From the NCBI GenBank assembly GCA_021825655.1, contig JAKAGU010000002.1:13129-77128 (forward strand): a stretch of 64,000 nt of DNA, in the 5' to 3' direction. Both the position numbers and the translations under genes were made by a program. This stretch comes from a bacterium (GTDB lineage Bacteria; Patescibacteriota; Doudnabacteria; UBA920). The notes beneath the pieces were generated by a model. It made no database searches. It was not told the DNA's origin and saw only the letters and a program-made list of their open reading frames with translations. This document shows positions 1 to 64,000 of the stretch, piece after piece; positions within the stretch are counted from its first letter, which is position 1, and each line of letters begins with the position of its first letter.

Positions 1-729
1 GGTGGCACCAACTTTCTGGGTCGGTGCTCGGTTTACGCTGGTCATTTCGTACCACAAGTCACAACCCAATGCATCACCTTTTAATCCTGGGTCAAGCATA
101 TAGGCATTTGGGTCAACTGTGGGATTGGCATCGTGTACATACTTTGCCCAGTCCTGGGCGCATTCACCCTTAAAACAAGGGACGTGCAAATCTATGTCCC
201 AAGTCGTGCTGGGGTTGGCTTGCGTCAAGTGTCCAACCGCTTGTGTTTGGATACTTGTAGCATCTGTCCAGTCTGTAAGCGGACCATGAAAAGCCGGAAC
301 GCTGGTATCCGTATTCACATCGCTGGTTTTCGATAAGAAAGGACACAAAAGCGGCATTTCTTGATAATACTGGGGGCAAGCAAAGTTCCCATTTGCATCT
401 TCAGTTACAGGCACATATGTGGGCAAGTCACCACCAGCTGGATGAACCCCAAGCATGCACTTCGGCTTTTGCTTAATAACATAATCCACACCCAAGGCAC
501 CGGACTGGGTAAATGACTGAGACAAAGCCAAAGTCACGGGCTGGTGCAAAATTTCTTGCGGAAAAACCTGGCCAAAAGCCAAAGCTTCCGTGCTGATACT
601 GGTCGCGTTGTCGATGGTCGCGGTCACATTTACAATGTGAGCCTCGTACGCGGAGAACGCGGCGGCTCCGGCAAGCACAATGGCCACTGTGGCCACGGCA
701 ATACCGGAACGAGTTAATATTTTTTTCAT
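1..729 (-). CDS. Secreted hypothetical protein, partial: N-terminal part in window, C-terminus lies beyond the window start
   Basis: Open minus-strand frame from ATG at 727-729 runs to position 1 without a stop. N-terminus MKKILTRSGIAVATVAIVLAGAAAFSA is a typical signal peptide. The rest is Cys-containing and Thr/Asp-rich. Not in the ORF track because it is open-ended. Confidence 0.5.
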   Translation of the reverse strand, partial: MKKILTRSGIAVATVAIVLAGAAAFSAYEAHIVNVTATIDNATSISTEALAFGQVFPQEILHQPVTLALSQSFTQSGALGVDYVIKQKPKCMLGVHPAGGDLPTYVPVTEDANGNFACPQYYQEMPLLCPFLSKTSDVNTDTSVPAFHGPLTDWTDATSIQTQAVGHLTQANPSTTWDIDLHVPCFKGECAQDWAKYVHDANPTVDPNAYMLDPGLKGDALGCDLWYEMTSVNRAPTQKVGAT

Positions 730-1458
730 AGTTGTGTAGTTAATTATTCTTTTCCTGCTCATTACCCTGCCTTTCTTTGGCAGGGTAGGCCTCCGATTTT
801 TTGTTGAGGGGCTATTTTTGCCTCTAACAAGGAGATGCTAATCTCCCTCCTCAGATTACCGACCCCTTGCTGGGGGCCTAATATGCAGGAAGTATTTTGT
901 TTTGCTGTCTTTCATCCCATGCACAAGTTTGAAACAAAGCCCTTAAACTGCTTGTACTATTAGATGAAAGGGTTGGGTAAGCTATCTCACTTCAGCCGGA
1001 GATACGCATACCGGACACTGAATGCTTATTTAAATAAGCATCGACCTTTCAATGTTATTGCCTTCAACTCCCCTCCTGTCTTAAAGTGAGGAAGTTGAGG
1101 GTAAAAATAAAGGCCCAATTAAACCCTTTCGGGCAATTAGGCCTTTTTTTCTACTCTCCTTAGTAAGTTGTGCCAACAAATTGGCATTCGGTATCTTTTA
1201 GAAAATCTACTTTATGCCGGTATAGTTGAAAGTCGGTGCCGGGGTTGCAAAAACACACTTTTTCTCATATTTATGAGAAAAATTGCCTTTTTGTTTTACT
1301 ATACCTTTATATTCTAACCCATTTTGTACACTTGTCAAATTCGATTTACAAATATGCGGTTTAACACAATTTTGGGCTTACTCAAAACCAAACTACAAAA
1401 AACCGGGCTTGCCTTTTAACTCCACGCCTTTCCTCCCCGGTTTTTTACGAAAACGGTT

Positions 1459-2406
1459 TTAAAGTAATGGCTTCCTCTTTTTTAACGCCAAGAAAACCAA
1501 GACTAACAGCACCGCGCAGCCCGCGAGAATCGCCCAACCCTGCCTTGGCTCCCCGCCTCCGATGGCTGAGATGAAAGAACCCAAAACTTTGCCGCTGGCA
1601 ACATTTTTGTTCTCGAGACTGAAACGGAATTCATTTTTCTGCAGCGTTTCGCCGCCCACTAAAGTAGAAGCCTCTGCCAAATAACGCCCCGTCGGCTGAC
1701 CAGCTGTAGGCCATTCCTGCACAGGCATGGTTTTCCGCTCTCCGGGGTTAACCACGGCTTCGGCTTCCGGATAGGGATATATGGCGTTAAAAACTGTCTT
1801 TCCGTCGTCGCTGTTTATTATTTTCAGCTGAAAACTCGGCTTTAAGGCAATATTCCCAAGATTTTCATAGATAATTTTTATCTTTAAAGGATCCCCTTGT
1901 TTTACGTCGTACGATTCCGGAATTAAAGCCGTGTCGAGCTTAACAACTTCCTGGTCAGTTACTTTAATTTTTACCTGCCTGCTTACCATCTGGGCTATGG
2001 AAACGGAGCTCCCGTTTTCTTTTGGCCCATCCGCCGCCGCCTGTTTAACGAAAACCTCGCCGACATAATCACCGTTGGGGGTGGCATCGGGGACTTTTAT
2101 TTTTGCAATCACATCATAGTACGAAGTCGCCGGGACATTTACTTTTGTGATTGGGGTGTCCGGTTTTCCTTTTTCAAAAAAAGTAACCCAGCCTTTTATT
2201 CCGCCGTCGCTGCCGAACAGATAAACGGCTTCGGTTTTTTGAGGATTAAAAACCGTTACGGTTTTGGAAACCTCCCCTCCCCTTAGCATGCTGTCAATTA
2301 CTATGGGTTCGGTAATCATACCTATGGCGGCGGCGCTTCCGGCCTTACCCGCAAGGCTTAAAAGCAAAGCCAAAACCACAACTTGGAAAAAACGTATTTT
2401 ATGCAT
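1459..2406 (-). CDS. Cell-surface hypothetical protein with N-terminal signal peptide and C-terminal hydrophobic helix plus basic tail (sorting-signal-like)
   Basis: 315 aa ORF. N-terminus MHKIRFFQVVVLALLLSLAGKAGSAAA is a signal peptide. C-terminus GGGEPRQGWAILAGCAVLLVLVFLALKKRKPLL is a TM helix followed by KKRK. Confidence 0.6.
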   Translation of the reverse strand: MHKIRFFQVVVLALLLSLAGKAGSAAAIGMITEPIVIDSMLRGGEVSKTVTVFNPQKTEAVYLFGSDGGIKGWVTFFEKGKPDTPITKVNVPATSYYDVIAKIKVPDATPNGDYVGEVFVKQAAADGPKENGSSVSIAQMVSRQVKIKVTDQEVVKLDTALIPESYDVKQGDPLKIKIIYENLGNIALKPSFQLKIINSDDGKTVFNAIYPYPEAEAVVNPGERKTMPVQEWPTAGQPTGRYLAEASTLVGGETLQKNEFRFSLENKNVASGKVLGSFISAIGGGEPRQGWAILAGCAVLLVLVFLALKKRKPLL

Positions 2407-2487
2407 ATAAAATAATTAGTTTTTAAAAGTTAACGGGCTGTGCCATAAATTTAACACGGCCATAAAAACAAAGGTTTAATTTTTATA

Positions 2488-3828
2488 TTAATTCGCATTT
2501 CTCTTTTCCTTATCTGCGCCGTGTTTCTGGATTGCCTCGCAAGAAATCTGACCAACTTTTTTAGCGTCGAGGATCATTTTTCCCGAATAAACCCCAGTGC
2601 CGTCCTGGGGAAAACCCAATACTTCAACGGCAAAATCTATGGGGTAGGTTTCCCCCAGTTCCAGAACTTCACCGACAGAACCGATCTCATTAGGCCAATA
2701 ATTTGTCCAGGCTGAGCCGGGCCCAATCCGGGAAGCATACTTTATGTTCCAAGCGCTGCCGGCTTTGCCCAAGCCCATATCGTCCTGTTGGATTTGTATT
2801 TGTAATCTGGTGTTCCCCACGTTTCTGAGAGTAGCCCGATTTTCGGTTTTAGTTTCCTGCCAGACGGCATCCCCTTCAACAACCTTTTTGGAGCCCAATT
2901 CCACTTTTCCATAATTTAGGCTGGCGAAATCATTTTCAAAAGCTGTAAGCTCTAAATATTTGAAAGTCCCGGAAAAGCTGTTACCAAGCCGCTCTCCTTT
3001 GTCCTTGCCAAAAATTGAAGCGCTATAACTGCCCGAGGGGTCGTTATATTGCAGCTCGTAATCCGAGCAAAAAACCGCGGCGGCTTCTTTCTGCAAAGCC
3101 CCTTCCTGGCCGCAAATCTCATCAAAGCCCGAGGCGTTGTTAAATTCCGGCAAGCTAGAATTTTGTGCCCGGATCTTATCGCAAAAAAGACTCAAGCCGT
3201 CCGCTTTTGCCAAACGTGACATCGGCTTCCGAGTTTCTATTTGCCCCCCGCAACTTTTTCCCCCGTCTTTCGCCTTGCCTTCCAAGTTATCCGTTGGGTA
3301 CTGGACTTCGCTAAAAACCGATTCCGAACCAATCACCCCCTTAGGCTGGGACACAATTGCGCAAACCGAAAACGGCTTGCTAACCTGAAACCGGCCTGAG
3401 GGCAAAAACTGGGCTCCCGCGTCCGTGTTGTCGTCTGTTCCCAGCAAAGCAGCCCCCGGTCCGTGCATTTCCCAAAGCGCTTCGATTGACAGAGGCCCGC
3501 CTGTTCCCTGCGGGGTTTTTGCTTCCATAAACCTGGTGCCAATGCTTTCCAATGTGTCTGTCGAAGCAGACGCAGGCTCGGGCTCTGCACCCAAAAGCGG
3601 CGTGGCTGTCGAGGCGGAACCCGGTTCGGTAATTAAGGTCGTAGTTGGTTCCACCGGAGGTTCAGGCGCCGGGATAAACTCGGGCGCTATAGCCGGCTCT
3701 GCGGCCGGCTCTAAAGGAGGCGTGGACGTCGCCGTGTCTTCGGCCCTCGTTAAAACAGGCCAGGCTGGTAAATTTATCAGCGCCATAATTGCAAACACTG
3801 AAATTATTTTTTTCATAAAATAACCCAT
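2488..3828 (-). CDS. Secreted Cys-containing hypothetical protein with Pro/Glu/Ala-rich N-terminal linker (paralog A of a tandem pair)
   Basis: 446 aa with a signal peptide. Shares the motifs AGAQF(L/V)PSG, LFC..R, EICxxxGxLQKExAAV(F/Y)C and RNVGNTRL..QQDDMG with ORF 4060..5196. Confidence 0.6.
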   Translation of the reverse strand: MGYFMKKIISVFAIMALINLPAWPVLTRAEDTATSTPPLEPAAEPAIAPEFIPAPEPPVEPTTTLITEPGSASTATPLLGAEPEPASASTDTLESIGTRFMEAKTPQGTGGPLSIEALWEMHGPGAALLGTDDNTDAGAQFLPSGRFQVSKPFSVCAIVSQPKGVIGSESVFSEVQYPTDNLEGKAKDGGKSCGGQIETRKPMSRLAKADGLSLFCDKIRAQNSSLPEFNNASGFDEICGQEGALQKEAAAVFCSDYELQYNDPSGSYSASIFGKDKGERLGNSFSGTFKYLELTAFENDFASLNYGKVELGSKKVVEGDAVWQETKTENRATLRNVGNTRLQIQIQQDDMGLGKAGSAWNIKYASRIGPGSAWTNYWPNEIGSVGEVLELGETYPIDFAVEVLGFPQDGTGVYSGKMILDAKKVGQISCEAIQKHGADKEKRNAN

Positions 3829-4059
3829 CCTTTCCTCCGTAAGTGCCGAGGAAATTTAAAGGATGCCCCCTAATTTAATTCCCGATTATTTTATTCTGAT
3901 CTTATTTCAAAAATCAGTAATTTTCTTGTCCGCTGGGAGAAACCCAAAGCTTAATCAGGCCTCTTTATAAAATTGTCCTAAAGTTTGGTTTTTAAACTTC
4001 GACTTTCTCCCAAGGGGACAAGGGTCCCCTTAGTGGCAAAACAGCTCGCTAACTCAACT

Positions 4060-5196
4060 TTAAGGTGCTGTTGCGCAAGCCAGAGGAGGCTCGCTTGCAG
4101 CGCTCAAGGTCATAGTGCCGGTATAGGTGTCCCCGACGTGAGTCGGCGGGAATTTGGATACGTAAATGGAGAAATCCATTTCATCCAATTGGGACAGATT
4201 TAAAGGATTCAGCAACTGTGTGAGCGTATCCGGATCGTAATGCGCCCAAGTGGCATTACTGCCGACCCTGGCGTCATACCTTACGTTCCAAAGGCCATTG
4301 GTTTTGCCAAAGCCCATATCGTCCTGCTGCACCTTCATGGACAATCTAGTGTTGCCCACATTCCTGACCGATGCCTTGCCCTGGTTTACGGCATCCCAGG
4401 TCAAGTCGCCGCTGATAATCTTATCGGTGGCCAATCTGACATTACCGTAACCAACGGAAGTAAAGTCGGTTTCAAAAGCTGTCAAAGGAAGATAAGTAAA
4501 CTGATTTTCTAACCTTCCCTGCAAGCCGACTTTGTCCTGGACTACTGACCAGACCTTATAATCACCAGCTGTATCTTCGTAAGAGAGGTCTTTCGTAACG
4601 CAATAAACCGCCGCAGTTTCTTTTTGCAGTTCACCGTCAGTCTTACAGATTTCGTCGTAGTTATAGCCGCTGGCAAAGGTTGCCAGGTTGTTGTTATTGT
4701 TCCTTACCTGGTTGCAGAAAAGCTCAATCCCGTCCGCCTTGGACAGCTGGATTAATTTATCTTCCTGCATTAAGTTGCCGCACGCCAAACCAGACTGGCC
4801 TGGCAGCGGGACATGGCTTGAGCCCAGAGCAATCCCCTCTGGGTAGAAGACATCGCCATAAACCGCCCCGGGGGCTGTGGTTACGTCAGCCAAACCGTCC
4901 GGATCCGTGACAACAGAACAAAGAGCAATGTTTGTGTTCGTGTCCTTTATGCCTGAGGGAACAAACTGCGCGCCAGCTGTAGTTTGTTCGTCCGTATAAT
5001 AGCCGGTAACAGGCAAAGGTGTACCTGTGCCCTTATTGGTGGCGCCATACGCTTCCCATTTTGCTTTCACAATGGGAGCTGAGCCGCCGCTTGTATCACG
5101 CGTTAAACCAGTAGTAACATTGCCGGCCGAAGCTGGCCCAGACGTCATGGCAAATAGGGATGCCACTGTTACTAGGGTATAAATTCTTTTAATCAT
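4060..5196 (-). CDS. Secreted Cys-containing hypothetical protein (paralog B)
   Basis: 378 aa with signal peptide MIKRIYTLVTVASLFAMTSGPASA. The conserved 4-Cys pattern and C-terminal beta-rich region are collinear with 2488..3828. Confidence 0.6.
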   Translation of the reverse strand: MIKRIYTLVTVASLFAMTSGPASAGNVTTGLTRDTSGGSAPIVKAKWEAYGATNKGTGTPLPVTGYYTDEQTTAGAQFVPSGIKDTNTNIALCSVVTDPDGLADVTTAPGAVYGDVFYPEGIALGSSHVPLPGQSGLACGNLMQEDKLIQLSKADGIELFCNQVRNNNNNLATFASGYNYDEICKTDGELQKETAAVYCVTKDLSYEDTAGDYKVWSVVQDKVGLQGRLENQFTYLPLTAFETDFTSVGYGNVRLATDKIISGDLTWDAVNQGKASVRNVGNTRLSMKVQQDDMGFGKTNGLWNVRYDARVGSNATWAHYDPDTLTQLLNPLNLSQLDEMDFSIYVSKFPPTHVGDTYTGTMTLSAASEPPLACATAP

Positions 5197-5480
5197 ATAT
5201 TTAGCAAGTAGTTATTAATTTTTTGTATTCGATCTTGTTACGAGACCTAGATTAAGTCCCGAACAGAGGTCATGACCATCCGCTGCAGCTTTAACCCTTT
5301 TTAGGGAACTCACAGCGGATGAAAGTTTTGTATTCCTCCCCCTCCCGGAGAAGTCCGACCTTTTAAATACAAACAAATATGCCCAAACGAGCAGCTGCAT
5401 TTTTCCTATTGGACGAAAATGTTTGTACTTAATGCCTCACGCATTCCCTCCCCGGCTTATGCGCGAAGCGGCTGCTTAGC

Positions 5481-5528
5481 TGCAGGGGCCGGGGCAAAAG
5501 CCTCCGCTTTTGCCTCCGACATTTGCAG
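5481..5528. repeat. Intergenic palindromic repeat element, copy 1 (ctgcaGGGGCCGGGGCAAAAGCCtccGCTTTTGCCtccgacatttgcag)
   Basis: Near-identical to the copy at 6186..6232 (about 42/48 nt). Contains an internal 9-bp hairpin GGCAAAAGC/GCTTTTGCC flanked by ctgca...tgcag inverted ends. Confidence 0.45.
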
Positions 5529-5606
5529 CCAAGCTCTTTACAAATAAAAAACACGCCTTTGCCGGGTATTCCATAACGAACACCCGGCTTCAGACGCGTG
5601 TAAAGA

Positions 5607-5993
5607 TTATAGTCGCAAATTGGCGGATTTGGGCTGCAATAGCCCGGAGGCTAAAACGGGAAGCTGGCTCAAATTTTCACAAAATTCCCTAACGGTTTTT
5701 ACGCACCCAAAAGCAAACGAAAATATTTTTGCGCTTAAAAAAATTGAAACCTTTTTCAAAAGAATTACTGCCGCGGAAACCAAGCCCACGGCTGTGACAA
5801 AGTAACCAGCGGCCCTTTCTTCAGCGGCCGCCTCTATGCCGAAGCAGGTCTGGGTATCGTCAATCACCAGACCCGACAGACAGGTCTGGGAAAAGAGGGA
5901 AAGCGAAAAACTGCAAAAAACAACCGTAAAAGAAATAACGAATGCGGTTTGGTATTTTTTCAACCAGCTAAAAATTGGCATGGTGGTTGGCAT
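5607..5993 (-). CDS. Hypothetical small membrane protein
   Basis: 128 aa ORF with at least two hydrophobic helices. No recognisable motif. Confidence 0.35.
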   Translation of the reverse strand: MPTTMPIFSWLKKYQTAFVISFTVVFCSFSLSLFSQTCLSGLVIDDTQTCFGIEAAAEERAAGYFVTAVGLVSAAVILLKKVSIFLSAKIFSFAFGCVKTVREFCENLSQLPVLASGLLQPKSANLRL

Positions 5994-6185
5994 AAATAAC
6001 CGCTTATGTATTAAGCATGGCCCTATATTGGGTAGATGTCAAGAAACGGATCCTTGCGCCTGTTTTTTAAACCCCTTATAAATACGCGATATTTTGACTC
6101 ATTGTGGAAGCTTTGTGGATTAACCTGTGCATTGGCTGTGATTATTTAACAAAAATTTTGTTAGCTTTAAAAAAAATCTACTGCA

Positions 6186-6232
6186 ATGGCCGGGGCAAAA
6201 GCCCTGCTTTCGCCTCCGACAGTTGCAGTAGA
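6186..6232. repeat. Intergenic palindromic repeat element, copy 2
   Basis: ctgcaatGGCCGGGGCAAAAGCCctgCTTTCGCCtccgacagttgcag. The sequence and hairpin architecture match the copy at 5481..5528. Confidence 0.45.
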
Positions 6233-6320
6233 AAAATATTCACAAGGATAAAACCTTGGCTATGGCATAGGATATTACGCGGATTGCGCAAAATTATTTC
6301 AGCAAATTTCTTTTTATAAT

Positions 6321-6352
6321 AAAAACCCCGCACTGCATGCGGGATTTTTTTT
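6321..6352 (-). terminator. Rho-independent terminator downstream of the SRPBCC gene (hairpin cccgcaCTGCAtgcggg flanked by A/T runs; bidirectional in shape)
   Basis: aaaaaccccgcactgcatgcgggatttttttt. On the minus strand this reads as a hairpin followed by a T-run. Confidence 0.55.
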
Positions 6353-6368
6353 AACTCGGCATAAACTC

Positions 6369-6758
6369 CTACCTATCCAAAAGCTTCTTTAACGGTTCCC
6401 AATAATAATCCTTCCAACCCTGGGCAATATCCGCGGCTTTGTCGTCGGGTACGCTGATTTGAGTAAAGTTCAAAACCGTATTTTTGCCCGCTTTTTTGAA
6501 TTCATAAATCGCCGTGGAATAATGCCCCTTGGGCCAATCCTCGTAGCGCCAGGTCTGGATAATTTTTGCGCCCGGCTCCAGCACCAGGTTCTGGCCCTCA
6601 ACAGCGCCGCCGTAAGCCGTAAACCTGTCCCCGGCTTTGGCCGTCATTTTGACCTTGTCGCCAATCAGCTTAGTGTGTTTTTTGGCATCAGCCAAATAAT
6701 CATAAACCTCTTTAGGCGTGCCCTTAAAAATTATGGTCTGCTTGATAGTTTTAGCCAT
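6369..6758 (-). CDS. SRPBCC / Activator-of-Hsp90-ATPase (AHSA1, YndB-like) domain protein
   Basis: Size about 130 aa and pattern MAKTIKQTIIFKGTPKEVYDYL...GDRFTAYGGAV...IIQTWRYEDWP are typical of the AHSA1/SRPBCC fold. Start taken at MAK to avoid a 29-bp overlap with pyrD. The upstream GTG start at 6797 is the alternative. Confidence 0.6.
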   Translation of the reverse strand: MAKTIKQTIIFKGTPKEVYDYLADAKKHTKLIGDKVKMTAKAGDRFTAYGGAVEGQNLVLEPGAKIIQTWRYEDWPKGHYSTAIYEFKKAGKNTVLNFTQISVPDDKAADIAQGWKDYYWEPLKKLLDR

Positions 6759-6768
6759 AAAAAATAAT

Positions 6769-7911
6769 TTAATTGCTTTTCGGTTTAAAATCCGCACCCA
6801 CGGCTTCTATGATGCTGGCAAAGCCGTCCCTTTTGAGGAGTCCGACCAAATCGTGGTTAATCAGGCCGATAATTTCCGGGCCTTCAAAAATCATGCCAGT
6901 AATCATTTGGATAAGCGAGGCGCCCAGCCGGATTTTTTTGTAAGCATCGGCCGCACTAAACACCCCGCCGCAGCCGATAATTACGAATTCTTTGCCTGCC
7001 TTTTTATAAATATAAGCAATCTGTTCGTTGGCCAAATCTTCCACCACTTTGCCCGAGATGCCGCCTTTTTCCGGTAACTTATCTTCCGCGCTGATTTTGC
7101 CGTTGTTGCGCTGCTTGGTCAGATTGGTGGAAACAAACCCGGTAACCTTATACTTGCGGGCCACGGCCAAAATTTCATCCAGTGCGTCCGTGGAAAGGTC
7201 GGCCGGCATTTTAATGAACACCGGCTTTTTTTTGCCGCCGATATCCAGGGCGGCGAGCAGGCGGTCCAGTTTGACCGGATCCGTAAACGGCTCCCCGCCA
7301 AAAGCGTTAGGGCAGGAAATGTTTATGGTAAAGTAATCCCCCACCCCCTCCGCCGCAAAAGTCTTGTAAGCCTTGAGGTAGTCCGCAATGCCTTTTTGCT
7401 CTTCTACAGTGTCCGGTGAATTGGCCTTAGCCAAACTTATGCCCACGGGAAAGCTAAATTTCATTTTTTTCAAACGCTGGGAAATGGCTTCGCTGCCATC
7501 GTTCTTTAGGCCGTAGTTCACAACCAGGGCCCGGGACTTAGGCAAGCGCCACAGCCAGGGGCGCGGATTGCCGTTGCATGCCACCCCCGTTACGCTGCCC
7601 GCTTCCATAAAACCAAAACCCACTTCCGGCAAAATCTGGGTAAGCTGCGCCTCCTTGTCAAACCCCGCAGCCAGGCCAATGGGGTTTTTAAAGGTCAGCC
7701 CGGCCACCTTTTGTTCCAGCATGTGATGCTGGTAGAAAAACAGCCAGCGCACCAGGCTACGGCTCCAGGCATGCTTGCCCAAAAAATGACCTACGCGCAC
7801 CATGCGCTCGTGCACTGTTTCGGGGTCCTGCAGGAAAAAGATTTCCTTAAGTATGTATTTGTACTTAAACCGGATTACGGCGGCCTTCAGCCTGAACCAC
7901 GCATCTTTCAT
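6769..7911 (-). CDS. pyrD: Dihydroorotate dehydrogenase (quinone), class 2
   Basis: LTFKNPIGLAAGFDK, the N-terminal membrane-association extension (FLQDPETVHE...) and the overall layout are collinear with E. coli PyrD. Confidence 0.85.
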   Translation of the reverse strand: MKDAWFRLKAAVIRFKYKYILKEIFFLQDPETVHERMVRVGHFLGKHAWSRSLVRWLFFYQHHMLEQKVAGLTFKNPIGLAAGFDKEAQLTQILPEVGFGFMEAGSVTGVACNGNPRPWLWRLPKSRALVVNYGLKNDGSEAISQRLKKMKFSFPVGISLAKANSPDTVEEQKGIADYLKAYKTFAAEGVGDYFTINISCPNAFGGEPFTDPVKLDRLLAALDIGGKKKPVFIKMPADLSTDALDEILAVARKYKVTGFVSTNLTKQRNNGKISAEDKLPEKGGISGKVVEDLANEQIAYIYKKAGKEFVIIGCGGVFSAADAYKKIRLGASLIQMITGMIFEGPEIIGLINHDLVGLLKRDGFASIIEAVGADFKPKSN

Positions 7912-8129
7912 TGGGTTTTATCCTTAATGTCTTCAATAAACAACACGCCCGCGCTGTCGCGGCACTGCCGGGGGTAGCTTTCCATGACAGGGTAGCCCGC
8001 TGCCGCGCACGCCTGAAAACTGCTTACCGGCGGCTTGGTTTTAGGCTTTTTTAGCATGGGGTACACGGCCAAAAAAATCGCGGCAAACGCAAGCAGCAGA
8101 GAAAAAAGCGTGACAATGACCCGCCTCAT
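7908..8129 (-). CDS. Small N-terminally membrane-anchored hypothetical protein
   Basis: 73 aa with one TM helix (VIVTLFSLLLAFAAIFLAVY). Tightly packed between the NUDIX gene and pyrD with 4-bp overlaps. Confidence 0.4.
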   Translation of the reverse strand: MRRVIVTLFSLLLAFAAIFLAVYPMLKKPKTKPPVSSFQACAAAGYPVMESYPRQCRDSAGVLFIEDIKDKTQ

Positions 8130-8130
8130 A

Positions 8131-8544
8131 TCAAAGTTGAATTATTTGTTTGTCTACGAGTTCCTTAAAATAAATATCCAGTTCGGCTTCGCTCAAATTT
8201 TTAATCTCCGCGGCCTCAAACCACCTGGCCTCCAAATGGTCGTCGTCCAAAACCGGCTCGCCCGCAATCTCACCCGTATAGCTCAAGCGCACCACATGCC
8301 GGCCGGGCACGCGCAGAATATCCTGTGCGGCCACGAGTTTTGGGTCGCCCGCGTATTCCAGCCTAACTTCTTCCAAAATTTCGCGCCTTAAGTTACCAAG
8401 CAGCGGACTGCCCGGCTCAATGCGGCCGCCCACAATATCCCATTTGGGTCCGACCTCCGGATATTTTTTGGGGTTGCGGCGCACCAGCAGGTATTGGCCT
8501 GCCGGATTCTTGAGCAAAATTTTTACGCCGACCTGGAGTTCCAT
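8131..8544 (-). CDS. NUDIX hydrolase
   Basis: Nudix box GGRIEPGSPLLGNLRREILEEVRLE (Gx5Ex7REUxEExGU). Confidence 0.8.
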   Translation of the reverse strand: MELQVGVKILLKNPAGQYLLVRRNPKKYPEVGPKWDIVGGRIEPGSPLLGNLRREILEEVRLEYAGDPKLVAAQDILRVPGRHVVRLSYTGEIAGEPVLDDDHLEARWFEAAEIKNLSEAELDIYFKELVDKQIIQL

Positions 8545-8547
8545 AAC

Positions 8548-9177
8548 TTACAGATTTTTACTGCTTTCAAAAAATTCTTTGCCGCGAGCCGCCAGCAAGT
8601 CCCGGCCCCAGGCAACAATAAATTCGGCCATTTCTTTTTTGGCAACAGCATCCTTAAATTTGGCGATTTTGGAATGCAGGCCTTTTTCCGCCATATGGAT
8701 ATCGCCCTCGGACAAACGGCCCATGTACAGCTTATAGTGCGTCGCTTCCACATAGTCGGCAATCTTGGCCACCAGTCCTTCGTCGGTTTTGGGTTCCATA
8801 ATTTCGTCACCGGCCTTGCGGAAAGCCGCGGCCTGAGGCCCAAAAAACTTGGACAGATACACCAAATTTTCTTTTTCAAAATTTTTGGCCAATTTTCTGG
8901 CCTTGGGGTTGGCGCGCGCATAGGGCATGGAAATGTCCCCGCCCAAAAGCTCGCCTAAGTCGTGCACCAACGCCAGCTCCAGAACTTTTTCCACATTCAA
9001 TTTTGCGCCTTTCGCATTGAGGTTGGCCGCCAGCTGCCAGGCGATGAACGCGACCAAATAGTGGTGCTGGGCCAAATCGGAAAGCTCGTCTTTGGGAATG
9101 CCGGCGAGGGCATAGCCGTACTGCGGCTGGGACCGGGCCAGCTCAATCAGCCGGAAAAGTTCAGTCAGTTTATTCAC
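8548..9177 (-). CDS. HD-domain phosphohydrolase (YfbR-like 5'-nucleotidase family)
   Basis: H...HD...D motif spacing (HHYLVA ... LVHDLGELLGGD). Confidence 0.7.
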   Translation of the reverse strand: MNKLTELFRLIELARSQPQYGYALAGIPKDELSDLAQHHYLVAFIAWQLAANLNAKGAKLNVEKVLELALVHDLGELLGGDISMPYARANPKARKLAKNFEKENLVYLSKFFGPQAAAFRKAGDEIMEPKTDEGLVAKIADYVEATHYKLYMGRLSEGDIHMAEKGLHSKIAKFKDAVAKKEMAEFIVAWGRDLLAARGKEFFESSKNL

Positions 9178-10456
9178 GGGTTTTTTTTAAGGCTTTAATC
9201 AGGCCGGCCGTATCCAGCTCCTGCTCTTGGGACGCGGCCAAATTTTTCAGTTTGAATTTTTGGGTCTTGGCTTCTTCCTCTCCCACCACCAGGACAAACG
9301 GGATTTTTTCCCGGTCTGCGGTTTTCACTTGGGCGGAAACTTTACGCGCTGTCAGGTCTTCGACCACGCGCACGCCTGCCTGCCTCAATTCTCCAGCCAA
9401 TGCGCCCGCGGGCTCCAAAAATCCTTCCAAATGGCAGATATAAACGTCAACCGGCGGCCGGTATTCGGGTAAAAGTTTGTAGGTTTCCAAAAAATCGCGG
9501 ATAGTCACATCGCCCATACCAAAACCCACGCCCGGCACCTTGTCCACGCCGAAAATACCCACCAAGTCATCGTATCGGCCGCCCCCGAACAGCGCCCGGT
9601 TATTTACGGGGCTGGTGTCAAAAATTTCAAAAACCGTGCCTGTATAGTAGTCAAAGCCCCTGACCAGCGTGGGGTCAAATACAAAGTTTTTAATACCGGC
9701 CGTAGCCAAAGCCTCAAACACCCGGCGCAGCTCCGCTACGCCTTCCCCTTGCGGCACTTTTTCGCCCAGCTCGTCCAAGCTTTTTACATACAAAATTTCT
9801 TCCAAAAGCTTGGTCTTTTCGCCCAAAATTTCCCGGGCCGAGGCCAAAAACTCTTCGGCTTTCATTTTATGCATGCGGTCAACGAGTTTGGAAAGCTTGT
9901 GCGCCCCTTCCGCATCCAGCTGCAAATGCTTGTGCAGCAAATAATTCAGCAACCGGCGATCGTTGATGCGGATTTCAAAAGCCTCATCCGAGGCCCCAAA
10001 GGCCTTCATGATGCCGTAGGCCACTTTCACGATTTCCACATCGGCTTCCGCGGACTCTACGCCGAACATATCCACGTTCAGCTGCCAGTGCTCCCTGAGG
10101 CGCCCCCGCTGGGGACGCTCGTACCTAAAAAGGTTCGGCACGGAAAACCAGCGCAAAGGAAAAACCAGCTCTTTGCGCTTTTGGGCCACCATGCGGGCCA
10201 CGGTCGGCGTCATTTCCGGCCGGATGGTCACATCCCGTCCGCCGCGGTCGGTGAAAGTATAGGTTTGCTCATTGACTATCTCTTCCCCGCTTTTAGCTTT
10301 ATACAGGGCGGTTTCTTCCAGAATGGAAGCGTTGTATTCCAAATAACCGAAACTCTCGGCAACTTTTTTCCATACGCCGAAAATGTAATTCTGATAAAAC
10401 TGGTCTGCGGGATAAAAATCCCGGGTGCCTTTGTAGGGTTCTAAAGAGAGGCTCAT
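9170..10456 (-). CDS. hisS: Histidine--tRNA ligase
   Basis: Class II aaRS motifs: N-terminal KGTRDF, TIRPEMT, motif 3 GGGRYDDL. Length 428 aa. Confidence 0.9.
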   Translation of the reverse strand: MSLSLEPYKGTRDFYPADQFYQNYIFGVWKKVAESFGYLEYNASILEETALYKAKSGEEIVNEQTYTFTDRGGRDVTIRPEMTPTVARMVAQKRKELVFPLRWFSVPNLFRYERPQRGRLREHWQLNVDMFGVESAEADVEIVKVAYGIMKAFGASDEAFEIRINDRRLLNYLLHKHLQLDAEGAHKLSKLVDRMHKMKAEEFLASAREILGEKTKLLEEILYVKSLDELGEKVPQGEGVAELRRVFEALATAGIKNFVFDPTLVRGFDYYTGTVFEIFDTSPVNNRALFGGGRYDDLVGIFGVDKVPGVGFGMGDVTIRDFLETYKLLPEYRPPVDVYICHLEGFLEPAGALAGELRQAGVRVVEDLTARKVSAQVKTADREKIPFVLVVGEEEAKTQKFKLKNLAASQEQELDTAGLIKALKKTRE

Positions 10457-10498
10457 TGGATGTTTTATTTGAAAAAATGTAAGGTAACAAATAATTTC

Positions 10499-10572
10499 TG
10501 GAGCGGAATACGGGAATCGGACCCGTGCCTAAACCTTGGGAAGGTCTCGTACTGCCATTATACTAATTCCGC
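10499..10572 (-). tRNA. tRNA-Gly (anticodon CCC)
   Basis: Minus-strand read GCGGAAT-TA-GTAT-AATGGCA-GTAC-G-AGACC-TTCCCAA-GGTTT-AGGC-ACGGG-TCCGATT-CCCGT-ATTCCGC-T-CCA folds as a cloverleaf with a 7-bp acceptor stem. Discriminator is U73 and CCA is encoded. Confidence 0.85.
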
Positions 10573-10653
10573 ATTTATACATCTGCCCGCAGCGGGAACC
10601 TGAAAAGCCTATTTATTATACCAAATTATTAGGGGTTCCGCCTAATGGGGGCT

Positions 10654-10682
10654 TTGACACTGCGTACGGATTATGGAAAAAT
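10654..10682 (+). promoter_or_regulatory. Putative sigma70-type promoter for ppcA (TTGACA-N17-AAAAAT)
   Basis: TTGACA at 10654-10659 with a weak -10 box at 10677-10682. This suggests the true start codon is the ATG at 10691 (MKKSIRK), which is preceded by aagagag. Confidence 0.3.
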
Positions 10683-12208
10683 CAAGAGAGATGAAAAAAT
10701 CCATACGCAAAATCCCGGCCACCATGGCCACCCAGCACCCGGACCATGCCAACCGGCCGTACTGGCAAAAAGACGCCTTTATTCCCACGCTCAAAGAAGC
10801 TGAGGAATGTTTTTTGTGCTTTTCAGATTTGGGAATTAGCGAATACAAATGGGACTGGGAAGGCAAGCTAGTGGACGAGTCCGTGTTGGAAAGACTCCTG
10901 GCCGAGCACTTCCAGTACTTTAAAGACCAGCCCTTGGGCCAAAAAAAGTTTTTGACTTTCCGCCTGCCCAACCCCAAAGTGGAAACCGAATTCCGCCTGG
11001 GACGCGCGCTCATGGGTATGCTGACGGCGGCCAGTCTTGCCCGCCAGGCCGAGCTGCACACGCCGCCCATGTTTGAAGTTATTTTGCCCATGACCGAAAG
11101 CGCGGAGGAAATGATAGATATCCAGGAAGCTTTTGCCGAGGTGGCTAACCTAAAGCACCGGCTTTATAACCATGAAAAAAACGCGCTCAAGCATATAGAG
11201 ATTGTGCCGCTGTTTGAAAGCGTGCAAAACATTGCGGAGTCGGACCGGATTCTGGAGGACTACCTGCGCCTCCATAAATGGAAGTTCGGCTTTGTGCCTC
11301 AATACATGCGGCCGTACGTGGCGCGTTCCGACCCCGCCCTTAACTCCGGCCTGGTACCTACTGTGCTGGCGATAAAAATTGCCTTATCGCGCTACCGCCA
11401 GTTTGAGGAAAAACACAAAATAAAGCTTTTCCCGGTAATTGGTGTGGGCACGCTACCATTTCGCGGCAGCCTTAACCCGTTGCGCATCAATGATTTTATA
11501 AAAGAATACAAAGGCATACGCACGGCCATTATCCAAAGCGCTTTCAGGTACGACTTCCCTAAGGACAAGGTAAAGGCCGCAATCGCCAGGCTGGATAAAC
11601 AGCTGCCCCAAGGCCAAGCCAAACTCATCCCCGCGGACGAGATACAAAAGCTGCTGGAATTGATTCGGCCGTTCGAAACAGCTTACCAAAAAACCGTGGA
11701 AAAAATCGCCCCGCTGGTTAACCAGGTGGCAGCCCATCTGCCCAAACGCCGGGAACGCGTGCTGCACACCGGCCTGTTCGGCTACAACCGCGGCGTGGGC
11801 AAGGTCCGTTTGCCCCGGGCCATCAGCTACACGGCTGCGCTATATTCTTTGGGCGTGCCGCCGGAGCTGATCGGCACCGGCCGAGGCCTGAAGCTGGCTG
11901 CGGAAAAACACGGCGTTAAGCTCATCAAAAAATACTACCTAAACCTCAAAACCGACATGCAAGCGGCCGGAAACTACCTGAGCCGCGGCGTCCTTAAGGA
12001 GCTTGCCAAAAATCACTTGGAGTGGACGCAGGTCCAGGAAGACGTTAAGTCAATTGAACGCGCCTTGAGTATAAAACTCGGGCCCAAAACCCGCGAACAG
12101 AAAGAACATGCCAGACTGTCGGAGCTTATCCACAAAAAGCTGCTCAAAAACAAAAACCCGCAAAGAGAAATTGAAAAAGCCGCGCTCTTAAGGCGCAGTA
12201 TGGGCTAA
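10673..12208 (+). CDS. ppcA: Archaeal-type phosphoenolpyruvate carboxylase (PpcA family)
   Basis: The N-terminal IPATMATQHPD signature and length of about 510 aa match archaeal-type PEPC (compare IPRTMSTQHPD in Sulfolobus). Collinear downstream conservation (W.WEGK.VD, HF.YF). Start is possibly at 10691. Confidence 0.85.
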   Translation: MEKSREMKKSIRKIPATMATQHPDHANRPYWQKDAFIPTLKEAEECFLCFSDLGISEYKWDWEGKLVDESVLERLLAEHFQYFKDQPLGQKKFLTFRLPNPKVETEFRLGRALMGMLTAASLARQAELHTPPMFEVILPMTESAEEMIDIQEAFAEVANLKHRLYNHEKNALKHIEIVPLFESVQNIAESDRILEDYLRLHKWKFGFVPQYMRPYVARSDPALNSGLVPTVLAIKIALSRYRQFEEKHKIKLFPVIGVGTLPFRGSLNPLRINDFIKEYKGIRTAIIQSAFRYDFPKDKVKAAIARLDKQLPQGQAKLIPADEIQKLLELIRPFETAYQKTVEKIAPLVNQVAAHLPKRRERVLHTGLFGYNRGVGKVRLPRAISYTAALYSLGVPPELIGTGRGLKLAAEKHGVKLIKKYYLNLKTDMQAAGNYLSRGVLKELAKNHLEWTQVQEDVKSIERALSIKLGPKTREQKEHARLSELIHKKLLKNKNPQREIEKAALLRRSMG

Positions 12209-12214
12209 GCAAAA

Positions 12215-12249
12215 GGGAACCGCACAACCTGCCGGTTCCCTGTTTTTTT
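12215..12249 (+). terminator. Rho-independent terminator after ppcA
   Basis: GGGAACCG-cacaacctg-CGGTTCCC followed by TGTTTTTTT. Confidence 0.75.
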
Positions 12250-12256
12250 GCGCTGC

Positions 12257-12748
12257 CTACATGCCGCGAATGACATAGGTCGCCTTGAAGCCCGAAAGCT
12301 TGAAGTACGCCTTAGTGCAATTCATGGAACAGAAGAGCAGCCTTTCCACCACACCCACTGCCATATCGTGCAGCCTTTGGTACTCCGTCATTTCTTCGGG
12401 CAAGGCCGGCCTGAGCAGAAACGCATGGGCAAAGTTCCTTAAAGCCGTCTGCTGTTCAAAGGGCTTAAGTCCGAATACCGCCACATCCACGCCGTGGATC
12501 CTTGAGCAAGTACCGAAACCCTCGCTGATGCCCAAAAAGTGGAGTGGCACCCGGCCTTCGCCCAAATAGAACTCGTTGTAGGTATGAAGGGCGCTCGGCA
12601 GTGCCGGACGTCCCTCGAATAAGGTTTCCATCGTCCTGCGCTGGTCCTGTCTGAGGTGCGCCATAATAATTCCTCCGTAAAAAAATCCCCTTCTGGTGAA
12701 AGGGGTGTGGCTGGTTGCAAGCTTTGCACTCAAACAGACCGCTTTCAC
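12257..12748 (-). CDS. Hypothetical protein (unrecognised; start uncertain, possibly internal M at 12664)
   Basis: 163 aa minus-strand ORF convergent with ppcA. Amino-acid composition is plausible but no motif is recognised. Confidence 0.35.
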   Translation of the reverse strand: MKAVCLSAKLATSHTPFTRRGFFYGGIIMAHLRQDQRRTMETLFEGRPALPSALHTYNEFYLGEGRVPLHFLGISEGFGTCSRIHGVDVAVFGLKPFEQQTALRNFAHAFLLRPALPEEMTEYQRLHDMAVGVVERLLFCSMNCTKAYFKLSGFKATYVIRGM

Positions 12749-12823
12749 GAAGAAAGGGCCATCATCATCAAACCGCGGTGCTGGAGGTTCTGAAATTTCA
12801 TAACTGTATGATAATATTAATTT

Positions 12824-13756
12824 ATGAATAAAAAATCGTCAACTCCCAGCCTCCTCGTCATTGGCTCCGTGGCCTTTGACGACATTGAGACGCCTTTCGG
12901 CAAATCCAAAAAAACCTTAGGCGGCAGCGCTACCTATATTTCGCTCGCTGCCAGCTACTTTACCAAACCCGGCCTGGTGGCCGTAGTGGGCGAAGATTTT
13001 AAACAGCAGCATTGCGAAATTTTACAAAACAGAAAAGTCGACCTTATGGGCCTGGAAATGGCCAAAGGCAAAACCTTCGCCTGGGGCGGCAAGTACCACT
13101 TTGATTTAAACACCCGGGAAACCCTGTTCACGCATTTGAACGTGTTCGAAAATTTTTCTCCCGAGCTTTCCCCTGCCCACAGGAATACCCCTTATGCATT
13201 TTTGGGAAACACCCACCCGGCCCAGCAGATTAGAATCATTTCCCAGTTAAAAAACCCGAAATTCGTAGGCCTGGACACCATGAACTATTGGATAGAAAAA
13301 ACCCCCAAGGAATTGGGACAGGTTTTAAAAATGGTGGACGCGCTAGTCATAAACGATTCCGAAGCGCGGGAGCTTTCCAAAGAACACAACTTGCTGAAAG
13401 CCGCGAAAAAAATCTCCGGTTTAATGCACCAAAGCAGAAAACGCCTGCTGATTATAAAGCGCGGCGAATACGGCCTACTGCTTTTCCAGGGCGGCAAGAT
13501 TTTCCACTTGCCCGGTTTCCCATTGGAAGACGTGGTTGATCCCACAGGCGCGGGCGATAGCTTCGCCGGCGGATTTATGGGACACTTGTCGGCCAAATCG
13601 GACTTTTCCTGGGACAGCTTCAAAAAAGCCTGCGTGGCCGGTTCCGCCATGGCCAGTTTCTGCGTGCAGGACTTCGGCACCCAAACCTTGCAAAACTTAA
13701 GCCGCACAAAGATTAGCCAACGCATTCAAGGCTTCAGGCACCTGACCCGCTTCTAA
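12824..13756 (+). CDS. PfkB-family carbohydrate kinase (ribokinase-like)
   Basis: PfkB signature 2 DPTGAGDSFAGGF near the C-terminus and an N-terminal Gly-rich substrate lid. Confidence 0.8.
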   Translation: MNKKSSTPSLLVIGSVAFDDIETPFGKSKKTLGGSATYISLAASYFTKPGLVAVVGEDFKQQHCEILQNRKVDLMGLEMAKGKTFAWGGKYHFDLNTRETLFTHLNVFENFSPELSPAHRNTPYAFLGNTHPAQQIRIISQLKNPKFVGLDTMNYWIEKTPKELGQVLKMVDALVINDSEARELSKEHNLLKAAKKISGLMHQSRKRLLIIKRGEYGLLLFQGGKIFHLPGFPLEDVVDPTGAGDSFAGGFMGHLSAKSDFSWDSFKKACVAGSAMASFCVQDFGTQTLQNLSRTKISQRIQGFRHLTRF

Positions 13757-13797
13757 TTTATAGATTATCGGGTCCCCGCAAAAGCCTGCGGGGTGTC

Positions 13798-13825
13798 TTG
13801 ACATTTGGCGTAAAATCCTTAAAAT
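13798..13825 (+). promoter_or_regulatory. Strong sigma70-like promoter (TTGACA-N16-TAAAAT)
   Basis: TTGACA 13798-13803, TAAAAT 13820-13825. No SD/ORF follows for more than 400 nt. Confidence 0.5.
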
Positions 13826-13832
13826 ACTTCCA

Positions 13833-14072
13833 ATACCCAGGAGGTATCCACTTGAAGAACCCTACCCGGAAAACCCTTGAACCCAGAACCGCACTCCGCG
13901 GCCAGCCCCCAAGGGAACAGTATACGGGCCTTGCGCCCGACCTGGCGGAATTCCGCAATACCAAGAAAGCAGACATGCCCCGCCGGGCGCACAATCAACA
14001 GTGATGCAGCCGCATCACCTAAACCCGCCGGACGCGCACCACCCACGCGCGTCCGGCTTTCCTTTTGTGGAT
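13833..14072 (+). ncRNA. Candidate small RNA or terminated leader (about 240 nt), identity unknown
   Basis: Bounded by the promoter above and a GC-rich hairpin CGCCGGACGCGC...GCGCGTCCGGC followed by a T-rich stretch (14025-14072). Internal palindromes include GCGGAATTCCGC and TGATGCagccGCATCA. Only short overlapping ORFs of weak coding character span it. Confidence 0.35.
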
Positions 14073-14081
14073 AACCCCGTT

Positions 14082-14090
14082 TGCTATAAT
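14082..14090 (+). promoter_or_regulatory. Extended -10 promoter element (TGcTATAAT) for glnII
   Basis: Perfect TGnTATAAT immediately downstream of the candidate sRNA terminator. It would give glnII a 5' UTR of about 180 nt containing the hairpin GCGGCGGC...GCCGCC just upstream of the RBS AAAGGAG. Confidence 0.45.
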
Positions 14091-14274
14091 ACAAGTATTA
14101 AAAAACTAACGGCCAATTCCAAGCTGTATTTTTAGAAATCCGGGACAAAGATAATATCCAAAACAATCTAGAACCCCGGATTATAAATTTACAATTTGGA
14201 TTTGGAAACCACCCCGAAAAACGGGCGGCGGCTTTGGTTTTTGCCGCCTTGCTGTGTCGGGCAAAAGGAGCCAT

Positions 14275-15336
14275 ATGGCAAAAATCATGGCGGAATATAT
14301 TTGGATGGACGGCAAAAAGCCGACAGCCAAGCTCCGCTCCAAAACCAAAATCATAGAAGGGCCGGTGCGCGAACTTAAAGACCTCCCCATGTGGGGCTTT
14401 GACGGGTCTTCGACAAAGCAGGCAGAAGGGCATTTCTCCGACTGTATGTTAAAGCCCGTGTATTTTATCCCTGACCCCGTCCGCGGCGAACCCAATGTGC
14501 TGGTTATGTGCGAAGTCTTGAATGCCGACGGCACACCCCACGCCACCAACACCCGCCACCATCTGGCAAAACTCATGGAAAAATACGGGGCAGAAGAGCC
14601 GATTTTTGGTTTTGAACAGGAATATACGCTCTACCGTAAAGACTGGCCTGTGGGCTGGCCGCAGCACGGCTTTCCCCATCCCCAGGGCCGCTACTACTGC
14701 GGCGTGGGCTGCGACGAGGTTTACGGCCGAAAAGTCGTGGAAACCCACATGCGCGATTGCATCAAAGCGGGCATCAGCATTTCGGGAATTAACGCCGAAG
14801 TCATGCCCGCACAATGGGAATTCCAAATCGGCCCTTTGCCGCCTTTGGAAGCGGCAGACCAATTATGGCTGGCGCGCTGGATTTTGTACCGGCATGGCGA
14901 AGATTTCGAAGTCTATGCCAAACTGGACCCGAAACCCATGGCCGGCGACTGGAACGGCGCGGGCGGGCACACCAACTTTTCCACCAAGGCCATGCGGGAA
15001 GAAGGTGGCCTGGAGGTGATTAAACAAACCTGTGAAAAGTTATCAAAGATGCACAACCAGCACATGAAAGTTTATGGCGCGGAAAACGACCTGCGCCTGA
15101 CCGGCAAACACGAAACCTGCAGCTACAAGGAATTCCGCTACGGCGTTTCCGACCGGGGCGCCTCGGTGCGCATTCCTATGGACACGGCCAATAAAGGCAA
15201 AGGCTACCTGGAAGACCGGCGGCCCGCAGCCAATCTGGACCCTTACCAAGTGTGCACAGCGCTCGTGGAAACCGCCTGCGGCAGCGGCTTTGATCCGGAA
15301 AAGTACGGCTGGCAAAATTTTGATCCGGAAAAGTAA
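14275..15336 (+). CDS. glnII: Glutamine synthetase type II (eukaryote-like GSII)
   Basis: Collinear with eukaryotic GS: EYIWIDG-like N-terminus (AEYIWMDG), MPAQWEFQIGP, NWNGAGGHTNFSTKAMREE, KGYLEDRRPAAN. Start set at the ATG preceded by AAAGGAG (MAKIMAEY) rather than at 14254. Confidence 0.9.
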   Translation: MAKIMAEYIWMDGKKPTAKLRSKTKIIEGPVRELKDLPMWGFDGSSTKQAEGHFSDCMLKPVYFIPDPVRGEPNVLVMCEVLNADGTPHATNTRHHLAKLMEKYGAEEPIFGFEQEYTLYRKDWPVGWPQHGFPHPQGRYYCGVGCDEVYGRKVVETHMRDCIKAGISISGINAEVMPAQWEFQIGPLPPLEAADQLWLARWILYRHGEDFEVYAKLDPKPMAGDWNGAGGHTNFSTKAMREEGGLEVIKQTCEKLSKMHNQHMKVYGAENDLRLTGKHETCSYKEFRYGVSDRGASVRIPMDTANKGKGYLEDRRPAANLDPYQVCTALVETACGSGFDPEKYGWQNFDPEK

Positions 15337-15380
15337 ATACCCCGGCCGCCTGCAGTCCGCATTGGTGGTATAATGTATTT

Positions 15381-15713
15381 ATGAACCACGAACCCCACCA
15401 CCCGCTCATCAGAAAAAGAATATACCGCAACCTGGAACCCTACCCGCACCCCGACCCCAAAAAACAATTTTTGGATCAGCTGATTTTTGTCATTGGAGCG
15501 CTGGGCCCCCTTTCCACCCTGCCCCAGATTTACACCATTTTTGCACACAAAAACGCAGCTGGGGTATCGGCTTTTTCCTGGTTTGCTTATTTCCTGTTTT
15601 CCATTGTCTGGGTCGTATACGGAGTCGTTCACAAAGAAAAGGCCATTATCTTCACCTACAGCCTCTGGATACTGATGAACGGCTTAGTGGCCCTGGGAGC
15701 GATAATTTATTAA
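15381..15713 (+). CDS. SemiSWEET / PQ-loop (MtN3-like) small sugar transporter
   Basis: About 100 aa with three TM helices and a PQ motif in the first helix (LSTLPQIYTIF). Confidence 0.65.
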   Translation: MNHEPHHPLIRKRIYRNLEPYPHPDPKKQFLDQLIFVIGALGPLSTLPQIYTIFAHKNAAGVSAFSWFAYFLFSIVWVVYGVVHKEKAIIFTYSLWILMNGLVALGAIIY

Positions 15714-15750
15714 AAAACACCCGCCTCACTTAAAAGCGGGTGTTTTTTAT
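15712..15750. terminator. Bidirectional rho-independent terminator between convergent genes
   Basis: aaaaaACACCCGCctcacttaaaaGCGGGTGTttttttat. A-run upstream and T-run downstream. Confidence 0.7.
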
Positions 15751-15755
15751 TCAAT

Positions 15756-16169
15756 TTAATTCCAGCCGCGGTTTTTTTGCTGCCTTAGGCTTTCCGTTTC
15801 ATCCGGCCGGGTAAAGTCGTCTTCCAAGCGGTAAGTTGTGCCTTTCTCCGGTGAAGAAACTTCAAAAAGATCGGAATCTTCCAGGGCTTCCACCCGATGC
15901 TTCTGCGGAGGCGTGATTAGGTAACCCTTTTTTAGCTCCATGGGGATTTTCCGGATTTCCCCTTCGTTGTCCTCCAGCCAAATTACGGCCTGTCCGGAAA
16001 ACAAAGTGATTACTTCTTCTTTGGTTTCGTGGTATTGGAACGAGAGTCTTTTGCCGGCGGCCACGTGCAAAATTTTGCCAGTACGCTCCGAGTCCTTGGG
16101 AGTAAGTACAATCTCATAACCCCAGGGCTTTTCCACACGTTCATAAAACGGCTCTAAAAAAAATTTCAT
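15756..16169 (-). CDS. Cupin-domain protein (cupin_2 / mannose-6-phosphate isomerase-like small barrel)
   Basis: KPWGYE ... H..AG..LSFQYH ... cupin metal-site spacing. 137 aa. Confidence 0.55.
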   Translation of the reverse strand: MKFFLEPFYERVEKPWGYEIVLTPKDSERTGKILHVAAGKRLSFQYHETKEEVITLFSGQAVIWLEDNEGEIRKIPMELKKGYLITPPQKHRVEALEDSDLFEVSSPEKGTTYRLEDDFTRPDETESLRQQKNRGWN

Positions 16170-16175
16170 GGTAAG

Positions 16176-16676
16176 TTATGGTTTTTCTTTTTTTTCTTCA
16201 GACGGGGTGATAAACCCTTTTTCTACCAATTTCTTGTGCAAAGCTGCATACTCCTCATCGCTCATCCACCTCTTTTCCTGCTCCTGTTTGTAGGTTTCCC
16301 GGCGCGTAAGCTTTGGTTTTTCCGCCTTCACCGGCCGTGTCCTGGGTTTCTTTTCCACAGGCGGCTTTACCGGGCGGGGTTCAGGCCGGGACTGGGTAAC
16401 TTCCGGTGCGGCGTTGGCACTTTGCGTTCCGGCTTCCCGGACCAAATGCCTGAGCTCGCTGAAAATTTGCCGTTTAATGCTTTCCGAAGGCGCCTGGGTG
16501 TTATCGTACCATTCATAAACCCATTTTTTGGCCACGCCGACATGCTCTAAGACTGAGGCCGCAACCCGCTCCACCCCGCCGGCCGCATCCACCATGCTCC
16601 GAAATGCCCGCTGCGCTTTTGCAGCTTCGGATTCTCCGCTGTCCTCGTGCGAATAAAATTTTCTGCGTTCATCCAT
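16176..16676 (-). CDS. Small HTH-like protein with Lys/Pro-rich basic C-terminal tail (paralog 1)
   Basis: Central segment AGGVERVAASVLEHVGVAKKWVYEWYDNTQAPSES resembles an XRE/Cro-type HTH (GVs..TVyrWe.G...Ps). C-terminal tail PRPVKPPVEKKPRTRPVKAEKPK. Confidence 0.45.
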   Translation of the reverse strand: MDERRKFYSHEDSGESEAAKAQRAFRSMVDAAGGVERVAASVLEHVGVAKKWVYEWYDNTQAPSESIKRQIFSELRHLVREAGTQSANAAPEVTQSRPEPRPVKPPVEKKPRTRPVKAEKPKLTRRETYKQEQEKRWMSDEEYAALHKKLVEKGFITPSEEKKEKP

Positions 16677-16694
16677 AGCGTTAAAAAGCTACTT

Positions 16695-17057
16695 TTATTT
16701 TTCGCCGCTTCCTTTTTCCGGCTCAGCTGGCAGAGAGGCCTCTGGTTTTGGCTTGGGCGCCATAGGCGGGACCAGCTTTTTCGGCCCAAAACTCACCTTT
16801 TGGGGATCGGCCGTTGCCAAAAATTCCACGGAGCCCAAAATCTTGTTGCGGATGGCCGGGCTTTCCGGCGCCACGCCGGTCTGGAACCATCGCATAACGA
16901 CCGAGGCGCCAATATCACAATCCTTGTCAACTAGTTTTGCCGCAGCCTCCAGGGAACCGGCCTTCTGAATCAGCCTGCCCATGAGGCCAAAAAATTTTTC
17001 AGTCTGATCTCCGGTTTCCGCCCGGCGGCCGGGGTTTTCCGGTTTTATTTCCGACAT
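16695..17057 (-). CDS. Small HTH-like protein with Lys/Pro-rich basic tail (paralog 2)
   Basis: AGSLEAAAKLVDKDCDIGASVVMRWFQTGVAPES aligns with paralog 1. Tail KKLVPPMAPKPKPEAS. Start taken at the internal ATG (MSEIKPEN) to avoid overlapping the GT2 gene. Confidence 0.4.
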   Translation of the reverse strand: MSEIKPENPGRRAETGDQTEKFFGLMGRLIQKAGSLEAAAKLVDKDCDIGASVVMRWFQTGVAPESPAIRNKILGSVEFLATADPQKVSFGPKKLVPPMAPKPKPEASLPAEPEKGSGEK

Positions 17058-17071
17058 AAGAAAGCTGTTAC

Positions 17072-17797
17072 TTATCTTATGACTTTCCACTCCTTGCTGA
17101 AGGAGCGCCTGATAACTTTATTATAAACCAGGTTAATTACCCAAAGCGACAAAAGCTTGGCCCAGCCCACGTTGTGGGCGCGCCGGGAAGTATGCATCAC
17201 AAACAAACCGGTTTCCACCCAGGTCCTACCCACTTTGCTTAGGCGGCCGAAGAGATCGTTATCCTCCCCTACCACCAACGCCCCGTTGAACCCATTAACC
17301 TGCTTAAACGCACTGGCGCGGACCATCTGGAATTCGCCCGAGGCCATGCCCAGATGCAAAACATTGTTATAAAACTGGTAAACGCGGTTAACCAGGCCAA
17401 AAAACATTTTATCAGAAAGCGTAACGTGTTCGGGCAGCACCTTTAAAAAAACAGTCAGGCCGCACAGGCCGCGGTCTTTTTCAAAACGCTCCAACGTCTG
17501 CTGGAAAAACTCGTTAATATTGGGGATAAACACATCGGCATCCATAAACAGCAAATACTCGCCGCTGGCCACCGCAGCGCCCGCGTTCCGGCCGCCGCCA
17601 ATGGTCTGCCGGGTTTTTCTGTCATGGACCACGACCTTGTCCGCATACTTTTTGGCCAGTTCCACGGTCCGGTCCGTGCTCCCGCCGTCTGAGACGATGA
17701 TTTCATAGCTAACCACACGGAGCGCTTTTAACGCGCCCAGGGTTTTTGCTATGACTTTTTCCTCGTTCAGAGTGGGAACGATTATGGAAAGCTTCAT
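17072..17797 (-). CDS. Family 2 glycosyltransferase (GT-A fold)
   Basis: LSIIVPTLNEE ... VSDGGSTDRT ... FMDAD (DxD). Confidence 0.8.
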   Translation of the reverse strand: MKLSIIVPTLNEEKVIAKTLGALKALRVVSYEIIVSDGGSTDRTVELAKKYADKVVVHDRKTRQTIGGGRNAGAAVASGEYLLFMDADVFIPNINEFFQQTLERFEKDRGLCGLTVFLKVLPEHVTLSDKMFFGLVNRVYQFYNNVLHLGMASGEFQMVRASAFKQVNGFNGALVVGEDNDLFGRLSKVGRTWVETGLFVMHTSRRAHNVGWAKLLSLWVINLVYNKVIRRSFSKEWKVIR

Positions 17798-18396
17798 ATT
17801 TCGGTTTTCACCAAATAACGATTAATGGCCCAGAGGGCATAAATGACAACAAAAATGGAAACGAAAACAAACACAATCTTCATGGGGCCGACCACGGAAG
17901 CGTACAAGTGCCCGAAAAAATATCCCACCAAAAGCAAAAAAGCCGTCCAGATGAAACCGCCAAATAAATTTAAAACTACATATTTTTTAAAGTCCACGCG
18001 GAGCATGCCCGCCACAATCAGGGTGGCCAGGGCAAAACCGAAGCCCATGGTAATTTTGGAAATGAACAAAATTTTGTTCTGATAGGTTTTAAAGCGTTTC
18101 TCAATCTTGGCAATTATTTCCGGGGTGATGTTTAAAAAACCGCCAAACTTGTGGAGGATGGGCTTAGCGCCGAAACGACCCACACCATACCAGCCAATGT
18201 CAGCCACAAAATCCCCGCCCATCAAAGCAAAATATAAAGGCACCAAGTCAAACTGCCCGAGCCGATACAAAAACCCGCTGGTAATCATGACCACCGGACC
18301 TTCCACAATGCACAGAATAAAAACGATTGCGTATTTGGAAAAATTGAAAAAATCAAGGAGAAACTGGATGGGGTGCATATACCCACAGAGTAGCAC
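17794..18396 (-). CDS. DedA / VTT-domain (SNARE-associated) membrane protein
   Basis: Polytopic. Has the DedA signature G..R... helices and re-entrant loop pattern (EGPVVMITSGFL...RFG...). 4-bp ATGA overlap with the GT2 gene. Confidence 0.7.
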   Translation of the reverse strand: MLLCGYMHPIQFLLDFFNFSKYAIVFILCIVEGPVVMITSGFLYRLGQFDLVPLYFALMGGDFVADIGWYGVGRFGAKPILHKFGGFLNITPEIIAKIEKRFKTYQNKILFISKITMGFGFALATLIVAGMLRVDFKKYVVLNLFGGFIWTAFLLLVGYFFGHLYASVVGPMKIVFVFVSIFVVIYALWAINRYLVKTEI

Positions 18397-18498
18397 AAAA
18401 TCGCTTAAAAATCACTTTTTTAGTCCCCGTTATGAAATAAAATCTTCAAATAAGCGTATTAGGTGGTATAATTAAAGCAAGAAAATTAAACCTGATTT

Positions 18499-18813
18499 AT
18501 GAAAAAAATCCTTTTGGCTGTAGGCTTGGCCGCGCTGCTCGCGGCTGGCTGCAACAGCTCAAAACCTGCTGCACAGAACCCGGGCGAACAGCCAGTAGCC
18601 CAGGCCCCTGAGCAGCAGACAAACCCAACCCCGGCGCCCGCTGTCCAGACACAGTCCAACGTGAAGGTCCAAAACGTTGATGACGCCTTAAACGAGCTTG
18701 ATAAGCAAGCGGCCAGCGAGCAATCCCTGACTGCCGGCACGGATGACAGCGACCTGACTGCCACAGATGCCACTGAGCTTAACAGCCTTACGGAGGTACC
18801 AAATGGAAACTAA
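18499..18813 (+). CDS. Small lipoprotein, Pro/Gln/Ala-rich
   Basis: Signal peptide with lipobox LLAAGC, then low-complexity sequence. Confidence 0.5.
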   Translation: MKKILLAVGLAALLAAGCNSSKPAAQNPGEQPVAQAPEQQTNPTPAPAVQTQSNVKVQNVDDALNELDKQAASEQSLTAGTDDSDLTATDATELNSLTEVPNGN

Positions 18814-19549
18814 ATTAAAAATAGCGGCGGCCCTTGCTTCCATATCCATCCTGGTGCCGGCTTTTGCCCTGGCTGCCTTGCCGGCGCAGGGAACAGCCGG
18901 TGCGGGACAGAATTTTTGCACCCGGCTGCCGGAATTGACCACGCAAGTCAATAACCGGCTGGCGCAGTCAACCACCAACCTGCAAAACCGCCAGCAGGAA
19001 ATCCAGACCAAAGTACAGGAAAGACAGACAACGCGGACTCAGCAGCTTACTCAGGTACGCAATACCGCTGCCCAGGACCGCCAGGCAATTTATACCCAGC
19101 TCATGGCCAAAGCCACGACCGATGCGCAAAAACAGGCTGTAACGACATTCCAAAACACCATCGAAGCTGCGGTTACCACCCGCCAGACTGCGGTTGACGC
19201 CGCAAGACTAGCCTACTGGACAGCCCTAGACTCCGATTTAAGCACCCGCCAGACCGCGGTATCCACGGCCCGGCAGAACTTCTTCAGCGCCATCCAAACG
19301 GCGCTAACCACAGCCAGCAGCCAGTGTGCTGCGGGCACGGCTCCGGCCACGGTAAGACAAAATTTCCAAACCGCGCTGCAAGCGGCCAAAACTCAATTCG
19401 CCACCAACCGTAAGGCAATCGACAAAATTGGCCCGGAAGTGAAAGCTTTGGTACAGACCCGCAATGCGGCTATTAAAAAAGCCATGGATACTTTTAAAAC
19501 CACAGCCCAGCAAGCCCGGACCACGCTTAAAGCCGCGTTCGGAAAATAG
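18803..19549 (+). CDS. Secreted Thr/Gln/Ala-rich helical-repeat protein
   Basis: The start METKLKIAAALASISILVPAFALAA is preceded by GGAGG. The remainder is a repetitive Q/T/A-rich helical sequence. Confidence 0.5.
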   Translation: METKLKIAAALASISILVPAFALAALPAQGTAGAGQNFCTRLPELTTQVNNRLAQSTTNLQNRQQEIQTKVQERQTTRTQQLTQVRNTAAQDRQAIYTQLMAKATTDAQKQAVTTFQNTIEAAVTTRQTAVDAARLAYWTALDSDLSTRQTAVSTARQNFFSAIQTALTTASSQCAAGTAPATVRQNFQTALQAAKTQFATNRKAIDKIGPEVKALVQTRNAAIKKAMDTFKTTAQQARTTLKAAFGK

Positions 19550-19560
19550 TTTCTGTTTCA

Positions 19561-19600
19561 AAAACACCCGCCTCTCTCAGGAGGCGGGTGTTTTGTTTAT
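19561..19600 (+). terminator. Rho-independent terminator
   Basis: aaaaaCACCCGCCTCtctcagGAGGCGGGTGttttgtttat. Confidence 0.7.
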
Positions 19601-19632
19601 CTTGCCATACAAGATAATTATGAGTCGGCCAT

Positions 19633-19839
19633 TTAAGCCAGATCCAAGATCGGGGTAGTTTCCTGAGCCAGATCCAAGATCGGGGTAGTTTCCTGAGCCA
19701 GATCCAAGATCGGGGTAGTTTCCTGAGCCAGATCCAAGATCGGGGTAGTTTCCTGAGCCAGATCCAAGATCGGGGTAGTTTCCTGAGCCAGCCCTGTAAA
19801 CCCAAACACTATAACCAGCACTACAATAAGCGTTTTCAT
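19633..19839 (-). CDS. Small secreted repeat peptide: signal peptide + (TTPILDLAQE) x5
   Basis: 68 aa ORF. MKTLIVVLVIVFGFTGLAQE is a signal peptide, and the 10-aa repeat is encoded by the 30-bp tandem repeat. There is no obvious SD. Coding status is uncertain because the other two frames are also open across the repeat. Confidence 0.4.
   Translation of the reverse strand: MKTLIVVLVIVFGFTGLAQETTPILDLAQETTPILDLAQETTPILDLAQETTPILDLAQETTPILDLA
19636..19791. repeat. Perfect 30-bp tandem repeat x5 (+ 6-bp partial sixth copy): AGCCAGATCCAAGATCGGGGTAGTTTCCTG
   Basis: Read directly from the sequence. Copies at 19636, 19666, 19696, 19726 and 19756 have no mismatches. Confidence 0.95.
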
Positions 19840-19915
19840 ATTTTGTATTTTTGTTATTAATTTTAAAATCGGCCTGTTCCCGACCTGAACAGTCCTAAAT
19901 TGTATCCGCCGCCAA

Positions 19916-20521
19916 TTAATCCAAACCCATGCGGCGTGCCGTTAAAAATTTAAAGCGCCTTCTATATATGGCTAAAAGAATCAGGGAGTTAATTGCCAGC
20001 AGATAAACCTGAAACGCGGAATTTTCAATCGTCCATTTTGGTATGGACGGCAAGACCAGAAGCACGGCCACCAGGCCGGCGGCAAACGTCAGGCCTGTTT
20101 CGGTTTCCGGGTTTGTCCAGGCTTTGCGGAGGGTGGGCAGGGCTGCAAAGCCGTCAGCTGCAGCTGCCAGCAGCACCGCCAGCCGGGGGGAGGCAAGGCC
20201 CCAAACCAGCAGCGCCAGCACTGAAAACGCGCCGCAAAGGAAATCAAATATTGTTAACTTCCAATAGCTTCTCGGGTTTACGAAAGAAGCGATCAAAACC
20301 AGCAAAGGTATAAACCCGGCCAAAAAAGTCCGGGTGGTCGCCCAGATATCGGCATGCGCGGAAATCGCCGCTCCTGTGCCAACCAGCGGCGCCAGCGCCC
20401 ACAAAGCCCACGACACTCGGTTCGGCCTGGTTGTACCCTTTAGCGTGTCGCGGACATAGACAAAAGAGCCAACAAGGCTTATTAGGGCGCTAAGCACAAC
20501 CAACCAATGGACAAAACTCAT
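19916..20521 (-). CDS. Hypothetical polytopic membrane protein
   Basis: 201 aa with 5-6 hydrophobic helices. Not recognised. Confidence 0.45.
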   Translation of the reverse strand: MSFVHWLVVLSALISLVGSFVYVRDTLKGTTRPNRVSWALWALAPLVGTGAAISAHADIWATTRTFLAGFIPLLVLIASFVNPRSYWKLTIFDFLCGAFSVLALLVWGLASPRLAVLLAAAADGFAALPTLRKAWTNPETETGLTFAAGLVAVLLVLPSIPKWTIENSAFQVYLLAINSLILLAIYRRRFKFLTARRMGLD

Positions 20522-20622
20522 AACTTTAATTCAGTTTAATCGCACACGGGCTAATGTAGTGTAATTTTAGCACATAAAAAACAATAACCGCCCTTTTGGG
20601 GCGGCGATGTTCTCCAGAATTT

Positions 20623-22149
20623 TTAGACAAACCCGGGAAAAAAGTCGGTTTTTATTTTATTCGACGCAACCCCCATGCTCAGAAGCGCGTTTTCATAAGC
20701 CGTAACCATGGCGTGGGGCCCGGAAAGATAAAACCTGCGCTGTTTAAAATCGGGCACTTCAGCGGCAATCAGCTCCGCATTTATCGGACCGACATTACCC
20801 TGCCAGCCGGCTGGCACCTGGGTTTTGTCGGTTAGGGTATAAACAGCCCGAAGGCCAAGCTTTTCCACAGCCTGGTCGAAAATATCGGTGTAAACCGCCT
20901 CCGCAGCCGTCTTGTTGCTGTAAAACAGCACAATATCCCTGGCCTGGTTTGTATCCAGCAAATATTTAATCATGCTGCGAAAAGGAGTAATACCGATACC
21001 GCCCGCAATAAACACGCTTTTTTCTTGGGGGTTCTCCGGCAGGGTAAAATCCCCTGCCAGCTGGCCGGCTAAGATTTTATCGCCGGGCTGCATTGCCAGC
21101 ATGGATTTTTTGTAGCTGCTCGGCGGGTCATAAAATTTTACACCCATGATAATTTCTTGCTCAGTCGGCGCGGAAGCGATAGTAAAATAACGGCGGTTAC
21201 CCCGGTTATCTGGCTTATCGTGTTCCAGCGTCCACTCCAAATACTGACCCGCCCGGAACGGCATGCCCGTATCCGTTGCAAAAACAAAATCGAAAATACC
21301 CGGGCCCAGGCGCATTTTTTCTTTTAAGGTAAGCAGGAGTTTCTTTTTCGGGCTGGCTAAATAAGAAAACACGTTGCCCGCCAGAAGTGCCAGCTCAGGC
21401 GTGGAATAAAGCGAAAGCACATGCATCTGAGGAGCGAACAACAACCCCACCAGTCCGCCGTAAACGGCCTGCAGCCCTTTGGTCGGCGGGGTTGTCAGGG
21501 GTTCCGTCAGCATCACAAAAGCAAAGAAGAACAACGGCGAGTCCACAAGCACCTTCTGCACAGAAGAGACCAAGTCCAGGCCGCGGGCCAGATCCAAACC
21601 CAGAATAGTGACCAAGGCCACAACGAAAAAACTGAACACCAGGTCAAACCTCCTGATTTTCCTCACAGTCAGAAAACCGCCCACCAATACAAACGGCAGC
21701 ATCCAGGCCGTGCCCACCCACCAGCTCGCCGACTGGTTAATGGTCAAAGCCGTAAGGGCCACGGCAAAAGCCACGGGGTTAAAAATATGTTTCCGATTAA
21801 AGGCCAGAATATACTTGGAAACTTGGGACCAAATCGCGGCCCAGGCCACAAACCCGAAATACTGGGCGTCCAAAGTTTTAATCGGCGTAATAATCAAAGC
21901 TAAAATCAAAGCGGTTATATAAACGGATTCCACATTGGTGGGCACATTAAAAATCCAGGCGGAAACCACATTCACGATCCAGCAAAGCAGAGTGATAAAA
22001 AATACGGAATACACCAGCCCCACCGGGCTATAGGGCAAAGCGCCAAACAGACTTAAAAGAAAAGCCGCCGCCAAAAGGCCGATGAGGTAATACAGCACCA
22101 GCCGGTACATGGTTATTTTGTTCAAAAAATCATCTACAAAGGTAAGCAT
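20623..22149 (-). CDS. Membrane-embedded FNR-like flavin oxidoreductase (N-terminal polytopic domain + C-terminal FAD/NAD(P)H-binding domain)
   Basis: The C-terminal half has the ferredoxin-NADP reductase family FAD motif RRYFTIASAP (RxY[ST]) and the NAD(P) motif GGIGITPFRSM. The N-terminal roughly 270 aa are multi-pass TM and lack the paired-His heme ligands of ferric-reductase (NOX) domains. Confidence 0.7.
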   Translation of the reverse strand: MLTFVDDFLNKITMYRLVLYYLIGLLAAAFLLSLFGALPYSPVGLVYSVFFITLLCWIVNVVSAWIFNVPTNVESVYITALILALIITPIKTLDAQYFGFVAWAAIWSQVSKYILAFNRKHIFNPVAFAVALTALTINQSASWWVGTAWMLPFVLVGGFLTVRKIRRFDLVFSFFVVALVTILGLDLARGLDLVSSVQKVLVDSPLFFFAFVMLTEPLTTPPTKGLQAVYGGLVGLLFAPQMHVLSLYSTPELALLAGNVFSYLASPKKKLLLTLKEKMRLGPGIFDFVFATDTGMPFRAGQYLEWTLEHDKPDNRGNRRYFTIASAPTEQEIIMGVKFYDPPSSYKKSMLAMQPGDKILAGQLAGDFTLPENPQEKSVFIAGGIGITPFRSMIKYLLDTNQARDIVLFYSNKTAAEAVYTDIFDQAVEKLGLRAVYTLTDKTQVPAGWQGNVGPINAELIAAEVPDFKQRRFYLSGPHAMVTAYENALLSMGVASNKIKTDFFPGFV

Positions 22150-22151
22150 AT

Positions 22152-22895
22152 TTAGTTGGTTACGTATTGTTCGAAGCCCGATGTTTTGGTGGCTATCCCC
22201 TGACTGTCTATCATGTAGCCCTCCAGGCCTTCAATGGACTCAATAAAATTAATTCCTTCCCTGCCCATGGCAAAAGCGGCAGTGGCAAACCGGTCAGCCT
22301 CATATATGTTGGGGCCGATTATCGTAAGGCTCACAATTTCTAAGAGCTGTTGGCCCGGCTTGAAGGGGTTGTAAATGTGCTGGCCCCGCTCGGCAGTGCC
22401 TGAGGTGGCTACTCCCTGGCTGGTAATACTCAGGACTTTGACAATCTCCTCGTGCTTGAAAGGATTGCGGATACCCACGCGCCACGATTGACTGCCCGCA
22501 TCTTCCACCTGACCCTGAATGTCCCCGCCCGCGTCTATAAAAAAATACTTGTGGCCCGCACGCTCCAGCAGCAGGCTTGCCTGCCAGATGGCCCAGCCTT
22601 TAACTATGCCCGACGGATCCCAAAAGCCTTCGGGCCGCCAAATATTAAAATAGCCCCTGGTGGCTTTTTTAGTTTCTTCCGCCAGCATAAAAATTTTTTT
22701 AATGTCCGGAGGGTATTGGCTTTCCGCCAACTCGCCTCGGTTAATCTGGCTAATGGCGCTGTTTGGCTTATACGTACTGAAGGTCTCGTCAATATACTGA
22801 AAATATTCAAATACTCTGTCACAGCCCTGCTTTTCGTCGCCGTCCCTGACCTCGACTGTAATGTGCATACCCATCAAATTTCGAGTTTGCTGCAT
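22152..22895 (-). CDS. apbE: FAD:protein FMN transferase (ApbE family), short form without signal peptide
   Basis: ApbE core motifs FFIDAGGDIQGQ and GVATSGTAERG. 247 aa. Confidence 0.75.
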   Translation of the reverse strand: MQQTRNLMGMHITVEVRDGDEKQGCDRVFEYFQYIDETFSTYKPNSAISQINRGELAESQYPPDIKKIFMLAEETKKATRGYFNIWRPEGFWDPSGIVKGWAIWQASLLLERAGHKYFFIDAGGDIQGQVEDAGSQSWRVGIRNPFKHEEIVKVLSITSQGVATSGTAERGQHIYNPFKPGQQLLEIVSLTIIGPNIYEADRFATAAFAMGREGINFIESIEGLEGYMIDSQGIATKTSGFEQYVTN

Positions 22896-22899
22896 AAAC

Positions 22900-23520
22900 T
22901 TAATTCTTCGCTTTGGCTAAGGCCGAAGCCAGGGATTGCTGGAAAGCCTGGCTCGAATCCGTGGCTCCTGAAACTATGTCTACATTTGCGCTCTGGGCTG
23001 CAATTGCCTCAGCTTTCAAATAAGGCATAGCCTGGCCGTTAATTTCGCGGGAAGTACTGCGGTCATTTGGGTACTGCAAGAACACCACGTCTGTAATTTT
23101 GCCGCCAGCAACAGTCACCTGCACTTGGATGTTGCCGTAATAGGCGTCTGCGACGCTGCCCGTATACTGCCCGTCCGCGTATTGGCCCTTGGGTTTAGGT
23201 GCCGGAACAGGAGCCGGAGCCGGTACGGGCGCCGGAGTAGGCGCGGGGACGGGCTTGGGCTGGGCAGGGGCGGGAGCAGGGATGGAAATTGGCAAGGGCT
23301 GGGACTGGCTGCTTTTTGGAGGGCTACTGGGCGGATCAGCGGCAATGGGCGCCTGTACGGGAACTTCCGCAATCGCGGCCGTGGAAGTGGCCTCAGGAGC
23401 TGCAGGTTTAATGGCAGAAACGTCAACCAAAACACCAGGCGCAGGCGCCAGCCTGCTCTGGTAAATCGCGTAAAAGGTAAAGCCGCCGACTATAATTAAT
23501 GAGTAAAAAAATTTCTTCAT
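22900..23520 (-). CDS. Membrane-anchored FMN-binding domain protein (ApbE flavinylation target, SGAT motif)
   Basis: N-terminal TM anchor followed by a (PAPVPA)n linker. The C-terminal FMN_bind domain ends ...DIVSGATDSSQAF, containing the flavinylated Thr of NqrC/RnfG-type domains. Confidence 0.75.
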   Translation of the reverse strand: MKKFFYSLIIVGGFTFYAIYQSRLAPAPGVLVDVSAIKPAAPEATSTAAIAEVPVQAPIAADPPSSPPKSSQSQPLPISIPAPAPAQPKPVPAPTPAPVPAPAPVPAPKPKGQYADGQYTGSVADAYYGNIQVQVTVAGGKITDVVFLQYPNDRSTSREINGQAMPYLKAEAIAAQSANVDIVSGATDSSQAFQQSLASALAKAKN

Positions 23521-23535
23521 AACTTTAAAAAACGG

Positions 23536-24138
23536 TTATTCTTCATCGCTATTGCCGTTATGCCCGGACACATACTCTCCATCCACCCAGGCGTATTCCC
23601 CTGACTTCAAGCGAATACGGTACCAGCCGTCTTCCTCCCCGGTATAATTATACGTTTGGCCGGGGTAGGCCTTGCCAATCACAGAACCGGAAACTGCAGG
23701 CTGGCTCCTGGCGTTTAAATAACCCGTAGGGGTTTCTTTTATTTTAACGCTTTTTTTGCTTTGTAGACTCTTGCGGACGGGAGCAGGCGCAGATATGTTT
23801 GCGTTCGCCGTTGGAGCCGAAGCTGGAGGAGTGGCCGAGGCAACCGGTTCGGATAAAGTTTGATCAGGCAGAGCCATCTGCCCCAGCACTGCCGGTTTAG
23901 GCGCAGCCTGGGCCAACTTGGAGGTTTTCCCTGAAGCTGACACAAGCACGTACTTGCCGGCGGCAACCAAGGCCAGAAGGCTTAGGCTGGCCAGGAATAT
24001 TTTGGCACTGGGCAATTTTTTCCCGCCTGTGTTTTTGTTTAGAAACAACTTTTCGGGTCCATTAAAAAATCTACTGTCAGGTTTTAACCCATCCTGGCTA
24101 ATGTTGCGCACTTCAAAATTTGGACCTTGTTGATTCAT
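23536..24138 (-). CDS. Membrane-anchored bacterial SH3 (SH3b) domain protein
   Basis: C-terminal GYLNARSQPAVSGSVIGKAYPGQTYNYTGEEDGWYRIRLKSGEYAWVDGEYV matches SH3_3. There is one TM helix (IFLASLSLLALVAAGKYVLV) and a Pro/Ala-rich linker. Confidence 0.6.
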   Translation of the reverse strand: MNQQGPNFEVRNISQDGLKPDSRFFNGPEKLFLNKNTGGKKLPSAKIFLASLSLLALVAAGKYVLVSASGKTSKLAQAAPKPAVLGQMALPDQTLSEPVASATPPASAPTANANISAPAPVRKSLQSKKSVKIKETPTGYLNARSQPAVSGSVIGKAYPGQTYNYTGEEDGWYRIRLKSGEYAWVDGEYVSGHNGNSDEE

Positions 24139-24140
24139 GT

Positions 24141-24560
24141 TTAGTTTCTGGCTTGGGATAAAGCGCTGGCCAGGGACTGCGCAAAAGCTTGGCTGGTATC
24201 GGTCGCGCCGGAAATTACGTTTACCTGAGCGCTCTGGCTGGCAATGGCTTCGGCTTTCAGGTACGGCATGGACTGGTTACTAATACTCTTGGAAGTTGGC
24301 CGGTCGTTGGGGTACTGCAAAAATGTCACATTGGCCAGCTTGCCGCCGGACACAATTGCCTGGACCTGCACGTTGCCGTAATAAGCGTCGACTGCGTTGC
24401 CTGTATACGTACCGTCTTTATAGCTAATATTTTGGCCGGGCTGGTTTTGGCTGATTATTGGCGGCGTTACCCGGTGTTCGCCGTAACGCTGGTAAACCGC
24501 ATATGCGCATATGGCGGCAAAAAGGGTTGCTCCAATCAGGAGCTTCTTCACTGTTGTCAT
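24141..24560 (-). CDS. Membrane-anchored FMN-binding domain protein (second copy)
   Basis: N-terminal TM anchor. The FMN_bind domain with ...NVISGATDTSQAF is collinear with 22900..23520. Confidence 0.75.
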   Translation of the reverse strand: MTTVKKLLIGATLFAAICAYAVYQRYGEHRVTPPIISQNQPGQNISYKDGTYTGNAVDAYYGNVQVQAIVSGGKLANVTFLQYPNDRPTSKSISNQSMPYLKAEAIASQSAQVNVISGATDTSQAFAQSLASALSQARN

Positions 24561-24632
24561 GTGGTGGGGGTTAAATTATCTCTTTTTTAGGATACCAAAA
24601 CCACATGAAGCTGGCATGAAGCCATAAATTAA

Positions 24633-26051
24633 CTACGGGCTAAAAGATGGCTGCACGCTTAATTCCAAATGGTAAGGATTGCCATTTCTGGCCTTTAAAC
24701 CCCCGTATTTTACTATCCCTTCCAGAATATACTTCTGTTTTAAGGGCAAATTTGTTACACCAGCGCCAAGAACGGGCAAATCGTACGGCCCCAACTTGCC
24801 AGCAGCCTCATCGGAAAAAATTGCATAACCGTTGTCCTGCTGCAAAACATAACCCTCTACCGCCACTTTTTTATCCACAAAATTCTGGGCTTGTCTGCTT
24901 ACGCTGCCAATACTGGAAACGGGCAAAGTCCCGCGGGTTTTAATAATATCCAAGCCGTCAGGAATGTTCAGCTGCCCATAGCCGGCGCCAGGCTTGCCCG
25001 TGACGCCATACTGCCAGATTATTTTTTTGGTCTGCTTGTCAACCACTATCACACGGTGATTCTGGTCATCGTTGGCCAAAATATTACCGTTAGGCAGCTC
25101 AATCGCCAAGGAAGGGTGGTTCAGCTTCACATCCCCGTCCTGGCCGCTGAATTGCCACACCACTTTACCCTGCCGGCTTACTTCCACCACCTGTCCGGGA
25201 TTGCTGTAGTCGGCTATCAGAATATTGCCTGCCTGAGTCAGCTGGGGGTCTGACGGGTACCTTACCGGCAGAACCATATTAAAAACCGGCTGCCAGGAAT
25301 TATCCAACTCCACCAGATTCTTTCCCACGATGTTGCTAACCAGGGTGTGCCCGCCGGCCAGGGGCGTGTCGCCATTGGGCTTATCAAGAAAACCCGCTTG
25401 GTTTTTACAAACACCAGTTTGTCCATATTGCCGCACAATCTGCTTTTCGGGAGAAATTTCCAAAATGCGGCAGTTCTTTATGTCCGCGACCGTCACGTCG
25501 CCATTAGGTAGCTTGTAGGCATCATCTGGCGTATTCAGGTATCCGGGCGCAGATCCTGCATGCCCGCCAACGCCATAGCTCCAGGTTACCTGCTTGCTCG
25601 CATAATCGATAATCTGAATCAGATGGTATTCTTCCAAATTCACGATAACCGAGTTGCCGCTATCCGTAAAAAAAGAATCGTCCGCACCCAGGCCGGCTTT
25701 GGGCAAATGAAAGGCGTACTCCCAAATTACCCGTTTGTCGGGGGTTACTTCCAAAAGCCGGTTGTTACCCCGGTCGGCAATCAAGACATTATAACCACCC
25801 AAGGCGGAGGTATCTTTCGGTTCGCCTTTCACCTCTAAAGGCGTAGCCACAACGGGCGCAGCCGGAGGGTTTGCCTCATAGCTTTCAGGCAAGGTCTCCT
25901 GCGCTTCGCCGCCAAGGTCGCTATCTGAAAGCTGGGCTTGTCTGGCAGAAAAAAATATCCGGGTGTTTCCCCGGGACAGCAGGACCGCCGCAAGGATTAC
26001 CACGCAAAAACCGCAAAAGATGCCGGCGGCAAGAAGAATCTTTTTTTTCAT
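24633..26051 (-). CDS. Secreted beta-propeller repeat protein (NHL/ASST-like repeats)
   Basis: Signal/anchor MKKKILLAAGIFCGFCVVILAAVLL. At least five degenerate repeats of the form N.R(V/L).(V/I)...(K/G).(V/I).W(E/Q/S)(Y/F). Confidence 0.5.
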   Translation of the reverse strand: MKKKILLAAGIFCGFCVVILAAVLLSRGNTRIFFSARQAQLSDSDLGGEAQETLPESYEANPPAAPVVATPLEVKGEPKDTSALGGYNVLIADRGNNRLLEVTPDKRVIWEYAFHLPKAGLGADDSFFTDSGNSVIVNLEEYHLIQIIDYASKQVTWSYGVGGHAGSAPGYLNTPDDAYKLPNGDVTVADIKNCRILEISPEKQIVRQYGQTGVCKNQAGFLDKPNGDTPLAGGHTLVSNIVGKNLVELDNSWQPVFNMVLPVRYPSDPQLTQAGNILIADYSNPGQVVEVSRQGKVVWQFSGQDGDVKLNHPSLAIELPNGNILANDDQNHRVIVVDKQTKKIIWQYGVTGKPGAGYGQLNIPDGLDIIKTRGTLPVSSIGSVSRQAQNFVDKKVAVEGYVLQQDNGYAIFSDEAAGKLGPYDLPVLGAGVTNLPLKQKYILEGIVKYGGLKARNGNPYHLELSVQPSFSP

Positions 26052-27082
26052 GTTGAAATTTTATATTTTTTCTGCGCGGGCAGACTGATTAAAAAATCCG
26101 TCCCCTGCCCGAGGGCGCTCTGTACTGCCAAGTGGCCGCCATGCGCATCAACAATCGCCTTGACAATGGACAGCCCCAATCCTGTTCCTTGCCCGTGCTT
26201 GGACTGGTCGCCCTGGTAAAAACGTTCAAAAATAAAAGGCAAGTCTTTTTCCGCAATCCCAACACCGGTATCGGCAATTTTGACGTCTACCTGGTTGTCT
26301 TTTACGGCCAGGCTAATATCCACCCTGCCTTGTGGCTTATTGTATTTGATGGCATTTTCAATCACGTTGGCAAAAGCGTGCTCCAGAAAATGCCGGCTGC
26401 CAAAAATCTGTACGGGGCCTGACTCGGCCAGCGCCAGTTCTATTTTGCTGCTATGAGCCAGGCCCTGAAACCTGTCCACGGTCTTGCTCAGCAATTGCTG
26501 CAAATCTACGGGCATAAAACCCGAGCTGAAATCCTGGCCTTCGGCTTGCGATAATTCCAGCAGCTGGTGGCTTAGCCGGGTCAAGTTGCCAATTTCTTCC
26601 AAAAGACTGGCTAAGGTCTTTTGGACCCCGGCGGACAGTTCGATTTTTTGGCGCTGCAGAACCTCAATATCCGTACGCATTACTGCCAAAGGCGTACGGA
26701 GTTCGTGGGAGGCGTCGGCCACGAAGCGCTTCTGGCCTTCCATGGCCAGTTTAATGGGTTTCAAAGTGTACCCGGCAAAACTATAGCTGGCAAAGGCTGC
26801 TACCAACAAAACGGCCCCGTCAATCATAACTAGCAGCCAGGCCAGCCTTTCGCAGGCATCGTCAAAAAAATTCTCTTCCTGAATGAGTTCGCCTCGGACA
26901 TTTTCGCGGTAGGAACGTCGAAGCTGCTGGGTGGTGGCAGTATAAAAACTTATGCTGAAAACCGTAACGATTACGAAAATAATCGCCATGTACCACAAAG
27001 TCAGCTTGACCCGGGCCTGGTGGAACGGATCAAAATTCAAGCCGGTAGCCGAGGCCCCGGACGGTTTGGAGGTGTTTGCCAT
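26048..27082 (-). CDS. Sensor histidine kinase (HisKA + HATPase_c)
   Basis: H-box ADASHELRTPLAVM, N-box IENAIKYN and G2 GTGLGLSIVKAIVDAHGG. The N-terminus overlaps the upstream response regulator stop by 53 bp, so the real start may be the internal ATG at 26989. Confidence 0.85.
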   Translation of the reverse strand: MANTSKPSGASATGLNFDPFHQARVKLTLWYMAIIFVIVTVFSISFYTATTQQLRRSYRENVRGELIQEENFFDDACERLAWLLVMIDGAVLLVAAFASYSFAGYTLKPIKLAMEGQKRFVADASHELRTPLAVMRTDIEVLQRQKIELSAGVQKTLASLLEEIGNLTRLSHQLLELSQAEGQDFSSGFMPVDLQQLLSKTVDRFQGLAHSSKIELALAESGPVQIFGSRHFLEHAFANVIENAIKYNKPQGRVDISLAVKDNQVDVKIADTGVGIAEKDLPFIFERFYQGDQSKHGQGTGLGLSIVKAIVDAHGGHLAVQSALGQGTDFLISLPAQKKYKIST

Positions 27083-27698
27083 ATGCGCCCAGTTTCTTTC
27101 TTAAATTTTTAACATGCACATCGACCACGTTACTGAATGAATCAAAGGAAAAATCCCAAACGGCGGCAAGAATCTGATCCCGGGAAAGTACCTGGCCGGC
27201 GTGGCGCATAAAATACTCCAATAGCCGATACTCCCGCAAAGTTAAGGCCAAGGATCTGCCGCTTAAGGTAACCTGTTTTTTTGCGCTGTCCAAAATTAGC
27301 GGCCCCACCAGCAAAACCTCCGAGACCAAAGCCTGCGGGCGGCGCAAGAGCGCCCGAAGCCTGGCCAAAAGTTCGCTAAACTCAAATGGCTTAATCAGGT
27401 AATCGTCCGCGCCTGCGTCCAGACCCAGAACCTTATCATCCGTGGTGTCTCTGGCGGTCAGCATTAAAACCGGGGTGATAATATTTTTTTCGCGCCAAGC
27501 ACCGCATACCGAAACCCCGTCCTTGCCCGGCAGCATAATATCCAAAATTACCAAGTCATACATATCCCTGTGCGTTTCCAGCCTTTTTTCGCCCATTTCC
27601 CCGTCAAACAGCAAATCCACGGCATAACCCTCTTGCTCCAAGCCGAGCTTGAGGGAATTGGCTAATTTGGCATTGTCTTCGATAACCAATATTTTCAT
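27030..27698 (-). CDS. OmpR-family response regulator (receiver + winged-helix)
   Basis: Receiver domain MKILVIEDN...DLVILDIMLPGKDG...LMLTARD. C-terminal trans_reg_C LTLREYRLLEYFMRHAGQVLSRDQILAAVW...VDVHVKNLRKKL. Confidence 0.9.
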   Translation of the reverse strand: MKILVIEDNAKLANSLKLGLEQEGYAVDLLFDGEMGEKRLETHRDMYDLVILDIMLPGKDGVSVCGAWREKNIITPVLMLTARDTTDDKVLGLDAGADDYLIKPFEFSELLARLRALLRRPQALVSEVLLVGPLILDSAKKQVTLSGRSLALTLREYRLLEYFMRHAGQVLSRDQILAAVWDFSFDSFSNVVDVHVKNLRKKLGAYGKHLQTVRGLGYRLEF

Positions 27699-27888
27699 GT
27701 CTTTATTGTATCCTTCTTAAATGAAGCTGGCATGAAGGCGCAGGAAGACTTGCGGCTGCCCAAACAAAAAAACTACGGACAAAATATCCCTAGTTCCACC
27801 AATACCGGTTAATTCCGCTGTTTTGCATTTAACTGGATATTGTTTTGTCATTTTATTTAAAATCAAACCTTTAACAGACGGATCTATT

Positions 27889-27963
27889 GGCTGGGGTGGT
27901 AGGGATCGAACCTACGAATGGGGGCTTCAAAGGCCCCTGCCTTACCGCTTGGCTACACCCCAA
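27889..27963 (-). tRNA. tRNA-Gln (anticodon UUG)
   Basis: Minus-strand read TGGGGTG-TA-GCC-AAGCGGTAA-GGC-A-GGGGC-CTTTGAA-GCCCC-CATTC-GTAGG-TTCGATC-CCTAC-CACCCCA-G-CCA. The U1:A72 pair and G73 are typical of bacterial tRNA-Gln. Confidence 0.85.
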
Positions 27964-28069
27964 AACGGCAATTCAACTAACATATTATAAAATAACTGGG
28001 TTGATTTGAAAAGCCTGACTAGGCCGATTATTTCCTGTGGATTAAGGCTTACCAAACCGCCCCAAAAGA

Positions 28070-29131
28070 TTGTATAATCAAGTTATGGATTTGACCCAAG
28101 CTTTTCACCCCAATCTTTATCTGATTTTTGAACTCCTGGGCGCCATTTCGTTTGTTGCCATCCTGGCCCGGGAAATCTACCAAAAAAACGAAACTCGTGT
28201 TTTTGAAATCCTTAGCGCGCTGGTTTTCGGTCTGCTATTGGAAATCGGCAACACCCACCTGGGCCATACCTACACCTATAGCCCAAATTTTGTGATCCAA
28301 ATCTTCAACGTTCCCCTGGCCATCGGCGTCTACTGGGCGCTGATTATTTACAGCGTCATGCTGCTTTCCGACCAGTACCGGCTGCCCTGGGTTATCCGTC
28401 CGTTCATGGACGCGCTCACAGCCATAATTTTAGACCTCTATTTGGACGTAGTGGCCGTGCGTTTGGGTTTTTGGACTTGGGTTATCCCTAAAAACCAGGA
28501 ATGGTACGGGATCCCTTTTGATAACCTGGCGGGCTGGATTTTTGTAGTTATATCTTTTTCCTTTATTATCCGCTTTATCCGCACACTCAACTTAAAACGC
28601 TGGCTGACGCGGCTGATGCTAATTTTAAGTCCGCTGTTGGCCTACCTGGGACTGATGCTGCTTTTAGCCCTGTTCGGTTTTCTCAGTCTGCTACCCTATG
28701 CCTTAAATAACTGGGGCCAGTGGACAGCTGCGGACATTAACCCCAATATCAATGTTTTCTACAATCCCGAAATCCAGTTGTGGAAAATCATTATTTTTGT
28801 GGCCATACTGGTTCAGCTGGCCAACATTGTCGTAAGCGCCATGATTAAATACCGGAAAAAGTATGTTTGGCACTTTGACTTGTTAAGCTTTACCATCCTG
28901 ACCAGCATGCACCTTTTTATTATTATTACCCTGTTTACCTCGGGCACCTACCGGGAACTGCCGATTTTCATCTTTTTTGCCGCCTGTTTCTTTTCCATCC
29001 ACCTGCTCCTCCACTTTTTGCCCCACACTTTACAGAAACCTAAAGTCTACTATTTCTTCCGCCGGATTGGTAAAACCTTGAATTCGGAGGAAAGGCATAT
29101 GGAAAAATTCGTGGAAGCCAACCTAAAATAA
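28070..29131 (+). CDS. Hypothetical polytopic membrane protein (8-10 TM)
   Basis: 353 aa. Hydrophobic helices throughout. No catalytic motif recognised. Confidence 0.5.
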   Translation: MYNQVMDLTQAFHPNLYLIFELLGAISFVAILAREIYQKNETRVFEILSALVFGLLLEIGNTHLGHTYTYSPNFVIQIFNVPLAIGVYWALIIYSVMLLSDQYRLPWVIRPFMDALTAIILDLYLDVVAVRLGFWTWVIPKNQEWYGIPFDNLAGWIFVVISFSFIIRFIRTLNLKRWLTRLMLILSPLLAYLGLMLLLALFGFLSLLPYALNNWGQWTAADINPNINVFYNPEIQLWKIIIFVAILVQLANIVVSAMIKYRKKYVWHFDLLSFTILTSMHLFIIITLFTSGTYRELPIFIFFAACFFSIHLLLHFLPHTLQKPKVYYFFRRIGKTLNSEERHMEKFVEANLK

Positions 29132-29134
29132 ATT

Positions 29135-29389
29135 ATGGACAACCTGGAGAAAAAAATAACGGAAATCCTGGAACGCAACCGGAAAGTGGAGGCCGACAAA
29201 GCCTGGGAAACTTCCCTGACTCGCCGGCTGTTTATTGCGCTTTTAACCTACCTCTGCGCCTGGCTCTGGCTAATTCTCATCAGGCAGCCGCTGGCCTGGC
29301 TGACTGCAGCCGTGCCAGTCTTGGGCTACCTGCTCTCCACCCTCACCCTGCCGCCGCTTAAGGCCTGGTGGCTGAAACGAAAACAATAA
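29135..29389 (+). CDS. Small membrane protein with N-terminal coiled region
   Basis: 84 aa with two TM helices. Starts 4 bp after the upstream stop. Confidence 0.4.
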   Translation: MDNLEKKITEILERNRKVEADKAWETSLTRRLFIALLTYLCAWLWLILIRQPLAWLTAAVPVLGYLLSTLTLPPLKAWWLKRKQ

Positions 29390-29425
29390 ATAAAATACGG
29401 CGCCAAAAGGCGCCGTATTTTATTG
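29388..29425. terminator. Bidirectional rho-independent terminator
   Basis: aaaATACGGCGCCaaaaGGCGCCGTATtttatt between convergent genes. Confidence 0.7.
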
Positions 29426-29432
29426 TACTGAC

Positions 29433-29885
29433 TTAATTGCCCTGCGGCCCGCCCGGCATAGGCGCCTGTTCGGGGCGGATCTGGATTTGCTGCGCAGTAA
29501 CGCTGCCGTCGGAATTGGCAGTTCCCGCAACCGTTACTTGCTGGCCTGCCGCCAGGTCCCCGGCCGAGCCGGCTACAGCCTTGCCAATGCTGGTGGTAGA
29601 AGAATAAAAAACAATTCTAGTGCTGCCATCCCGCAGTTTCAGGGTAACGCTCTTGTCGTCTTTACTTAACACGTCCCCGCTCAGAAAACCACCCGCTTGG
29701 CCGTTGCCGAAACGCCGCGTGCCGGTCGCCGTGCCATTCTGGCCGTTACCGCGCATTTGCTGAAAAGCGTTCTGCGGATTATTTGCCAGCCCTTTGCCCT
29801 GGGCGTATTTCATACCCCCGTAAAAACCCAAACTCCCCGCAACCACCAAAGTCACAAGACTTATGGAAATAATTTTTTTATCCAT
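29433..29885 (-). CDS. Secreted Gly/Gln-rich small beta protein (DUF5666-like), paralog of 34147..34668
   Basis: Signal anchor, low-complexity G/N/Q region, then VTLKLRDGSTRIV...GQQVTVAGTANSDGSVTAQQIQI, similar to ...DRIVAIGAPKEDGSVAASFIRV in the paralog. Confidence 0.45.
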   Translation of the reverse strand: MDKKIISISLVTLVVAGSLGFYGGMKYAQGKGLANNPQNAFQQMRGNGQNGTATGTRRFGNGQAGGFLSGDVLSKDDKSVTLKLRDGSTRIVFYSSTTSIGKAVAGSAGDLAAGQQVTVAGTANSDGSVTAQQIQIRPEQAPMPGGPQGN

Positions 29886-29917
29886 GAAATTCCTTTCTAT
29901 AAACTTAATTATTTTAA

Positions 29918-30574
29918 TTAAATACTGCCGTCAAAAAGCTTTGAATCAGCTGGAAAAATTTTAACTGCAATGCGATAGATGCCGTAGGTAATAAAAAAAG
30001 CGGAAAAAACATCAATGGAATAATGCAGGTGGCCCAACAGGACAGCGGAACCGAAAATAACCGATGCCGCAAGAAATACATAGCGCAAAATTTTATCTTC
30101 CCAGAACAGCATGGCCATTAAGAATGGCAGGCCGGTGTGGCCGGAAAAAAACAGGTCGCTGCCGGAACCAGAAGCCAATTTTTCAAAAATGTTTCCAGAG
30201 GGTGACAGCGCGGGGTGGGCCGGCGGAGCCAGATGGGTCAAGATTAGGAAAAAAGAACGGACGGCGACCCAGAGCGCAATGCTTTTGAGCAAAAATGGGA
30301 TCCGTTTCGGGCGGGCTAGAGCCAAAAGAGTAATAAAGGCCACGAAAGTGATAATGCCTTCAAAAAAAACCGCGTCCACTCTCATGGTGGGGATGTTATC
30401 CAGCACAATATCCGTAACAGCGCTGCTGCCGTGCGTGGCGGTATACGTATTGGCGGCATAATTCAAAACCAGGCTGATAGCCAAAAACAAAAGGCCCAAA
30501 AAAAACTGGAGATAAAAAACTTTGTGCGACTTGAGTTCTGAGTAACGCTGAAAAAAACTTTTTATTTTATTCAT
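29918..30574 (-). CDS. PAP2-superfamily phosphatase (phosphatidate / undecaprenyl-diphosphate phosphatase-like)
   Basis: PAP2 motifs: ARPKR(IP) (KxxxxxxRP), FSGHTG (PSGH) and LGHLHYSIDV (SRxxxxxHxxxD-like). Start moved to MNKIKS to limit overlap with the permease gene. Confidence 0.65.
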   Translation of the reverse strand: MNKIKSFFQRYSELKSHKVFYLQFFLGLLFLAISLVLNYAANTYTATHGSSAVTDIVLDNIPTMRVDAVFFEGIITFVAFITLLALARPKRIPFLLKSIALWVAVRSFFLILTHLAPPAHPALSPSGNIFEKLASGSGSDLFFSGHTGLPFLMAMLFWEDKILRYVFLAASVIFGSAVLLGHLHYSIDVFSAFFITYGIYRIAVKIFPADSKLFDGSI

Positions 30575-31805
30575 AGCGCAAGGCTTCGATGGGGTTAAGT
30601 TTTGCGGCGCGGCGCGCCGGATAATATCCAAAAACCATGCCTATGCCCGCGGATACCCCGAAAGCAAGCAGCACGGAGCTCAAAGAAATACTGGTGGTGA
30701 CACTGGCGAATTTGGTCACCCCCCAGGCCAGCGCCCAGCCTAAAACCACTCCCAAAGCGCCGCCGATAAAAGTTAGCATTACCGCTTCGATCAAAAACTG
30801 CAGGCTAATGTCATTCCGGTGGGCGCCAATAGCTTTCCTCAAGCCAATCTCGCGCGTACGTTCGGTTACGGTCGTCAGCATCATGTTCATAATGCCAATT
30901 CCTCCAACCAGCAAGGAAATCCCAGCAATGGACGCCAGGAGAATGGTAAAAATTCCGGTGACGCTGGAGGCTGCAGCCACGATATCCGCCTGGTTCTGTA
31001 CGGTAAAGTCTGCCAGCTGGCTGCTGGTGATGTTATGGCGCTGCATCAAAATTTGCGTCACCTGGTCCTGCACGGCCGTCATGTCCGTGGCATTTTGAGC
31101 GGAAATGGCAATCGTGCTCACATAGCTTTGCCCCTGGGTATTGGGCCCGACCAGATAGTGCTGGGACACCGAGATGGGCACAAAAATAATATCGTCCTGG
31201 TTAAAGAAGCCGCTGCCGCCTTTGCTTTTGGTAACGCCGATGATTTTAAAATTTATGGATTTTATCCGGATGGTCTGGCCGATAACGTCCGCACCCGCGC
31301 CAAACAAGTCATCCCTGGCCGTAGGGCCAATGACCGCCACCTTGGCCAAGTCTGTCACCTGCTGGTCCGTAATAAAAGACCCTTGGTCAATTTCCACGTT
31401 CCTGATGGTCGGATAGTTACTGTCCGTTCCCACCACCTGCGTGTTGGTGTTGGTGCCCTTGGCGGTAATCTGGAAACGGCGGGATAGTTCCCCGTCCACG
31501 GCCTTGGCTAAAGTCAGCTGCTGCCGAACTGCTTCCACGTCCGCCATGGTCAGGCTTTCGGAACTGCCCTGGCCCGCACTAACGGTTACTCCCGGCCCGC
31601 GCTGCGCCCCCGGCGACACAATGATCAAATTGGAGCCAATGGACTGGATGTTGTTCTGGATGGAGGCCTGTGCGCCCTGGCCAATGGCAATCATGGCAAT
31701 GACCGAGCCAATGCCGATGACGATGCCTAAAATCGTCAGGGACGACCTGACCTTATTGACCGTAATTGCCGCATAAGTTTCTTCCAATAAATCGCTGGTG
31801 CGCAT
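30567..31805 (-). CDS. ABC transporter permease, MacB/FtsX-like (large periplasmic domain + 4 TM)
   Basis: Architecture: TM1, periplasmic domain of about 220 aa, then FtsX-type C-terminal TMs with conserved ...[25 protein letters not shown]. Confidence 0.85.
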
Positions 31806-31809
31806 ATTT

Positions 31810-32490
31810 TTATCTTACTTTTTCGTCCTCAATTATCTGCCCGTCCCGGATGTGGATTATCCTCCGGGCATGCGCGGCTACGTCGTGCTCATGGGTGATA
31901 AGAATTATCGTCCTCCCCTGCCGGTTAAGCTCTTCAAATGTTGCCAGCACTATTTCGCCGGTTTTGGTGTCCAGGTTGCCGGTTGGCTCGTCGGCCAAAA
32001 TAATCGCCGGGTCGTTTACCAAAGCGCGGGCAATGGCCACGCGCTGCATTTGTCCGCCGGACAGCTGGTTGGACAAATGGTAGAACCGGTCTTCGCTCAT
32101 GCCGGCCTGGAGCAGCGCGTGCTTGGCCGCCTCTTCTCTTTGTTTTTTCTCCACTCCGGCGTAAACCAAGGGCAAAGCCACGTTTCTAATAACTGTGGCC
32201 CGGGGCAGCAGATTAAAAGCCTGAAAAACAAAACCGATTCTTTTCTTCCGCACTTCGGCGAGCTCGTCGTCGGAAAGCTGGGAAACATCCTGGCCATCCA
32301 AAAAATAACTGCCGGTAGTCGGATTATCCAGCGCGCCCAGAATATGCATTAAGGTAGATTTGCCGCTGCCCGAAGGGCCGGTGATAGCCACAAATTCGCC
32401 GGTTTCTATTTTAAAGGATACGCCCTTTAAAACCACGGTTTCATTGTCTCCGTTTTTATAAATTTTTACTAAATCCTTGCATTCAATCAT
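31810..32490 (-). CDS. ABC transporter ATP-binding protein (MacB/LolD-type)
   Basis: Walker [10 protein letters not shown], signature [15 protein letters not shown], Walker [13 protein letters not shown]-loop. Confidence 0.9.
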
Positions 32491-32498
32491 AAACGTTT

Positions 32499-34139
32499 CT
32501 AGCGGCCGCCGCCCAAACCCGGAATTCTAATCCCCGCCCCCGTGGTTGATGTCCGAGCCGTGCTGGCAGCCGTACTGGAAGTGTTAATGGTCTGGGTCAC
32601 CACTTCCTGCCCTTCGGACAAACCGGAGGTTATTTCCGTGTCCGTGCCGTTGGACGAACCCACCTGCACAGTCTGATTTTTAGGCTGGCCGTTTTCCAAC
32701 AGCTGGACATAGTGCTGGGTTCCTTGGGTCTTTACCGCACCGCTCGGTACCATAAGCACGTCCTGCTTAACATCGGTAATAATGTCCACGGTCACGCTCA
32801 TGCCGGGTTTTACCTGGTCATTCTGCACGTCAAAAGCCACCGTCACATTATAACTGACAACGCCCTGGCTGACGGTCCCGATGGTATCAATCTGTATGAC
32901 CCTGCCGGTTATGGTCAGGCCATCTACGGCATCGAAGGTCATAGTTGCTTTTTGGCCGAGCCGTACCTTGGCCACATCCACCTCGTTCAAGGAAATTTTG
33001 GCCACTTGCTGGTTGGTGATAATCGTGGCAATCACGGTACCCGCAGTCACCTTGTCGCCGGCTGAAAAATCCACCGACGCCATAGTGCCGTCGAACGGCG
33101 CCCTTAAAATAGTGTTGTCATATGCGGTCTGCGCGTTGGCCAGCTGGGCCTGGGCCGAAGTAATTTGCGCTTTAGCCGAAGCAATGTCGGACTCAGTGGG
33201 AGGCTGTAGGGTATTTTGCAAAGACAGCTTTGCCTTGTCCAAGGCCGTCTGGGCCGAATCAACCGCAGCCTGGGCCTGTTCTACGGTCTGCTGCTGGTTC
33301 TGAACCGCTGAATTGTAGGCATTTAAAACGGTCAGATAGGTGGCTGACTTGGTGTTGGGCACGTTTATTACCCACTTGGTGGACAAACTAAAATTTCCGC
33401 TGGTGCTGAAAGTCACATACATGCCATTACCCAAAGGCTGGGCCAGGCCGCGGTTTATCTGCCCGCTTTCAGTGCCTAGGCCCGAAGCCGAATAAAAATA
33501 ACCATTGCCGTTCTGGTAAACGGTAATGTTGTAAGCGCCCTTGTCCGTGCCTGTATAATTGCCGCTCAAAGTCAGGGTTACCGTGCTGTTGGGATCGCTC
33601 GGGTCAGCCTCAAGGTCATTGTTCAAAAGCGAAGACAGGGCCTTGTCCACGGCCTGCTGCTGTTCCGTAACTGTAAAACTGTAGTTCTTTTTAGCCTGGT
33701 CCAAAGACTGCTGGGCGGACTGAATGGATAACTGCTGGGTCTGCACGTCAATATCGGTAGCGCCGGCCATCAGCTTGTCATAGGAAGCCTGGGCCTGGGC
33801 CAGGTTGGCCCGGGCCTGGGCTACGCTGTTTGCCGCTGACTGCTGGTCGACAATTGCAACCACATCTCCGGCTTTGACCTGCTGGTTATTTTTTACATTC
33901 ACCGCGGTCAGCCGGCCATCGCTGACCGGTTTGATATCCATCTGGTCGGAGGTTTCCGCCTGGCCTGTGCCGGACACCGAAGTAACAAGCGTCCCCTTGG
34001 TGACCTGGCCCGTGACATAACTGACCGCCCCGCTTTTGGAACCGGACTGCTTGTAAAAATAATAACTGCCGACAGCTATTACAACCACAATGGCTGCCAG
34101 TAGATATTTTTTTCGTAAAAGGGATTGGGTGAATTTCAT
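32499..34139 (-). CDS. Periplasmic adaptor (HlyD/MacA-like membrane fusion protein) with large insertion
   Basis: N-terminal TM, biotinyl-lipoyl-like (VKAGDVVAIVD) and coiled-coil hairpin (QAQASYDKL...) segments, and a C-terminal beta-barrel. 546 aa is about 150 aa longer than typical MFPs. Confidence 0.7.
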   Translation of the reverse strand: MKFTQSLLRKKYLLAAIVVVIAVGSYYFYKQSGSKSGAVSYVTGQVTKGTLVTSVSGTGQAETSDQMDIKPVSDGRLTAVNVKNNQQVKAGDVVAIVDQQSAANSVAQARANLAQAQASYDKLMAGATDIDVQTQQLSIQSAQQSLDQAKKNYSFTVTEQQQAVDKALSSLLNNDLEADPSDPNSTVTLTLSGNYTGTDKGAYNITVYQNGNGYFYSASGLGTESGQINRGLAQPLGNGMYVTFSTSGNFSLSTKWVINVPNTKSATYLTVLNAYNSAVQNQQQTVEQAQAAVDSAQTALDKAKLSLQNTLQPPTESDIASAKAQITSAQAQLANAQTAYDNTILRAPFDGTMASVDFSAGDKVTAGTVIATIITNQQVAKISLNEVDVAKVRLGQKATMTFDAVDGLTITGRVIQIDTIGTVSQGVVSYNVTVAFDVQNDQVKPGMSVTVDIITDVKQDVLMVPSGAVKTQGTQHYVQLLENGQPKNQTVQVGSSNGTDTEITSGLSEGQEVVTQTINTSSTAASTARTSTTGAGIRIPGLGGGR

Positions 34140-34146
34140 ATATAGA

Positions 34147-34668
34147 TTATTTATTTAAATTGGGGAAACTTTGGCCTGGCATGGGCATGGGCCCCGGTCC
34201 GGGGCCAAACGGTTCAGCCGGATCAAAAACTCTGATAAAACTAGCTGCCACGGAACCGTCTTCTTTGGGAGCGCCGATGGCCACAATCCGATCACCGGCT
34301 TTCAGTTCGGAAAAATTCAAAGTTTGCCAACCCTTCCGAATGACTGTCGTGCCGTCCACGGTAATTACTTTTTCTACATTGCTCTGGCCTTTCACCACCA
34401 GGCTGTTATTGGACACGCTTAGCACTTCGCCGGCCGTGCCGTGGCCATTGATGAAATCCTGGCTTTCCAGGCCTTTTAAAAAACCTTCCTTTGGCCCGCC
34501 AAATACCCGGTGGTAATTTTCTCCCCAGCGAAAAGTAAAAGCTGCTTTGCGGTATCCGACAAACATACCCAGCTGGAAAACCAACAGTAGAACTACCGTA
34601 GCCGAAAGGCCAAGCACCAGCCATTTAAATTTTTTTGTTTGTAAAATTGAAGGCAAATTCATAACCAA
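34147..34668 (-). CDS. Secreted small beta protein (DUF5666-like), paralog of 29433..29885
   Basis: N-terminal TM/signal. Central beta-rich domain and C-terminal GPGPGPMPMPGQ low-complexity tail. Confidence 0.45.
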   Translation of the reverse strand: MVMNLPSILQTKKFKWLVLGLSATVVLLLVFQLGMFVGYRKAAFTFRWGENYHRVFGGPKEGFLKGLESQDFINGHGTAGEVLSVSNNSLVVKGQSNVEKVITVDGTTVIRKGWQTLNFSELKAGDRIVAIGAPKEDGSVAASFIRVFDPAEPFGPGPGPMPMPGQSFPNLNK

Positions 34669-34672
34669 TAAA

Positions 34673-35098
34673 TTAATGGTTCAGTGCGGAAAGCTGCCGG
34701 GAAGAGGACAAAAACTCCCGGCCGAAACCCAAAGTCAGCCTCAGGCCGTAAAGTACCGCCAAAACCGTAGCTAAAAATACCCCGGCGCTTAAAGCCGGCA
34801 GGGTCTCTAAAAGGCTGAAAACGTAATCCTGCCAGTCTGCGGCAATAAACCTGAAATCGTAAAAAAATAACGACAAGTACTGACCGAAGCCTGAGGTGGA
34901 AACATCCAGCCAAAAGAGCCTTAGCATAAACGCAAATGCGGCAACAGACCCCGCCAGCAGCACAGCGGCAAAAACCAGCCGCCGCCTGAGCCGTATAAGC
35001 TTGCGTTCGGTTTCAATCCTGGACAGGACCCTATTTAACAGGCCGTCGGGCACACTCAGATTATTCGGCGTAAATTTTTCAATGTCTTTTGGCTTCAT
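34673..35098 (-). CDS. Putative membrane anti-sigma factor
   Basis: 141 aa immediately downstream of the ECF sigma gene. N-terminal cytoplasmic segment, a TM helix, and a short extracytoplasmic part. Confidence 0.4.
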   Translation of the reverse strand: MKPKDIEKFTPNNLSVPDGLLNRVLSRIETERKLIRLRRRLVFAAVLLAGSVAAFAFMLRLFWLDVSTSGFGQYLSLFFYDFRFIAADWQDYVFSLLETLPALSAGVFLATVLAVLYGLRLTLGFGREFLSSSRQLSALNH

Positions 35099-35115
35099 AT
35101 TACATAATACGAAAA

Positions 35116-35145
35116 AAAGATGCGTTTGGGTGCATCTTTTTAAAT
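35116..35145 (-). terminator. Hairpin + U-run between sigma and anti-sigma genes (possible attenuator / partial terminator)
   Basis: aaaaaaAGATGCgtttgggtGCATCTttttt. On the minus strand this reads as a hairpin followed by TTTTTTT. Confidence 0.4.
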
Positions 35146-35164
35146 CCGAATTTTCGGCTTAACC

Positions 35165-35728
35165 TCACTGTTTTTGGATAAAACTCGCCTGCAGCCGGCT
35201 TAGGGCCCTGTGATACAGGCTTTTTACAGTATTCACCGGCTTTCGTGTAGTCAGGGCTATTTCCCGGAAGCTCAAACCCTGCTCGTGGCGCAAAACTACA
35301 ACTTGGGCATACTTGGGGGACAATTTACCCACCGCAGAACCCAATTTTTGGGCAAAGAGACTGTTTTCCGCGGAAACCTCGGGCAGAGGCTGGACATCCG
35401 CCACATTTTCAGCAAAAGATTCTTCACCGCTACCGCTCTCCATATCGGAAAAGGTTAGATCGCGCTTTTTTCTAAGCGAGTCCAGACAAGTGTTCCGGGC
35501 GACTTTAAAGAGCCAGGGCTTAAACAGCCTGGCAGTGTCGAACTTGCCCAAATTCCGCCAAACTTTCACAAACACCTCCTGGGTGGCGTCATCCGCTTCG
35601 GCGCGGTCGTGAAGGTAACCGTAGCAAAAACGGTAAACGGTCTGCACGTACCGGGATACCAAAATTTCCAAAGCGGATTGGTCGGTTCTCGCTGCTAGCG
35701 CTAATTGTTCATCAGAAATTTCCTGCAT
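35165..35728 (-). CDS. ECF (group IV) RNA polymerase sigma factor
   Basis: Region 2 (VQTVYRFCYGYL...DATQEVFVKVWRN) and region 4 (LSFREIALTTRKPVNTVKSLYHRAL) only. 187 aa. Confidence 0.85.
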   Translation of the reverse strand: MQEISDEQLALAARTDQSALEILVSRYVQTVYRFCYGYLHDRAEADDATQEVFVKVWRNLGKFDTARLFKPWLFKVARNTCLDSLRKKRDLTFSDMESGSGEESFAENVADVQPLPEVSAENSLFAQKLGSAVGKLSPKYAQVVVLRHEQGLSFREIALTTRKPVNTVKSLYHRALSRLQASFIQKQ

Positions 35729-35805
35729 GTTTTTCTTGCTACCGTTTAAACTGCCGTAAACTTATACCTAATATTACACTTATTTAACCCGATTATTTCA
35801 CGATT

Positions 35806-36795
35806 TTATTTAATGAACGTAGCCTCGAACGCCCAGCGCGTACATTCATCCACTTGTTTGGGGCTAAGGATGCCGTTCTTAACGAGCAGCTCCTGCTCTT
35901 TGCGGATGTTCGTACGGTACATTTCCGGCCCGTCTGTGTTGATAGTGAACTTAACCTTATGCCTTAAGAGCGTGCGGTAGATATTTTTAAGCTCTTTTAG
36001 GCTCTTGACCACGTTGTTCTTTAAATTGGAGGTGGGGCAGGTTTCCAAAACAATCCCCTGCTCAACAATTTCCGCCATCAGCTTGGCATCTTCCACGCAC
36101 TTAATGCCGTGACCCACCCGATGGGGCCTAATCTCCCTGACCACAAACCTGAGTTCTTCCAGGGATCCGGCTTCGCCTGTGTGCGCGGTAATGCCCAGAC
36201 CCGCTGCCCGCGCCTGCTCGAATAGCAGGGCATGTTTTTTCATGGAAAAATTTTTGCGCTCCGGGCCGGCCACGTCAATCCCCACAATGCCCTGGTGCCT
36301 GTATTTAATCGCTTTTTTTAAAATAATCTCGTTCATCCCGTAATTAAACATCCGGTCCATCATGACGATAATGCCCGCCTTAACCTGGGGATACTCCAAT
36401 AGTGCATGTTGCAACCCCCACAAAGCGGACATAATAATGTGATCCAAATCCCGCTCTCCGCCCCTGTTTCTGAACATGGGGTTAAAGCGCAGCTCTTGCA
36501 ACACCAAATTACATGCGCGATAGCCGCCGCCGATTACGCTCTTTACCGACTCTTCAATGGCTTCGGGCGAGGACTGAATCAGTTCCGTCCAGTGGTAAAA
36601 GTGATAGTGCATATCGTTGAGATTCTTATTCTTACGCCCTTCGCCCATGGTAATCATTTCCTCAAAATCCCAGTAGTTTTTCGACGGGAGCTTAATGCCC
36701 TGCCGGTGCGCAATAGACCAAAGAATGGAAGGGTGCACTGCCGCGCCCAAATGCGTGTGTAGCTCTGCTCTGGCTTTTTCTGTTTTTTTCGTCAT
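35806..36795 (-). CDS. add: Adenosine deaminase-family metallo-hydrolase
   Basis: N-terminal metal-binding ELHTHLGAA. The (beta/alpha)8 amidohydrolase pattern includes HTGE and a C-terminal TINTDGP (SLSTDDP-like). Confidence 0.75.
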   Translation of the reverse strand: MTKKTEKARAELHTHLGAAVHPSILWSIAHRQGIKLPSKNYWDFEEMITMGEGRKNKNLNDMHYHFYHWTELIQSSPEAIEESVKSVIGGGYRACNLVLQELRFNPMFRNRGGERDLDHIIMSALWGLQHALLEYPQVKAGIIVMMDRMFNYGMNEIILKKAIKYRHQGIVGIDVAGPERKNFSMKKHALLFEQARAAGLGITAHTGEAGSLEELRFVVREIRPHRVGHGIKCVEDAKLMAEIVEQGIVLETCPTSNLKNNVVKSLKELKNIYRTLLRHKVKFTINTDGPEMYRTNIRKEQELLVKNGILSPKQVDECTRWAFEATFIK

Positions 36796-36868
36796 AAATG
36801 TTGGCGTTTGAATTAGCTTATTCTAACAAATTTTCCCCAAATCTCAAACCACAGCCAAAATTCCTGGG

Positions 36869-38617
36869 TTATTTGCCAGCATCCAGATTGCGAGTGGGCG
36901 GCACCTGGTAATAGTTGAGAATAAACTGGGCGATTTCGCCAAAGGCCGGCGCAGCCGTAGTTTCCGCCCAGTTGACGCTGCGCGGATGGTCCACCCGGAT
37001 GAGCATTAAAAATTTCGGGTTTTCCACGGGACCGAACCCGATAAACGAACCAATGTTGTTATTGTCTTCGTATTTGCCGTCTTTGCCAGCCACCTGCGCC
37101 GTGCCCGTTTTACCGGCAATATAGTAACCGGGCACCCCGGCTTTTTTACCGTGCCCGCTTTCAATCACGCTGACCATCATGGCGGCCACAGTATTGGCGG
37201 TTTTTTCCGAAATCACCTGAGCCACCTCCTGGGGCTTGGTATTTTCTACCCTGCCGTCGGAATATATCTTGCTTTGCACCAAATAAGGTTTCATCATTTT
37301 GCCCTGGTTGGCAATGGCGGTAAACGCCTGGATCAGCTGGATGGGGGTAATGGTAATTCCCTGCCCGAAAGTCGCCGTGTCAAAACTGGCCGCGATGTTG
37401 GCCTTTAAATTATCCAGATTGCCTTTGGTTTCCGGCAGCTCCACCCCAGTCAATTTGCCAAAACCGAATTTCTTGATGTAATCGAAAAAAGTCTTATTGC
37501 CAATCTGTTCCTTGGCAAAAATCACGCCTGTGTTCAAAGACTGCTCCAGCACCTGGGTCATGGTTTGCAGGCCACGGGCTTTTTTGTCGAAATTTTTTAT
37601 GGTAAAGTTGTCGACTTTTACTTCCCCGGTATCAATGTATGTGGTGTCGGGGGTAATCTTGCCTTCATTGATCGCAGCGGCCATGGTCAGGGGCTTGAAA
37701 ACCGACCCCGGCTCATAATTACCCGTGACGTTTTCATTCATAAATACCTTTGGGTCAGTTTGTTTGTTAAATTCGTTGGGGTTGAAGTTGGGATACCCGG
37801 CCATGGCCAAAATCGCCCCTGTGCTGGGATTTACCACGAGCACGCTGCCGCTGTCCGCTGAATTTTTTTCCACAGCGTCCTTCAGCACGCTTTCCGCCTT
37901 AAACTGAATCGTCCGGTCAATGGTTAGCACCAAATTTACGCCGTCTTCCGCAGGCTGGAAATCTCTTTCTCCGCCGAAAATCCATTCTCCGCCCAAACCT
38001 CTCTCCTGTTTCAGCTCGCCGGATTTTCCCGCAAGTTCATTTTGGAAACTCCTTTCCAGGCCGTACAGGCCGACTTTTTGGGTTTGGTTGTCCTGATTGT
38101 AGCCGACAAAGCCCAGAACCTGGCTCAGCAGTTCATTTTGCGGGTACGACCGGGTCTCCTCGGCATCAAAATAGATGCCAGGCAGCTTCAAGTCTTCCAC
38201 CTTGCGCTGTTCGTCTTCGGTTAACTGTTTTTTGATGGGCACATATTTCCGGCTGGTATCGGAAATCTTTGCCAGTACGTCTTCCGGGGCCAGGCCCAGA
38301 ACTTCTGCCAGGCTGGCGGCCGTGCTTTTGGGATTCTGAATTTCTTGGGGCACGGCATATGCCAGGTATTTCTCAATATTGGTGGCCAAGGGCACGGTTT
38401 CTTGGCTGACCTGGTCCACCAGCTTAATTTCCCCGCGGCTGGGTAATAATTTTTTGTAAATACTGTGCTGGGCCTGGGCCAGAACCCGGATTTGGCTGCC
38501 TACCACCACTTGCAGATAAAATAAACGCGCCAGGATAATCAAAAAAAGCAGCAACAAAAAAGCAGTCACAAGGCTGCTTCTTGAACCAAAGGGGCTTGGA
38601 CGGCTCTTTCTAACCAT
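36869..38617 (-). CDS. ftsI: Peptidoglycan D,D-transpeptidase (class B PBP, FtsI/PBP2-like)
   Basis: N-terminal TM, a dimerisation domain, and transpeptidase motifs SVFKP (SxxK), SxN and KTGTA. Confidence 0.85.
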   Translation of the reverse strand: MVRKSRPSPFGSRSSLVTAFLLLLFLIILARLFYLQVVVGSQIRVLAQAQHSIYKKLLPSRGEIKLVDQVSQETVPLATNIEKYLAYAVPQEIQNPKSTAASLAEVLGLAPEDVLAKISDTSRKYVPIKKQLTEDEQRKVEDLKLPGIYFDAEETRSYPQNELLSQVLGFVGYNQDNQTQKVGLYGLERSFQNELAGKSGELKQERGLGGEWIFGGERDFQPAEDGVNLVLTIDRTIQFKAESVLKDAVEKNSADSGSVLVVNPSTGAILAMAGYPNFNPNEFNKQTDPKVFMNENVTGNYEPGSVFKPLTMAAAINEGKITPDTTYIDTGEVKVDNFTIKNFDKKARGLQTMTQVLEQSLNTGVIFAKEQIGNKTFFDYIKKFGFGKLTGVELPETKGNLDNLKANIAASFDTATFGQGITITPIQLIQAFTAIANQGKMMKPYLVQSKIYSDGRVENTKPQEVAQVISEKTANTVAAMMVSVIESGHGKKAGVPGYYIAGKTGTAQVAGKDGKYEDNNNIGSFIGFGPVENPKFLMLIRVDHPRSVNWAETTAAPAFGEIAQFILNYYQVPPTRNLDAGK

Positions 38618-38634
38618 GTGCTTGCAGGCTTAGT

Positions 38635-39003
38635 TTATCTTTGAGTCAGCCGGGTCGATTCCAGAAACACCGGGGTCTCGGCCGGGACAAAATTGGCGCT
38701 TAAGAAGCCCTCCTGGATACTCACCATGGAAGTATTTTCCGCAAGCTTCAAGTTCAATTTCTTCTGCGCATCGGTCAGGTCGGTTATCTGCTGCTGCATT
38801 TTCTTTATTTCATAGCCTTTGGAAGAATTGCCGTTAACCTCCACAAAATAACCCAGCAGCAAATAAGCATTTAATGCCAGCAAAAAAAGCGCGGCAAACA
38901 AGCGCAACGGATGGTTCTGGCTCTTAACCCGGCCTTTTTTGGCCGCTTGGCTGAGAGTGTCGGCAGTAGAGAAAAAATTGGATAAAGTTAGGGTTTTCAG
39001 CAT
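38635..39003 (-). CDS. ftsL: Cell-division protein FtsL-like (single TM + coiled coil)
   Basis: Position between rsmH and ftsI. TM at residues about 40-60 followed by a predicted coiled coil. Confidence 0.5.
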   Translation of the reverse strand: MLKTLTLSNFFSTADTLSQAAKKGRVKSQNHPLRLFAALFLLALNAYLLLGYFVEVNGNSSKGYEIKKMQQQITDLTDAQKKLNLKLAENTSMVSIQEGFLSANFVPAETPVFLESTRLTQR

Positions 39004-39036
39004 AAAAATTTTTAGTTTTTGGTTTTTGGTTTTAAA

Positions 39037-39981
39037 TTAAAGTTTAAGTGCGGCGCGCAGCTTTGCCGGACGGCTGCGGCTGTTTGCCGCAAGCTCGGCC
39101 TCCGAAGCGGTGACCGGTTTTTTAGTTAAAATTTTCAGCAGCGGACTTTTGCCGCAAACGCATTGTGGAAAATCGGGCGGGCAAATACAGCCTTTGGCCA
39201 GCTGGTTGAAAAACTCCTTCACAATGCGGTCTTCCAGGGAATGGAAGGACACTACGGCCAGGCGCCCGCCGGCGGACAAAATGTCAAAGGCTTTGGGCAA
39301 AAAATCTTGCAAATTTTCCAGCTCATGGTTGACCGCAATCCTCAGGGCTTGGAATACCCGGCGCGCGCTGTCCGCAGCCTTATGCTTCACCGGCTTGGGC
39401 AGAGCCGCTTGAATCAGTTCATACAGCTGGCCGGTTTTATGCAACTTCAGGCCATCGGCCTGGCTGGCCTTAATCCGCCGCGCAATCTGCCGGCTGAACT
39501 TTTCTTCGCCATACTCCCTGAAGATTTTTTCCAGTTCGGCCTCGCTGCGGCTGGTCAGCAAAAACCTGGCGTCTTCGGGCTGGCTTTGGTCAAACCTCAT
39601 ATCGAGCGGTTCATCTTTTTGGAAAGACAAGCCCCGACCCGACTGATCCAGCTCATAGCTGGAAAAACCGATATCCGCAACTATCCCGTGAATTTGATTT
39701 AACTTGTGTTTTTCGGCAATTTTGTCTATGTTTCTAAAATTTTCCTGAACAATGTTCCAGTTTTGGTTTTGCTGCGCGAGCCGCCTGGCAGACTCCACGG
39801 CGTCGCTGTCCAAATCAATAGAAACTAATCTGCCTTTTTTCCCAATTTTGCGCAGGATGGCTTGGCTGTAGCCCGCGCCGCCCAAAGTCGCATCTATAAA
39901 AATTTCGCCCGGCTGGGGGTTAATCAGGCCCATCACCTCCTGGAGCAAAACCGGCTGGTGGAAATAATCCTGTTTGTCCAT
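39037..39981 (-). CDS. rsmH: 16S rRNA (cytosine1402-N4)-methyltransferase
   Basis: HQPVLLQEV...DATLGGAGYS ... SFHSLEDRIVK, classic MraW/RsmH. Confidence 0.9.
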   Translation of the reverse strand: MDKQDYFHQPVLLQEVMGLINPQPGEIFIDATLGGAGYSQAILRKIGKKGRLVSIDLDSDAVESARRLAQQNQNWNIVQENFRNIDKIAEKHKLNQIHGIVADIGFSSYELDQSGRGLSFQKDEPLDMRFDQSQPEDARFLLTSRSEAELEKIFREYGEEKFSRQIARRIKASQADGLKLHKTGQLYELIQAALPKPVKHKAADSARRVFQALRIAVNHELENLQDFLPKAFDILSAGGRLAVVSFHSLEDRIVKEFFNQLAKGCICPPDFPQCVCGKSPLLKILTKKPVTASEAELAANSRSRPAKLRAALKL

Positions 39982-39999
39982 GCAGCAACCCTAAGCTAA

Positions 40000-40431
40000 T
40001 TAAACTCCCAGACTGCCCAGCTGCTCAGCGATGGCGTTGCTGGCTGCTTCGGTCTGCGTCTTATACGCCTGCCAGAGTTCTTCGCTCCACAACTCAATGC
40101 GGTTGTACAAGCCAGCGCAAACCACTTTTTTACTGATCTTCGCGAAATCTTTCAAGTACCCGGGCAGAATTATCCTACCCTGTTTATCCACATCGCAATC
40201 CATGGCTCCAGCCAGCATCAAACGGGAAAAAGCTCGCGTGTTGGCAGTAGAAATTGGGAGACTAGCCAATTTTTCCGCCAGCTTTTTCCACTCCTCGACG
40301 CTGTATAGAAACAAGGAATTATCCAAACCTCTGGTAACCACCACTTTGGCTTTCAATTGCGCCCTGAATTTTACCGGGATGGCGATTCTGCCTTTGTCGT
40401 CTATGGTACCCTGATATTCTCCGATAAACAT
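40000..40431 (-). CDS. mraZ: Transcriptional regulator MraZ
   Basis: Tandem MraZ half-domains with DxxxR motifs (DDKGRIAIP, DKQGRIILP). 143 aa. Confidence 0.9.
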   Translation of the reverse strand: MFIGEYQGTIDDKGRIAIPVKFRAQLKAKVVVTRGLDNSLFLYSVEEWKKLAEKLASLPISTANTRAFSRLMLAGAMDCDVDKQGRIILPGYLKDFAKISKKVVCAGLYNRIELWSEELWQAYKTQTEAASNAIAEQLGSLGV

Positions 40432-40475
40432 TTTAAAAATCTGTTAATTAAGCCTTATGGCAGTAGGGATAAGTG

Positions 40476-40511
40476 CTAAATTTGTTATCCACAATACTCT
40501 CCACTTATCCC
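40476..40511 (-). promoter_or_regulatory. Candidate MraZ operator: four GTGGN direct repeats at about 10-bp spacing upstream of mraZ
   Basis: Minus-strand read: GTGGAttaaaGTGGGgataaGTGGAgagtattGTGGA, 45-80 bp upstream of the mraZ start codon. Confidence 0.45.
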
Positions 40512-40588
40512 CACTTTAATCCACTTTTTACCATTTCATACTCATTATATACCACTCCCCTCCATTGGTCAAAACCGTCCAACATAAA

Positions 40589-40622
40589 AAAACCCGCACT
40601 TTCATGCGGTTTAAGCCTTGTG
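40589..40622 (-). terminator. Rho-independent terminator downstream of the SpoU methyltransferase gene
   Basis: Minus strand: CCGCATGAAAGTGCGGG followed by TTTTTTT. Confidence 0.55.
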
Positions 40623-40756
40623 GGTAATAATCCCTAATATTCTATCCACAGAAATCCTGGAATTTTTTGCAGTCGCAATTAAACACTGTATTTTTATTTA
40701 TTAAGCCATAAAAAATTATAAAACACAAAAAGTTAGGACAAAAAAATGCTTTTGTA

Positions 40757-41254
40757 CTAACCTCTTACGCCATACGCCGCTATTCCAAAGGCTACAGCCA
40801 CGTTCAGGCTTTCTTTTTTTCCCAACATGGGAATTTCAACTGCCCCATCACATAGCCTTAAAACGGGTTTGGGGATGCCTTTGGTCTCTTCGCCCAAAAC
40901 CAAAGCCAAAGGAAACCGGAACTTAGCCCGCCTTAAACTCTTGGCTTTTACGTTATTTTCCAAGGCCAGAACTTTGGCCCCTTGCTTCTGCAAGGCCTTA
41001 ATGAGCTTTACTGCGGACTTTTGGTGTTCCCAAGGGATAAAATTTTCCGCCCCCAAGGCGCTTTTGGCGATTTTCTGCCTGTGGATAACATTTTCCGGCG
41101 TACCTGTGTACCCGGTAAGGTAAATTTTATCCACGCCAAAAGCGTCGGCAGTCCTGAAAATGGAGCCAACATTGTAAAGCGAACGGATGTTGTGCGCGAT
41201 GACAAAAAAAGTTTCGGATTTGCCCATGGCAATTACCGTTTTAATCCGCCCCAT
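40757..41254 (-). CDS. SpoU/TrmH-family RNA 2'-O-methyltransferase
   Basis: SPOUT motifs: HNIRSLYNVGSIFRTADAFG, LALVLGEE..G and a C-terminal ...IPMLGKKESLNVAVAFGIAAY. Start placed at the internal MGRIKT, so the upstream ORF start is probably not used. Confidence 0.75.
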   Translation of the reverse strand: MGRIKTVIAMGKSETFFVIAHNIRSLYNVGSIFRTADAFGVDKIYLTGYTGTPENVIHRQKIAKSALGAENFIPWEHQKSAVKLIKALQKQGAKVLALENNVKAKSLRRAKFRFPLALVLGEETKGIPKPVLRLCDGAVEIPMLGKKESLNVAVAFGIAAYGVRG

Positions 41255-43080
41255 TCCACCAGCGTAAAGCCGCGCCGGACGGGATGATACAGAGTTTGGG
41301 GCTTGGGCAGCACATGCGGCTGGGTGACCAAAGGCGACCAATCCAAAAACACGCGGATTGTGGCATCCGGCCGCGGGACAACCTGCATGGGGATGAACTT
41401 ATTCATTTCTTCGGTTTGGAAAAAAGAGATGCGGTAATAAGGCGCATTTTTTGAAAGCAACTCCGGCACCCAATAGTCCGTCATATCCTGGCGCTCTTTC
41501 CGGTTTAAGCCAATTTCCTCAAGCTTCCTCTCCAGAAAGCCGCTTACCTCGCTTTTGGGCACAATCCACCCCCCGCTCGCCTCCGGGTAATTCCCCGTGG
41601 CCTGCCCGGCCCAAAACAGATACGGATAGGTTCCGGCTAAGCAGGCTGCCTGGGCATATTCAGAATCTTTCTCCGTATAATCAATCTTGCCGCAGTCAGT
41701 GAACTGTGGCTGCAAGTCATAAAGCGTGCCGTCGGGATTGGCCAGCACATCCCACTTATCCTGAATAAAAGGAATGGCCTTGGAAATATTCATTGGCTTT
41801 GCAAACCGGACCGTAACCTCGGTCGGTTTTGGGGGGTACAAATAAATTACCGGCTTGCCGCAACCCCCGGCCAGCAAATAGTCAACCTCCCCCACCCCGA
41901 CCCAGCGATCCCAGGGGTCTTTAAAGACAAGAACGGGGTTTTTGGAGGTATATTGGTTTAAATCCGGGGGGCTGGTTTTGTTGACGTCCGTAAACCACTG
42001 CCCTGCCGCAGCAACCTTGGCGTAATATTCACCTTTGTTGAGTGCAAAATTTTTGTCTTTAAACCCGTAGAGCTCAACCCCGTTCGCGGTCCGGCCGATT
42101 TTAAGCAAATCATCGGTGCTGATATTCTTCAGCACGTAGGTGGAAGCGGTCGGTGAAGCGCAGCCGTAAATTAACGCCTGGCCGTAATTTTCGTAAGTCG
42201 GAGCATTGGAACTGAAATCCGATTTCTTATAAAAATTCTGGTAAGCCAATGAAGGGTAGCCGGACGGCTGGCCAGCCGTTTCCGCCTGCGCCCTGCCATG
42301 GGATTCTATTGAACGAAATTGGTAGCTAAAAACCAGGCCCGCCTGGTCCCTGACATAGACATCCGCGGAAGCCTGGAGGTATTTTTTACGGACGGCCGCA
42401 AAATCCATAAAATCCGGGTCCGTATTGCCGTAATTAGACACATCAGCCAAAGGCAAGGCGAAAAAATCCAAAGACGGAGTGTTACTGAGAAGCTGCGTGC
42501 TCTCTGCCGGCAAAACATCCCAGCTAATATTATTTCTGACGAGCACAAAATTACCCACCGTAATTTCCGCCGGATGATTGACGGGTATAGCATCCGCACT
42601 CGTAACCCTGGCTTTGTTAAAATTGCTTTCTGGGCTGTTAAGACTTTGGAGCACGTACTGCGGTGTCGTGCCGGAGTCCAAAACAAAAGTCCGGTAGTCT
42701 TTCGTCGCTAAAATGTACGAAGCGCCCCCGCTGGGATCGTCCGCGGTTTCAAAGGCCGCAAGACGGTGATAACCCCGATATTGCCCCGTCTCCACCAGGC
42801 CGTCATCCTGGTACTTGACCTCAGGCATAAATTTATTCGCCTGGTCTGAAGGCGTGACAACAAACAAGCCATATTGGTCCTGGGTAATAGGCAAAGGCTT
42901 AGTGGCCTGGCTGGCAGCAACAGGCGGCGTGGCCGTGGCAGAAGGGCTAAGATTTTCCTTTGCGGGAGCATTGGTCTCAATAGGCCTGGCCTGCGGCGGC
43001 AACCGCAAATAAAAATAAACACCCGCGGCAACAGCTGCGGCCAGCCCGAGTATGAAAATCGCCCAGTAGGCTTTTTTCAT
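41233..43080 (-). CDS. Large secreted hypothetical protein (615 aa)
   Basis: N-terminal signal anchor MKKAYWAIFILGLAAAVAAGVYFY and a Pro/Ala/Thr-rich linker. No recognised domain. Confidence 0.5.
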   Translation of the reverse strand: MKKAYWAIFILGLAAAVAAGVYFYLRLPPQARPIETNAPAKENLSPSATATPPVAASQATKPLPITQDQYGLFVVTPSDQANKFMPEVKYQDDGLVETGQYRGYHRLAAFETADDPSGGASYILATKDYRTFVLDSGTTPQYVLQSLNSPESNFNKARVTSADAIPVNHPAEITVGNFVLVRNNISWDVLPAESTQLLSNTPSLDFFALPLADVSNYGNTDPDFMDFAAVRKKYLQASADVYVRDQAGLVFSYQFRSIESHGRAQAETAGQPSGYPSLAYQNFYKKSDFSSNAPTYENYGQALIYGCASPTASTYVLKNISTDDLLKIGRTANGVELYGFKDKNFALNKGEYYAKVAAAGQWFTDVNKTSPPDLNQYTSKNPVLVFKDPWDRWVGVGEVDYLLAGGCGKPVIYLYPPKPTEVTVRFAKPMNISKAIPFIQDKWDVLANPDGTLYDLQPQFTDCGKIDYTEKDSEYAQAACLAGTYPYLFWAGQATGNYPEASGGWIVPKSEVSGFLERKLEEIGLNRKERQDMTDYWVPELLSKNAPYYRISFFQTEEMNKFIPMQVVPRPDATIRVFLDWSPLVTQPHVLPKPQTLYHPVRRGFTLVEWGGLKR

Positions 43081-43081
43081 G

Positions 43082-43501
43082 CTAGGCCATTAAATTCAGA
43101 TTAAACTCGGGGTTATTCTGCCGCCCAATCCTGCCTTCCAGTTTGATAAAGAAAACTTCACAGGTAGCCAGAGCCACCAGCTTAAACACGTGCCCCCCGA
43201 TAACGGAAAAGTCCGTCCGGCCAAAAGAACCATGAGCGTGGAGGCTGGGTTTGCCCTCATGGACGGAGACGTTGCCCATAAGCGAAATAATTTCAAAATT
43301 TTCTACCAGCGGCTTGGAACGGTACTGTTTAAGGAAAGGGTTGTAAAAACCCAAGTCTGCCTCGGAAACCGTGCCAATACCCCAAAAGACCCCGGCATCA
43401 ATCTGGTTTTTTGAGGCAAACTCAGCCAGGCCGGCAAACACCTCTTCCCCCTTGTCGAAACGCAGCATATACCTGCGGCTGTCCTGAAGAATGATTTTCA
43501 T
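43082..43501 (-). CDS. PPC (DUF296, PCC) domain protein
   Basis: 139 aa. GxxEV...L.EF... EI.SL.G.VS....P..H.H...G... pattern of the plants-and-prokaryotes-conserved domain. Confidence 0.6.
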   Translation of the reverse strand: MKIILQDSRRYMLRFDKGEEVFAGLAEFASKNQIDAGVFWGIGTVSEADLGFYNPFLKQYRSKPLVENFEIISLMGNVSVHEGKPSLHAHGSFGRTDFSVIGGHVFKLVALATCEVFFIKLEGRIGRQNNPEFNLNLMA

Positions 43502-43511
43502 AAAAATTGAA

Positions 43512-43895
43512 TTAAGCCAGGCGGATAGTGCGGTTCAGCACATCCTCGACTTTTTGGATTATATCAGCCGTAGATTGGTCGCTTTTCAGCAAATAGTCCA
43601 TGGCTCCGGCGTCAAAAATCTTGGCTATGGTACCCGCATCCCCGATATTTGTCAGGACGATAACGGCAATACCTGAGGTGGCGGGGTTGGCGCGCAGCTC
43701 CCAAAGCACGGAAATACCGTCCAACTTGGGCATCATAATGTCCAAAAGCATAATTTCCGGCAAGCTTTCTTTAGCTAAGGCCACGGCCTGCTCGCCGTCG
43801 TAAGCAGGTGTAACATCATAACCTTTGGCCTTTAAAGCCGTACAGAGTGATTCAGAAATCATCTTATCGTCTTCGGCTACAACGATTTTTGTCAT
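43512..43895 (-). CDS. Single-domain response regulator (CheY-like receiver)
   Basis: KIVVAEDD...D-(10)...LLDIMMPKLDG...VIVLT...K receiver motifs. 127 aa, no output domain. Confidence 0.85.
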   Translation of the reverse strand: MTKIVVAEDDKMISESLCTALKAKGYDVTPAYDGEQAVALAKESLPEIMLLDIMMPKLDGISVLWELRANPATSGIAVIVLTNIGDAGTIAKIFDAGAMDYLLKSDQSTADIIQKVEDVLNRTIRLA

Positions 43896-43930
43896 ATTTT
43901 ACGTCTCCTCCGGTCCTACAGACCGTGAAA

Positions 43931-45601
43931 TTAGTCTTTAAGCGGAATTGAAAAATAAAAAGTGCTACCCAAATTTTCACCAGCGCTCTCGGCCCAAATC
44001 TTACCCCCGTGAGCCTCCACAATACCTTTGGAAACCACCAGGCCCAAGCCCGTGCCTTTGCGGCTAGAATCGTAAGATTTCAGCTGTTTAAACTTGGAGA
44101 ACAGCTGCGGCAAATCATCGCGAGAAATGCCCACGCCCGTATCCTTGATGGCAACTATCATCTGCTTGTGCTCCATATCCGCACTCACATTGACTTCTAT
44201 CCTGCCCGCATCCGTATATTTGATAGAATTGCTAATAAGGTTGCCCATAACCTGGCCAATGCGTACCTTGTCAAAATGCATACGGTAACTGTCGGGGCTG
44301 GTCAACCCGATTTCCAAATGCTTCATTTCCGCTTGGGACTGGAAGGTTTTAATCTGCTCCTTAATTACGGCAATCAGGTCATATTCCTGGACATTCAGCT
44401 CGAATTTGCCGGCTTCGATCTTGGCCACATCCAGCAAGTCATTGACCAATTCCAGCATGTTATTGGACGCGTGTTCTATGGTAATAACCGTGTCCTTAAT
44501 CTTGTCCGGCTCTGCGGCGGCCTGGGCCGCAGACAGGTTTCTGAGCAGCGACTCCGAAGACCAGCGCACCGCCGTCAGCGGGGCCCTGAGTTCGTGGACC
44601 ATCATGGCCGTAAATTCCTGGCGCAATTTTTCCAAAGCCTTTTCCGTGGTAATGTCATGCAGCACCACGGCCGCGCCGATCTTTTCGCCGGCATCGTTTT
44701 TAACGGGCGTAACCGTCACTTCCAAAGCCTTATCCCTTAAGACCACGTCCGGCACAAAAACCGGCTTGTCCTCAGCCAAAGCCTGATCAATTTTAGTGCG
44801 TAAATCCACCTTGCCCGCTAAGGCATCGACAATATCAAAAGAAGTCAATATCTTTTCACCGACAATCTCCAAAATGGTCTTTACCGCCGGGTTGGACAGA
44901 ATCAGCCGGTGCTGCAAATCCACGGTAAACACGCCGTCGGTTAATGCATACAGAATACCCGAGAGCTTGCCTTTTTCGCTTTCCAACAAAGCCTGGAGTT
45001 TAGATACGGCCGTGGCCGCCTGATTGGTAATATTATAAAGGATAGTGGTTTGGTCTTCACCGTACTGATTCACTTCCCGGGAGGCCACGTTAATAATACC
45101 AATAAGCTTGCCCGTAATTACCACAGGCAGGTTAAAGTATGAACCGATACGAAAGCCGGAATTGTCGTCTAAAATATTCCCGGTAATGCTTTCGTCTATT
45201 TTTTTCGGCTTAACCTCCTGGTCTTCGATAACCGAGTAAGCCAAAAAGATTTTTTCCTTTACCGCTTCAACAAAGGCATGGCTCACGGAATTCTCCACGT
45301 GGCACTTAAATACCGCCTTTCCCCCCTCTTCCATCATCATGTAGGAAACCGTATCATAGGCAAGGAGGTTGCCCAGGCTGCTGGTAATAATTTCTACGAT
45401 CTTATTGGTGTCCAGGGAATAGCCGATGCGTTCATTAATTTCCTGGAAAACCTGAGCCTGGTAAACCTTTTGTTGCAACTCTAAAGACTGGTCGGCGCGG
45501 CTCTTTAAAAAAGAACGCTCGCGCATGGACGAGATAATATATACAGTCACCACGATTGCCAGAAAGGCAAAGTCTACGATTAACAGGATGTTAACGATCA
45601 T
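43931..45601 (-). CDS. Sensor histidine kinase with N-terminal TM, GAF-like and PAS-like modules
   Basis: H-box MVHELRAPLTAV, N-box ISNSIKYT and G-boxes IKDTGVGI / GTGLGLVVSKGIVEAHGG. Confidence 0.85.
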   Translation of the reverse strand: MIVNILLIVDFAFLAIVVTVYIISSMRERSFLKSRADQSLELQQKVYQAQVFQEINERIGYSLDTNKIVEIITSSLGNLLAYDTVSYMMMEEGGKAVFKCHVENSVSHAFVEAVKEKIFLAYSVIEDQEVKPKKIDESITGNILDDNSGFRIGSYFNLPVVITGKLIGIINVASREVNQYGEDQTTILYNITNQAATAVSKLQALLESEKGKLSGILYALTDGVFTVDLQHRLILSNPAVKTILEIVGEKILTSFDIVDALAGKVDLRTKIDQALAEDKPVFVPDVVLRDKALEVTVTPVKNDAGEKIGAAVVLHDITTEKALEKLRQEFTAMMVHELRAPLTAVRWSSESLLRNLSAAQAAAEPDKIKDTVITIEHASNNMLELVNDLLDVAKIEAGKFELNVQEYDLIAVIKEQIKTFQSQAEMKHLEIGLTSPDSYRMHFDKVRIGQVMGNLISNSIKYTDAGRIEVNVSADMEHKQMIVAIKDTGVGISRDDLPQLFSKFKQLKSYDSSRKGTGLGLVVSKGIVEAHGGKIWAESAGENLGSTFYFSIPLKD

Positions 45602-45632
45602 CCGTTTTTTTGATTTGTCTTACTGAACTTAA

Positions 45633-45908
45633 TTATTCTTCCGCTATGTTTTTTACCGCCGGGTATTTTTCCAACAGCGTATCCAGGGTCATTTTGGCAA
45701 TCTGTCCGGACAGGGCCATGTATTCGTTGGCTACGCCCTTTAAAATCATCTGGGGATCACCGGCCATGGATAAAACCCTGCCGTCTTCGGCAACAGAAAG
45801 ACCGGCCACTTTTTTGGCCTTGTCCAGTGCGATTTTCGGACCTAAAACCAGCATCTGTTTCTGGATTAGGTCTGTCAGCATTTTTACATACTCTTCCTGC
45901 TCAGACAT
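45633..45908 (-). CDS. Hypothetical small protein (91 aa)
   Basis: Located between dinB and the histidine kinase. No motif recognised. Confidence 0.35.
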   Translation of the reverse strand: MSEQEEYVKMLTDLIQKQMLVLGPKIALDKAKKVAGLSVAEDGRVLSMAGDPQMILKGVANEYMALSGQIAKMTLDTLLEKYPAVKNIAEE

Positions 45909-45971
45909 TTGTTTCTTTAATGAATTATTTCCTTTTTATTATATCATAATTCGGACTTTTTTTAAAATTAA

Positions 45972-47234
45972 TTATACCAGGCCGATTTCCTTAATCCGGC
46001 CAAACCCTACCGAATCCTGAAAAGCCTCTTTGGCCTTGAGTACGGGTGCCCGGCAAACCGTAAATCCGCCGTATTTGCCGTTGATCTCATCCAAGGCCTG
46101 GGCCAGGCGGCGTTCCTTATCTTCCCGGCCGAACAAGTCGCCCTGCAGCCCGGCTTGCCCCAGCCCTCCAATGCTTACGCCAATCAGCTTGGCGCGAATC
46201 CCCGCCGCACCCAAACCGTCCAAAATCCTCCGGCTTTGGATAAAAATTTCGCGGCCCTCCCAAAGCGGGAAGCTAAAACGGGCTGACCTGCCCAGCCATT
46301 TGTCCTCCGCCGTATGGACATACACGGACAAAACCCGCCCGGACAACCATTTTTTCCGCAAGCGCCTGGCTACCATTTCCGACAGCTTATAAAGCACAGG
46401 GTCCAAATATTCCGGCGTGCGGTATTCTTTGGGCAAAGTGTACATGTGCCCGATGGATTTAGCCTCCAGGTCCTCTTTCACCTCTGGGCTGAAAGAACCC
46501 TCTAGTTGGCCCAAATTATACAAATGATAGCCGGGCAAACCAAACAGCGCCACCAGCCGGCTCCGTGGATACTGCCGCAGCGCGGACAGGGAGGTAATAC
46601 CCAAGGCGCGCAACCGCTTCTCGGTTCGGTAGCCAATACCCGGAATATCCAGCAGCTGCAGGGAATCATAAAGCTTCGGCTTGTCCTCCGGCCTGACTAT
46701 GGTCAGGCCGTCGGGTTTTTTCAGATCAGACGCAATCTTAGCCAACAGCTTATTTTGGGCAATTCCAATGCTGCAAGTCAGGTACTCGCCCATTAGTCGC
46801 CTCATTTTTTGTTTAATTTCCCCGGCCAGGCGCTCCGCTTCCGCAAAAGGCTCCACTGCAAAAGGCCGCCGGACATTGCATACCCTGGTCAGGTCCAAAA
46901 AAACTTCGTCAATGCTATAGCGCTCCACCCGGCCCGTGTATTCGGCCACAATTTTAACCAGCAGCCGATGGTAATGGCGATAACGCTCGGGGCTGGTCTG
47001 GGTCAGGATAATTTTAGGATATATTTTTTTCGCTTCCCACACCGGTGTTCCCGTTTTGATGCCCCATTGCTTTGCCTGGATGCTGGCTGCAATAATGATG
47101 CCGCCCAAATGCTCGCAAACTCCCACAGGCAAACCTCGCCACTCCGGATGGTCCTGCTGCTCCACGGAAGCAAAGTAACTGTTCATATCCAAATGTAATA
47201 TAACCGACTGCATGTTGGGTATACTTTCGTTCAC
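45972..47234 (-). CDS. dinB: DNA polymerase IV (Y-family translesion polymerase)
   Basis: ILHLDMNSYFASVEQ (catalytic DxD...F/Y), the SIDEVFLD motif and little-finger domain. The probable start is the internal MQSVIL (about 47213). Confidence 0.85.
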   Translation of the reverse strand: MNESIPNMQSVILHLDMNSYFASVEQQDHPEWRGLPVGVCEHLGGIIIAASIQAKQWGIKTGTPVWEAKKIYPKIILTQTSPERYRHYHRLLVKIVAEYTGRVERYSIDEVFLDLTRVCNVRRPFAVEPFAEAERLAGEIKQKMRRLMGEYLTCSIGIAQNKLLAKIASDLKKPDGLTIVRPEDKPKLYDSLQLLDIPGIGYRTEKRLRALGITSLSALRQYPRSRLVALFGLPGYHLYNLGQLEGSFSPEVKEDLEAKSIGHMYTLPKEYRTPEYLDPVLYKLSEMVARRLRKKWLSGRVLSVYVHTAEDKWLGRSARFSFPLWEGREIFIQSRRILDGLGAAGIRAKLIGVSIGGLGQAGLQGDLFGREDKERRLAQALDEINGKYGGFTVCRAPVLKAKEAFQDSVGFGRIKEIGLV

Positions 47235-47288
47235 CTTATATCCTTATAATAAAACCGCCTGGGGGCGGTTGTCAAACCCCATATAAGG

Positions 47289-47678
47289 TTAGTGGTGGCC
47301 GGAATGCGCCTGTTCGTGCCGGACGTGGATATGGCGTTTTTTGTGGAAAAAGAAAATGGCAAACATCATAAAAAAATATCCGGCCCAGAGCTGCCACCGG
47401 GCGAACATGCCCAAACCCAAGGCAAAAGCGGTAACCAGCAAGTCTAAAAGAGCATCCAAAACAAACCACAACACCAGCACCATAATGGCTTCCAAAAAAT
47501 TAATCACACCCAGCCTTCTAACCAGAGCTGCGGCAATGACCGCAATCAACAAAAAATATACGTAGTCCCCTACAGCGCCCAGGCCCGCAAACCAGGCAAA
47601 TTTAAAGTAGCCCAGCCTTAAAACCAGGAAAAAAAACCACTGGAAAAAAGTTAGCAGGATAAACCTGGTAAGGGTCAT
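47289..47678 (-). CDS. Hypothetical membrane protein with C-terminal His-rich tail
   Basis: 129 aa with 4 TM helices. Tail HIHVRHEQAHSGHH. ATGA overlap with the upstream gene. Confidence 0.4.
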   Translation of the reverse strand: MTLTRFILLTFFQWFFFLVLRLGYFKFAWFAGLGAVGDYVYFLLIAVIAAALVRRLGVINFLEAIMVLVLWFVLDALLDLLVTAFALGLGMFARWQLWAGYFFMMFAIFFFHKKRHIHVRHEQAHSGHH

Positions 47679-48163
47679 ACGCTTTTCTTCGGGGCGCGCT
47701 TTTTAACCACCCGCCGCTTAATAACTCTGGGCGTCCGGGGAGCCTTGGCCGCCGCCTTGCTCAGCTGGTCCAGCTCCCAAATTTCTTCCTGGATATTTTC
47801 GGACAACTCGTCGAGTTTTTGGCCCAAGTCTTCGCGCTTTAATTCCTGCCGGCGCAGGCCGGCCAGATGGCTGAGAAAACCGCCATGAATTTTAGATTCA
47901 TAAACTTTATCGTACCAGTACGAACCCACCCAAATGCCGTACCAAGCCCCCAGCATCAGCACCAAAATCAAAGTTAGATAGTCCCACGCCAAAAACTGCA
48001 GATAGTTCAAGCCCAAAAAACCCTCCGCTGCGTTAAAGTAAATGCCGGCCATGACAAAAAACACGACTACGCGATGCAATATCAAAAATAGCAGCATCCC
48101 CAGCAGGGCGCTTAAAAAAATATAGGTCGGCCTTCTCATACCGCTAAAATCTCCTTGAGACAT
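47675..48163 (-). CDS. Hypothetical membrane protein with C-terminal coiled coil and Lys/Arg-rich tail
   Basis: 162 aa. Three N-terminal TM helices, then LKREDLGQKLDELSENIQEEIWELDQL, then KRRVVKKRAPKK. Confidence 0.4.
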   Translation of the reverse strand: MSQGDFSGMRRPTYIFLSALLGMLLFLILHRVVVFFVMAGIYFNAAEGFLGLNYLQFLAWDYLTLILVLMLGAWYGIWVGSYWYDKVYESKIHGGFLSHLAGLRRQELKREDLGQKLDELSENIQEEIWELDQLSKAAAKAPRTPRVIKRRVVKKRAPKKSV

Positions 48164-48241
48164 ATTTTTGTTTTATTTCTAAAGAACTTTCTTTTTTTTA
48201 TTGTAGAACAGCGGAAGCAAAAATGCAAACCGGCAAACCCC

Positions 48242-49249
48242 CTACTTGACCCCCAGTATGCTTTTTTTATAGCTGTCGAGGTTATCCAGTGCCACCCCCG
48301 TGCCCCGGGCCACGCACAAAAGCGGCTCTTCGGCCACATAACAGGGCACGCCCACGCTATGGGCAATATAGTGGTCGAGGTTTTTGAGCAAAGCCGTACC
48401 GCCGGTTACAACCATGCCCTTATCGATAATGTCGCTAGCCAACTCCGGCGGCGTATCCTGCAATACCGTTTTAACCGCACGGACAATTTCTTGCAGTTCT
48501 TCGCTAATGGCTTCTACGATTTGGTTAGTGCTGACAGTCACGGGCTTGGGCAAACCGCTTATCATGTCCCGACCTTTCACTTCCATCTGCTCTTCCTCGT
48601 TAACCGCCACAGCACTGCCAATGGTAATTTTGATTTCTTCTGCGGTACGCTCGCCGATGGCCAGCCCGTGCTTGCGCCTGACGTAATCGATAATCGCCTG
48701 GTCCAGCTTGTTGCCTGCGGTACGCACTGAAGTCGCGTTTACAATCCCGCCCAAAGACAGGACAGCCACATCCGTGGTGCCACCGCCGATGTCAATCACG
48801 AGGTTGCCTCTGGCTTCCGCAATGGGAATCCCCGCGCCAATGGCCGCGGCCACGGTTTCTTTAATGACGAACGCTGTCTTGGCGCCGGCAGCCACAGCCG
48901 CATCCACCACTGCGCGCCGTTCCGTAGAGGTAATTCCGCCGGGAACAGACACCATCACTTCCGGCCGGAAAAACCTGACCTTGCCCAAAGCTTTGTTGAT
49001 GAAATACCGCAGCATGGCTTCGGTCACCCGATAATCGGCAATTACGCCGTCTTTCATGGGCCGGCTGGCCACAATTGTCTCCGGAGTGCGGCCCAACATT
49101 TCCTTAGCTTCCTGGCCCACCGCCAAAACCCGATTATCAGCCAAAGACACTGCCACTACCGTGGGCTCGTTGATAATAATGCCTTTTTTTGGCATAAAAA
49201 CCAAAGTGTTGGCTGTACCTAAATCTATGCCTATCTTGGTGTCAAACAT
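48242..49249 (-). CDS. mreB: Rod-shape-determining actin homologue MreB
   Basis: IGIDLGTANT phosphate-1, DIGGGTTD phosphate-2, adenosine motif. 335 aa. Confidence 0.9.
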   Translation of the reverse strand: MFDTKIGIDLGTANTLVFMPKKGIIINEPTVVAVSLADNRVLAVGQEAKEMLGRTPETIVASRPMKDGVIADYRVTEAMLRYFINKALGKVRFFRPEVMVSVPGGITSTERRAVVDAAVAAGAKTAFVIKETVAAAIGAGIPIAEARGNLVIDIGGGTTDVAVLSLGGIVNATSVRTAGNKLDQAIIDYVRRKHGLAIGERTAEEIKITIGSAVAVNEEEQMEVKGRDMISGLPKPVTVSTNQIVEAISEELQEIVRAVKTVLQDTPPELASDIIDKGMVVTGGTALLKNLDHYIAHSVGVPCYVAEEPLLCVARGTGVALDNLDSYKKSILGVK

Positions 49250-49343
49250 CTGAAAATCCCGTTATTTTTGCTGTCGTTAGTCTATTATATCAAGACTTGG
49301 CCATTTGAAACAAGCCTCTAAAATAGGCTATACTATAGGAAAT

Positions 49344-50636
49344 ATGACAAAAAAATCACGCTATTTGATTCTTGCCGCTTGCATTGTTTTTTTTATTTTG
49401 GCCGCGCCGGCTGTCTTGCTCTATGTCAGAGGCATTGCTTACGACCCGGCTACGGGTGACTTTTATAACACTGGTATTCTGGCCGTCAAATGCGATCCCA
49501 AAGATATAATGATAAAACTTGACGGTAAGCTTTACCAGACGGGAGCCGGCACCCTGCGCTTTCTCAAGCCCAGAGAGTACGAAGTCTCGCTTGAAAAGCC
49601 GGGCTACCTAACCTGGTCAAAACGCCTGTCCGTAGACGAAGGCCGGGTGACGTGGGCGAACCCGGCAGGGCAAAATATTATTCTCTTTTTTGACCAGGCA
49701 AAACAGCAAGTGCTCAGCGAAGCGGCTACCGCTTTTCTGGAAACTGGCGGCGAAATTTTCTACACCACCCCCCAAGAGCTGGTTACCACTTCCCTAAGCT
49801 CGCCCGACAAAACAGCCTCCTATCCCCTGCCCGCGCCTGCCGTGGATCTGTCTATGGTGCCCGGCGGGCAGACACTGGCTGTCAAAACTCAAGCTACCAG
49901 CACGCCTTGGCTGCTCTTTGACAGCTCACAGAATTTTTTTCTGCCGGCAAGTCAGTCGCTGGACGCAGGTGACCAGCTTAAATACCAAGATAACAACACC
50001 CTTTATGTTATCAAGCCTGCCGGATTGTTCGCGGTCAACCTGAAAACCGGCAAAAGCACGGCCGTGCTCGCGTATGTCAAGGATCTTTTATATGAAGGCG
50101 GTTATTATTACTACTTAGCGAGCACGAGCAGCGGCTTATCGCTGTATTCCACTCCTGCCCTGGACCAGCCGGGCACCCTGCTCACCGCGGACCTGCCCAC
50201 AGCCGAAACTACCCGCATAATTATAAACGCCCAAAAACAAGCTTACATTCTGCTGGACCATAGCTTGTACCTCATAGCCAGCCAGCCCACGCTCGTGGCT
50301 GAGGGCATAAAAAGCTTGAGACTCAACCCGGACAAGGACACTCTGGCTCTGGTCAATGATTCCGAATTTTTGCGGCTAAATTCCGGCTCCAGCCGGCCAG
50401 ACCTGGTCAGCCGCAGCTTATTTCCCATCACCAACGGCATAATCTTGCCCGATTACGGCAACGGCTTTTTGGTAAAAGACAAGCAAATTCTAGCAGAAGA
50501 GTTGGATGCCCGCGATCACCAGAATGAATTTGTATTATACTCGGGACTAAAAACCCCCAGCTTCACCATCAGTGATGACGCCAGAAAACTGGTGGTGCTC
50601 GACGGCAACCAGTTAAAAATCCTGACTATTCGCTGA
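49344..50636 (+). CDS. Membrane-anchored PEGA-domain protein with C-terminal beta-rich (propeller-like) region
   Basis: N-terminal TM and a PEGA-like segment (KCDPKDIMIKLDGKLYQTGAGTLRFLKPREYEVSLEKPGYLTWSKRLSVDEGRV). Start chosen at MTKKSRY, preceded by AGGAAAT. Confidence 0.5.
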   Translation: MTKKSRYLILAACIVFFILAAPAVLLYVRGIAYDPATGDFYNTGILAVKCDPKDIMIKLDGKLYQTGAGTLRFLKPREYEVSLEKPGYLTWSKRLSVDEGRVTWANPAGQNIILFFDQAKQQVLSEAATAFLETGGEIFYTTPQELVTTSLSSPDKTASYPLPAPAVDLSMVPGGQTLAVKTQATSTPWLLFDSSQNFFLPASQSLDAGDQLKYQDNNTLYVIKPAGLFAVNLKTGKSTAVLAYVKDLLYEGGYYYYLASTSSGLSLYSTPALDQPGTLLTADLPTAETTRIIINAQKQAYILLDHSLYLIASQPTLVAEGIKSLRLNPDKDTLALVNDSEFLRLNSGSSRPDLVSRSLFPITNGIILPDYGNGFLVKDKQILAEELDARDHQNEFVLYSGLKTPSFTISDDARKLVVLDGNQLKILTIR

Positions 50637-51042
50637 GCGGCTGAAGACTGTCAATCGCCTCATTGACCAACCGGTCAGCTGCCTTGTTTTTTTCCCTGGG
50701 CACGTGGCAATACGTAATTTTACGAAATTGGTTAGACAATGCCAAAACCTGCCTGGCCAGAACCTGCAAGCCAGGTTCTTTTATTTTGTACTGGCCCTGC
50801 ATCTGGCGCACTACCAGCTGCGAGTCCATGTTAATCAAAAGCTCCTTAAACCCCAAGGCCCCAGCTTCCTTTAAAGCCAAAAGCAAAGCTTTGTACTCAG
50901 CCACATTATTGGTCGCTTCGCCGATATAAGCCTTAAATTCGTAAAGAATTTTTCCATCCGGAGCGGTAAAAACAGCCCCGATCCCGGCTGGCCCGGGATT
51001 GCCTCTGGCTCCGCCGTCGGTATTGATAATCGCGCTATCCAT
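50626..51042 (-). CDS. rnhA: Ribonuclease HI
   Basis: INTDGGARGNPGPAGIG, E..A.L..L and D...N catalytic DEDD pattern. 138 aa. Confidence 0.85.
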   Translation of the reverse strand: MDSAIINTDGGARGNPGPAGIGAVFTAPDGKILYEFKAYIGEATNNVAEYKALLLALKEAGALGFKELLINMDSQLVVRQMQGQYKIKEPGLQVLARQVLALSNQFRKITYCHVPREKNKAADRLVNEAIDSLQPLSE

Positions 51043-52759
51043 TGAATTGCTGGTTAATTCTCATTTCAACGATTTTTAATTTCAGCCGCTGCCCGTTCCA
51101 CTCCTCCCGAAGCAGTTCGGCAGTTGCGTCTACAGTATCGCCAACTTTTAATTTTTTAGCAATGCCGGCAGCATTGAACATAATGCCGGGCACTTCGGTC
51201 TTACCCAAAAGCAATTTTGCTTGCATGTGCTGCCCCGCCGCGCCCACCAGCCTGAGGCTTAAAATTACCAGTCCTTTTATTAAAAATTGCGGTCTGGGGT
51301 TTGCGGTGCCGAATGGTTCAAAAAGTTCAATTTGTGCAGCCGTCTCAAGGTTTAAATCCGCTTCCCCAAGCTCCGCTTCCAGCCAGGCAACAGCCTCCGA
51401 AGCGTTTGCCTCCTGCCGGCCGGCTTCGGTTACCAAGACTTTATAAAACTCTTCCAAATTCCGGTTAGGCAGAGTCAACCCGGCCGCCTGCTTATGTCCG
51501 CCGAATTTGGACAAGAGGTGCGCCGCGGGTTTTAGGGCCGCAATTAAATCGAACTCCCCGGCCGTGCGCGCGGAGCCGGTCGACTCCTCCTCGCCTTGCT
51601 CCAAAACCAGCACCGGTTTATGAAATTCTTCCGCCAGTCGGCCCGCCACCAGACCGACAACGCCTTTAGGCCAACCGGGCTTGTAGAGCAACAAAATCGG
51701 CCGGTGGCTCTGCAGCAAGGCCTGCTCCCGCGTTTCGCCCAAAACCACCTGGGTTAAATTTTGCCGGCGCTGGTTGATTTCGTTTAAAGCCGCGGCTTTT
51801 TGCTGGGCCGCGACTGCATCGTCTTCCAAAAGCAGGTCCAATGCCACGCCCGCATGCTCCAGCCGGCCCGCAGCGTTGAGCCGCGGCGCGAGCACAAAAC
51901 CCAGAGTGTAAGTATCCGGGGCTTTTTGGGCAAAATCCAGCCCGGCGGCCGCAGAGAGCGCCCGCAGGCCGGGCCAGCGCGTTTTAGCCAAAACCTTCAG
52001 CCCATACTTCACAAGCACCCGATTTTCGCCCAGCAGGCTGTGGCAGTCGGCCACAGTGCCGATCGCCACTAAATCCAAGAGCCATTTCTCCCAGCCCGGA
52101 ACATAATCTTTGGCAAATTTTTTTGCCTTATCGTCCGACACTAACGCTTGGGCCAGCCTGAACGCCACGCCCACGCCGGTCAGTTCGCGGTAAGGATATT
52201 GGTCGTCGGAATTTTTAGGGTTGATTAGGGCCAGAGCGAAAGGCTTGTCGCCGATAATCTCATGGTGGTCGGTGATAATAAAATCCATGCCCAGTTTTTT
52301 GCACGAGTCAGCGGCATCGCAGGAGTTTGTCCCGCAGTCCACGGTAATTACCAGCCGGGTACCGGCCAAGGCCAGTTTTTCAATGGCCTGCAGGTTAACG
52401 CCGTAGCCTTCGGTAAACCGGTCGGGAATATAGCTGTCAGCCTCCGCGCCCAAATGCCGCAATGTGCGCAGCAGCACGGCAGAAGCCGTCACCGCGTCAG
52501 CGTCATAGTCGCCGTATACGGTTATTTTTTCTCTGGCTTCTATGGCCTGCCATATCCGCGCCACCGCCTTGGCCATATCCTGAAACAAAAAGGGACTGGT
52601 TTGTCCCTCGTATTCTGCCTGCAAAAACTGCCGGGCCTGCTCAGGCTCGGCCAGGCCGCGCCGGTAAAGCATTTGCCGGGTCAGCGGCTGGAGTTCTGCC
52701 AGCCGCTCCGAAACCGCCTCAGGTATGGTATCCCAAACTTTCCAAATTTTTTCCATCAT
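51035..52759 (-). CDS. recJ: Single-stranded-DNA-specific exonuclease RecJ
   Basis: DHH motifs (VYGDYDADAVT, ITDHH) and DHHA1 (GGGH.QAAG). Confidence 0.9.
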   Translation of the reverse strand: MMEKIWKVWDTIPEAVSERLAELQPLTRQMLYRRGLAEPEQARQFLQAEYEGQTSPFLFQDMAKAVARIWQAIEAREKITVYGDYDADAVTASAVLLRTLRHLGAEADSYIPDRFTEGYGVNLQAIEKLALAGTRLVITVDCGTNSCDAADSCKKLGMDFIITDHHEIIGDKPFALALINPKNSDDQYPYRELTGVGVAFRLAQALVSDDKAKKFAKDYVPGWEKWLLDLVAIGTVADCHSLLGENRVLVKYGLKVLAKTRWPGLRALSAAAGLDFAQKAPDTYTLGFVLAPRLNAAGRLEHAGVALDLLLEDDAVAAQQKAAALNEINQRRQNLTQVVLGETREQALLQSHRPILLLYKPGWPKGVVGLVAGRLAEEFHKPVLVLEQGEEESTGSARTAGEFDLIAALKPAAHLLSKFGGHKQAAGLTLPNRNLEEFYKVLVTEAGRQEANASEAVAWLEAELGEADLNLETAAQIELFEPFGTANPRPQFLIKGLVILSLRLVGAAGQHMQAKLLLGKTEVPGIMFNAAGIAKKLKVGDTVDATAELLREEWNGQRLKLKIVEMRINQQFNG

Positions 52760-54376
52760 CTAGTTCTTAACCGGTATTTCATCAAAACTGCCGAGCAGGC
52801 TGACCCCGGTCATTTCATTAGGCTTGTCCAAACCGAACAGCTCCAAGACCGTGGGCGCAATATCGGAAACTACGCCGGCGGGCACTTTACTGGACAGGGA
52901 AGCAAAACTTCCGCCCGCTGCACGCTTAAACTTAAACTCATTTGCCAGCAGTAAAAACGGCACGGGATTGGTCGTGTGATCCTTATCAATGTCTCCGGTG
53001 CGGGTGTTAATCATCTGCTCCGCATTACCGTGATCGGCTGTAATAATCATAGCCGCGTCCGCTGCCATAGCCGCGTCCGCCACCCTTTTCATGCATTTGT
53101 CGATAAAACTCACGGCTTCAATCGTGGCCGCAAGACTCCCCGTGTGCCCCACCATATCCGGATTGGCGTAGTTGGCCACAAAAAAATTAGTTTCGGTTTT
53201 GGCAATCTTGTCCACCAGGGCATCGGTCAGCTTGCCTGCTGACATTTCCGGGTGATCCACATAATTGCGCCCGTTTTCAGGGCTGGTTACTATTGTCCAT
53301 TCTTCGCCTAAAGCCCGCTCCGTCCGTCCGCAGTTAAAAAAGGCCGTCACGTGCGCATACTTCTCGCTCTCTGCCACATGAAATTGGGTATACTTGGACT
53401 CCGCCAAAATTTCCGACAAATAATTTTTCAGGTTAATGGACGGAAAGGCCACGTGGACCGGCAGCCCCGGCTTATATTCGGTCATGGTCACAAAATATAA
53501 ATTCTGCAGCGGCCGTTCCAACGCCTTGTCCGGCAAGGGCGGCGGCATGACAAAAGCTTCCGTCAGTTGTATGGCCCGGTCAGAACGGAAATTTATGAAC
53601 ACCACGGCGTCGTTATCGGAAATCTTGGCCACTGGCTGGCCGTCTTCCCTGAGAATAACCGTCGGCTCAATCATTTCATCAAACACCTGGCTGGCATAAC
53701 TGGACTCAATGCACGCTTCGGGAGAGTGGGAGGTTTTACCTTCCCCTTTTACCAGGGCGTTATAGGTCTGTGCGGTTTGATTCCAGTGACCGCCCCGGTC
53801 CATGGCATAAAAACGGCCGGTAATGGTCGCCACGCGGCCTACCCCAATTTCTAAAATCTTTTCATTTAGCTTTTTCAGGGATTCCAGCGCCACTTTGGGT
53901 TCCGTATCCCGGCCATCGGTAAACATGTGAATAAACACCCGGGTAAGGCCCTGCTGTTGGGCCAGGCTAAGTAAAGCATAAACGTGTTCGTCGAGGCTGT
54001 GCACGCCGCCAGGGCTGATCATCCCCATAATATGCAAGCTGGAATTGTTTTGTTTGGAGTGGCTAATTGCGGCCAAAAACTCGGAATTTTTGAAAAAATC
54101 CCCATTCTGGATGGCGTTGGTAATCCGCGGCAAATCCTGCCCCACTATCCTTCCCGCCCCAATATTCAAATGCCCGACTTCGCTATTGCCCATTTCGCCC
54201 CAAGGCAAACCCACCAGGGGCCCGGAGGCCTGCAGGGTGAGACTGGGATAATTGGACACGAAACTGTTAAAGGTTGGGATTTCCGCCTGGGTGATAGCGT
54301 TGCCATGGCCCGCGGGCGCCACGCCAAACCCATCCAAGATAACCAGTACGACTTTTTTGTACTTCTTGTGCTGCAT
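52760..54376 (-). CDS. gpmI: 2,3-bisphosphoglycerate-independent phosphoglycerate mutase
   Basis: VVLVILDGFG, the Mn-binding ADHGN motif and the catalytic Ser region (GNSEVGH). 538 aa. Confidence 0.9.
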   Translation of the reverse strand: MQHKKYKKVVLVILDGFGVAPAGHGNAITQAEIPTFNSFVSNYPSLTLQASGPLVGLPWGEMGNSEVGHLNIGAGRIVGQDLPRITNAIQNGDFFKNSEFLAAISHSKQNNSSLHIMGMISPGGVHSLDEHVYALLSLAQQQGLTRVFIHMFTDGRDTEPKVALESLKKLNEKILEIGVGRVATITGRFYAMDRGGHWNQTAQTYNALVKGEGKTSHSPEACIESSYASQVFDEMIEPTVILREDGQPVAKISDNDAVVFINFRSDRAIQLTEAFVMPPPLPDKALERPLQNLYFVTMTEYKPGLPVHVAFPSINLKNYLSEILAESKYTQFHVAESEKYAHVTAFFNCGRTERALGEEWTIVTSPENGRNYVDHPEMSAGKLTDALVDKIAKTETNFFVANYANPDMVGHTGSLAATIEAVSFIDKCMKRVADAAMAADAAMIITADHGNAEQMINTRTGDIDKDHTTNPVPFLLLANEFKFKRAAGGSFASLSSKVPAGVVSDIAPTVLELFGLDKPNEMTGVSLLGSFDEIPVKN

Positions 54377-54391
54377 TTAAATCAGTTTGGT

Positions 54392-55615
54392 TTATTTTAA
54401 AACTTCCAGGCCGGGCAATTTTTTGCCGGCCAAATATTCGAGCATGGCCCCGCCGCCCGTAGACACGTGGTCAATATGTTCCAGTTGGTGAGCCATTTTT
54501 ACGGCATCCACGGTTTCCCCGCCGCCGACCACCACATAAGCCTTGCGGCTGGCCACCCCGCCGATAACCCGGGCAAGGGCAACAGTAGCCGTGTGAAAAG
54601 GCTTTTTTTCAAAATAGCCCAGCGGACCGTTCCAAACAATCGTCTTGGCTGTCTTTAAGGCTTGGGCATAGGCCAAGATGGTTTTAGGCCCCACATCATA
54701 GACCGATTCCTGGTTTTTAATCGTGTGGGGCTGGGTTACCCGGATGGTGTCCTTGTCCATTTTGCCGTCAGCCACCACCACATCCATGGGCAGCACGATC
54801 TTGCCCTTGAAGTTCTTCTCCAGCTGCCAGGCGATTTTACGCCCTTTCTCTTCCACTTTGGACTTGCCAATCTCAAAACCCTTGGCGAGGAAAAATAAGT
54901 TGGCCAAACCGCCCGCCAGCAGAATTTTATCAGCCTTCTTTCCCAAATTTTCCAGAGTCTGTACTTTATCGGAAATTTTAATGCCCCCCATAAGCAGCAC
55001 AAAAGGTTTTTTGTTCCGCTTGAAAACTTCGTCCAGGCTCCTAATCTCTTTTTCCAAAAGCAATCCCGCAAAGCTGGGCACATAGCGGGTCACGCTGCCA
55101 ATAGAAGCCACCAGGTGGTGGCATTTGGAAAAATCGTCGTTAACATAGGCGTCCGCCAGCCGGGCCAGTTTTTTGCCGAACATCGCATCGTTTGCCAGCT
55201 CCTTGGCGTAAAATTCCATATTTTCCAGCACCACGACATCTTGTTTGGCCACGGCGGCCAGCTGCTTTTGATGCTTGTCTTCCTGAAAATCTCCCGTATA
55301 AAAAATCAGGTGGGGCCCGGCATCAATCGGCAGCTTGTGGCTGGTCTCAAAAAACTTATAGCCCAATAATTCGGCCAGACGCTGGGCCACGGGCTTAAGG
55401 CTCAACTCTTTAGACTTTTTACCGGCGGGGCGGCCCCGCTTGCCTACGATAATCACCCGGTTGCCCTGGGAAAGCAACAGCTGCACACTGGGCAAAAATG
55501 CGCGCAAGCGAAAGTCGTCCGCCACCGCGGCCAGAGCGGAATCCACGGGGGCATCCAGGCTGCCCCGCACCAGCACAGTCTTGTTTTTCAGTTTTGCGGC
55601 TTTGAGGTATTTCAT
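54392..55615 (-). CDS. pgk: Phosphoglycerate kinase
   Basis: N-terminal RxDLNVP-like segment (RGSLDAPV) and the C-terminal hinge VVVGGGETVDAV...STGGGAMLE. Confidence 0.9.
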   Translation of the reverse strand: MKYLKAAKLKNKTVLVRGSLDAPVDSALAAVADDFRLRAFLPSVQLLLSQGNRVIIVGKRGRPAGKKSKELSLKPVAQRLAELLGYKFFETSHKLPIDAGPHLIFYTGDFQEDKHQKQLAAVAKQDVVVLENMEFYAKELANDAMFGKKLARLADAYVNDDFSKCHHLVASIGSVTRYVPSFAGLLLEKEIRSLDEVFKRNKKPFVLLMGGIKISDKVQTLENLGKKADKILLAGGLANLFFLAKGFEIGKSKVEEKGRKIAWQLEKNFKGKIVLPMDVVVADGKMDKDTIRVTQPHTIKNQESVYDVGPKTILAYAQALKTAKTIVWNGPLGYFEKKPFHTATVALARVIGGVASRKAYVVVGGGETVDAVKMAHQLEHIDHVSTGGGAMLEYLAGKKLPGLEVLK

Positions 55616-55619
55616 AAAT

Positions 55620-56645
55620 TTATAATTTTGAACCCACTAAGACGACTTCTTCCACCAGGCGGTTGGAGTAGCCGAACTCGTTGTCATACCAAGCCACCAC
55701 TTTTACAAAATTGCCGCCCACCACTTGGGTTAAAGACAGGTCGATAATGCAGGAAGCGGCCTCGCCCACAATATCCGATAGCACCAAAGGCTCGCTGGAA
55801 ACTTCCAAAATCCCCTGGAAGCGTTTCTGCTTGGCTGCATCCGCAAACAACTGATTAACTTCTTCCCGGGTCACGTTGCGTGCCAAAAGCAGGGTGAAGT
55901 CGGACAGACTGCCCACTAAAGTGGGCACGCGGAAAGCCACGCCGTCAAATTTGCCTTTCAGTTCGGGAATGGCTTGGGTGGCGGAAATAGCCGCCCCCGT
56001 AGTGGTCGGAATCACGTTGGCCGCCGCGGCCCGCGCCCGGCGCAGATCATTGGATTTGCCGCCCGGAGGGGGCCCGTCGACTAAATTCTGTTCAGCAGTA
56101 TAGCTGTGGATGGTAGACATAAAAGCTTTTTCAATGCCAATCCTTTCCTGCAGTACAGCCAGCACTGGGGCAATACAATTAGTGGTGCAGGAGGCATTGC
56201 TGATAATCGGCTGGTCCTTGTAAATATCGTTGTTTACGCCCAGCACAATGGTCGGTGTCACCCCTTCGTCCTTGGCTGGCGCGCTGATTACCACGCGCTT
56301 GGCTCCCGCCTTTAAGTGGGCCGCAGCTTTTTCACTGTCCGTAAAACGGCCCGTGGACTCAATCACCACGTCAACCTGCAGCTTTGCCCAGGGCAGGACT
56401 GCGGGATCCTTTTCCGCATACACAGGATACTCCCGGCCCTCCACCACCACGGCCTTGTCGTTAAAGCTGATTTTGCCGGGGTAACGCCCGTAAGCGCTGT
56501 CGTATTTGAGCAAGTGAGCCAACACCTGCGTGCTGGTCAAATCGTTAATTGCCACAACCTCCAGCTCTTCTTTTTCCAAAGCTAGCTTGAACGCCTGGCG
56601 GCCAATGCGGCCAAAACCGTTAATTGCAACCTTAATTTTTGACAT
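55620..56645 (-). CDS. gap: Glyceraldehyde-3-phosphate dehydrogenase
   Basis: KVAINGFGRIGR NAD-binding and the active site SNASCTTNC. Start at MSKIKV (ATG 56643-56645), not the upstream extension. Confidence 0.9.
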   Translation of the reverse strand: MSKIKVAINGFGRIGRQAFKLALEKEELEVVAINDLTSTQVLAHLLKYDSAYGRYPGKISFNDKAVVVEGREYPVYAEKDPAVLPWAKLQVDVVIESTGRFTDSEKAAAHLKAGAKRVVISAPAKDEGVTPTIVLGVNNDIYKDQPIISNASCTTNCIAPVLAVLQERIGIEKAFMSTIHSYTAEQNLVDGPPPGGKSNDLRRARAAAANVIPTTTGAAISATQAIPELKGKFDGVAFRVPTLVGSLSDFTLLLARNVTREEVNQLFADAAKQKRFQGILEVSSEPLVLSDIVGEAASCIIDLSLTQVVGGNFVKVVAWYDNEFGYSNRLVEEVVLVGSKL

Positions 56646-56685
56646 GGGTGGGTTTAAGTTAATTTTTTCCTTGTATTCAAAGTTT

Positions 56686-57693
56686 TTAAATTTCGCGGGC
56701 CAGCCGGGCCACCAGCTTCTCCTTCTGGCTGTCCGTGATTGCAACAGGCTGGAAGCTTTTGTGTGTTTTCAGCCGGCTTTGCAATTCCGCCTTAGTGAGC
56801 AGCCCGGCCTGCGGCCCAATCTGCCCGACTACGCTCGCCGCGTTCACCGGACCCCAGCGCAAAGCTTCCGCATGAGGCAAACCGTAAACCAAAGCCGCTA
56901 TATACGCTGTAGTGAAAGAGTCCCCGGCGCCGGTCGCCTCCAGTCTTTTTCCGGGGAACTTTTGAGTAAAATAAAAACCTTCGCTGCTATAACTGTACGC
57001 CCCCCTTGGCCCATCCGTCACCGTGACTGCTTTGGGCCCCAAAGCCACCAGCCGCCGGCATAACTCCTTAACACTGTCCGCCTTGCCAACCCAGCCTTCG
57101 GCCTCTTCCATATTTAAAGAAAGCAGGTCGGTTTTTTCCAAAACTTTGCGGTTGGCTTTCGGCCCCGCGAGCAGCTGGTACGTGCCCGGATTAAAAGCCA
57201 GGCGCACGTCGTACTTTTCCAGATACCTGACCAAGTCTTTATAAATTTTTTCAAACCCCTTGCCCATGCTGGTCAAATACACCCAGCGGGCGGGTAAAAA
57301 ATTAGGTAGCTTGTAGTGCCGGTGCTCATGGTACACATAAATCGTGCGTTCTCCCTCGTGGCATAAAACCATGGAAGCATTGGTTCCGTGCCGGTCGTTT
57401 TTCTCTATGTAGCGCGTTGAAACGCCTTCTTTCTGCATTTTATGCAGGACTTCGCGCCCGCCCATGTCGTGGGCAAAAACCGTATAAAAAGCTGTTTTCA
57501 AACCCAGCCGCGAACTGCCGACCGCATGGTTGGCTGCATTGCCCGCCACGGATTTATACAGCTTGTCTACAGGCAGCTTGTCGCCCCAATTAATTACCGC
57601 TTTTTGCTCCCCGCCCATTTCGCGGATTTCCAAATCTTTAATAAACAAAAAAGTATCAATGGTGGCGTCGCCGATGGAAATAATGTCAAACAT
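56686..57693 (-). CDS. PfkB-family carbohydrate kinase
   Basis: The C-terminal GAGDSF catalytic motif and N-terminal substrate-binding region. Start MFDIISIGD is preceded by GGAG. Confidence 0.8.
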   Translation of the reverse strand: MFDIISIGDATIDTFLFIKDLEIREMGGEQKAVINWGDKLPVDKLYKSVAGNAANHAVGSSRLGLKTAFYTVFAHDMGGREVLHKMQKEGVSTRYIEKNDRHGTNASMVLCHEGERTIYVYHEHRHYKLPNFLPARWVYLTSMGKGFEKIYKDLVRYLEKYDVRLAFNPGTYQLLAGPKANRKVLEKTDLLSLNMEEAEGWVGKADSVKELCRRLVALGPKAVTVTDGPRGAYSYSSEGFYFTQKFPGKRLEATGAGDSFTTAYIAALVYGLPHAEALRWGPVNAASVVGQIGPQAGLLTKAELQSRLKTHKSFQPVAITDSQKEKLVARLAREI

Positions 57694-60220
57694 GCACAGC
57701 TCCTTTCTTCTCCCCTTCCAAAAATTCCACAATCCGGCTGCGGTGGCGCTGGTACGCATACGACACGGAGAGTAAAATGACGCCCAACACGATGAACGAA
57801 ACAATGCGGTAGCCGGTTTCCAGGGCCAGAGCATCAAACAAAAACACCTTTAAGATGCTTGCCCCAAACAATACCAAGGCCACTTTGCGGAACAGCGGAC
57901 TCTGGGCAACAGCCCCGATGATAATTAAAACAACGGCATAGGCAATCCACCACAGGCTCATCAGCAGGTTCCGGGTATTCCCGTCTTCTGGCCGGGCAAA
58001 GTACCTGACAAGCTCCCAGGAAAAAGCAAACCACAGCAGCAGGCTGGCTGTCACCTTCATAAAATCACCGGCTTTTTCCTTCCCTGCCTCGTCCGGCAAA
58101 AAACGTACCATGGCCAAAAGTGCCAGGGCTTCCAGCAGCATCAGGCCGAATTTGGCGTTTAAAATGAATACATAGTCATCTGCGCTGTAACCCAAAAACA
58201 CCACGCGGAAAAAACCCAATACCAGCAGACCCAAAGCAATACGGGCAAGCAGGCGGCTTTGGGCCAGGCGGGCAAAATAAATCAGCAGCACGGGATAAAT
58301 CGCCCACCATAAGGCCACGCGCGAGTCTTGGCCGATGCCGGTAAAAGCGTGAAAAACGTCCAAGGTAACAACCAGCCATAAAAATAACGCGCCAATTACA
58401 CCCAACACCTCACTGGCGTAAGCCGCGTATTTGTCAGTTTTTAAAACCCGGGACCAATAGGCCAGGACGAACAAAGCGGCCGTCTCCAAGACCATGAGGC
58501 CGAACTTAAAATTAAAGACAAAAGCAGCGCTTTCGGCCGGGTAGGGCACGCTCAGGCTCCTCAGCAGGGCAAAAGCGGTCAGTAACAGTCCAGCTTTGAT
58601 CAGACCGGGTTTCTTGGCAAGCGTACCCAATCCGCCGAGCAGAAACGGATATACAATCCACCAGAGAGCCAGGCCGTACTCCCCGTTGAGGCTGGGGAAG
58701 AAGTGGCTAATGTCCCAGGAAAGACCGGCCCAGAGCAAAAAGATGCCGATGAAATTGAAGGCCTGGTCTGTACGGCTTTCAAACAAAGTGCGATTTTGGG
58801 AACGGGAATAAAGCCAGGCAGCATAAAACAAAGCCGCAGCCTCCAGGGCCATGAGGCCGAACTTAAAATTAAAGACAAACAATTGCCCATAAGCCTCCGC
58901 ATAAGGCAAGGCCAAAATCAAAACCAGCGAATAAAGAAGCGTCAGGGTGCTCCACAGCCGCAGCTCCTTGCGCTTTAAGGCATAGGCCAGGCCCGCGCCT
59001 GCCCCACCGGCCAGCGCCACGGCCAAACACAGAGCCTCCCGGTCCCACTGCCAGCTGAACGCTGCCAAGAGCAAGGCCGCACCGGCAAAAGATAAACTAT
59101 AGTTAATCTCTTCGAACTCCAGCCTGTCAATCAAAGCGTAAGCCAAAAACGCAGCCAGGCTGGCAAACAGGCCCATACCCAAAAGCCAGGCATGATAGCC
59201 GCCTGCCAATAAATCCTGGATGTAAATCAAATACACAAAACCGGCCAGCAGCATAGCCAAACTGGTAAGTTTGGAAAACTTGTTGTCCAAAGTTTTAGCC
59301 AGGGCATGGCGGCGCAAAACCGCAGTCAGGCCCACAAAAAAAATCAAAACAAACACCATGAAAAAAATCACGGAAGGCACGGCATTAAGAGAAGAGGAAA
59401 ACTTAACAAACCAATAGGAAAAATCTATCCAGGTGGCGAACACGGCAAACAGAGCCAAGCCGGACCAATATTTTTTTGCCAAAATCGCCAGTACCGCCAA
59501 ATTTAAAATTGTGAGATACACGAGCAGTTGCATCTGCCGATTTTCGCCTGAACTTAAAGCCACAGGCGCCCCGTAAGCGCCCAGCAAGCCCAGAACCGCC
59601 AGGGCCAGGGACTGCCGGTAATACGCCAGCGCCACTGCGCACACGGATGCAAAAACCATCAAAGTCAAGGCCACAGACTGCGGGAATAGCCCATAAAAAT
59701 CGTAACCGGCAAAAATTGTAAAGTACCACAGAGCAACACCCCCGCCCATCATTACATTGGCGTATTTGGCGTATTTTTCCCGCCACAGCCAGCCCAAAAA
59801 TACAAAAAGCCCGCCCACGGCAAAACCCAGGGCAATCCTCATCCAGGGCGTAATCCAGTTCTGGTCAACCGCATACTTGAAAAACAGGCCCATACCCAAA
59901 AGCACAGCCACCACGCCGATCTTGTTCAGCCAATTGGTCGCAATTTCGGTTTCGTCCTTTGGCTGCCTTGGTGTTATGGGCGCAGCTTCGGGCAAGACCG
60001 CGCTGTCCCTTGGCTGTTCAGCCAAAACAGCCACAGCTGGGGGCGGGGGCGCAACCTCGGGCTGAGCCCACAAACTGGGCTTGGCATTGCCGGCCACTAG
60101 CGGAGGTTCGGCCGCGGCAGGTTTTTTACCTCCCTTCACCTGCTCCTCCAATCGGTTAATCCTCCTGCTGAGGCTTGCAACCCAGATGACAAAGATAAGG
60201 ATAATTACAAAAGTGAGCAT
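57686..60220 (-). CDS. Large polytopic membrane protein (more than 20 TM), DUF2339-like, with Pro/Ala-rich N-terminal segment
   Basis: 844 aa. N-terminal TM with a short coiled stretch (RRINRLEEQVKGG), a Pro-rich linker, then internally repeated blocks of TM helices (repeated ...FVFNFKFGLM..LE.AALF...). Confidence 0.5.
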   Translation of the reverse strand: MLTFVIILIFVIWVASLSRRINRLEEQVKGGKKPAAAEPPLVAGNAKPSLWAQPEVAPPPPAVAVLAEQPRDSAVLPEAAPITPRQPKDETEIATNWLNKIGVVAVLLGMGLFFKYAVDQNWITPWMRIALGFAVGGLFVFLGWLWREKYAKYANVMMGGGVALWYFTIFAGYDFYGLFPQSVALTLMVFASVCAVALAYYRQSLALAVLGLLGAYGAPVALSSGENRQMQLLVYLTILNLAVLAILAKKYWSGLALFAVFATWIDFSYWFVKFSSSLNAVPSVIFFMVFVLIFFVGLTAVLRRHALAKTLDNKFSKLTSLAMLLAGFVYLIYIQDLLAGGYHAWLLGMGLFASLAAFLAYALIDRLEFEEINYSLSFAGAALLLAAFSWQWDREALCLAVALAGGAGAGLAYALKRKELRLWSTLTLLYSLVLILALPYAEAYGQLFVFNFKFGLMALEAAALFYAAWLYSRSQNRTLFESRTDQAFNFIGIFLLWAGLSWDISHFFPSLNGEYGLALWWIVYPFLLGGLGTLAKKPGLIKAGLLLTAFALLRSLSVPYPAESAAFVFNFKFGLMVLETAALFVLAYWSRVLKTDKYAAYASEVLGVIGALFLWLVVTLDVFHAFTGIGQDSRVALWWAIYPVLLIYFARLAQSRLLARIALGLLVLGFFRVVFLGYSADDYVFILNAKFGLMLLEALALLAMVRFLPDEAGKEKAGDFMKVTASLLLWFAFSWELVRYFARPEDGNTRNLLMSLWWIAYAVVLIIIGAVAQSPLFRKVALVLFGASILKVFLFDALALETGYRIVSFIVLGVILLSVSYAYQRHRSRIVEFLEGEKKGAVHV

Positions 60221-60224
60221 ATTG

Positions 60225-60869
60225 TTATTTTATTTCTTGAAGCAATTGTTCGTATGCCGCCTGCAAATCTGACGCCTTCAGCAAAGCGGAGCCCGCTATG
60301 AGCAAGTCTGCGCCGCTTTTTGCCAGTCGTCCCGCATTGGCAGCAGACACGCCGCCGTCTACTTCTATTATAGCATTTGGCAGGAGCTTTCTGAGCTGGA
60401 TAACCCGCTCATAGGTATCCTCTAAAAATGCCTGGCCCTGGAAGCCCGGAACAATACCCATGAGCTGAAACTGCTCAACTTCTGGGTAAAACTCCTGGAG
60501 AACCGTAACCGGCGTTTCATTTTTCAGGCAAATGCCGGGCTTAAGGCCCGCGGCCTTGATATTGGCAAGACTCTGCCTTAATTCCGCAGCGTTAGGAAAA
60601 GCTTCGTAATGTACCAGGATTGTTTTAAAGCCCGAGAGCTGATAATCAAAAAAGTCTGTGGGTTCGCTTACCATCAAATGGGCCTCAAAGTGGAAAGCGG
60701 GGTTTAGGACTTCCATTTCAGTAACCGGCAGCATGGCGTTGGGCACAAAAATTCCATCGCCAAAATCTACCTGGATGCGTTCCACCCCGGGCAACTTGGT
60801 CAGGCGGGCCAGCTTGTCCACAAAGCCTTCCTTGGTTTTTTCCAAAATTGCAGGTACGATTTGGGCCAT
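60225..60869 (-). CDS. rpe: Ribulose-phosphate 3-epimerase
   Basis: IVPAILEKT, VDFGDG/HLMV (HxD metal site) and DGGV. 214 aa. Confidence 0.85.
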   Translation of the reverse strand: MAQIVPAILEKTKEGFVDKLARLTKLPGVERIQVDFGDGIFVPNAMLPVTEMEVLNPAFHFEAHLMVSEPTDFFDYQLSGFKTILVHYEAFPNAAELRQSLANIKAAGLKPGICLKNETPVTVLQEFYPEVEQFQLMGIVPGFQGQAFLEDTYERVIQLRKLLPNAIIEVDGGVSAANAGRLAKSGADLLIAGSALLKASDLQAAYEQLLQEIK

Positions 60870-60879
60870 AAATTAGAAC

Positions 60880-61329
60880 CTAAGAAGCGGTTTCCATTTT
60901 TTTTACTTTTGCCACCCTGCGCTTGTGCCTTGTTTCTTTGGAAAAAGGCGTGCTGATGAAAGTGTGCAGAATTTTTTCAGCTTGCCGGGGCGTAAGGTAG
61001 TCGCCGGCCAGGCACAGCACATTGGCAAAGTCGTCGTTTCGGGTGGAAAAAGCCAGGCGTTCATTCCAGGCGGAAACCGCGCGTACGCCTTTCACCTTGT
61101 TGGCTGCAACGCACATCCCCTGCCCGCTCCGGCATAACAGCACACCCACATCGCCGGCCGGGTGCGCCGCCACCTTTCCCGCCACTTTCCGCGCATAATC
61201 CGGATAGTCGTCAGCCGGATTAGCTTGGTATGGCCCAAGGTCCACAAAACTAATTTGGCGCGCTTCCAAATATTTTTTTATTTTTTCTTTAAGGGGAAAA
61301 CCCCCGTGGTCTGCGCCAAGATACAGCAT
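60880..61329 (-). CDS. rpiB: Ribose-5-phosphate isomerase B
   Basis: YLGADHGGF, CRSGQGMCVAANK. 149 aa. Confidence 0.85.
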   Translation of the reverse strand: MLYLGADHGGFPLKEKIKKYLEARQISFVDLGPYQANPADDYPDYARKVAGKVAAHPAGDVGVLLCRSGQGMCVAANKVKGVRAVSAWNERLAFSTRNDDFANVLCLAGDYLTPRQAEKILHTFISTPFSKETRHKRRVAKVKKMETAS

Positions 61330-61331
61330 AT

Positions 61332-62015
61332 TTACAGATTGATTATTTGATTAAAATATTTCGGAATTAGGCTGGCCCCGCCGGGCAGCAGCCCGTCGAT
61401 ATTCCGCTGGTCAAGAAAGCCCTTTGCGTTGTACGGGCTCACGCTGCCGCCGTAAAGCACCTTTCCTACGCCGAATTTGTGCTTAATAAAGATGGCCATC
61501 TTTTCAGCGTGTTCCGGAGTGGCATTTTTACCCGTGCCAATGGCCCAGACCGGCTCATACGCCACAATTACCTCAGCCGGTTCAAGGCCGGCAAGCCCGA
61601 GTTCCAGCTGAGTCTTTAACACATCGGTCACCTCCAGGTCATCCTGTTCCACTTTGGTGCCAAAACCCACGCACATTACCGGAGTTATACCCGCAGCCAA
61701 AAGCGCCCTGGCTTTGGCATTGACGATTTCGTCTGTTTCCCCCAGCTTGCGTTTTTCGCTGTGCCCCACCAGGCAATACTTCACCCTCAGCGATTTCAGC
61801 TGAACCGGAGAAACTTGCCCCGTAAAGGCACCCGCGGGCTCCCAAAAACAATCTTGGGCGCCAAGGCGGGGAAAAACCACGCCCGCCAAAAAAGCCGGCG
61901 GCGGGCAGATAACCGCCACATGCTTGGACTTGCGCGAAATTGCCGCAGCCAATTTCTTAGCGGCCGCAAGCGTGGCGGGGTGCAGTTTCCAATTACCAAT
62001 CACAAGTTTTTTCAT
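61332..62015 (-). CDS. tpiA: Triosephosphate isomerase
   Basis: VIGNWKLH, CVGHSEKR (catalytic His and Glu region) and AYEPVWAIGTG. Confidence 0.9.
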   Translation of the reverse strand: MKKLVIGNWKLHPATLAAAKKLAAAISRKSKHVAVICPPPAFLAGVVFPRLGAQDCFWEPAGAFTGQVSPVQLKSLRVKYCLVGHSEKRKLGETDEIVNAKARALLAAGITPVMCVGFGTKVEQDDLEVTDVLKTQLELGLAGLEPAEVIVAYEPVWAIGTGKNATPEHAEKMAIFIKHKFGVGKVLYGGSVSPYNAKGFLDQRNIDGLLPGGASLIPKYFNQIINL

Positions 62016-63019
62016 GGGTTGTCTCCTCTTAAAAATTGCGCTGTGGTTTCCGGGGGTATGGGATTAATCGGGATGCCGGTCGCATACTCAAAGCCGGCCC
62101 AAATGGTCAGGCGAGGGAAAATAACCAAATGCCAGTGGTAGGCTTTCTCCTCCTGCACGCTGTGCCGGTGGTCGCTCTGCTGTTTCTTTAACGGCATGGT
62201 ATGGATGTAAAAGTTCAGCGGCGGATCGGAGAGCTTGGTATAGAGCTGGCCCAGCATCACTTTCAGGACAAAAGACAGATGCCTCAGCTCTTCTTTGGAA
62301 ATATCTTCGAACCGGGCACCGTGCTTTTTGGGCAAAATCCATGTCTCAAAGGGTTTGCGGGAAGCATAAGCCGAAAGCACCACAAAATGCTCGCTTTCGT
62401 AAACCACCCGGTCTTTGACTTCCAGCTCTTCTTTAATAATGTCGCAGTAAATACAAGTATGGTTGTGCTGGTAATAGTGGTAACAACCCATAATTTCGTC
62501 GTGCACGTGCGGCGGCACGATGGGCGTGGCAATCAGCTGGTAGTGGGGATGGATTAGAGAAGCTCCGGCCTCGCGCCCGTGATTGTGGAAAATCTGGACG
62601 TAAGCCAGTTCGGGGTGTCCGGTCAGCAGATTGATTCTCTCGATAAAAGTTTCCAGGCTCAGCTCTACCGTGGCAATGGACTGCAGGGCCACGGGTTCGT
62701 TATGCTTTCGGGTCACAATCACTTCGTGGTCGCCGTCGCCCGAATGGGATACATAAAAACCCTTGTGCCGGTAGAGCGCCGTATGTTCCAGGGCGGCAAA
62801 CTTATTGGGAATAATCCGGACCTCCCAATTCTTGCCGTAGGGAAAGCGGTAAAGCTCCGTATTCTGCGCTTCGTTACCCGGACAGAACACGCACTTATGG
62901 TCCAGCTCCGGCAAGCCTTCCATGACCGAGCGGGTCTTGTAATCCTCCGGCCGCTTAGCGCGGTTGGGCGCAATCAGCACCCAGTGTTTGCTTATGGGGT
63001 TTTGTCGGAATTCGCTCAT
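62012..63019 (-). CDS. galT: Galactose-1-phosphate uridylyltransferase family protein (GalT-like HIT-superfamily nucleotidyltransferase)
   Basis: Zn/Fe-site CVFCPGNE with HxHxQ-like HPHYQ. Two-half HIT-like architecture. 335 aa. Confidence 0.6.
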   Translation of the reverse strand: MSEFRQNPISKHWVLIAPNRAKRPEDYKTRSVMEGLPELDHKCVFCPGNEAQNTELYRFPYGKNWEVRIIPNKFAALEHTALYRHKGFYVSHSGDGDHEVIVTRKHNEPVALQSIATVELSLETFIERINLLTGHPELAYVQIFHNHGREAGASLIHPHYQLIATPIVPPHVHDEIMGCYHYYQHNHTCIYCDIIKEELEVKDRVVYESEHFVVLSAYASRKPFETWILPKKHGARFEDISKEELRHLSFVLKVMLGQLYTKLSDPPLNFYIHTMPLKKQQSDHRHSVQEEKAYHWHLVIFPRLTIWAGFEYATGIPINPIPPETTAQFLRGDNP

Positions 63020-63402
63020 TGCCTGTTTTTGTTTTTGTCCAAATAATTTTGCAGTAAAATCTGGGCGGCCAGACTGTCCAGATTTTTTTTGCCCCCGGAC
63101 AAATGCTGGGCCATGACCGAGGTCAGCCGTTCGTCAATCACATCCACGGTTACGCCCGTGATTTTTTCCAAATCATCGCTGAAATTTTTTACCTCCAGAG
63201 TTTTTTTGGTTTCCCGGCCCGCCATGTTTATCGGCCAGCCCACCACGATCTTTTCCACTTCTTGGTCCGCAACCAGCCGGCTAATTTTCTTCCAAAAATC
63301 CTTGGGCGACAATATATCCAGCTCCCTGGCAAAGGTTAACCCCTCGTCGCTGATTGCCAGGCCAATCCTTTTTTCACCATAATCAATACCTAAAATCTTC
63401 AT
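63016..63402 (-). CDS. ruvX: Holliday-junction resolvase-like RNase RuvX (YqgF)
   Basis: MKILGIDYGEKRIGLAISD, acidic catalytic residues and a conserved C-terminal LLQNYL. Confidence 0.85.
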   Translation of the reverse strand: MKILGIDYGEKRIGLAISDEGLTFARELDILSPKDFWKKISRLVADQEVEKIVVGWPINMAGRETKKTLEVKNFSDDLEKITGVTVDVIDERLTSVMAQHLSGGKKNLDSLAAQILLQNYLDKNKNRQ

Positions 63403-64000
63403 CTACTTGGCTTCTTCCAGGGTTACGTTTACCAGTTTTTCCGCGCCTTTGTGGTAAATTTTTAAAACCACGACATCGCCGACTTCCTTGTTTTTTAAAA
63501 GTCCGCTGAGCGTATTGCTGCCATCGACTTTTTGGCCATCCACTTCCAAAATAATGTCGTTCTCCATAATGCCGGCCTTATCGGCAGGACTGCCGGGGAC
63601 AACGGCGAAATCGGTCGTTTTGTCGCCCCTCACCACCAGGGCGCCGTACTCGCGCGGCAATTTTTCGCTCTGCGCCATGGCTTTGTCTATCATAACGTAC
63701 CGCACGCCCAAAAAAGGACGGACGATTTTCTTGTACTTTTCAAAACTGCCTAGGGCTCGAGCCGCATCACTTGCGGGGATGGCAAACCCCACCAGCTGGC
63801 CCTGCTGGTCAATGGCGGTATTAACCCCCACGACGTCTCCCGACAAATCTAAAAGCGGGCCGCCGCTGTTGCCGGGATTAATGGCCGCATCCGTCTGGAT
63901 TACGCCGTCCAACTGTTCACTGCTGTTGCCCGAACCCGCGGTAATACTCCGGCCCACGCCGGAAACAATCCCGCTGGTTACGGTGTTCTGGTACTGTCCG
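63403..64000 (-). CDS. htrA: HtrA/DegP-family serine protease, partial (PDZ domain and C-terminal part of protease domain; N-terminus beyond window end)
   Basis: [21 protein letters not shown] (catalytic Ser region) followed by a PDZ domain. The frame stays open to the window edge. Confidence 0.8.

What the first reader, a model, noticed from the sequence alone, without database searches (positions are those of the whole stretch)
19633..19839. Perfect 30-bp x5 tandem repeat encoding a candidate secreted repeat peptide (contingency-like locus)
The unit AGCCAGATCCAAGATCGGGGTAGTTTCCTG is repeated five times with zero mismatches plus a 6-bp partial copy. Absolute identity implies very recent expansion or contraction (replication slippage or recombination), as in phase- or length-variable loci.

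On the minus strand the repeats sit in frame inside a 68-aa ORF: a convincing signal peptide (MKTLIVVLVIVFGFTGLAQE) followed by (TTPILDLAQE)x5 and a stop just past the last repeat. This would be a small exported peptide whose length varies in 10-aa steps.

However, all three minus-strand frames are open across the repeat and there is no SD. The alternative is a non-coding structured repeat (each unit contains the self-complementary core GATCCAAGATC...).
Basis: seen in the sequence. Interest (0 to 1): 0.55.

Follow-up and report, generated by a model that had tools for sequence, protein, structure and literature searches.

The report
Small secreted tandem-decapeptide protein gene
The perfect 5 x 30-bp repeat is the coding sequence of a tiny exported protein of a Patescibacteria (CPR) bacterium, made of a signal peptide plus five identical acidic decapeptides (QETTPILDLA); the gene is real and conserved, its unit number differs between assemblies, and its 8-residue core also occurs as a repeated motif in a family of Acidobacterial subtilisin-like proteases.

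Summary
Window 19636..19791 holds 5.2 perfect copies of a 30-bp unit, found nowhere else in the window.

It is coding. The minus-strand ORF 19633..19839 encodes MKTLIVVLVIVFGFTGLA + (QETTPILDLA)x5, with the stop directly after the last unit.
- A relative with ~91% DNA identity keeps the ORF, the stop position and the unit.
- An unrelated 40%-GC contig encodes a diverged signal peptide plus three units. These differ from each other and from the window unit at 7-9 of 30 bases, all synonymous.
- The "no SD" objection does not hold: only 8 of 67 genes in the window have an SD-like motif.
- The repeat RNA folds no better than shuffles, and Rfam, Pfam and NCBIfam give nothing.

Contigs of the same strain carry 1, 2, 4 or 5 units, or break inside the array. 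De Bruijn collapse predicts exactly these numbers, so real length polymorphism is likely but unproven. The change is always in frame, so this is not an ON/OFF switch.

Relatives at ~75% identity lack the gene. No neighbouring gene is conserved with it.

Unexpectedly, the core QETTPILD is a repeated, invariant motif in a disordered insertion just before the catalytic His of Solibacter/Bryobacterales S8 proteases. Function is unknown. The likeliest role is an extracellular, multivalent, disordered acidic repeat protein.

The parts
19633..19839 (-). ORF of 68 aa: MKTLIVVLVIVFGFTGLA + (QETTPILDLA)x5, ATG start, TAA stop at 19633..19635
   Evidence: The orthologous ORF, with its stop at the same place, is in L002. 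A homologue, P0126, is in L082.
19786..19839 (-). Signal-peptide-like N-terminus (aa 1-18): basic K2, 12-residue hydrophobic core, then G-L-A before Gln19
   Evidence: Read by inspection; no signal-peptide predictor was available. AF2 models a helix at residues 2-17. L002 has conservative changes V7A and T15M plus 3 synonymous base changes. L082 has MKKFVAIFVIVFAFAVVS, also 18 aa, with small residues at -3/-1.
19636..19785 (-). Five identical 30-bp units CAGGAAACTACCCCGATCTTGGATCTGGCT, each encoding QETTPILDLA. The mature product would be 50 aa, 5.4 kDa, net charge about -10.
   Evidence: Units in L082 encode the same decapeptide with 7-9 synonymous and 0 non-synonymous differences. AF2 gives pLDDT ~53 and no secondary structure.
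19636..19791 (.). DNA tandem array as seen by TRF (5.2 copies); the extra 6 bp CTGGCT are codons 17-18 of the signal peptide. This is the presumed substrate for slippage or unequal recombination.
   Evidence: Unit number is 1, 2, 4 or 5 in contigs that are otherwise 99.8-100% identical, and several contigs end in the array.
19840..19915 (-). 5' intergenic region. It holds a hairpin GGACTGTTC-AGGTCGG-GAACAGGCC (19871..19895) followed by a T-run, a -10-like TAAAAT (19860..19865), and an A-rich leader without SD.
   Evidence: Sequence. The last 62 nt before the ATG differ at only 1 position from L002, against ~9% divergence overall. The leader resembles those of most genes in the window. No consensus sigma-70 promoter was called, so the promoter assignment is inferred.
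19597..19617 (-). Small hairpin UAUCUUG-UAUGG-CAAGAUA between the stop codon and the terminator
   Evidence: Folded. Conserved in L002 with one loop change while the surrounding bases diverge. Function unknown.
19561..19594 (.). Bidirectional intrinsic terminator hairpin (15-bp stem, U-runs on both strands), shared with the converging 248-aa gene
   Evidence: Relatives that lack the peptide gene have just one such terminator in a 56-bp gap.

Best explanation
The array is the coding sequence of a genuine, lineage-restricted small gene of a Patescibacteria (CPR) bacterium.

Proposed mechanism:
- The product is made with an 18-aa Sec-type signal peptide.
- It is exported and probably cut after ..GLA by signal peptidase I.
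- This releases an acidic (about -10), intrinsically disordered 50-aa polypeptide consisting only of QETTPILDLA x5. In a cell without an outer membrane it would be released at or near the cell surface.
- The decapeptide, and especially its 8-residue core QETTPILD, is the functional element and is under strong purifying selection.
- The unit count sets how many copies of that linear motif one molecule displays.

Because the units are identical at the DNA level and flanked by a 6-bp partial copy, replication slippage or unequal recombination adds or removes whole 10-aa units without ever breaking the frame. That gives length (valency) variation, not ON/OFF switching.

Shown here: the repeat; the ORF and its conservation; synonymous-only divergence of units; absence of the gene from relatives at ~75% identity; different unit numbers in different assemblies.

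Inferred: export and cleavage; disorder; slippage as the mechanism; that the copy-number differences are biological; that the motif acts extracellularly by binding something.
For: Repeat.

Coding:
- L002 (~91% identical over 7 kb) keeps the ATG, the frame and the stop. Its changes are 4 synonymous and 3 conservative non-synonymous bases.
- The other frames are not conserved.
- L082 (40% GC, no shared neighbours) encodes a different 18-aa signal peptide plus QETTPILDLA x2 + QETTPILDFV.
- The window unit and the two full L082 units differ pairwise at 7, 7 and 9 bases, all synonymous. Only 23 of 90 possible single-base changes are synonymous. At least 11 substitutions with none non-synonymous gives about 3e-7 (my arithmetic).

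Translation context: only 8 of 67 genes have an SD-like motif, and A/T-rich leaders like this one are the norm.

Own transcription unit: conserved upstream 62 nt, a downstream hairpin and a bidirectional terminator. L082 also has its own terminator.

Disorder: AF2 gives a helix at 2-17 and pLDDT ~53 with no secondary structure for the rest.

Length variation:
- Contigs that span the locus carry 1 unit (ERZ27237563, ERZ27237541), 2 (ERZ27237587), 4 (GCA_021840085.1) and 5 (window).
- Three Logan k=31 contigs break 30 nt into the array, which requires at least 2.2 copies.
- Further contigs end in or beside the array.

Recent origin of the perfect array: the L082 units are synonymously diverged while this lineage's units are identical. 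Relatives at ~75% identity (L004-L007) have no gene at this position.
Against: - No expression, proteomic or read-level data were available.
- The signal peptide was judged by eye, not by a predictor. It could instead be an uncleaved N-terminal membrane anchor.
- The AF2 run had no alignment, so low pLDDT is weak evidence for disorder.
- Every observed unit number (1, 2, 4, 5) equals the shortest-path result of de Bruijn collapse at k<=31, 39-59, 99-119 and 127-141 respectively. The polymorphism may therefore be an assembly artefact, and the true number may exceed 5.
- The family has only three called proteins among ~15 billion, so conservation rests on three lineages.
- No consensus promoter was found.
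Confidence: 0.78

Rival explanations
1. Polyprotein precursor. After export the 50-aa chain is cut at every ..DLA|QE.. junction, which is the same Leu-Ala|Gln-Glu context as the signal-peptide cleavage site. This releases five identical decapeptides, possibly with N-terminal pyroglutamate, that act as a diffusible signal or effector. Copy number would set the dose. This is a more specific version of the best explanation, not its opposite.
For: - The signal-peptide/unit-1 junction and the unit/unit junctions share LA|QE in the window and in L002.
- The protein ends exactly at a unit boundary in all three lineages.
- In L082 only the last two residues of the last unit, which no longer precede a junction, have changed (LA to FV). 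Internal LA linkers are kept.
- The S8-protease version of the motif mostly lacks LA, which suggests a core (QETTPILD) plus a spacer (LA).
- Known analogues, from my own knowledge: yeast alpha-factor and fungal Kex2-processed repeat proteins; Bacillus Phr peptides matured by S8 proteases.
Against: - Asp at -3 of the internal junctions is a poor signal-peptidase I site (general knowledge).
- No processing protease, receptor or transporter is encoded next to the gene, and the neighbours differ completely between the window and L082.
- There is no direct evidence of cleavage.
Confidence: 0.15
2. Molecular mimic or derivative of a host protease motif. The peptide is a secreted multivalent copy of the QETTPILD linear motif that Acidobacterial (Solibacter/Bryobacterales) S8 proteases carry 4-6 times in a disordered loop before the catalytic His. 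It would compete for whatever reads that motif (a partner protein, or the protease's own active site). On this view it is an episymbiont-to-host effector, and the gene may have begun as a captured S8 fragment fused to a signal peptide.
For: - The 8-residue core is identical.
- One S8 variant (P0156) even has the 10-residue form QETSPVVDLA-QETSPVVD.
- The motif is invariant across 20 species' S8 genes despite many synonymous differences.
- It co-varies between proteins but is uniform within each protein. That pattern is what a recognised linear motif would show.
- The motif region is low-confidence (pLDDT 40-60) inside an otherwise confident S8 model.
- The last copy aligns with the native subtilisin loop SETNPFQD, so the motif is native to S8 proteases, not to the peptide.
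- My rough estimate puts the chance that an unrelated tandem-repeat family shares the same 8-mer at 1e-3 to 1e-2.
- Patescibacteria are widely thought to be epibionts (papers listed).
Against: - Single chance occurrences of this 8-mer are expected in databases of this size. The DNA scan gave 48 single-match loci against ~50 expected (my arithmetic).
- Convergence of short T/P/E/D/Q-rich repeats is common.
- Nothing links this CPR organism to an Acidobacterial host.
- The function of the motif in the proteases is itself unknown, and no paper mentions it.
Confidence: 0.1
3. Surface-anchored stalk. The N-terminal hydrophobic segment is not cleaved and anchors the protein in the membrane. The acidic repeat projects from the cell as a spacer or shield of variable length, in the manner of Mycoplasma Vlp/Vsa size variants, modulating adhesion, phage access or host contact.
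For: - From K2 to A18 the segment is 16 uncharged residues, modelled as one helix.
- The rest is an in-frame C-terminal repeat with apparent size variants.
- The organism is a small-genome, probably host-associated bacterium.
Against: - The hydrophobic core is only 12-14 residues and is followed by a helix-breaking Gly and small residues at -3/-1 in both lineages (GLA; VVS). That is typical of cleaved signal peptides (general knowledge).
- There is no lipobox Cys.
- A 10-50-residue tail is very short for a shield.
Confidence: 0.12
4. Non-coding repeat: a structured RNA, a set of protein-binding iterons, or a cluster of GATC methylation sites. On this view the ORF is accidental.
For: - Each unit holds two GATC sites. 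Ten of the window's 86 GATC sites lie in these 150 bp, while GATC is under-represented overall (observed/expected 0.35).
- The unit DNA is identical in L002 despite ~9% genome divergence.
Against: - In L082 the units differ at 7-9 of 30 bases yet encode the same decapeptide, and the GATC sites are not kept there.
- The repeat folds no better than shuffles on either strand.
- Rfam finds nothing.
- The start, frame and stop are conserved in three lineages.
Confidence: 0.02

Closest known systems
Perfect in-frame amino-acid tandem repeats (aaTRs) and 'de novo repeat peptides' of Borg elements (Schoelmerich et al., PLoS Biol 2023, PMC9879509)
   Same: Both have perfect nucleotide units with no SNPs, a unit length divisible by three, and a flanking partial repeat. 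Both have a product rich in T/P/E/D/Q and predicted to be disordered. Borg aaTR proteins are enriched in signal peptides and extracellular location. Unit number varies between close relatives, and assemblers collapse the arrays. Some small Borg ORFs are almost entirely repeat.
   Different: This locus is on the chromosome of a CPR bacterium, not on an archaeal extrachromosomal element. It is a single array in 64 kb rather than pervasive TRs. The unit is not new in this lineage: the same decapeptide is conserved with synonymous divergence in a distant homologue. The peptide sequence is therefore old and constrained; only the perfect array is recent.
Size-variable surface proteins of small-genome bacteria (Mycoplasma hyorhinis Vlp, M. 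pulmonis Vsa), as I recall them
   Same: Both combine an N-terminal export signal with a C-terminal region made of in-frame tandem units of about 10-13 aa. Gain or loss of units changes protein length.
   Different: Those are lipoproteins with a lipobox Cys, belong to multigene families, and are switched ON/OFF by promoter repeats or inversions. Here there is no Cys, a single gene, no sequence similarity (no Pfam or NCBIfam hit), and no ON/OFF mechanism.
Classical contingency loci (simple-sequence-repeat phase variation in Neisseria, Haemophilus, Campylobacter), as I recall them
   Same: A perfectly repeated tract in a gene for an exported product, prone to slippage.
   Different: Those repeats are 1-8 bp, and a change of copy number shifts the frame or the promoter spacing. 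Here the unit is 30 bp, so every change stays in frame.
Exported multi-copy peptide precursors (yeast alpha-factor and fungal Kex2-processed repeat proteins; Bacillus Phr pro-peptides matured by S8 proteases), as I recall them
   Same: A signal peptide is followed by identical short units. The junction context is repeated at each unit. There is a link, here only through a shared motif, to subtilisin-family proteases.
   Different: There are no dibasic Kex2 sites, no cognate receptor or Rap-like gene nearby, and cleavage between units has not been shown.
Solibacter/Bryobacterales S8 subtilases with a (QETTPILD)n insertion
   Same: The 8-residue core QETTPILD is identical and tandemly repeated 4-6 times in a region modelled as disordered. 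A variant has the 10-residue form QETSPVVDLA.
   Different: Those are ~450-aa enzymes of another phylum. Their motif sits inside the catalytic domain and derives from a native subtilisin loop. The CPR gene has no protease domain.

Membership tests
Perfect in-frame tandem-repeat (aaTR) protein, as defined for Borgs in PMC9879509 | Perfect nucleotide tandem repeat, at least 50 nt and at least 3 units, with no mismatch | tested here: met
   156 nt, 5.2 copies, 100% identity
Perfect in-frame tandem-repeat (aaTR) protein, as defined for Borgs in PMC9879509 | Lies in an ORF, with a unit length divisible by three that gives a perfect amino-acid repeat | tested here: met
   A 30-bp unit inside ORF 19633..19839 gives (QETTPILDLA)x5
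Perfect in-frame tandem-repeat (aaTR) protein, as defined for Borgs in PMC9879509 | The repeat region is intrinsically disordered | tested here: inconclusive
   AF2 without an alignment gives pLDDT ~53 and no secondary structure for residues 19-68. No dedicated disorder predictor was run.
Perfect in-frame tandem-repeat (aaTR) protein, as defined for Borgs in PMC9879509 | Unit number varies within or between closely related populations | tested here: inconclusive
   Contigs with 99.8-100% identical flanks carry 1, 2, 4 or 5 units. All of these values are also predicted by k-mer collapse.
Perfect in-frame tandem-repeat (aaTR) protein, as defined for Borgs in PMC9879509 | Carried on a Borg (archaeal extrachromosomal) element with pervasive TRs | tested here: not met
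   The neighbours and their homologues are Patescibacteria. This is the only such array in 64 kb.
Phase-variable contingency locus | A change in repeat number switches expression ON/OFF through a frameshift or altered promoter spacing | tested here: not met
   The unit is 30 bp, a multiple of 3, and lies wholly inside the ORF. The alleles with 1, 2, 4 and 5 units all keep the frame and the stop.
Phase-variable contingency locus | Hypermutable repeat tract (heterogeneity within a population) | not testable with these tools
   This needs the reads. Only assemblies were available.
Sec-type (signal peptidase I) signal peptide | Basic n-region, hydrophobic h-region of 7-15 residues, and small uncharged residues at -3 and -1 | tested here: met
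   By inspection only. The window has K2, TLIVVLVIVFGF, then G-L-A|Q. L082 has KK, FVAIFVIVFAFA, then V-V-S|Q. AF2 models a helix at 2-17. No SignalP-type predictor was available.
Bacterial lipoprotein (Vlp/Vsa-like size-variable surface lipoprotein) | Lipobox with an invariant Cys at +1 | tested here: not met
   There is no Cys anywhere in the 68-aa product or in its homologues.
RiPP multi-core precursor (e.g. graspetide, cyanobactin) | A maturation enzyme (ATP-grasp, YcaO, radical SAM, dedicated protease) encoded next to the precursor and conserved with it | tested here: not met
   The neighbours are GT2, DedA, a lipoprotein, a secreted 248-aa protein, a 201-aa membrane protein, an RnfD-like reductase, ApbE and FMN_bind. 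The L082 neighbours share nothing with the window. The 201-aa neighbour occurs widely without the peptide gene.
RiPP multi-core precursor (e.g. graspetide, cyanobactin) | A cytoplasmic leader peptide rather than a Sec signal | tested here: not met
   The N-terminus has the features of a signal peptide.
Peptidase S8 (subtilase) | Catalytic Asp/His/Ser domain (PF00082) | tested here: not met
   The peptide has no Pfam or NCBIfam hit. Only the 8-aa motif is shared with the S8 family.
Known RNA family or structured non-coding repeat | A match to an Rfam model, or folding significantly better than shuffled sequence | tested here: not met
   Rfam finds only two tRNAs, elsewhere in the window. The repeat's z-scores are +0.96 on the plus strand and +0.55 on the minus strand.

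The most novel reading that the evidence does not exclude
The peptide is an episymbiont effector: a secreted, multivalent, copy-number-tunable mimic (or captured fragment) of the QETTPILD linear motif that Solibacter/Bryobacterales S8 proteases display 4-6 times beside their active-site His. It would act as a decoy, inhibitor or substrate in that protease system. If so, it would point to Acidobacteria as the host of this Patescibacteria lineage. It would also expose an undescribed motif-reading mechanism in a protease family with at least 2,500 members.
Probability: 0.08. Interest if true: 0.8.

Novelty: new member of a known kind. Interest (0 to 1): 0.45.

Why it matters
Very few small proteins of CPR/Patescibacteria have any evidence of being real. 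Here comparative data alone show that a 28-68-aa product is genuine and that a 10-residue sequence is held invariant while its codons drift.

The case also separates two time-scales in one family: an old, constrained peptide unit, and a very recent, perfect array whose length may vary between cells of one strain.

If the length variation is real, it is a simple way for a minimal-genome, probably host-attached bacterium to tune the valency of an extracellular motif.

The shared motif with Acidobacterial subtilases gives a concrete, cheap experiment (synthetic peptide against recombinant protease). That experiment could reveal both what the protease insertion does and who this organism interacts with.

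There is a practical lesson too. The locus breaks or collapses in most short-read assemblies, so such genes are systematically under-recorded.

Tried and rejected
- **Exact look-up of the 68-aa product:** not on record. The 28-, 48- and 58-aa variants are not in the clustered collection either, although a 58-aa gene is called on L084.
- **Word-index protein search with the peptide:** one hit only, the 2-unit form. Repeat words appear not to be indexed.
- **Degenerate-codon scan for QETTPILDLA:** no hits in JGI metagenome contigs or in GTDB species genomes. The species may be missing from that set, or represented by an assembly that breaks at the array, as GCA_027424815.1 does just outside it (L087 ends at window 19591).
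- **QETTPILD scan of viral contigs:** none.
- **Family and structure libraries:** Pfam and NCBIfam on the peptide and on P0126 gave nothing. The PDB sequence search with the mature repeat gave nothing.
- **Exhaustive HMMER search:** 92 hits, but apart from P0001, P0126 and the S8 proteases they are unrelated repeat proteins matched through periodicity. I rejected them as homologues.
- **Structured-RNA idea:** rejected.
- **Alternative reading frames:** the LRKLPRSWIW frame is cut by a stop just before the repeat in L002. The SGNYPDLGSG frame has no ATG before the repeat. The plus-strand frames are full of stops or lack a start.
- **RiPP cluster idea:** rejected for lack of any conserved neighbour.
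Cross-lineage substitution patterns were used instead.
- **Literature:** no paper contains 'ETTPILD'. No paper was found on tandem-repeat secreted peptides in CPR.
- **Contig end-points as evidence of real polymorphism:** L011 ends exactly at the 1-unit/multi-unit branch point. MEGAHIT carries collapsed low-k contigs forward (my understanding of the assembler), so this is not decisive.
Full report
**1. The observation**

Tandem Repeats Finder reports one outstanding array in the window: 19636..19791, period 30, 5.2 copies, 100% matches, no indels. A search with the unit allowing three mismatches returns exactly five hits, all perfect and all contiguous. No shuffle of the window gave any hit. 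The sequence shows the 6-bp partial copy CTGGCT at 19786..19791.

**2. Anatomy**

On the minus strand, ORF 19633..19839 reads MKTLIVVLVIVFGFTGLA, then QETTPILDLA five times, then TAA. In this phase the partial copy is simply the Leu-Ala that ends the N-terminal hydrophobic segment. The protein ends exactly at a unit boundary.

The N-terminus has the layout of a Sec signal peptide: Lys2, a 12-residue hydrophobic core, and Gly-Leu-Ala before Gln19. This is by inspection; no predictor was available.

The flanking features are as follows.
- Upstream lies a 76-bp spacer after a 201-aa membrane-protein gene. It holds a hairpin followed by a T-run (19871..19895), a TAAAAT at 19860..19865, and an A-rich leader.
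- Downstream lies a small hairpin (19597..19617).
- Next comes a 15-bp-stem hairpin with U-runs on both strands (19561..19594). It also ends the converging 248-aa gene.

The mature product would be 50 aa, 5.4 kDa, with net charge about -10. AlphaFold2, run without an alignment, gives a helix for residues 2-17. The rest has no secondary structure and pLDDT ~53.

**3. Organism and the 'no SD' caveat**

Homologues of the 201-aa neighbour are named Patescibacteria, Liptonbacteria, Magasanikbacteria or Taylorbacteria wherever a name exists. The other genes in the window fit a CPR bacterium: PBP2, RecJ, iPGM, a histidine kinase, GT2, DedA and ApbE.

Of 67 confident genes in the window, only 8 have even a loose SD-like motif. 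The usual leader is A/T-rich, like TTAATAACAAAAATACAAAAT-ATG here. The absence of an SD therefore says nothing against translation.

**4. Is it coding? Comparative evidence**

(a) L002 is a contig 90-92% identical to the window over 7 kb. At the same place it has MKTLIVALVIVFGFMGLA + QETTPILDLA x2 + stop.
- Relative to the window there are 3 non-synonymous base changes in two codons (V7A, T15M, both hydrophobic-conservative).
- There are 4 synonymous base changes (GGG>GGA, CTG>TTA, final GCT>GCA).
- The stop is at the same position.
- The 62 nt before the ATG differ at one base.
- The alternative minus-strand frame that has a TTG start in the window is interrupted by a stop just before the repeat in L002. 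The third frame has no ATG before the repeat.

(b) An exhaustive HMMER search of 1.84 billion representatives found P0126. It is a 48-aa protein on a 40%-GC contig (L082) whose neighbours have no counterpart in the window. Its sequence is MKKFVAIFVIVFAFAVVS + QETTPILDLA + QETTPILDLA + QETTPILDFV.
- The signal peptide has the same length. It shares 7 of 18 residues by my count and ends V-V-S before Gln.
- The DNA of its three units is not repeated: CAGGAAACAACTCCTATCCTCGACTTGGCT / CAAGAGACTACACCAATCTTAGACCTAGCT / CAGGAAACAACTCCAATCCTAGACTTTGTG.
- The window unit and the two full L082 units differ pairwise at 7, 7 and 9 bases. Every difference is synonymous, although only 23 of 90 possible single-base changes are synonymous.
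- At least 11 substitutions with none non-synonymous has a probability of about 3e-7 under neutrality (my arithmetic).

This settles the question. The decapeptide is translated and strongly constrained. It also shows that the peptide unit is old, whereas the perfect array in the window's lineage is recent.

(c) The non-coding alternative fails on its own terms as well. The array folds no better than shuffles on either strand (z = +0.96 and +0.55), and Rfam finds nothing there.

**5. Distribution**

Relatives at ~75% DNA identity (L004-L007, including two NCBI Patescibacteria MAGs) have the 194-aa orthologue of the neighbour followed, after 56 bp with a single bidirectional terminator, by the converging gene. 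They have no peptide gene. The gene was therefore gained in the lineage leading to the window and L002, or lost in the others.

Among about 15 billion proteins only three family members are recorded, in two clusters. A degenerate-codon scan for QETTPILDLA found nothing in JGI metagenome contigs or GTDB species genomes. It is a rare, stand-alone orphan family with no conserved partner gene. That argues against a RiPP-type cluster.

**6. Copy number**

Looking up the exact flanking proteins recovered a dozen contigs of the same strain, with flanks 99.8-100% identical.

| Contig(s) | Source | Behaviour at the array |
|---|---|---|
| L008/L085 | ERZ27237563 | spans, 1 unit |
| L083 | ERZ27237541 (a 120-kb contig) | spans, 1 unit |
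| L001 | ERZ27237587 | spans, 2 units |
| L084 | NCBI GCA_021840085.1 | spans, 4 units |
| window | – | 5 units |
| L009 | ERZ27237538 | stops after 3.9 units |
| L011 | ERZ27237554 | stops exactly after unit 1 |
| L010, L012, L013 | Logan, k=31 | stop 30 nt into the array |
| L086 | Logan, k=31 | starts one unit before the stop codon |
| L087, L088 | GCA_027424815.1; ERZ27237554 | end just outside the array, in the terminator hairpin |

The k=31 breaks require an array of at least 61 bp, meaning at least 2.2 copies, in those three samples.

This is what a length-variable locus would look like. It is also what assembly of a fixed long array would look like. The shortest path through the de Bruijn cycle gives the following:

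| k | Units in the shortest path |
|---|---|
| up to 31 | 1 |
| 39-59 | 2 |
| 79 | 3 |
| 99-119 | 4 |
| 141 | 5 |

By the same formula k=127 also gives 5 (my arithmetic). These values hold for any array long enough to form a cycle at that k. For 5 units at k=141 this means a true array of 5.2 or more copies.

The Borg tandem-repeat paper makes the same warning about assemblers. I therefore regard polymorphism as likely (roughly 55%) but unproven. The window's five units are a lower bound. Whatever the truth, each change is a whole 10-aa unit, so the locus varies length and is not switched ON/OFF.

**7. An unexpected relative of the motif**

The HMMER search also returned S8 subtilases carrying QETTPILD several times (P0175, P0178). 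P0156 carries QETSPVVDLA-QETSPVVD.

A codon-degenerate scan for QETTPILD in 185,579 species genomes found 20 loci with 4-5 matches each. Nineteen are Acidobacteriota (Ca. Solibacter, Solibacteraceae, Bryobacterales, Acidiferrales) and one is Verrucomicrobiia. It also found 48 single-match loci, about the ~50 expected by chance (my arithmetic).

In all 20 multi-match loci the motif sits between the catalytic Asp and His...DLN-QETTPILD x2-3 - GG(S/T)A(I/V)IL(Q/T/N) - QETTPILD x2-3 - ...GHGTMVAG. The copies differ at many synonymous positions.

The family is large, with at least 2,583 members. Other members carry QDTTPILD, QSTTPILD, QEVTPILD, QSTDSILD, QSTTSILD or QSTTEVLD. In most proteins all copies carry the same variant; in a few a single copy differs.

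The last copy aligns with subtilisin BPN' SETNPFQD just before His64. The motif is therefore a multiplied native loop.

In an AlphaFold2 model built with 58 sequences, the S8 core is confident. Most 10-residue blocks there average pLDDT above 90, and the model's mean is 84.9. The motif region (about 194-241) scores 40-60.

No paper contains 'ETTPILD'.

I estimate the chance that an unrelated tandem-repeat family would share the same 8-mer at 1e-3 to 1e-2, a rough figure. The resemblance is therefore probably not an accident. Whether it reflects capture of a fragment, convergence or mimicry cannot be decided here.

**8. Most likely mechanism**

- Shown: a real small gene. Its decapeptide unit is held invariant by selection. 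A recent, perfect, in-frame array is the only difference among assemblies of one strain.
- Inferred: Sec export and cleavage after GLA. A disordered, highly acidic polypeptide is then released, presenting n copies of a linear motif outside the cell. Unit number changes by slippage or unequal recombination between identical units, seeded by the CTGGCT partial copy.
- More specific but unproven: cleavage at each LA|QE junction into decapeptides (rival 1); action on the system that reads the same motif in Acidobacterial S8 proteases (rival 2); an uncleaved membrane anchor with a variable stalk (rival 3).

**9. Comparison with what is known**

In kind, this is an in-frame VNTR in a gene for an exported protein. 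Its closest described analogues are the perfect aaTRs and repeat-only small ORFs of Borgs (PMC9879509). More loosely it resembles the Mycoplasma Vlp/Vsa size variants.

It fails the defining features of four other classes:
- a contingency locus (no frame or promoter effect);
- a lipoprotein (no Cys);
- a RiPP precursor (no conserved enzyme, and a Sec signal rather than a leader);
- an S8 protease (no catalytic domain).

The family itself is undescribed.

**10. Verdict**

The peptide interpretation is supported, and the non-coding alternative is rejected. Length variation is plausible but not separable from assembly collapse with the data at hand. Function is unknown, with one concrete lead (the shared protease motif). 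I rate it of moderate interest: a new member of a known kind, with a low-probability but high-value mimicry reading.

Noticed in passing
L014, L016, L018, L023, L025, L026, L030, L032, L033, L045, L046, L053, L054, L058, L061-L063, L071, L075, L077 (e.g. L077 3956..5317): A large family (at least 2,500) of Acidobacterial S8 subtilases carries 4-6 copies of an 8-aa motif (QETTPILD, or lineage variants such as QDTTPILD, QSTTPILD, QSTDSILD). The copies lie in an insertion modelled as disordered, just before the catalytic His. In most proteins all copies share one variant although their codons differ. The last copy aligns with the subtilisin loop SETNPFQD. The gene sits after a TPR-CHAT gene and a 226-aa gene. 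No paper contains the motif.
   Followed up: partly
window 19641..19771 and the whole window: GATC is under-represented in the window (86 observed, 248 expected), as are CTAG, TCGA and ACGT. Ten of the 86 GATC sites lie inside the 150-bp repeat, two per unit. The L082 homologue does not keep them.
   Followed up: partly
window 19597..19617 (-): A small hairpin (UAUCUUG-UAUGG-CAAGAUA) lies between the peptide's stop codon and the terminator. It is conserved in the ~91%-identical relative L002 while the surrounding bases diverge. Its function is unknown.
   Followed up: partly
L002 3431..3844; L004/L005 about 4800..5000; window 20623..27880: There is local rearrangement among close relatives. 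L002 has a NUDIX gene inserted downstream of the peptide gene. In L004, L005 and L007 the orthologue of the 201-aa gene sits next to a tRNA and a PHO4/PhoU block. The window has an RnfD-like reductase/ApbE/FMN_bind block there instead.
   Followed up: no
window 10673..12208 (+): An archaeal-type phosphoenolpyruvate carboxylase (TIGR02751, E = 4.6e-144) is encoded in this Patescibacteria genome.
   Followed up: no
window 57686..60220 (-): An 844-aa ORF has no NCBIfam hit. It lies in the stretch with by far the strongest AT skew of the window (+0.34 at 58001..60000), which suggests a compositionally biased large protein.
   Followed up: no
window 18499..18813 (+) and 18803..19549 (+): Two overlapping genes converge on the peptide gene. 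One encodes a 104-aa lipoprotein (lipobox LAAGC). The other encodes a 248-aa T/Q/A-rich protein with a signal peptide. Both are conserved in relatives and have no Pfam family.
   Followed up: no
L003 1..4800: In one relative, the 197-aa homologue of the neighbouring gene lies beside a serine recombinase, a Rep-like protein (PF23343) and an SduA_C (Shedu-type defence) protein. Downstream is a gene whose product exceeds 2,400 aa. This looks like a mobile or defence island.
   Followed up: no

Follow-up and report, generated by a model that had tools for sequence, protein, structure and literature searches.

Does this Patescibacteria locus encode a novel kind of flavin-based module, as a sequence-only reading had proposed, or a variant of a known one? 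Its core is the same as that of the published “NQR/RNF-like” system, an NqrB/RnfD-like + NAD-binding fusion with FMN_bind and ApbE, so the claim of novelty has to be dropped. The relevant parts of Meheust et al. (2021, eLife, PMC8238504) and Huang et al. (2024, mSystems, PMC11334425) describe this system as two subunits in 127 clusters; it is very widespread, and the family is far larger than published. To this core, particular lineages have added the SH3b protein, the propeller and the second carrier. We consider it likely that the locus represents an expanded, lineage-specific NQR/RNF-like flavin “wire”, along which electrons would run in a single direction, from NAD(P)H in the cytoplasm to the outer side of the membrane.

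Organisation of the locus

The features are listed in the direction of transcription:

27705..27733, minus strand: candidate sigma-70-like promoter, ATGCCA-17-TACAAT, 9/12 matches, directly upstream of the response regulator gene
27030..27698, minus strand: OmpR/PhoB-type response regulator, 222 aa, operon gene 1 (Pfam Response_reg E 1.6e-24; Trans_reg_C E 7.5e-27)
26048..27082, minus strand: sensor histidine kinase, 344 aa (Pfam HisKA E 1.9e-13; HATPase_c E 6.8e-30)
24633..26051, minus strand: membrane-anchored NHL-repeat beta-propeller, 472 aa, six blades, with a C-terminal beta domain of ~90 aa
24141..24560, minus strand: short-tether FMN_bind carrier, 139 aa (Pfam FMN_bind E 4.6e-7, 30.8 bits vs gathering score 22)
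23536..24138, minus strand: SH3b protein, 200 aa, with one membrane pass and its bacterial SH3 domain outside the cytoplasm (Pfam SH3_3 E 5.5e-13, residues 140–191)
22900..23520, minus strand: long-tether FMN_bind carrier, 206 aa (Pfam FMN_bind E 1.8e-10, above gathering score)
22152..22895, minus strand: compact, leaderless ApbE-family FAD:protein FMN transferase, 247 aa (240 aa from the second ATG; Pfam ApbE E 3e-33)
20623..22149, minus strand: fusion of an NqrB/RnfD-like membrane domain (~1–265) and a cytoplasmic NqrF/FNR-like FAD/NAD(P)H domain (~270–508), 508 aa
20587..20605, minus strand: intrinsic terminator, 7-bp stem with 6 G-C pairs, then TATTGTTTTT

All eight co-directional open reading frames (27698–20623) and the tight spacing reported in the sequence-only reading were recovered, the gaps from the response regulator to the fusion gene being -53, -4, 72, 2, 15, 4 and 2 nt. 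Its domain calls were all borne out by Pfam and NCBIfam, the propeller only weakly by sequence (NHL/PQQ_2) and as a six-bladed NHL fold by structure. The arrangement is not due to chance, since the same order was found again in other species (loci L004, L006 and L086). The strong terminator (20605–20587), starting 18 nt past the fusion stop codon, ends the operon. The site at 27705..27733 is only a candidate for the promoter of the response regulator gene, on weak evidence, because promoter-like sites are no more frequent in the region (11) than in shuffled sequence (8.9). The neighbourhood had been read as solely fermentative/glycolytic, which needs qualification: the window, that is the whole 64-kb stretch of DNA analysed, also codes for a quinone-dependent class-2 DHODH.

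The fusion reductase

The cytoplasmic half of the 508-aa protein was recognised by Pfam (NAD_binding_1, E 6.3e-15), and both of the motifs assigned to it earlier hold: GGxGxTP is invariant in the family, and R-Y-F-T-I-A-S represents a Fre-like variant of RxYS. The NqrB/RnfD-like nature of the membrane half had gone unremarked. Its PF03116 match (25.0 bits) falls just under the gathering score of 27.7; most homologs have both PF03116 and PF00175, a profile match to RnfD 8ahx_D was obtained at E 3.9e-5, and hhalign aligned the domain to E. coli RsxD with a probability of 94%. The covalent-FMN loop of NqrB/RnfD is deleted (~79 aa, including Thr187 of RsxD), and heme or Fe-S ligands are absent from the NqrB/RnfD-like domain.

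Loops on the FNR side have Lys + Arg counts of 2.1, 3.7 and 5.1, those on the opposite side 0.0–0.13. Invariant residues occur on both faces of the membrane domain, SASWW and PQxH..STPE being found in the loops that face outward, opposite the FNR domain, and invariant polar residues are located in or near the helices (N60, N72, S75, K112, K120, H121, N124 and E216). The protein does not fall into a known unrelated family; it resembles the sodium-pump subunits NqrB/RnfD and NqrF, and this likeness supports a role in flavin electron transfer.

Two carriers with different tethers

Both small proteins are genuine FMN_bind domains behind an N-terminal anchor; the domains are paralogous (69% identical) and share V(N/D)(V/I)(I/V)SGAT, as VNVISGAT in the 139-aa and VDIVSGAT in the 206-aa carrier. 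The threonine claimed for flavinylation is thus present in each, and the motif was aligned with that of 8p2a, a domain of known structure whose flavinylation was shown by experiment (E 4.5e-15 for the 206-aa carrier); SGAT is kept in nearly all carriers of the family. The Pro/Ala linkers claimed for both proteins were found only in the 206-aa one (~92 aa, Pro/Ala/Ser/Thr-rich), while the ~25-aa linker of the 139-aa carrier is not Pro/Ala-rich. The 206-aa protein sits where the universal NqrC/RnfG-like subunit of the cassette sits, its equivalent being immediately upstream of ApbE in 74/83 loci.

The anchors carry more Lys + Arg on the N side than on the C side (2.5 vs 1.1; N>C in 41 proteins, N<C in 9). 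In agreement with the N-in anchoring proposed earlier, this charge bias predicts an N-in, C-out topology with the FMN_bind domains facing outward. Twin-arginine motifs are scarce in the carriers (1/66). In each of the five two-carrier loci measured, which represent two lineages with different gene orders, a tether of 20–25 aa is combined with a Pro/Ala-rich one of 74–95 aa; in the single-carrier loci (n=72) the tethers span 29–161 aa (median 64.5). Because all five loci pair a short tether with a long one, the pairing suggests a relay.

Distribution and lineage-specific additions

Of 83 non-redundant loci from Patescibacteria and Chloroflexota, 74 have the FMN_bind, ApbE and fusion genes clustered on one strand with little space between them. 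A clade related to Doudnabacteria has kept both the SH3b protein and the second FMN_bind protein, and the SH3b gene lies between two FMN_bind genes also in L004, L006 and L086. The propeller family (at least 5,804 homologs, mostly in Patescibacteria) is mostly sited away from such cassettes; the gene is next to the cassette in three species, elsewhere in L086, where the order is the same, and in L008, where the two are convergent. Its predicted structure (AF2 mean pLDDT 89.8) matched only generic NHL propellers in Foldseek, and the fold offers no hint of what the protein does; two cysteines, Cys194 and Cys215, are invariant in the family. Like the SH3b protein, the propeller has an N-terminal anchor.

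The response regulator gene, whose closest NCBIfam model is RppA (score under its cut-off), shares 53 nt with the kinase gene, and the kinase and propeller genes overlap by 4 nt at the kinase stop codon. The kinase N-terminus shows by eye two hydrophobic segments ~30 residues apart, of which a hydropathy scan scored only the first, and has no recognisable sensor domain. Full-length relatives of 333–344 aa stand beside the cassette in the Patescibacteria loci L006, L017, L029, L031, L055 and L079, and the Patescibacteria kinases near cassettes are of the same short-loop form. Two-component control, as suggested earlier, is plausible here because the pair is co-transcribed and recurs in 13/83 loci no more than 2.5 kb from the cassette, in several arrangements; across the NQR/RNF-like system as a whole such control is not the rule, as ~84% of loci have no adjacent pair and L004 represents a five-gene core without one.

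A leaderless ApbE

The ApbE gene is placed between the carrier genes and the fusion gene, and its product, aligned to the E. coli and Salmonella ApbE structures, retains STYK..S, KGWA, GGD, TSG, HIYNP and EADxxxT. The lack of an export signal had not been noticed in the sequence-only reading. Like ~78 orthologs, the protein has no hydrophobic segment and opens directly with the first core beta-strand; signal peptide, lipobox and membrane anchor are absent from the cassette ApbE at ~78 loci and from all 120 closest homologs (236–271 aa). An ApbE in the cytoplasm is not easily reconciled with FMN_bind domains that are exported, and this is the main difficulty for any trans-envelope model; the passages of PMC8238504 and PMC11334425 on this system do not discuss the conflict. 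Clusters without ApbE occur in the Doudnabacteria loci L006 and L086, and in L031 and L085.

Proposed electron path and alternative explanations

The general logic of flavin-based extracellular electron transfer (EET) recognised in the sequence-only reading holds: ApbE, a predicted outward FMN_bind carrier and a membrane reductase for cytoplasmic NAD(P)H. Electrons of NAD(P)H would pass to the FAD of the FNR domain, from there to a non-covalent flavin in the NqrB/RnfD-like domain, and then to the covalent FMN of a carrier docked on the outer face, as Huang et al. (PMC11334425) modelled for the Ktedonobacter complex in the part of their paper concerned with it. The short-tether carrier probably stays with the membrane complex, and the long-tether one probably ferries electrons outward across the wall zone, where the acceptor site may be held in place, or itself formed, by the SH3b protein and the propeller. 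Such a chain would likely serve a Patescibacteria cell with a small genome and a largely fermentative metabolism as an NAD(P)+-regenerating electron sink or for reduction of external substrates, its expression being probably tuned to an envelope or redox cue by the short-sensor two-component system.

The absence of an ApbE export signal across the whole family could also mean that the FMN_bind domains face the cytoplasm, are flavinylated inside and reduce a membrane or cytoplasmic substrate with no electron export. Cytoplasmic ApbEs with cytoplasmic targets are documented (the Klebsiella pneumoniae enzyme, which has no signal peptide, flavinylates a soluble fumarate reductase; review PMC12052999), and in L005 a second leaderless ApbE stands beside a soluble FNR-like protein. 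However, we regard this arrangement as unlikely: the carrier anchors obey the positive-inside rule for N-in, C-out, the long Pro/Ala-rich tethers and N-anchored SH3b and propeller neighbours suit an extracytoplasmic site, the loops with the invariant SASWW and PQxH..STPE are on the side away from the FNR domain, and the AlphaFold-multimer model, as far as the published account of it goes, has the carrier as an extracytosolic subunit. There is likewise a low probability that the fusion chiefly works as an NAD(P)H:quinone oxidoreductase, or is otherwise tied to the membrane quinone pool, using that part of the NqrB fold which bears riboflavin and ubiquinone in Na+-NQR, with the carriers as a side branch leading outward from the quinone/flavin site.

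A minimal redox-driven ion pump, coupling NAD(P)H oxidation to Na+/H+ movement and thereby providing membrane potential for a respiration-poor cell, would agree with the origin of NqrB and RnfD in ion-translocating complexes and with the many invariant polar residues kept in or near the helices. Yet the NqrD/E and RnfA/E membrane subunits are absent from the operon, and the published interpretation, in the parts dealing with this system, is a simple one-way transfer; we find a pump very improbable, and since it would still require an external acceptor, it would add to the flavin wire and not replace it. The overlapping, co-transcribed two-component genes, their recurrence near other cassettes and the uniform short-loop kinases might indicate a system that is chiefly a redox sensor, its flavin chain signalling the extracellular or cytoplasmic redox state to a kinase with no sensor domain of its own. 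This is highly improbable: a sensor would not need a complete catalytic chain from NAD(P)H to flavin, nor a maturation enzyme of its own, and most loci, with the five-gene core of L004 among them, have no such pair.

Relation to known systems

No experimental study of any member of the NQR/RNF-like class was found in the literature. As described in the sections of the two papers on it, the system is like this locus in the fusion of an NqrB/RnfD-like membrane domain, lacking the flavinylation threonine, to a PF00175 NAD-binding domain, in the adjacent membrane-anchored NqrC/RnfG-like FMN_bind subunit with ApbE, and in its presence in the candidate phyla radiation; the short-tether second carrier, the SH3b protein, the NHL propeller and the co-transcribed two-component system are extra here. 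Na+-NQR (NqrABCDEF) and RNF (RnfABCDGE) share with the locus the NqrB/RnfD fold, the NqrF-fold reductase, a carrier homologous to NqrC/RnfG and ApbE-dependent covalent FMN on the SGAT threonine, which is predicted here. In contrast to them, the operon has no NqrA/D/E or RnfA/B/C/E counterparts, the NqrB/RnfD covalent-FMN loop is deleted, the FNR module has no preceding 2Fe-2S domain, and electron flow is presumably one-way and not semicircular.

Listeria-type EET (Ndh2, EetA/B, PplA, FmnB and DmkA) likewise works in a single-membrane cell with a transferase of the ApbE family, an FMN_bind flavoprotein at the surface and a membrane entry point where NAD(P)H is oxidised, although that entry is Ndh2 with quinone and not an NqrB/RnfD-like–FNR fusion. 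PplA is a two-domain lipoprotein, whereas the carriers here are single-domain proteins with a signal anchor (NCBIfam PplA, 16.9 bits vs cut-off 325), and unlike FmnB, the ApbE here has no lipoprotein signal. It resembles the K. pneumoniae enzyme in having no signal peptide, but the target of that enzyme is cytoplasmic and the only evident targets here are predicted to be exported.

An NQR/RNF-like module with an expanded architecture

The module encoded at 27698-20623 (-) is a member of an already described and very widespread class, the NQR/RNF-like systems. New at this locus is its conserved expanded architecture, comprising a second short-tether carrier, an SH3b protein, an NHL propeller and a co-transcribed two-component system; also new is the explicit statement of a problem in the localisation of ApbE. 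All eight minus-strand ORFs proposed in the sequence-only reading are present exactly where it placed them, and profile searches (Pfam, NCBIfam) confirmed every one of its domain assignments: an OmpR-type response regulator, a HisKA/HATPase_c kinase, an NHL/PQQ-like propeller, two FMN_bind proteins (the carriers), an SH3_3 protein, ApbE and a protein with a C-terminal NAD_binding_1 domain (the 508-aa fusion). The intergenic spacings in transcription order are -53, -4, 72, 2, 15, 4 and 2 nt, the last two placing an FMN_bind gene 4 nt upstream of ApbE and ApbE 2 nt upstream of the fusion. The following features lie at the operon borders:

27888-27962, (-), tRNA-Gln, anticodon TTG, directly upstream of the operon
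27733-27705, (-), weak promoter-like site upstream of the first operon gene
20605-20587, (-), strong intrinsic terminator 18 nt past the last stop codon; 7-bp stem with 6 G-C pairs, then a T-tract

The position of the terminator implies that the transcription unit ends with the 508-aa gene and that the next ORF (19916-20521, -) is separate. This ORF, located 101 nt downstream of the fusion and encoding a 201-aa multi-pass membrane protein, was considered as a ninth operon gene and ruled out because the terminator intervenes and because the ORF was found solely on contigs that come from the organism of the window itself (L001-L003); it has no match in Pfam or NCBIfam. The tRNA-Gln gene is preceded by a promoter-like site of its own (TTTTCA-17-TATAAT, 28012-27984). 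The exact proteins of the operon are present in public collections, where their source is Patescibacteria MAGs, and the NCBI names of cluster members, where given, are generic ("oxidoreductase", "FAD:protein FMN transferase", "FMN-binding protein", "hypothetical protein").

In Meheust et al. 2021 (PMC8238504), the NQR/RNF-like system is defined by a PF03116 + PF00175 fusion within a flavinylation gene cluster, and 127 such clusters are reported, chiefly from Actinobacteria and CPR. The window locus fits this definition, since its PF00175 fusion lies inside a cluster with FMN_bind and ApbE. Huang et al. 2024 (PMC11334425) present a model of the Ktedonobacter complex, in which the flavinylation site is lost from the NqrB/RnfD-like domain, and propose that the NqrC/RnfG-like subunit lets its covalent FMN sample the flavin site left vacant. 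The window fusion likewise lacks the flavinylation threonine in this domain, and the topology predicted from the protein sequences is compatible with docking of FMN_bind on the extracytosolic NqrB/RnfD-like face. All testable defining features of the system are present at the window locus. We found no experimental study of the NQR/RNF-like system in the literature.

Other flavin-based systems correspond less well. Canonical Na+-NQR/RNF is a six-subunit operon with NqrA/D/E or RnfA/B/C/E, none of which was matched (Pfam, NCBIfam) among the operon genes or the other window genes scanned; moreover, it carries covalent FMN on an NqrB/RnfD threonine, whereas in the window fusion the respective loop is deleted. 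Listeria-type extracellular electron transfer employs the lipoprotein PplA, Ndh2 and the lipoprotein FmnB. In the window operon, however, the NCBIfam PplA score is 16.9 bits against a cut-off of 325, Ndh2 is absent and the cassette ApbE has no lipobox.

The fusion protein

The relationship of the fusion to NqrB/RnfD was not visible in the sequence-only reading. Residues 149-261 give a sub-threshold match to Pfam NQR2_RnfD_RnfE, the membrane-domain profile matches RnfD in the PDB (E 3.9e-5), and hhalign pairs residues 155-261 with residues 229-334 of E. coli RsxD at a probability of 94%; the C-terminal part is the NqrF-like NAD-binding domain PF00175. When RsxD was added to the family alignment, the homology proved collinear with a single clean gap of ~79 residues, which takes out GISQAT187PLD, the segment with the flavinylated threonine. 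A string of the [ST][GQ]A[ST] type occurs in only 2 of 85 family membrane domains, both times in an unrelated helix. Residue S142 of the SASWW loop was considered as a relic flavinylation site and ruled out, because SASWW aligns with RsxD GAGWQW, after the deleted Thr187 loop; this position is Asn in 3 of 83 members.

Conserved His pairs or Cys clusters are absent from the membrane domain throughout the family, which leaves flavins as its sole plausible cofactors. According to the loop charges, the FNR domain shares one side of the membrane with three loops that are strongly basic, and the invariant uncharged loops SASWW and PQxH..STPE are on the opposite side. The family is large: at least 7,990 matches at E <= 1e-5, most with both PF03116 and PF00175; 763 cluster representatives (clustering at 50% identity) at E <= 1e-30; and, among species-representative genomes, at least 583 stretches that were confirmed. 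Of the named genomes, a Candidatus Doudnabacteria MAG comes closest (78% identity), and others represent many Patescibacteria lineages and Chloroflexota.

Conservation of the cassette and its accessory genes

To follow the conservation of the operon, we used its eight proteins as queries and obtained 83 non-redundant loci. In 74 of them, the genes for FMN_bind, ApbE and the fusion form a compact co-directional group; four more are cut by contig ends, three (L006, L031, L085) have no ApbE and two (L011, L053) no detectable FMN_bind gene. Homology, conserved synteny and topology provide good support for the flavin electron-transfer logic that had been proposed for the operon.

The extra genes of the operon are lineage-specific, yet not accidental. 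The FMN_bind-SH3b-FMN_bind arrangement recurs in L004 (fusion 79% identical), L006 (78%) and L086, the latter being a Doudnabacteria genome with the order RR-HK-propeller-FMN-SH3-FMN-fusion, where RR and HK are the response regulator and histidine kinase. In 13 of the 83 loci a two-component system is found no more than 2.5 kb from the cassette, in several orientations, and the cassette-linked kinases of Patescibacteria share one form (333-344 aa, short sensor). Some further observations concern these neighbourhoods. Both L006 and L086 (Ca. Doudnabacteria) keep the order RR-HK-(propeller)-FMN-SH3-FMN-fusion with the ApbE gene absent from the cluster, and in L006 a PAP2-family gene follows the fusion. 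The window itself contains a second two-component system (43512-45601, -), composed of a 556-aa GAF-PAS histidine kinase, unrelated to the operon's kinase type, and a receiver-domain protein. In the related MAG L005 (4282-8515), the genes next to the cassette encode a two-component system in divergent orientation, a rubredoxin, another leaderless ApbE of 311 aa, a 212-aa product that Pfam does not match and an FNR-like protein of 233 aa that stands alone; these neighbours may form a cytoplasmic flavinylation module of their own.

Homologs of the propeller number at least 5,804; they form a large Patescibacteria family and are found in varied contexts. The propeller also adjoins the cassette in L008, in a convergent arrangement and with a fusion only 61% identical. 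Its model predicts with confidence a six-bladed NHL propeller with a small C-terminal beta domain; the fold search returned generic NHL matches without a functional lead, and the resemblance to SOQ1 lumenal domains is partial, with a high rmsd. In the protein (24633-26051, -), Cys194 and Cys215 are invariant across 32 homologs, together with many Asp/Asn/Pro positions, and the two cysteines may be joined in a structural disulfide or act as a redox-active pair. In L087 (7001-13272), a MAG drawn from this mostly Patescibacteria family, a homolog is located directly upstream of the heme-copper oxidase operon COX2-COX1-COX3-COX4-UbiA, which gives this propeller family a second redox context.

Two carriers and a leaderless ApbE

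Both carriers exceed the Pfam gathering score for FMN_bind (PF04205) and possess flavinylation motifs of the [ST]GA[TS] type (VNVISGAT and VDIVSGAT), which are found in almost all of 86 carriers; the SGAT motif aligns with 8p2a. They are thus predicted ApbE substrates of the NqrC/RnfG/PplA type. Their FMN_bind domains are 69% identical, and the linkers between anchor and domain measure ~25 aa and ~92 aa, the longer one being rich in Pro/Ala/Ser/Thr. At single-carrier loci (n=72) the tether has a median of 64.5 aa (range 29-161), while all five two-carrier loci covered by the tether measurements (three Doudnabacteria-related species and two Levyibacteriota, with different gene orders) pair a tether of 20-25 aa with one of 74-95 aa, so that the short tether is below every single-carrier tether in length. 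This recurring pairing suggests a division of labour, in which one carrier would remain at the membrane complex and the other would reach outward.

The cassette ApbE is predicted to be an FAD:protein FMN transferase of the ApbE family (Pfam E 3e-33): aligned to 4xgw, 2o18 and 3pnd, it retains STYK..S, KGWA, GGD, TSG, H(I/V)xxP and EADxxxT. Its short length is due to an internal deletion that spares these motifs, and the closest 120 homologs all measure 236-271 aa. The protein begins at the first core beta-strand (MQQTRNLMGMHITVEV), without the N-terminal secretion or lipoprotein signal typical of ApbEs with extracytosolic targets. Orthologs at ~78 loci start with MK(Q/E)TRxLMGMPxTVE and contain no hydrophobic segment (maximum 17-residue hydropathy < 1.3). 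A Rosetta-stone search for fusions to a domain of known compartment gave none among the 120 closest homologs. The FMN_bind-ApbE fusion ORFs of L063 and L075, considered as evidence of a shared compartment, were ruled out: FMN_bind is matched in another frame, and the length of these ORFs is an artefact of spurious extension upstream, in Chloroflexi of high GC content.

The carriers, in turn, have classic N-terminal signal anchors with a positive-inside bias (K+R 2.5 vs 1.1; the charge is higher on the N-terminal side in 41 proteins and lower in 9), and twin-arginine motifs were not found on them. A cytoplasmic-looking transferase is therefore paired with exported targets, a conflict of which the searched text of PMC8238504 and PMC11334425 contains no discussion. 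Cytoplasmic ApbEs are known, for cytoplasmic substrates (PMC12052999). ApbE is able to act on terminal motifs of only seven residues, so that flavinylation of SGAT, which lies near the C-terminus, would be chemically conceivable before the carrier is exported. One alternative is that the carriers face inward; the other is that ApbE itself leaves the cell by some export route.

Combining these data, one can propose a wall-spanning flavin relay together with cytoplasmic flavinylation, a joint reading that we ourselves consider unlikely. The leaderless ApbE would flavinylate the C-terminal SGAT motif in the cytoplasm, ahead of carrier export. The short-tether carrier would then stay docked on the NqrB/RnfD-like domain and pass electrons to the long-tether "fishing-line" carrier, which would reach an acceptor site set up by SH3b and the NHL propeller, perhaps where the cell touches a host. 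A gene of the same window leaves room for a quinone-linked role of the NqrB-like domain, which we rate as unlikely:

6769-7911, (-), quinone-dependent class-2 dihydroorotate dehydrogenase (DHODH), above curated cut-offs

The scores of this enzyme are 334 bits for NF003652 (cut-off 267) and 270 for TIGR01036 (cut-off 200), and its presence in a Patescibacteria-type genome implies a membrane quinone or a substitute acceptor. The setting had been described as fermentative only, a description that the DHODH qualifies.

Genomic setting and significance

A large part of bacterial diversity belongs to the Patescibacteria (CPR), whose cells are generally portrayed as fermentative and devoid of an electron transport chain. 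A very widespread flavin wire from NAD(P)H to the surface, if true, could allow them to dispose of reducing equivalents or, alternatively, to exchange electrons with hosts or minerals. The window locus gives concrete handles in the form of a defined operon with regulators, and since the design with two carriers, one on a short and one on a long tether, recurs, the relay hypothesis can be tested. Resolving the contradiction between ApbE and its carriers would lead either to a correction of the topology published for the class as a whole or to a new maturation order for covalent flavoproteins. To our knowledge, pre-export cytoplasmic flavinylation has not previously been described as a route to a covalent flavoprotein; if it occurs, FAD export would no longer be needed. 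Close relatives of the cassette ApbE exist in cultivated Ktedonobacteria (Dictyobacter, Ktedonospora), which makes experiments feasible.

The rest of the window resembles a small-genome Patescibacteria chromosome (PGK, iPGM, archaeal-type PEP carboxylase, MreB, PBP2, HisRS, RecJ). The operon is flanked by genes for a secreted DUF5666 protein (29433-29885, -) and a Caroten_synth-family membrane protein (28070-29131, +). A perfect 30-bp tandem repeat (19636-19791, 5.2 copies, 100% matches, unit AGCCAGATCCAAGATCGGGGTAGTTTCCTG) occupies the intergenic region between the gene of a secreted Gln/Thr/Ala-rich protein (18767-19549, +) and the 201-aa membrane ORF.
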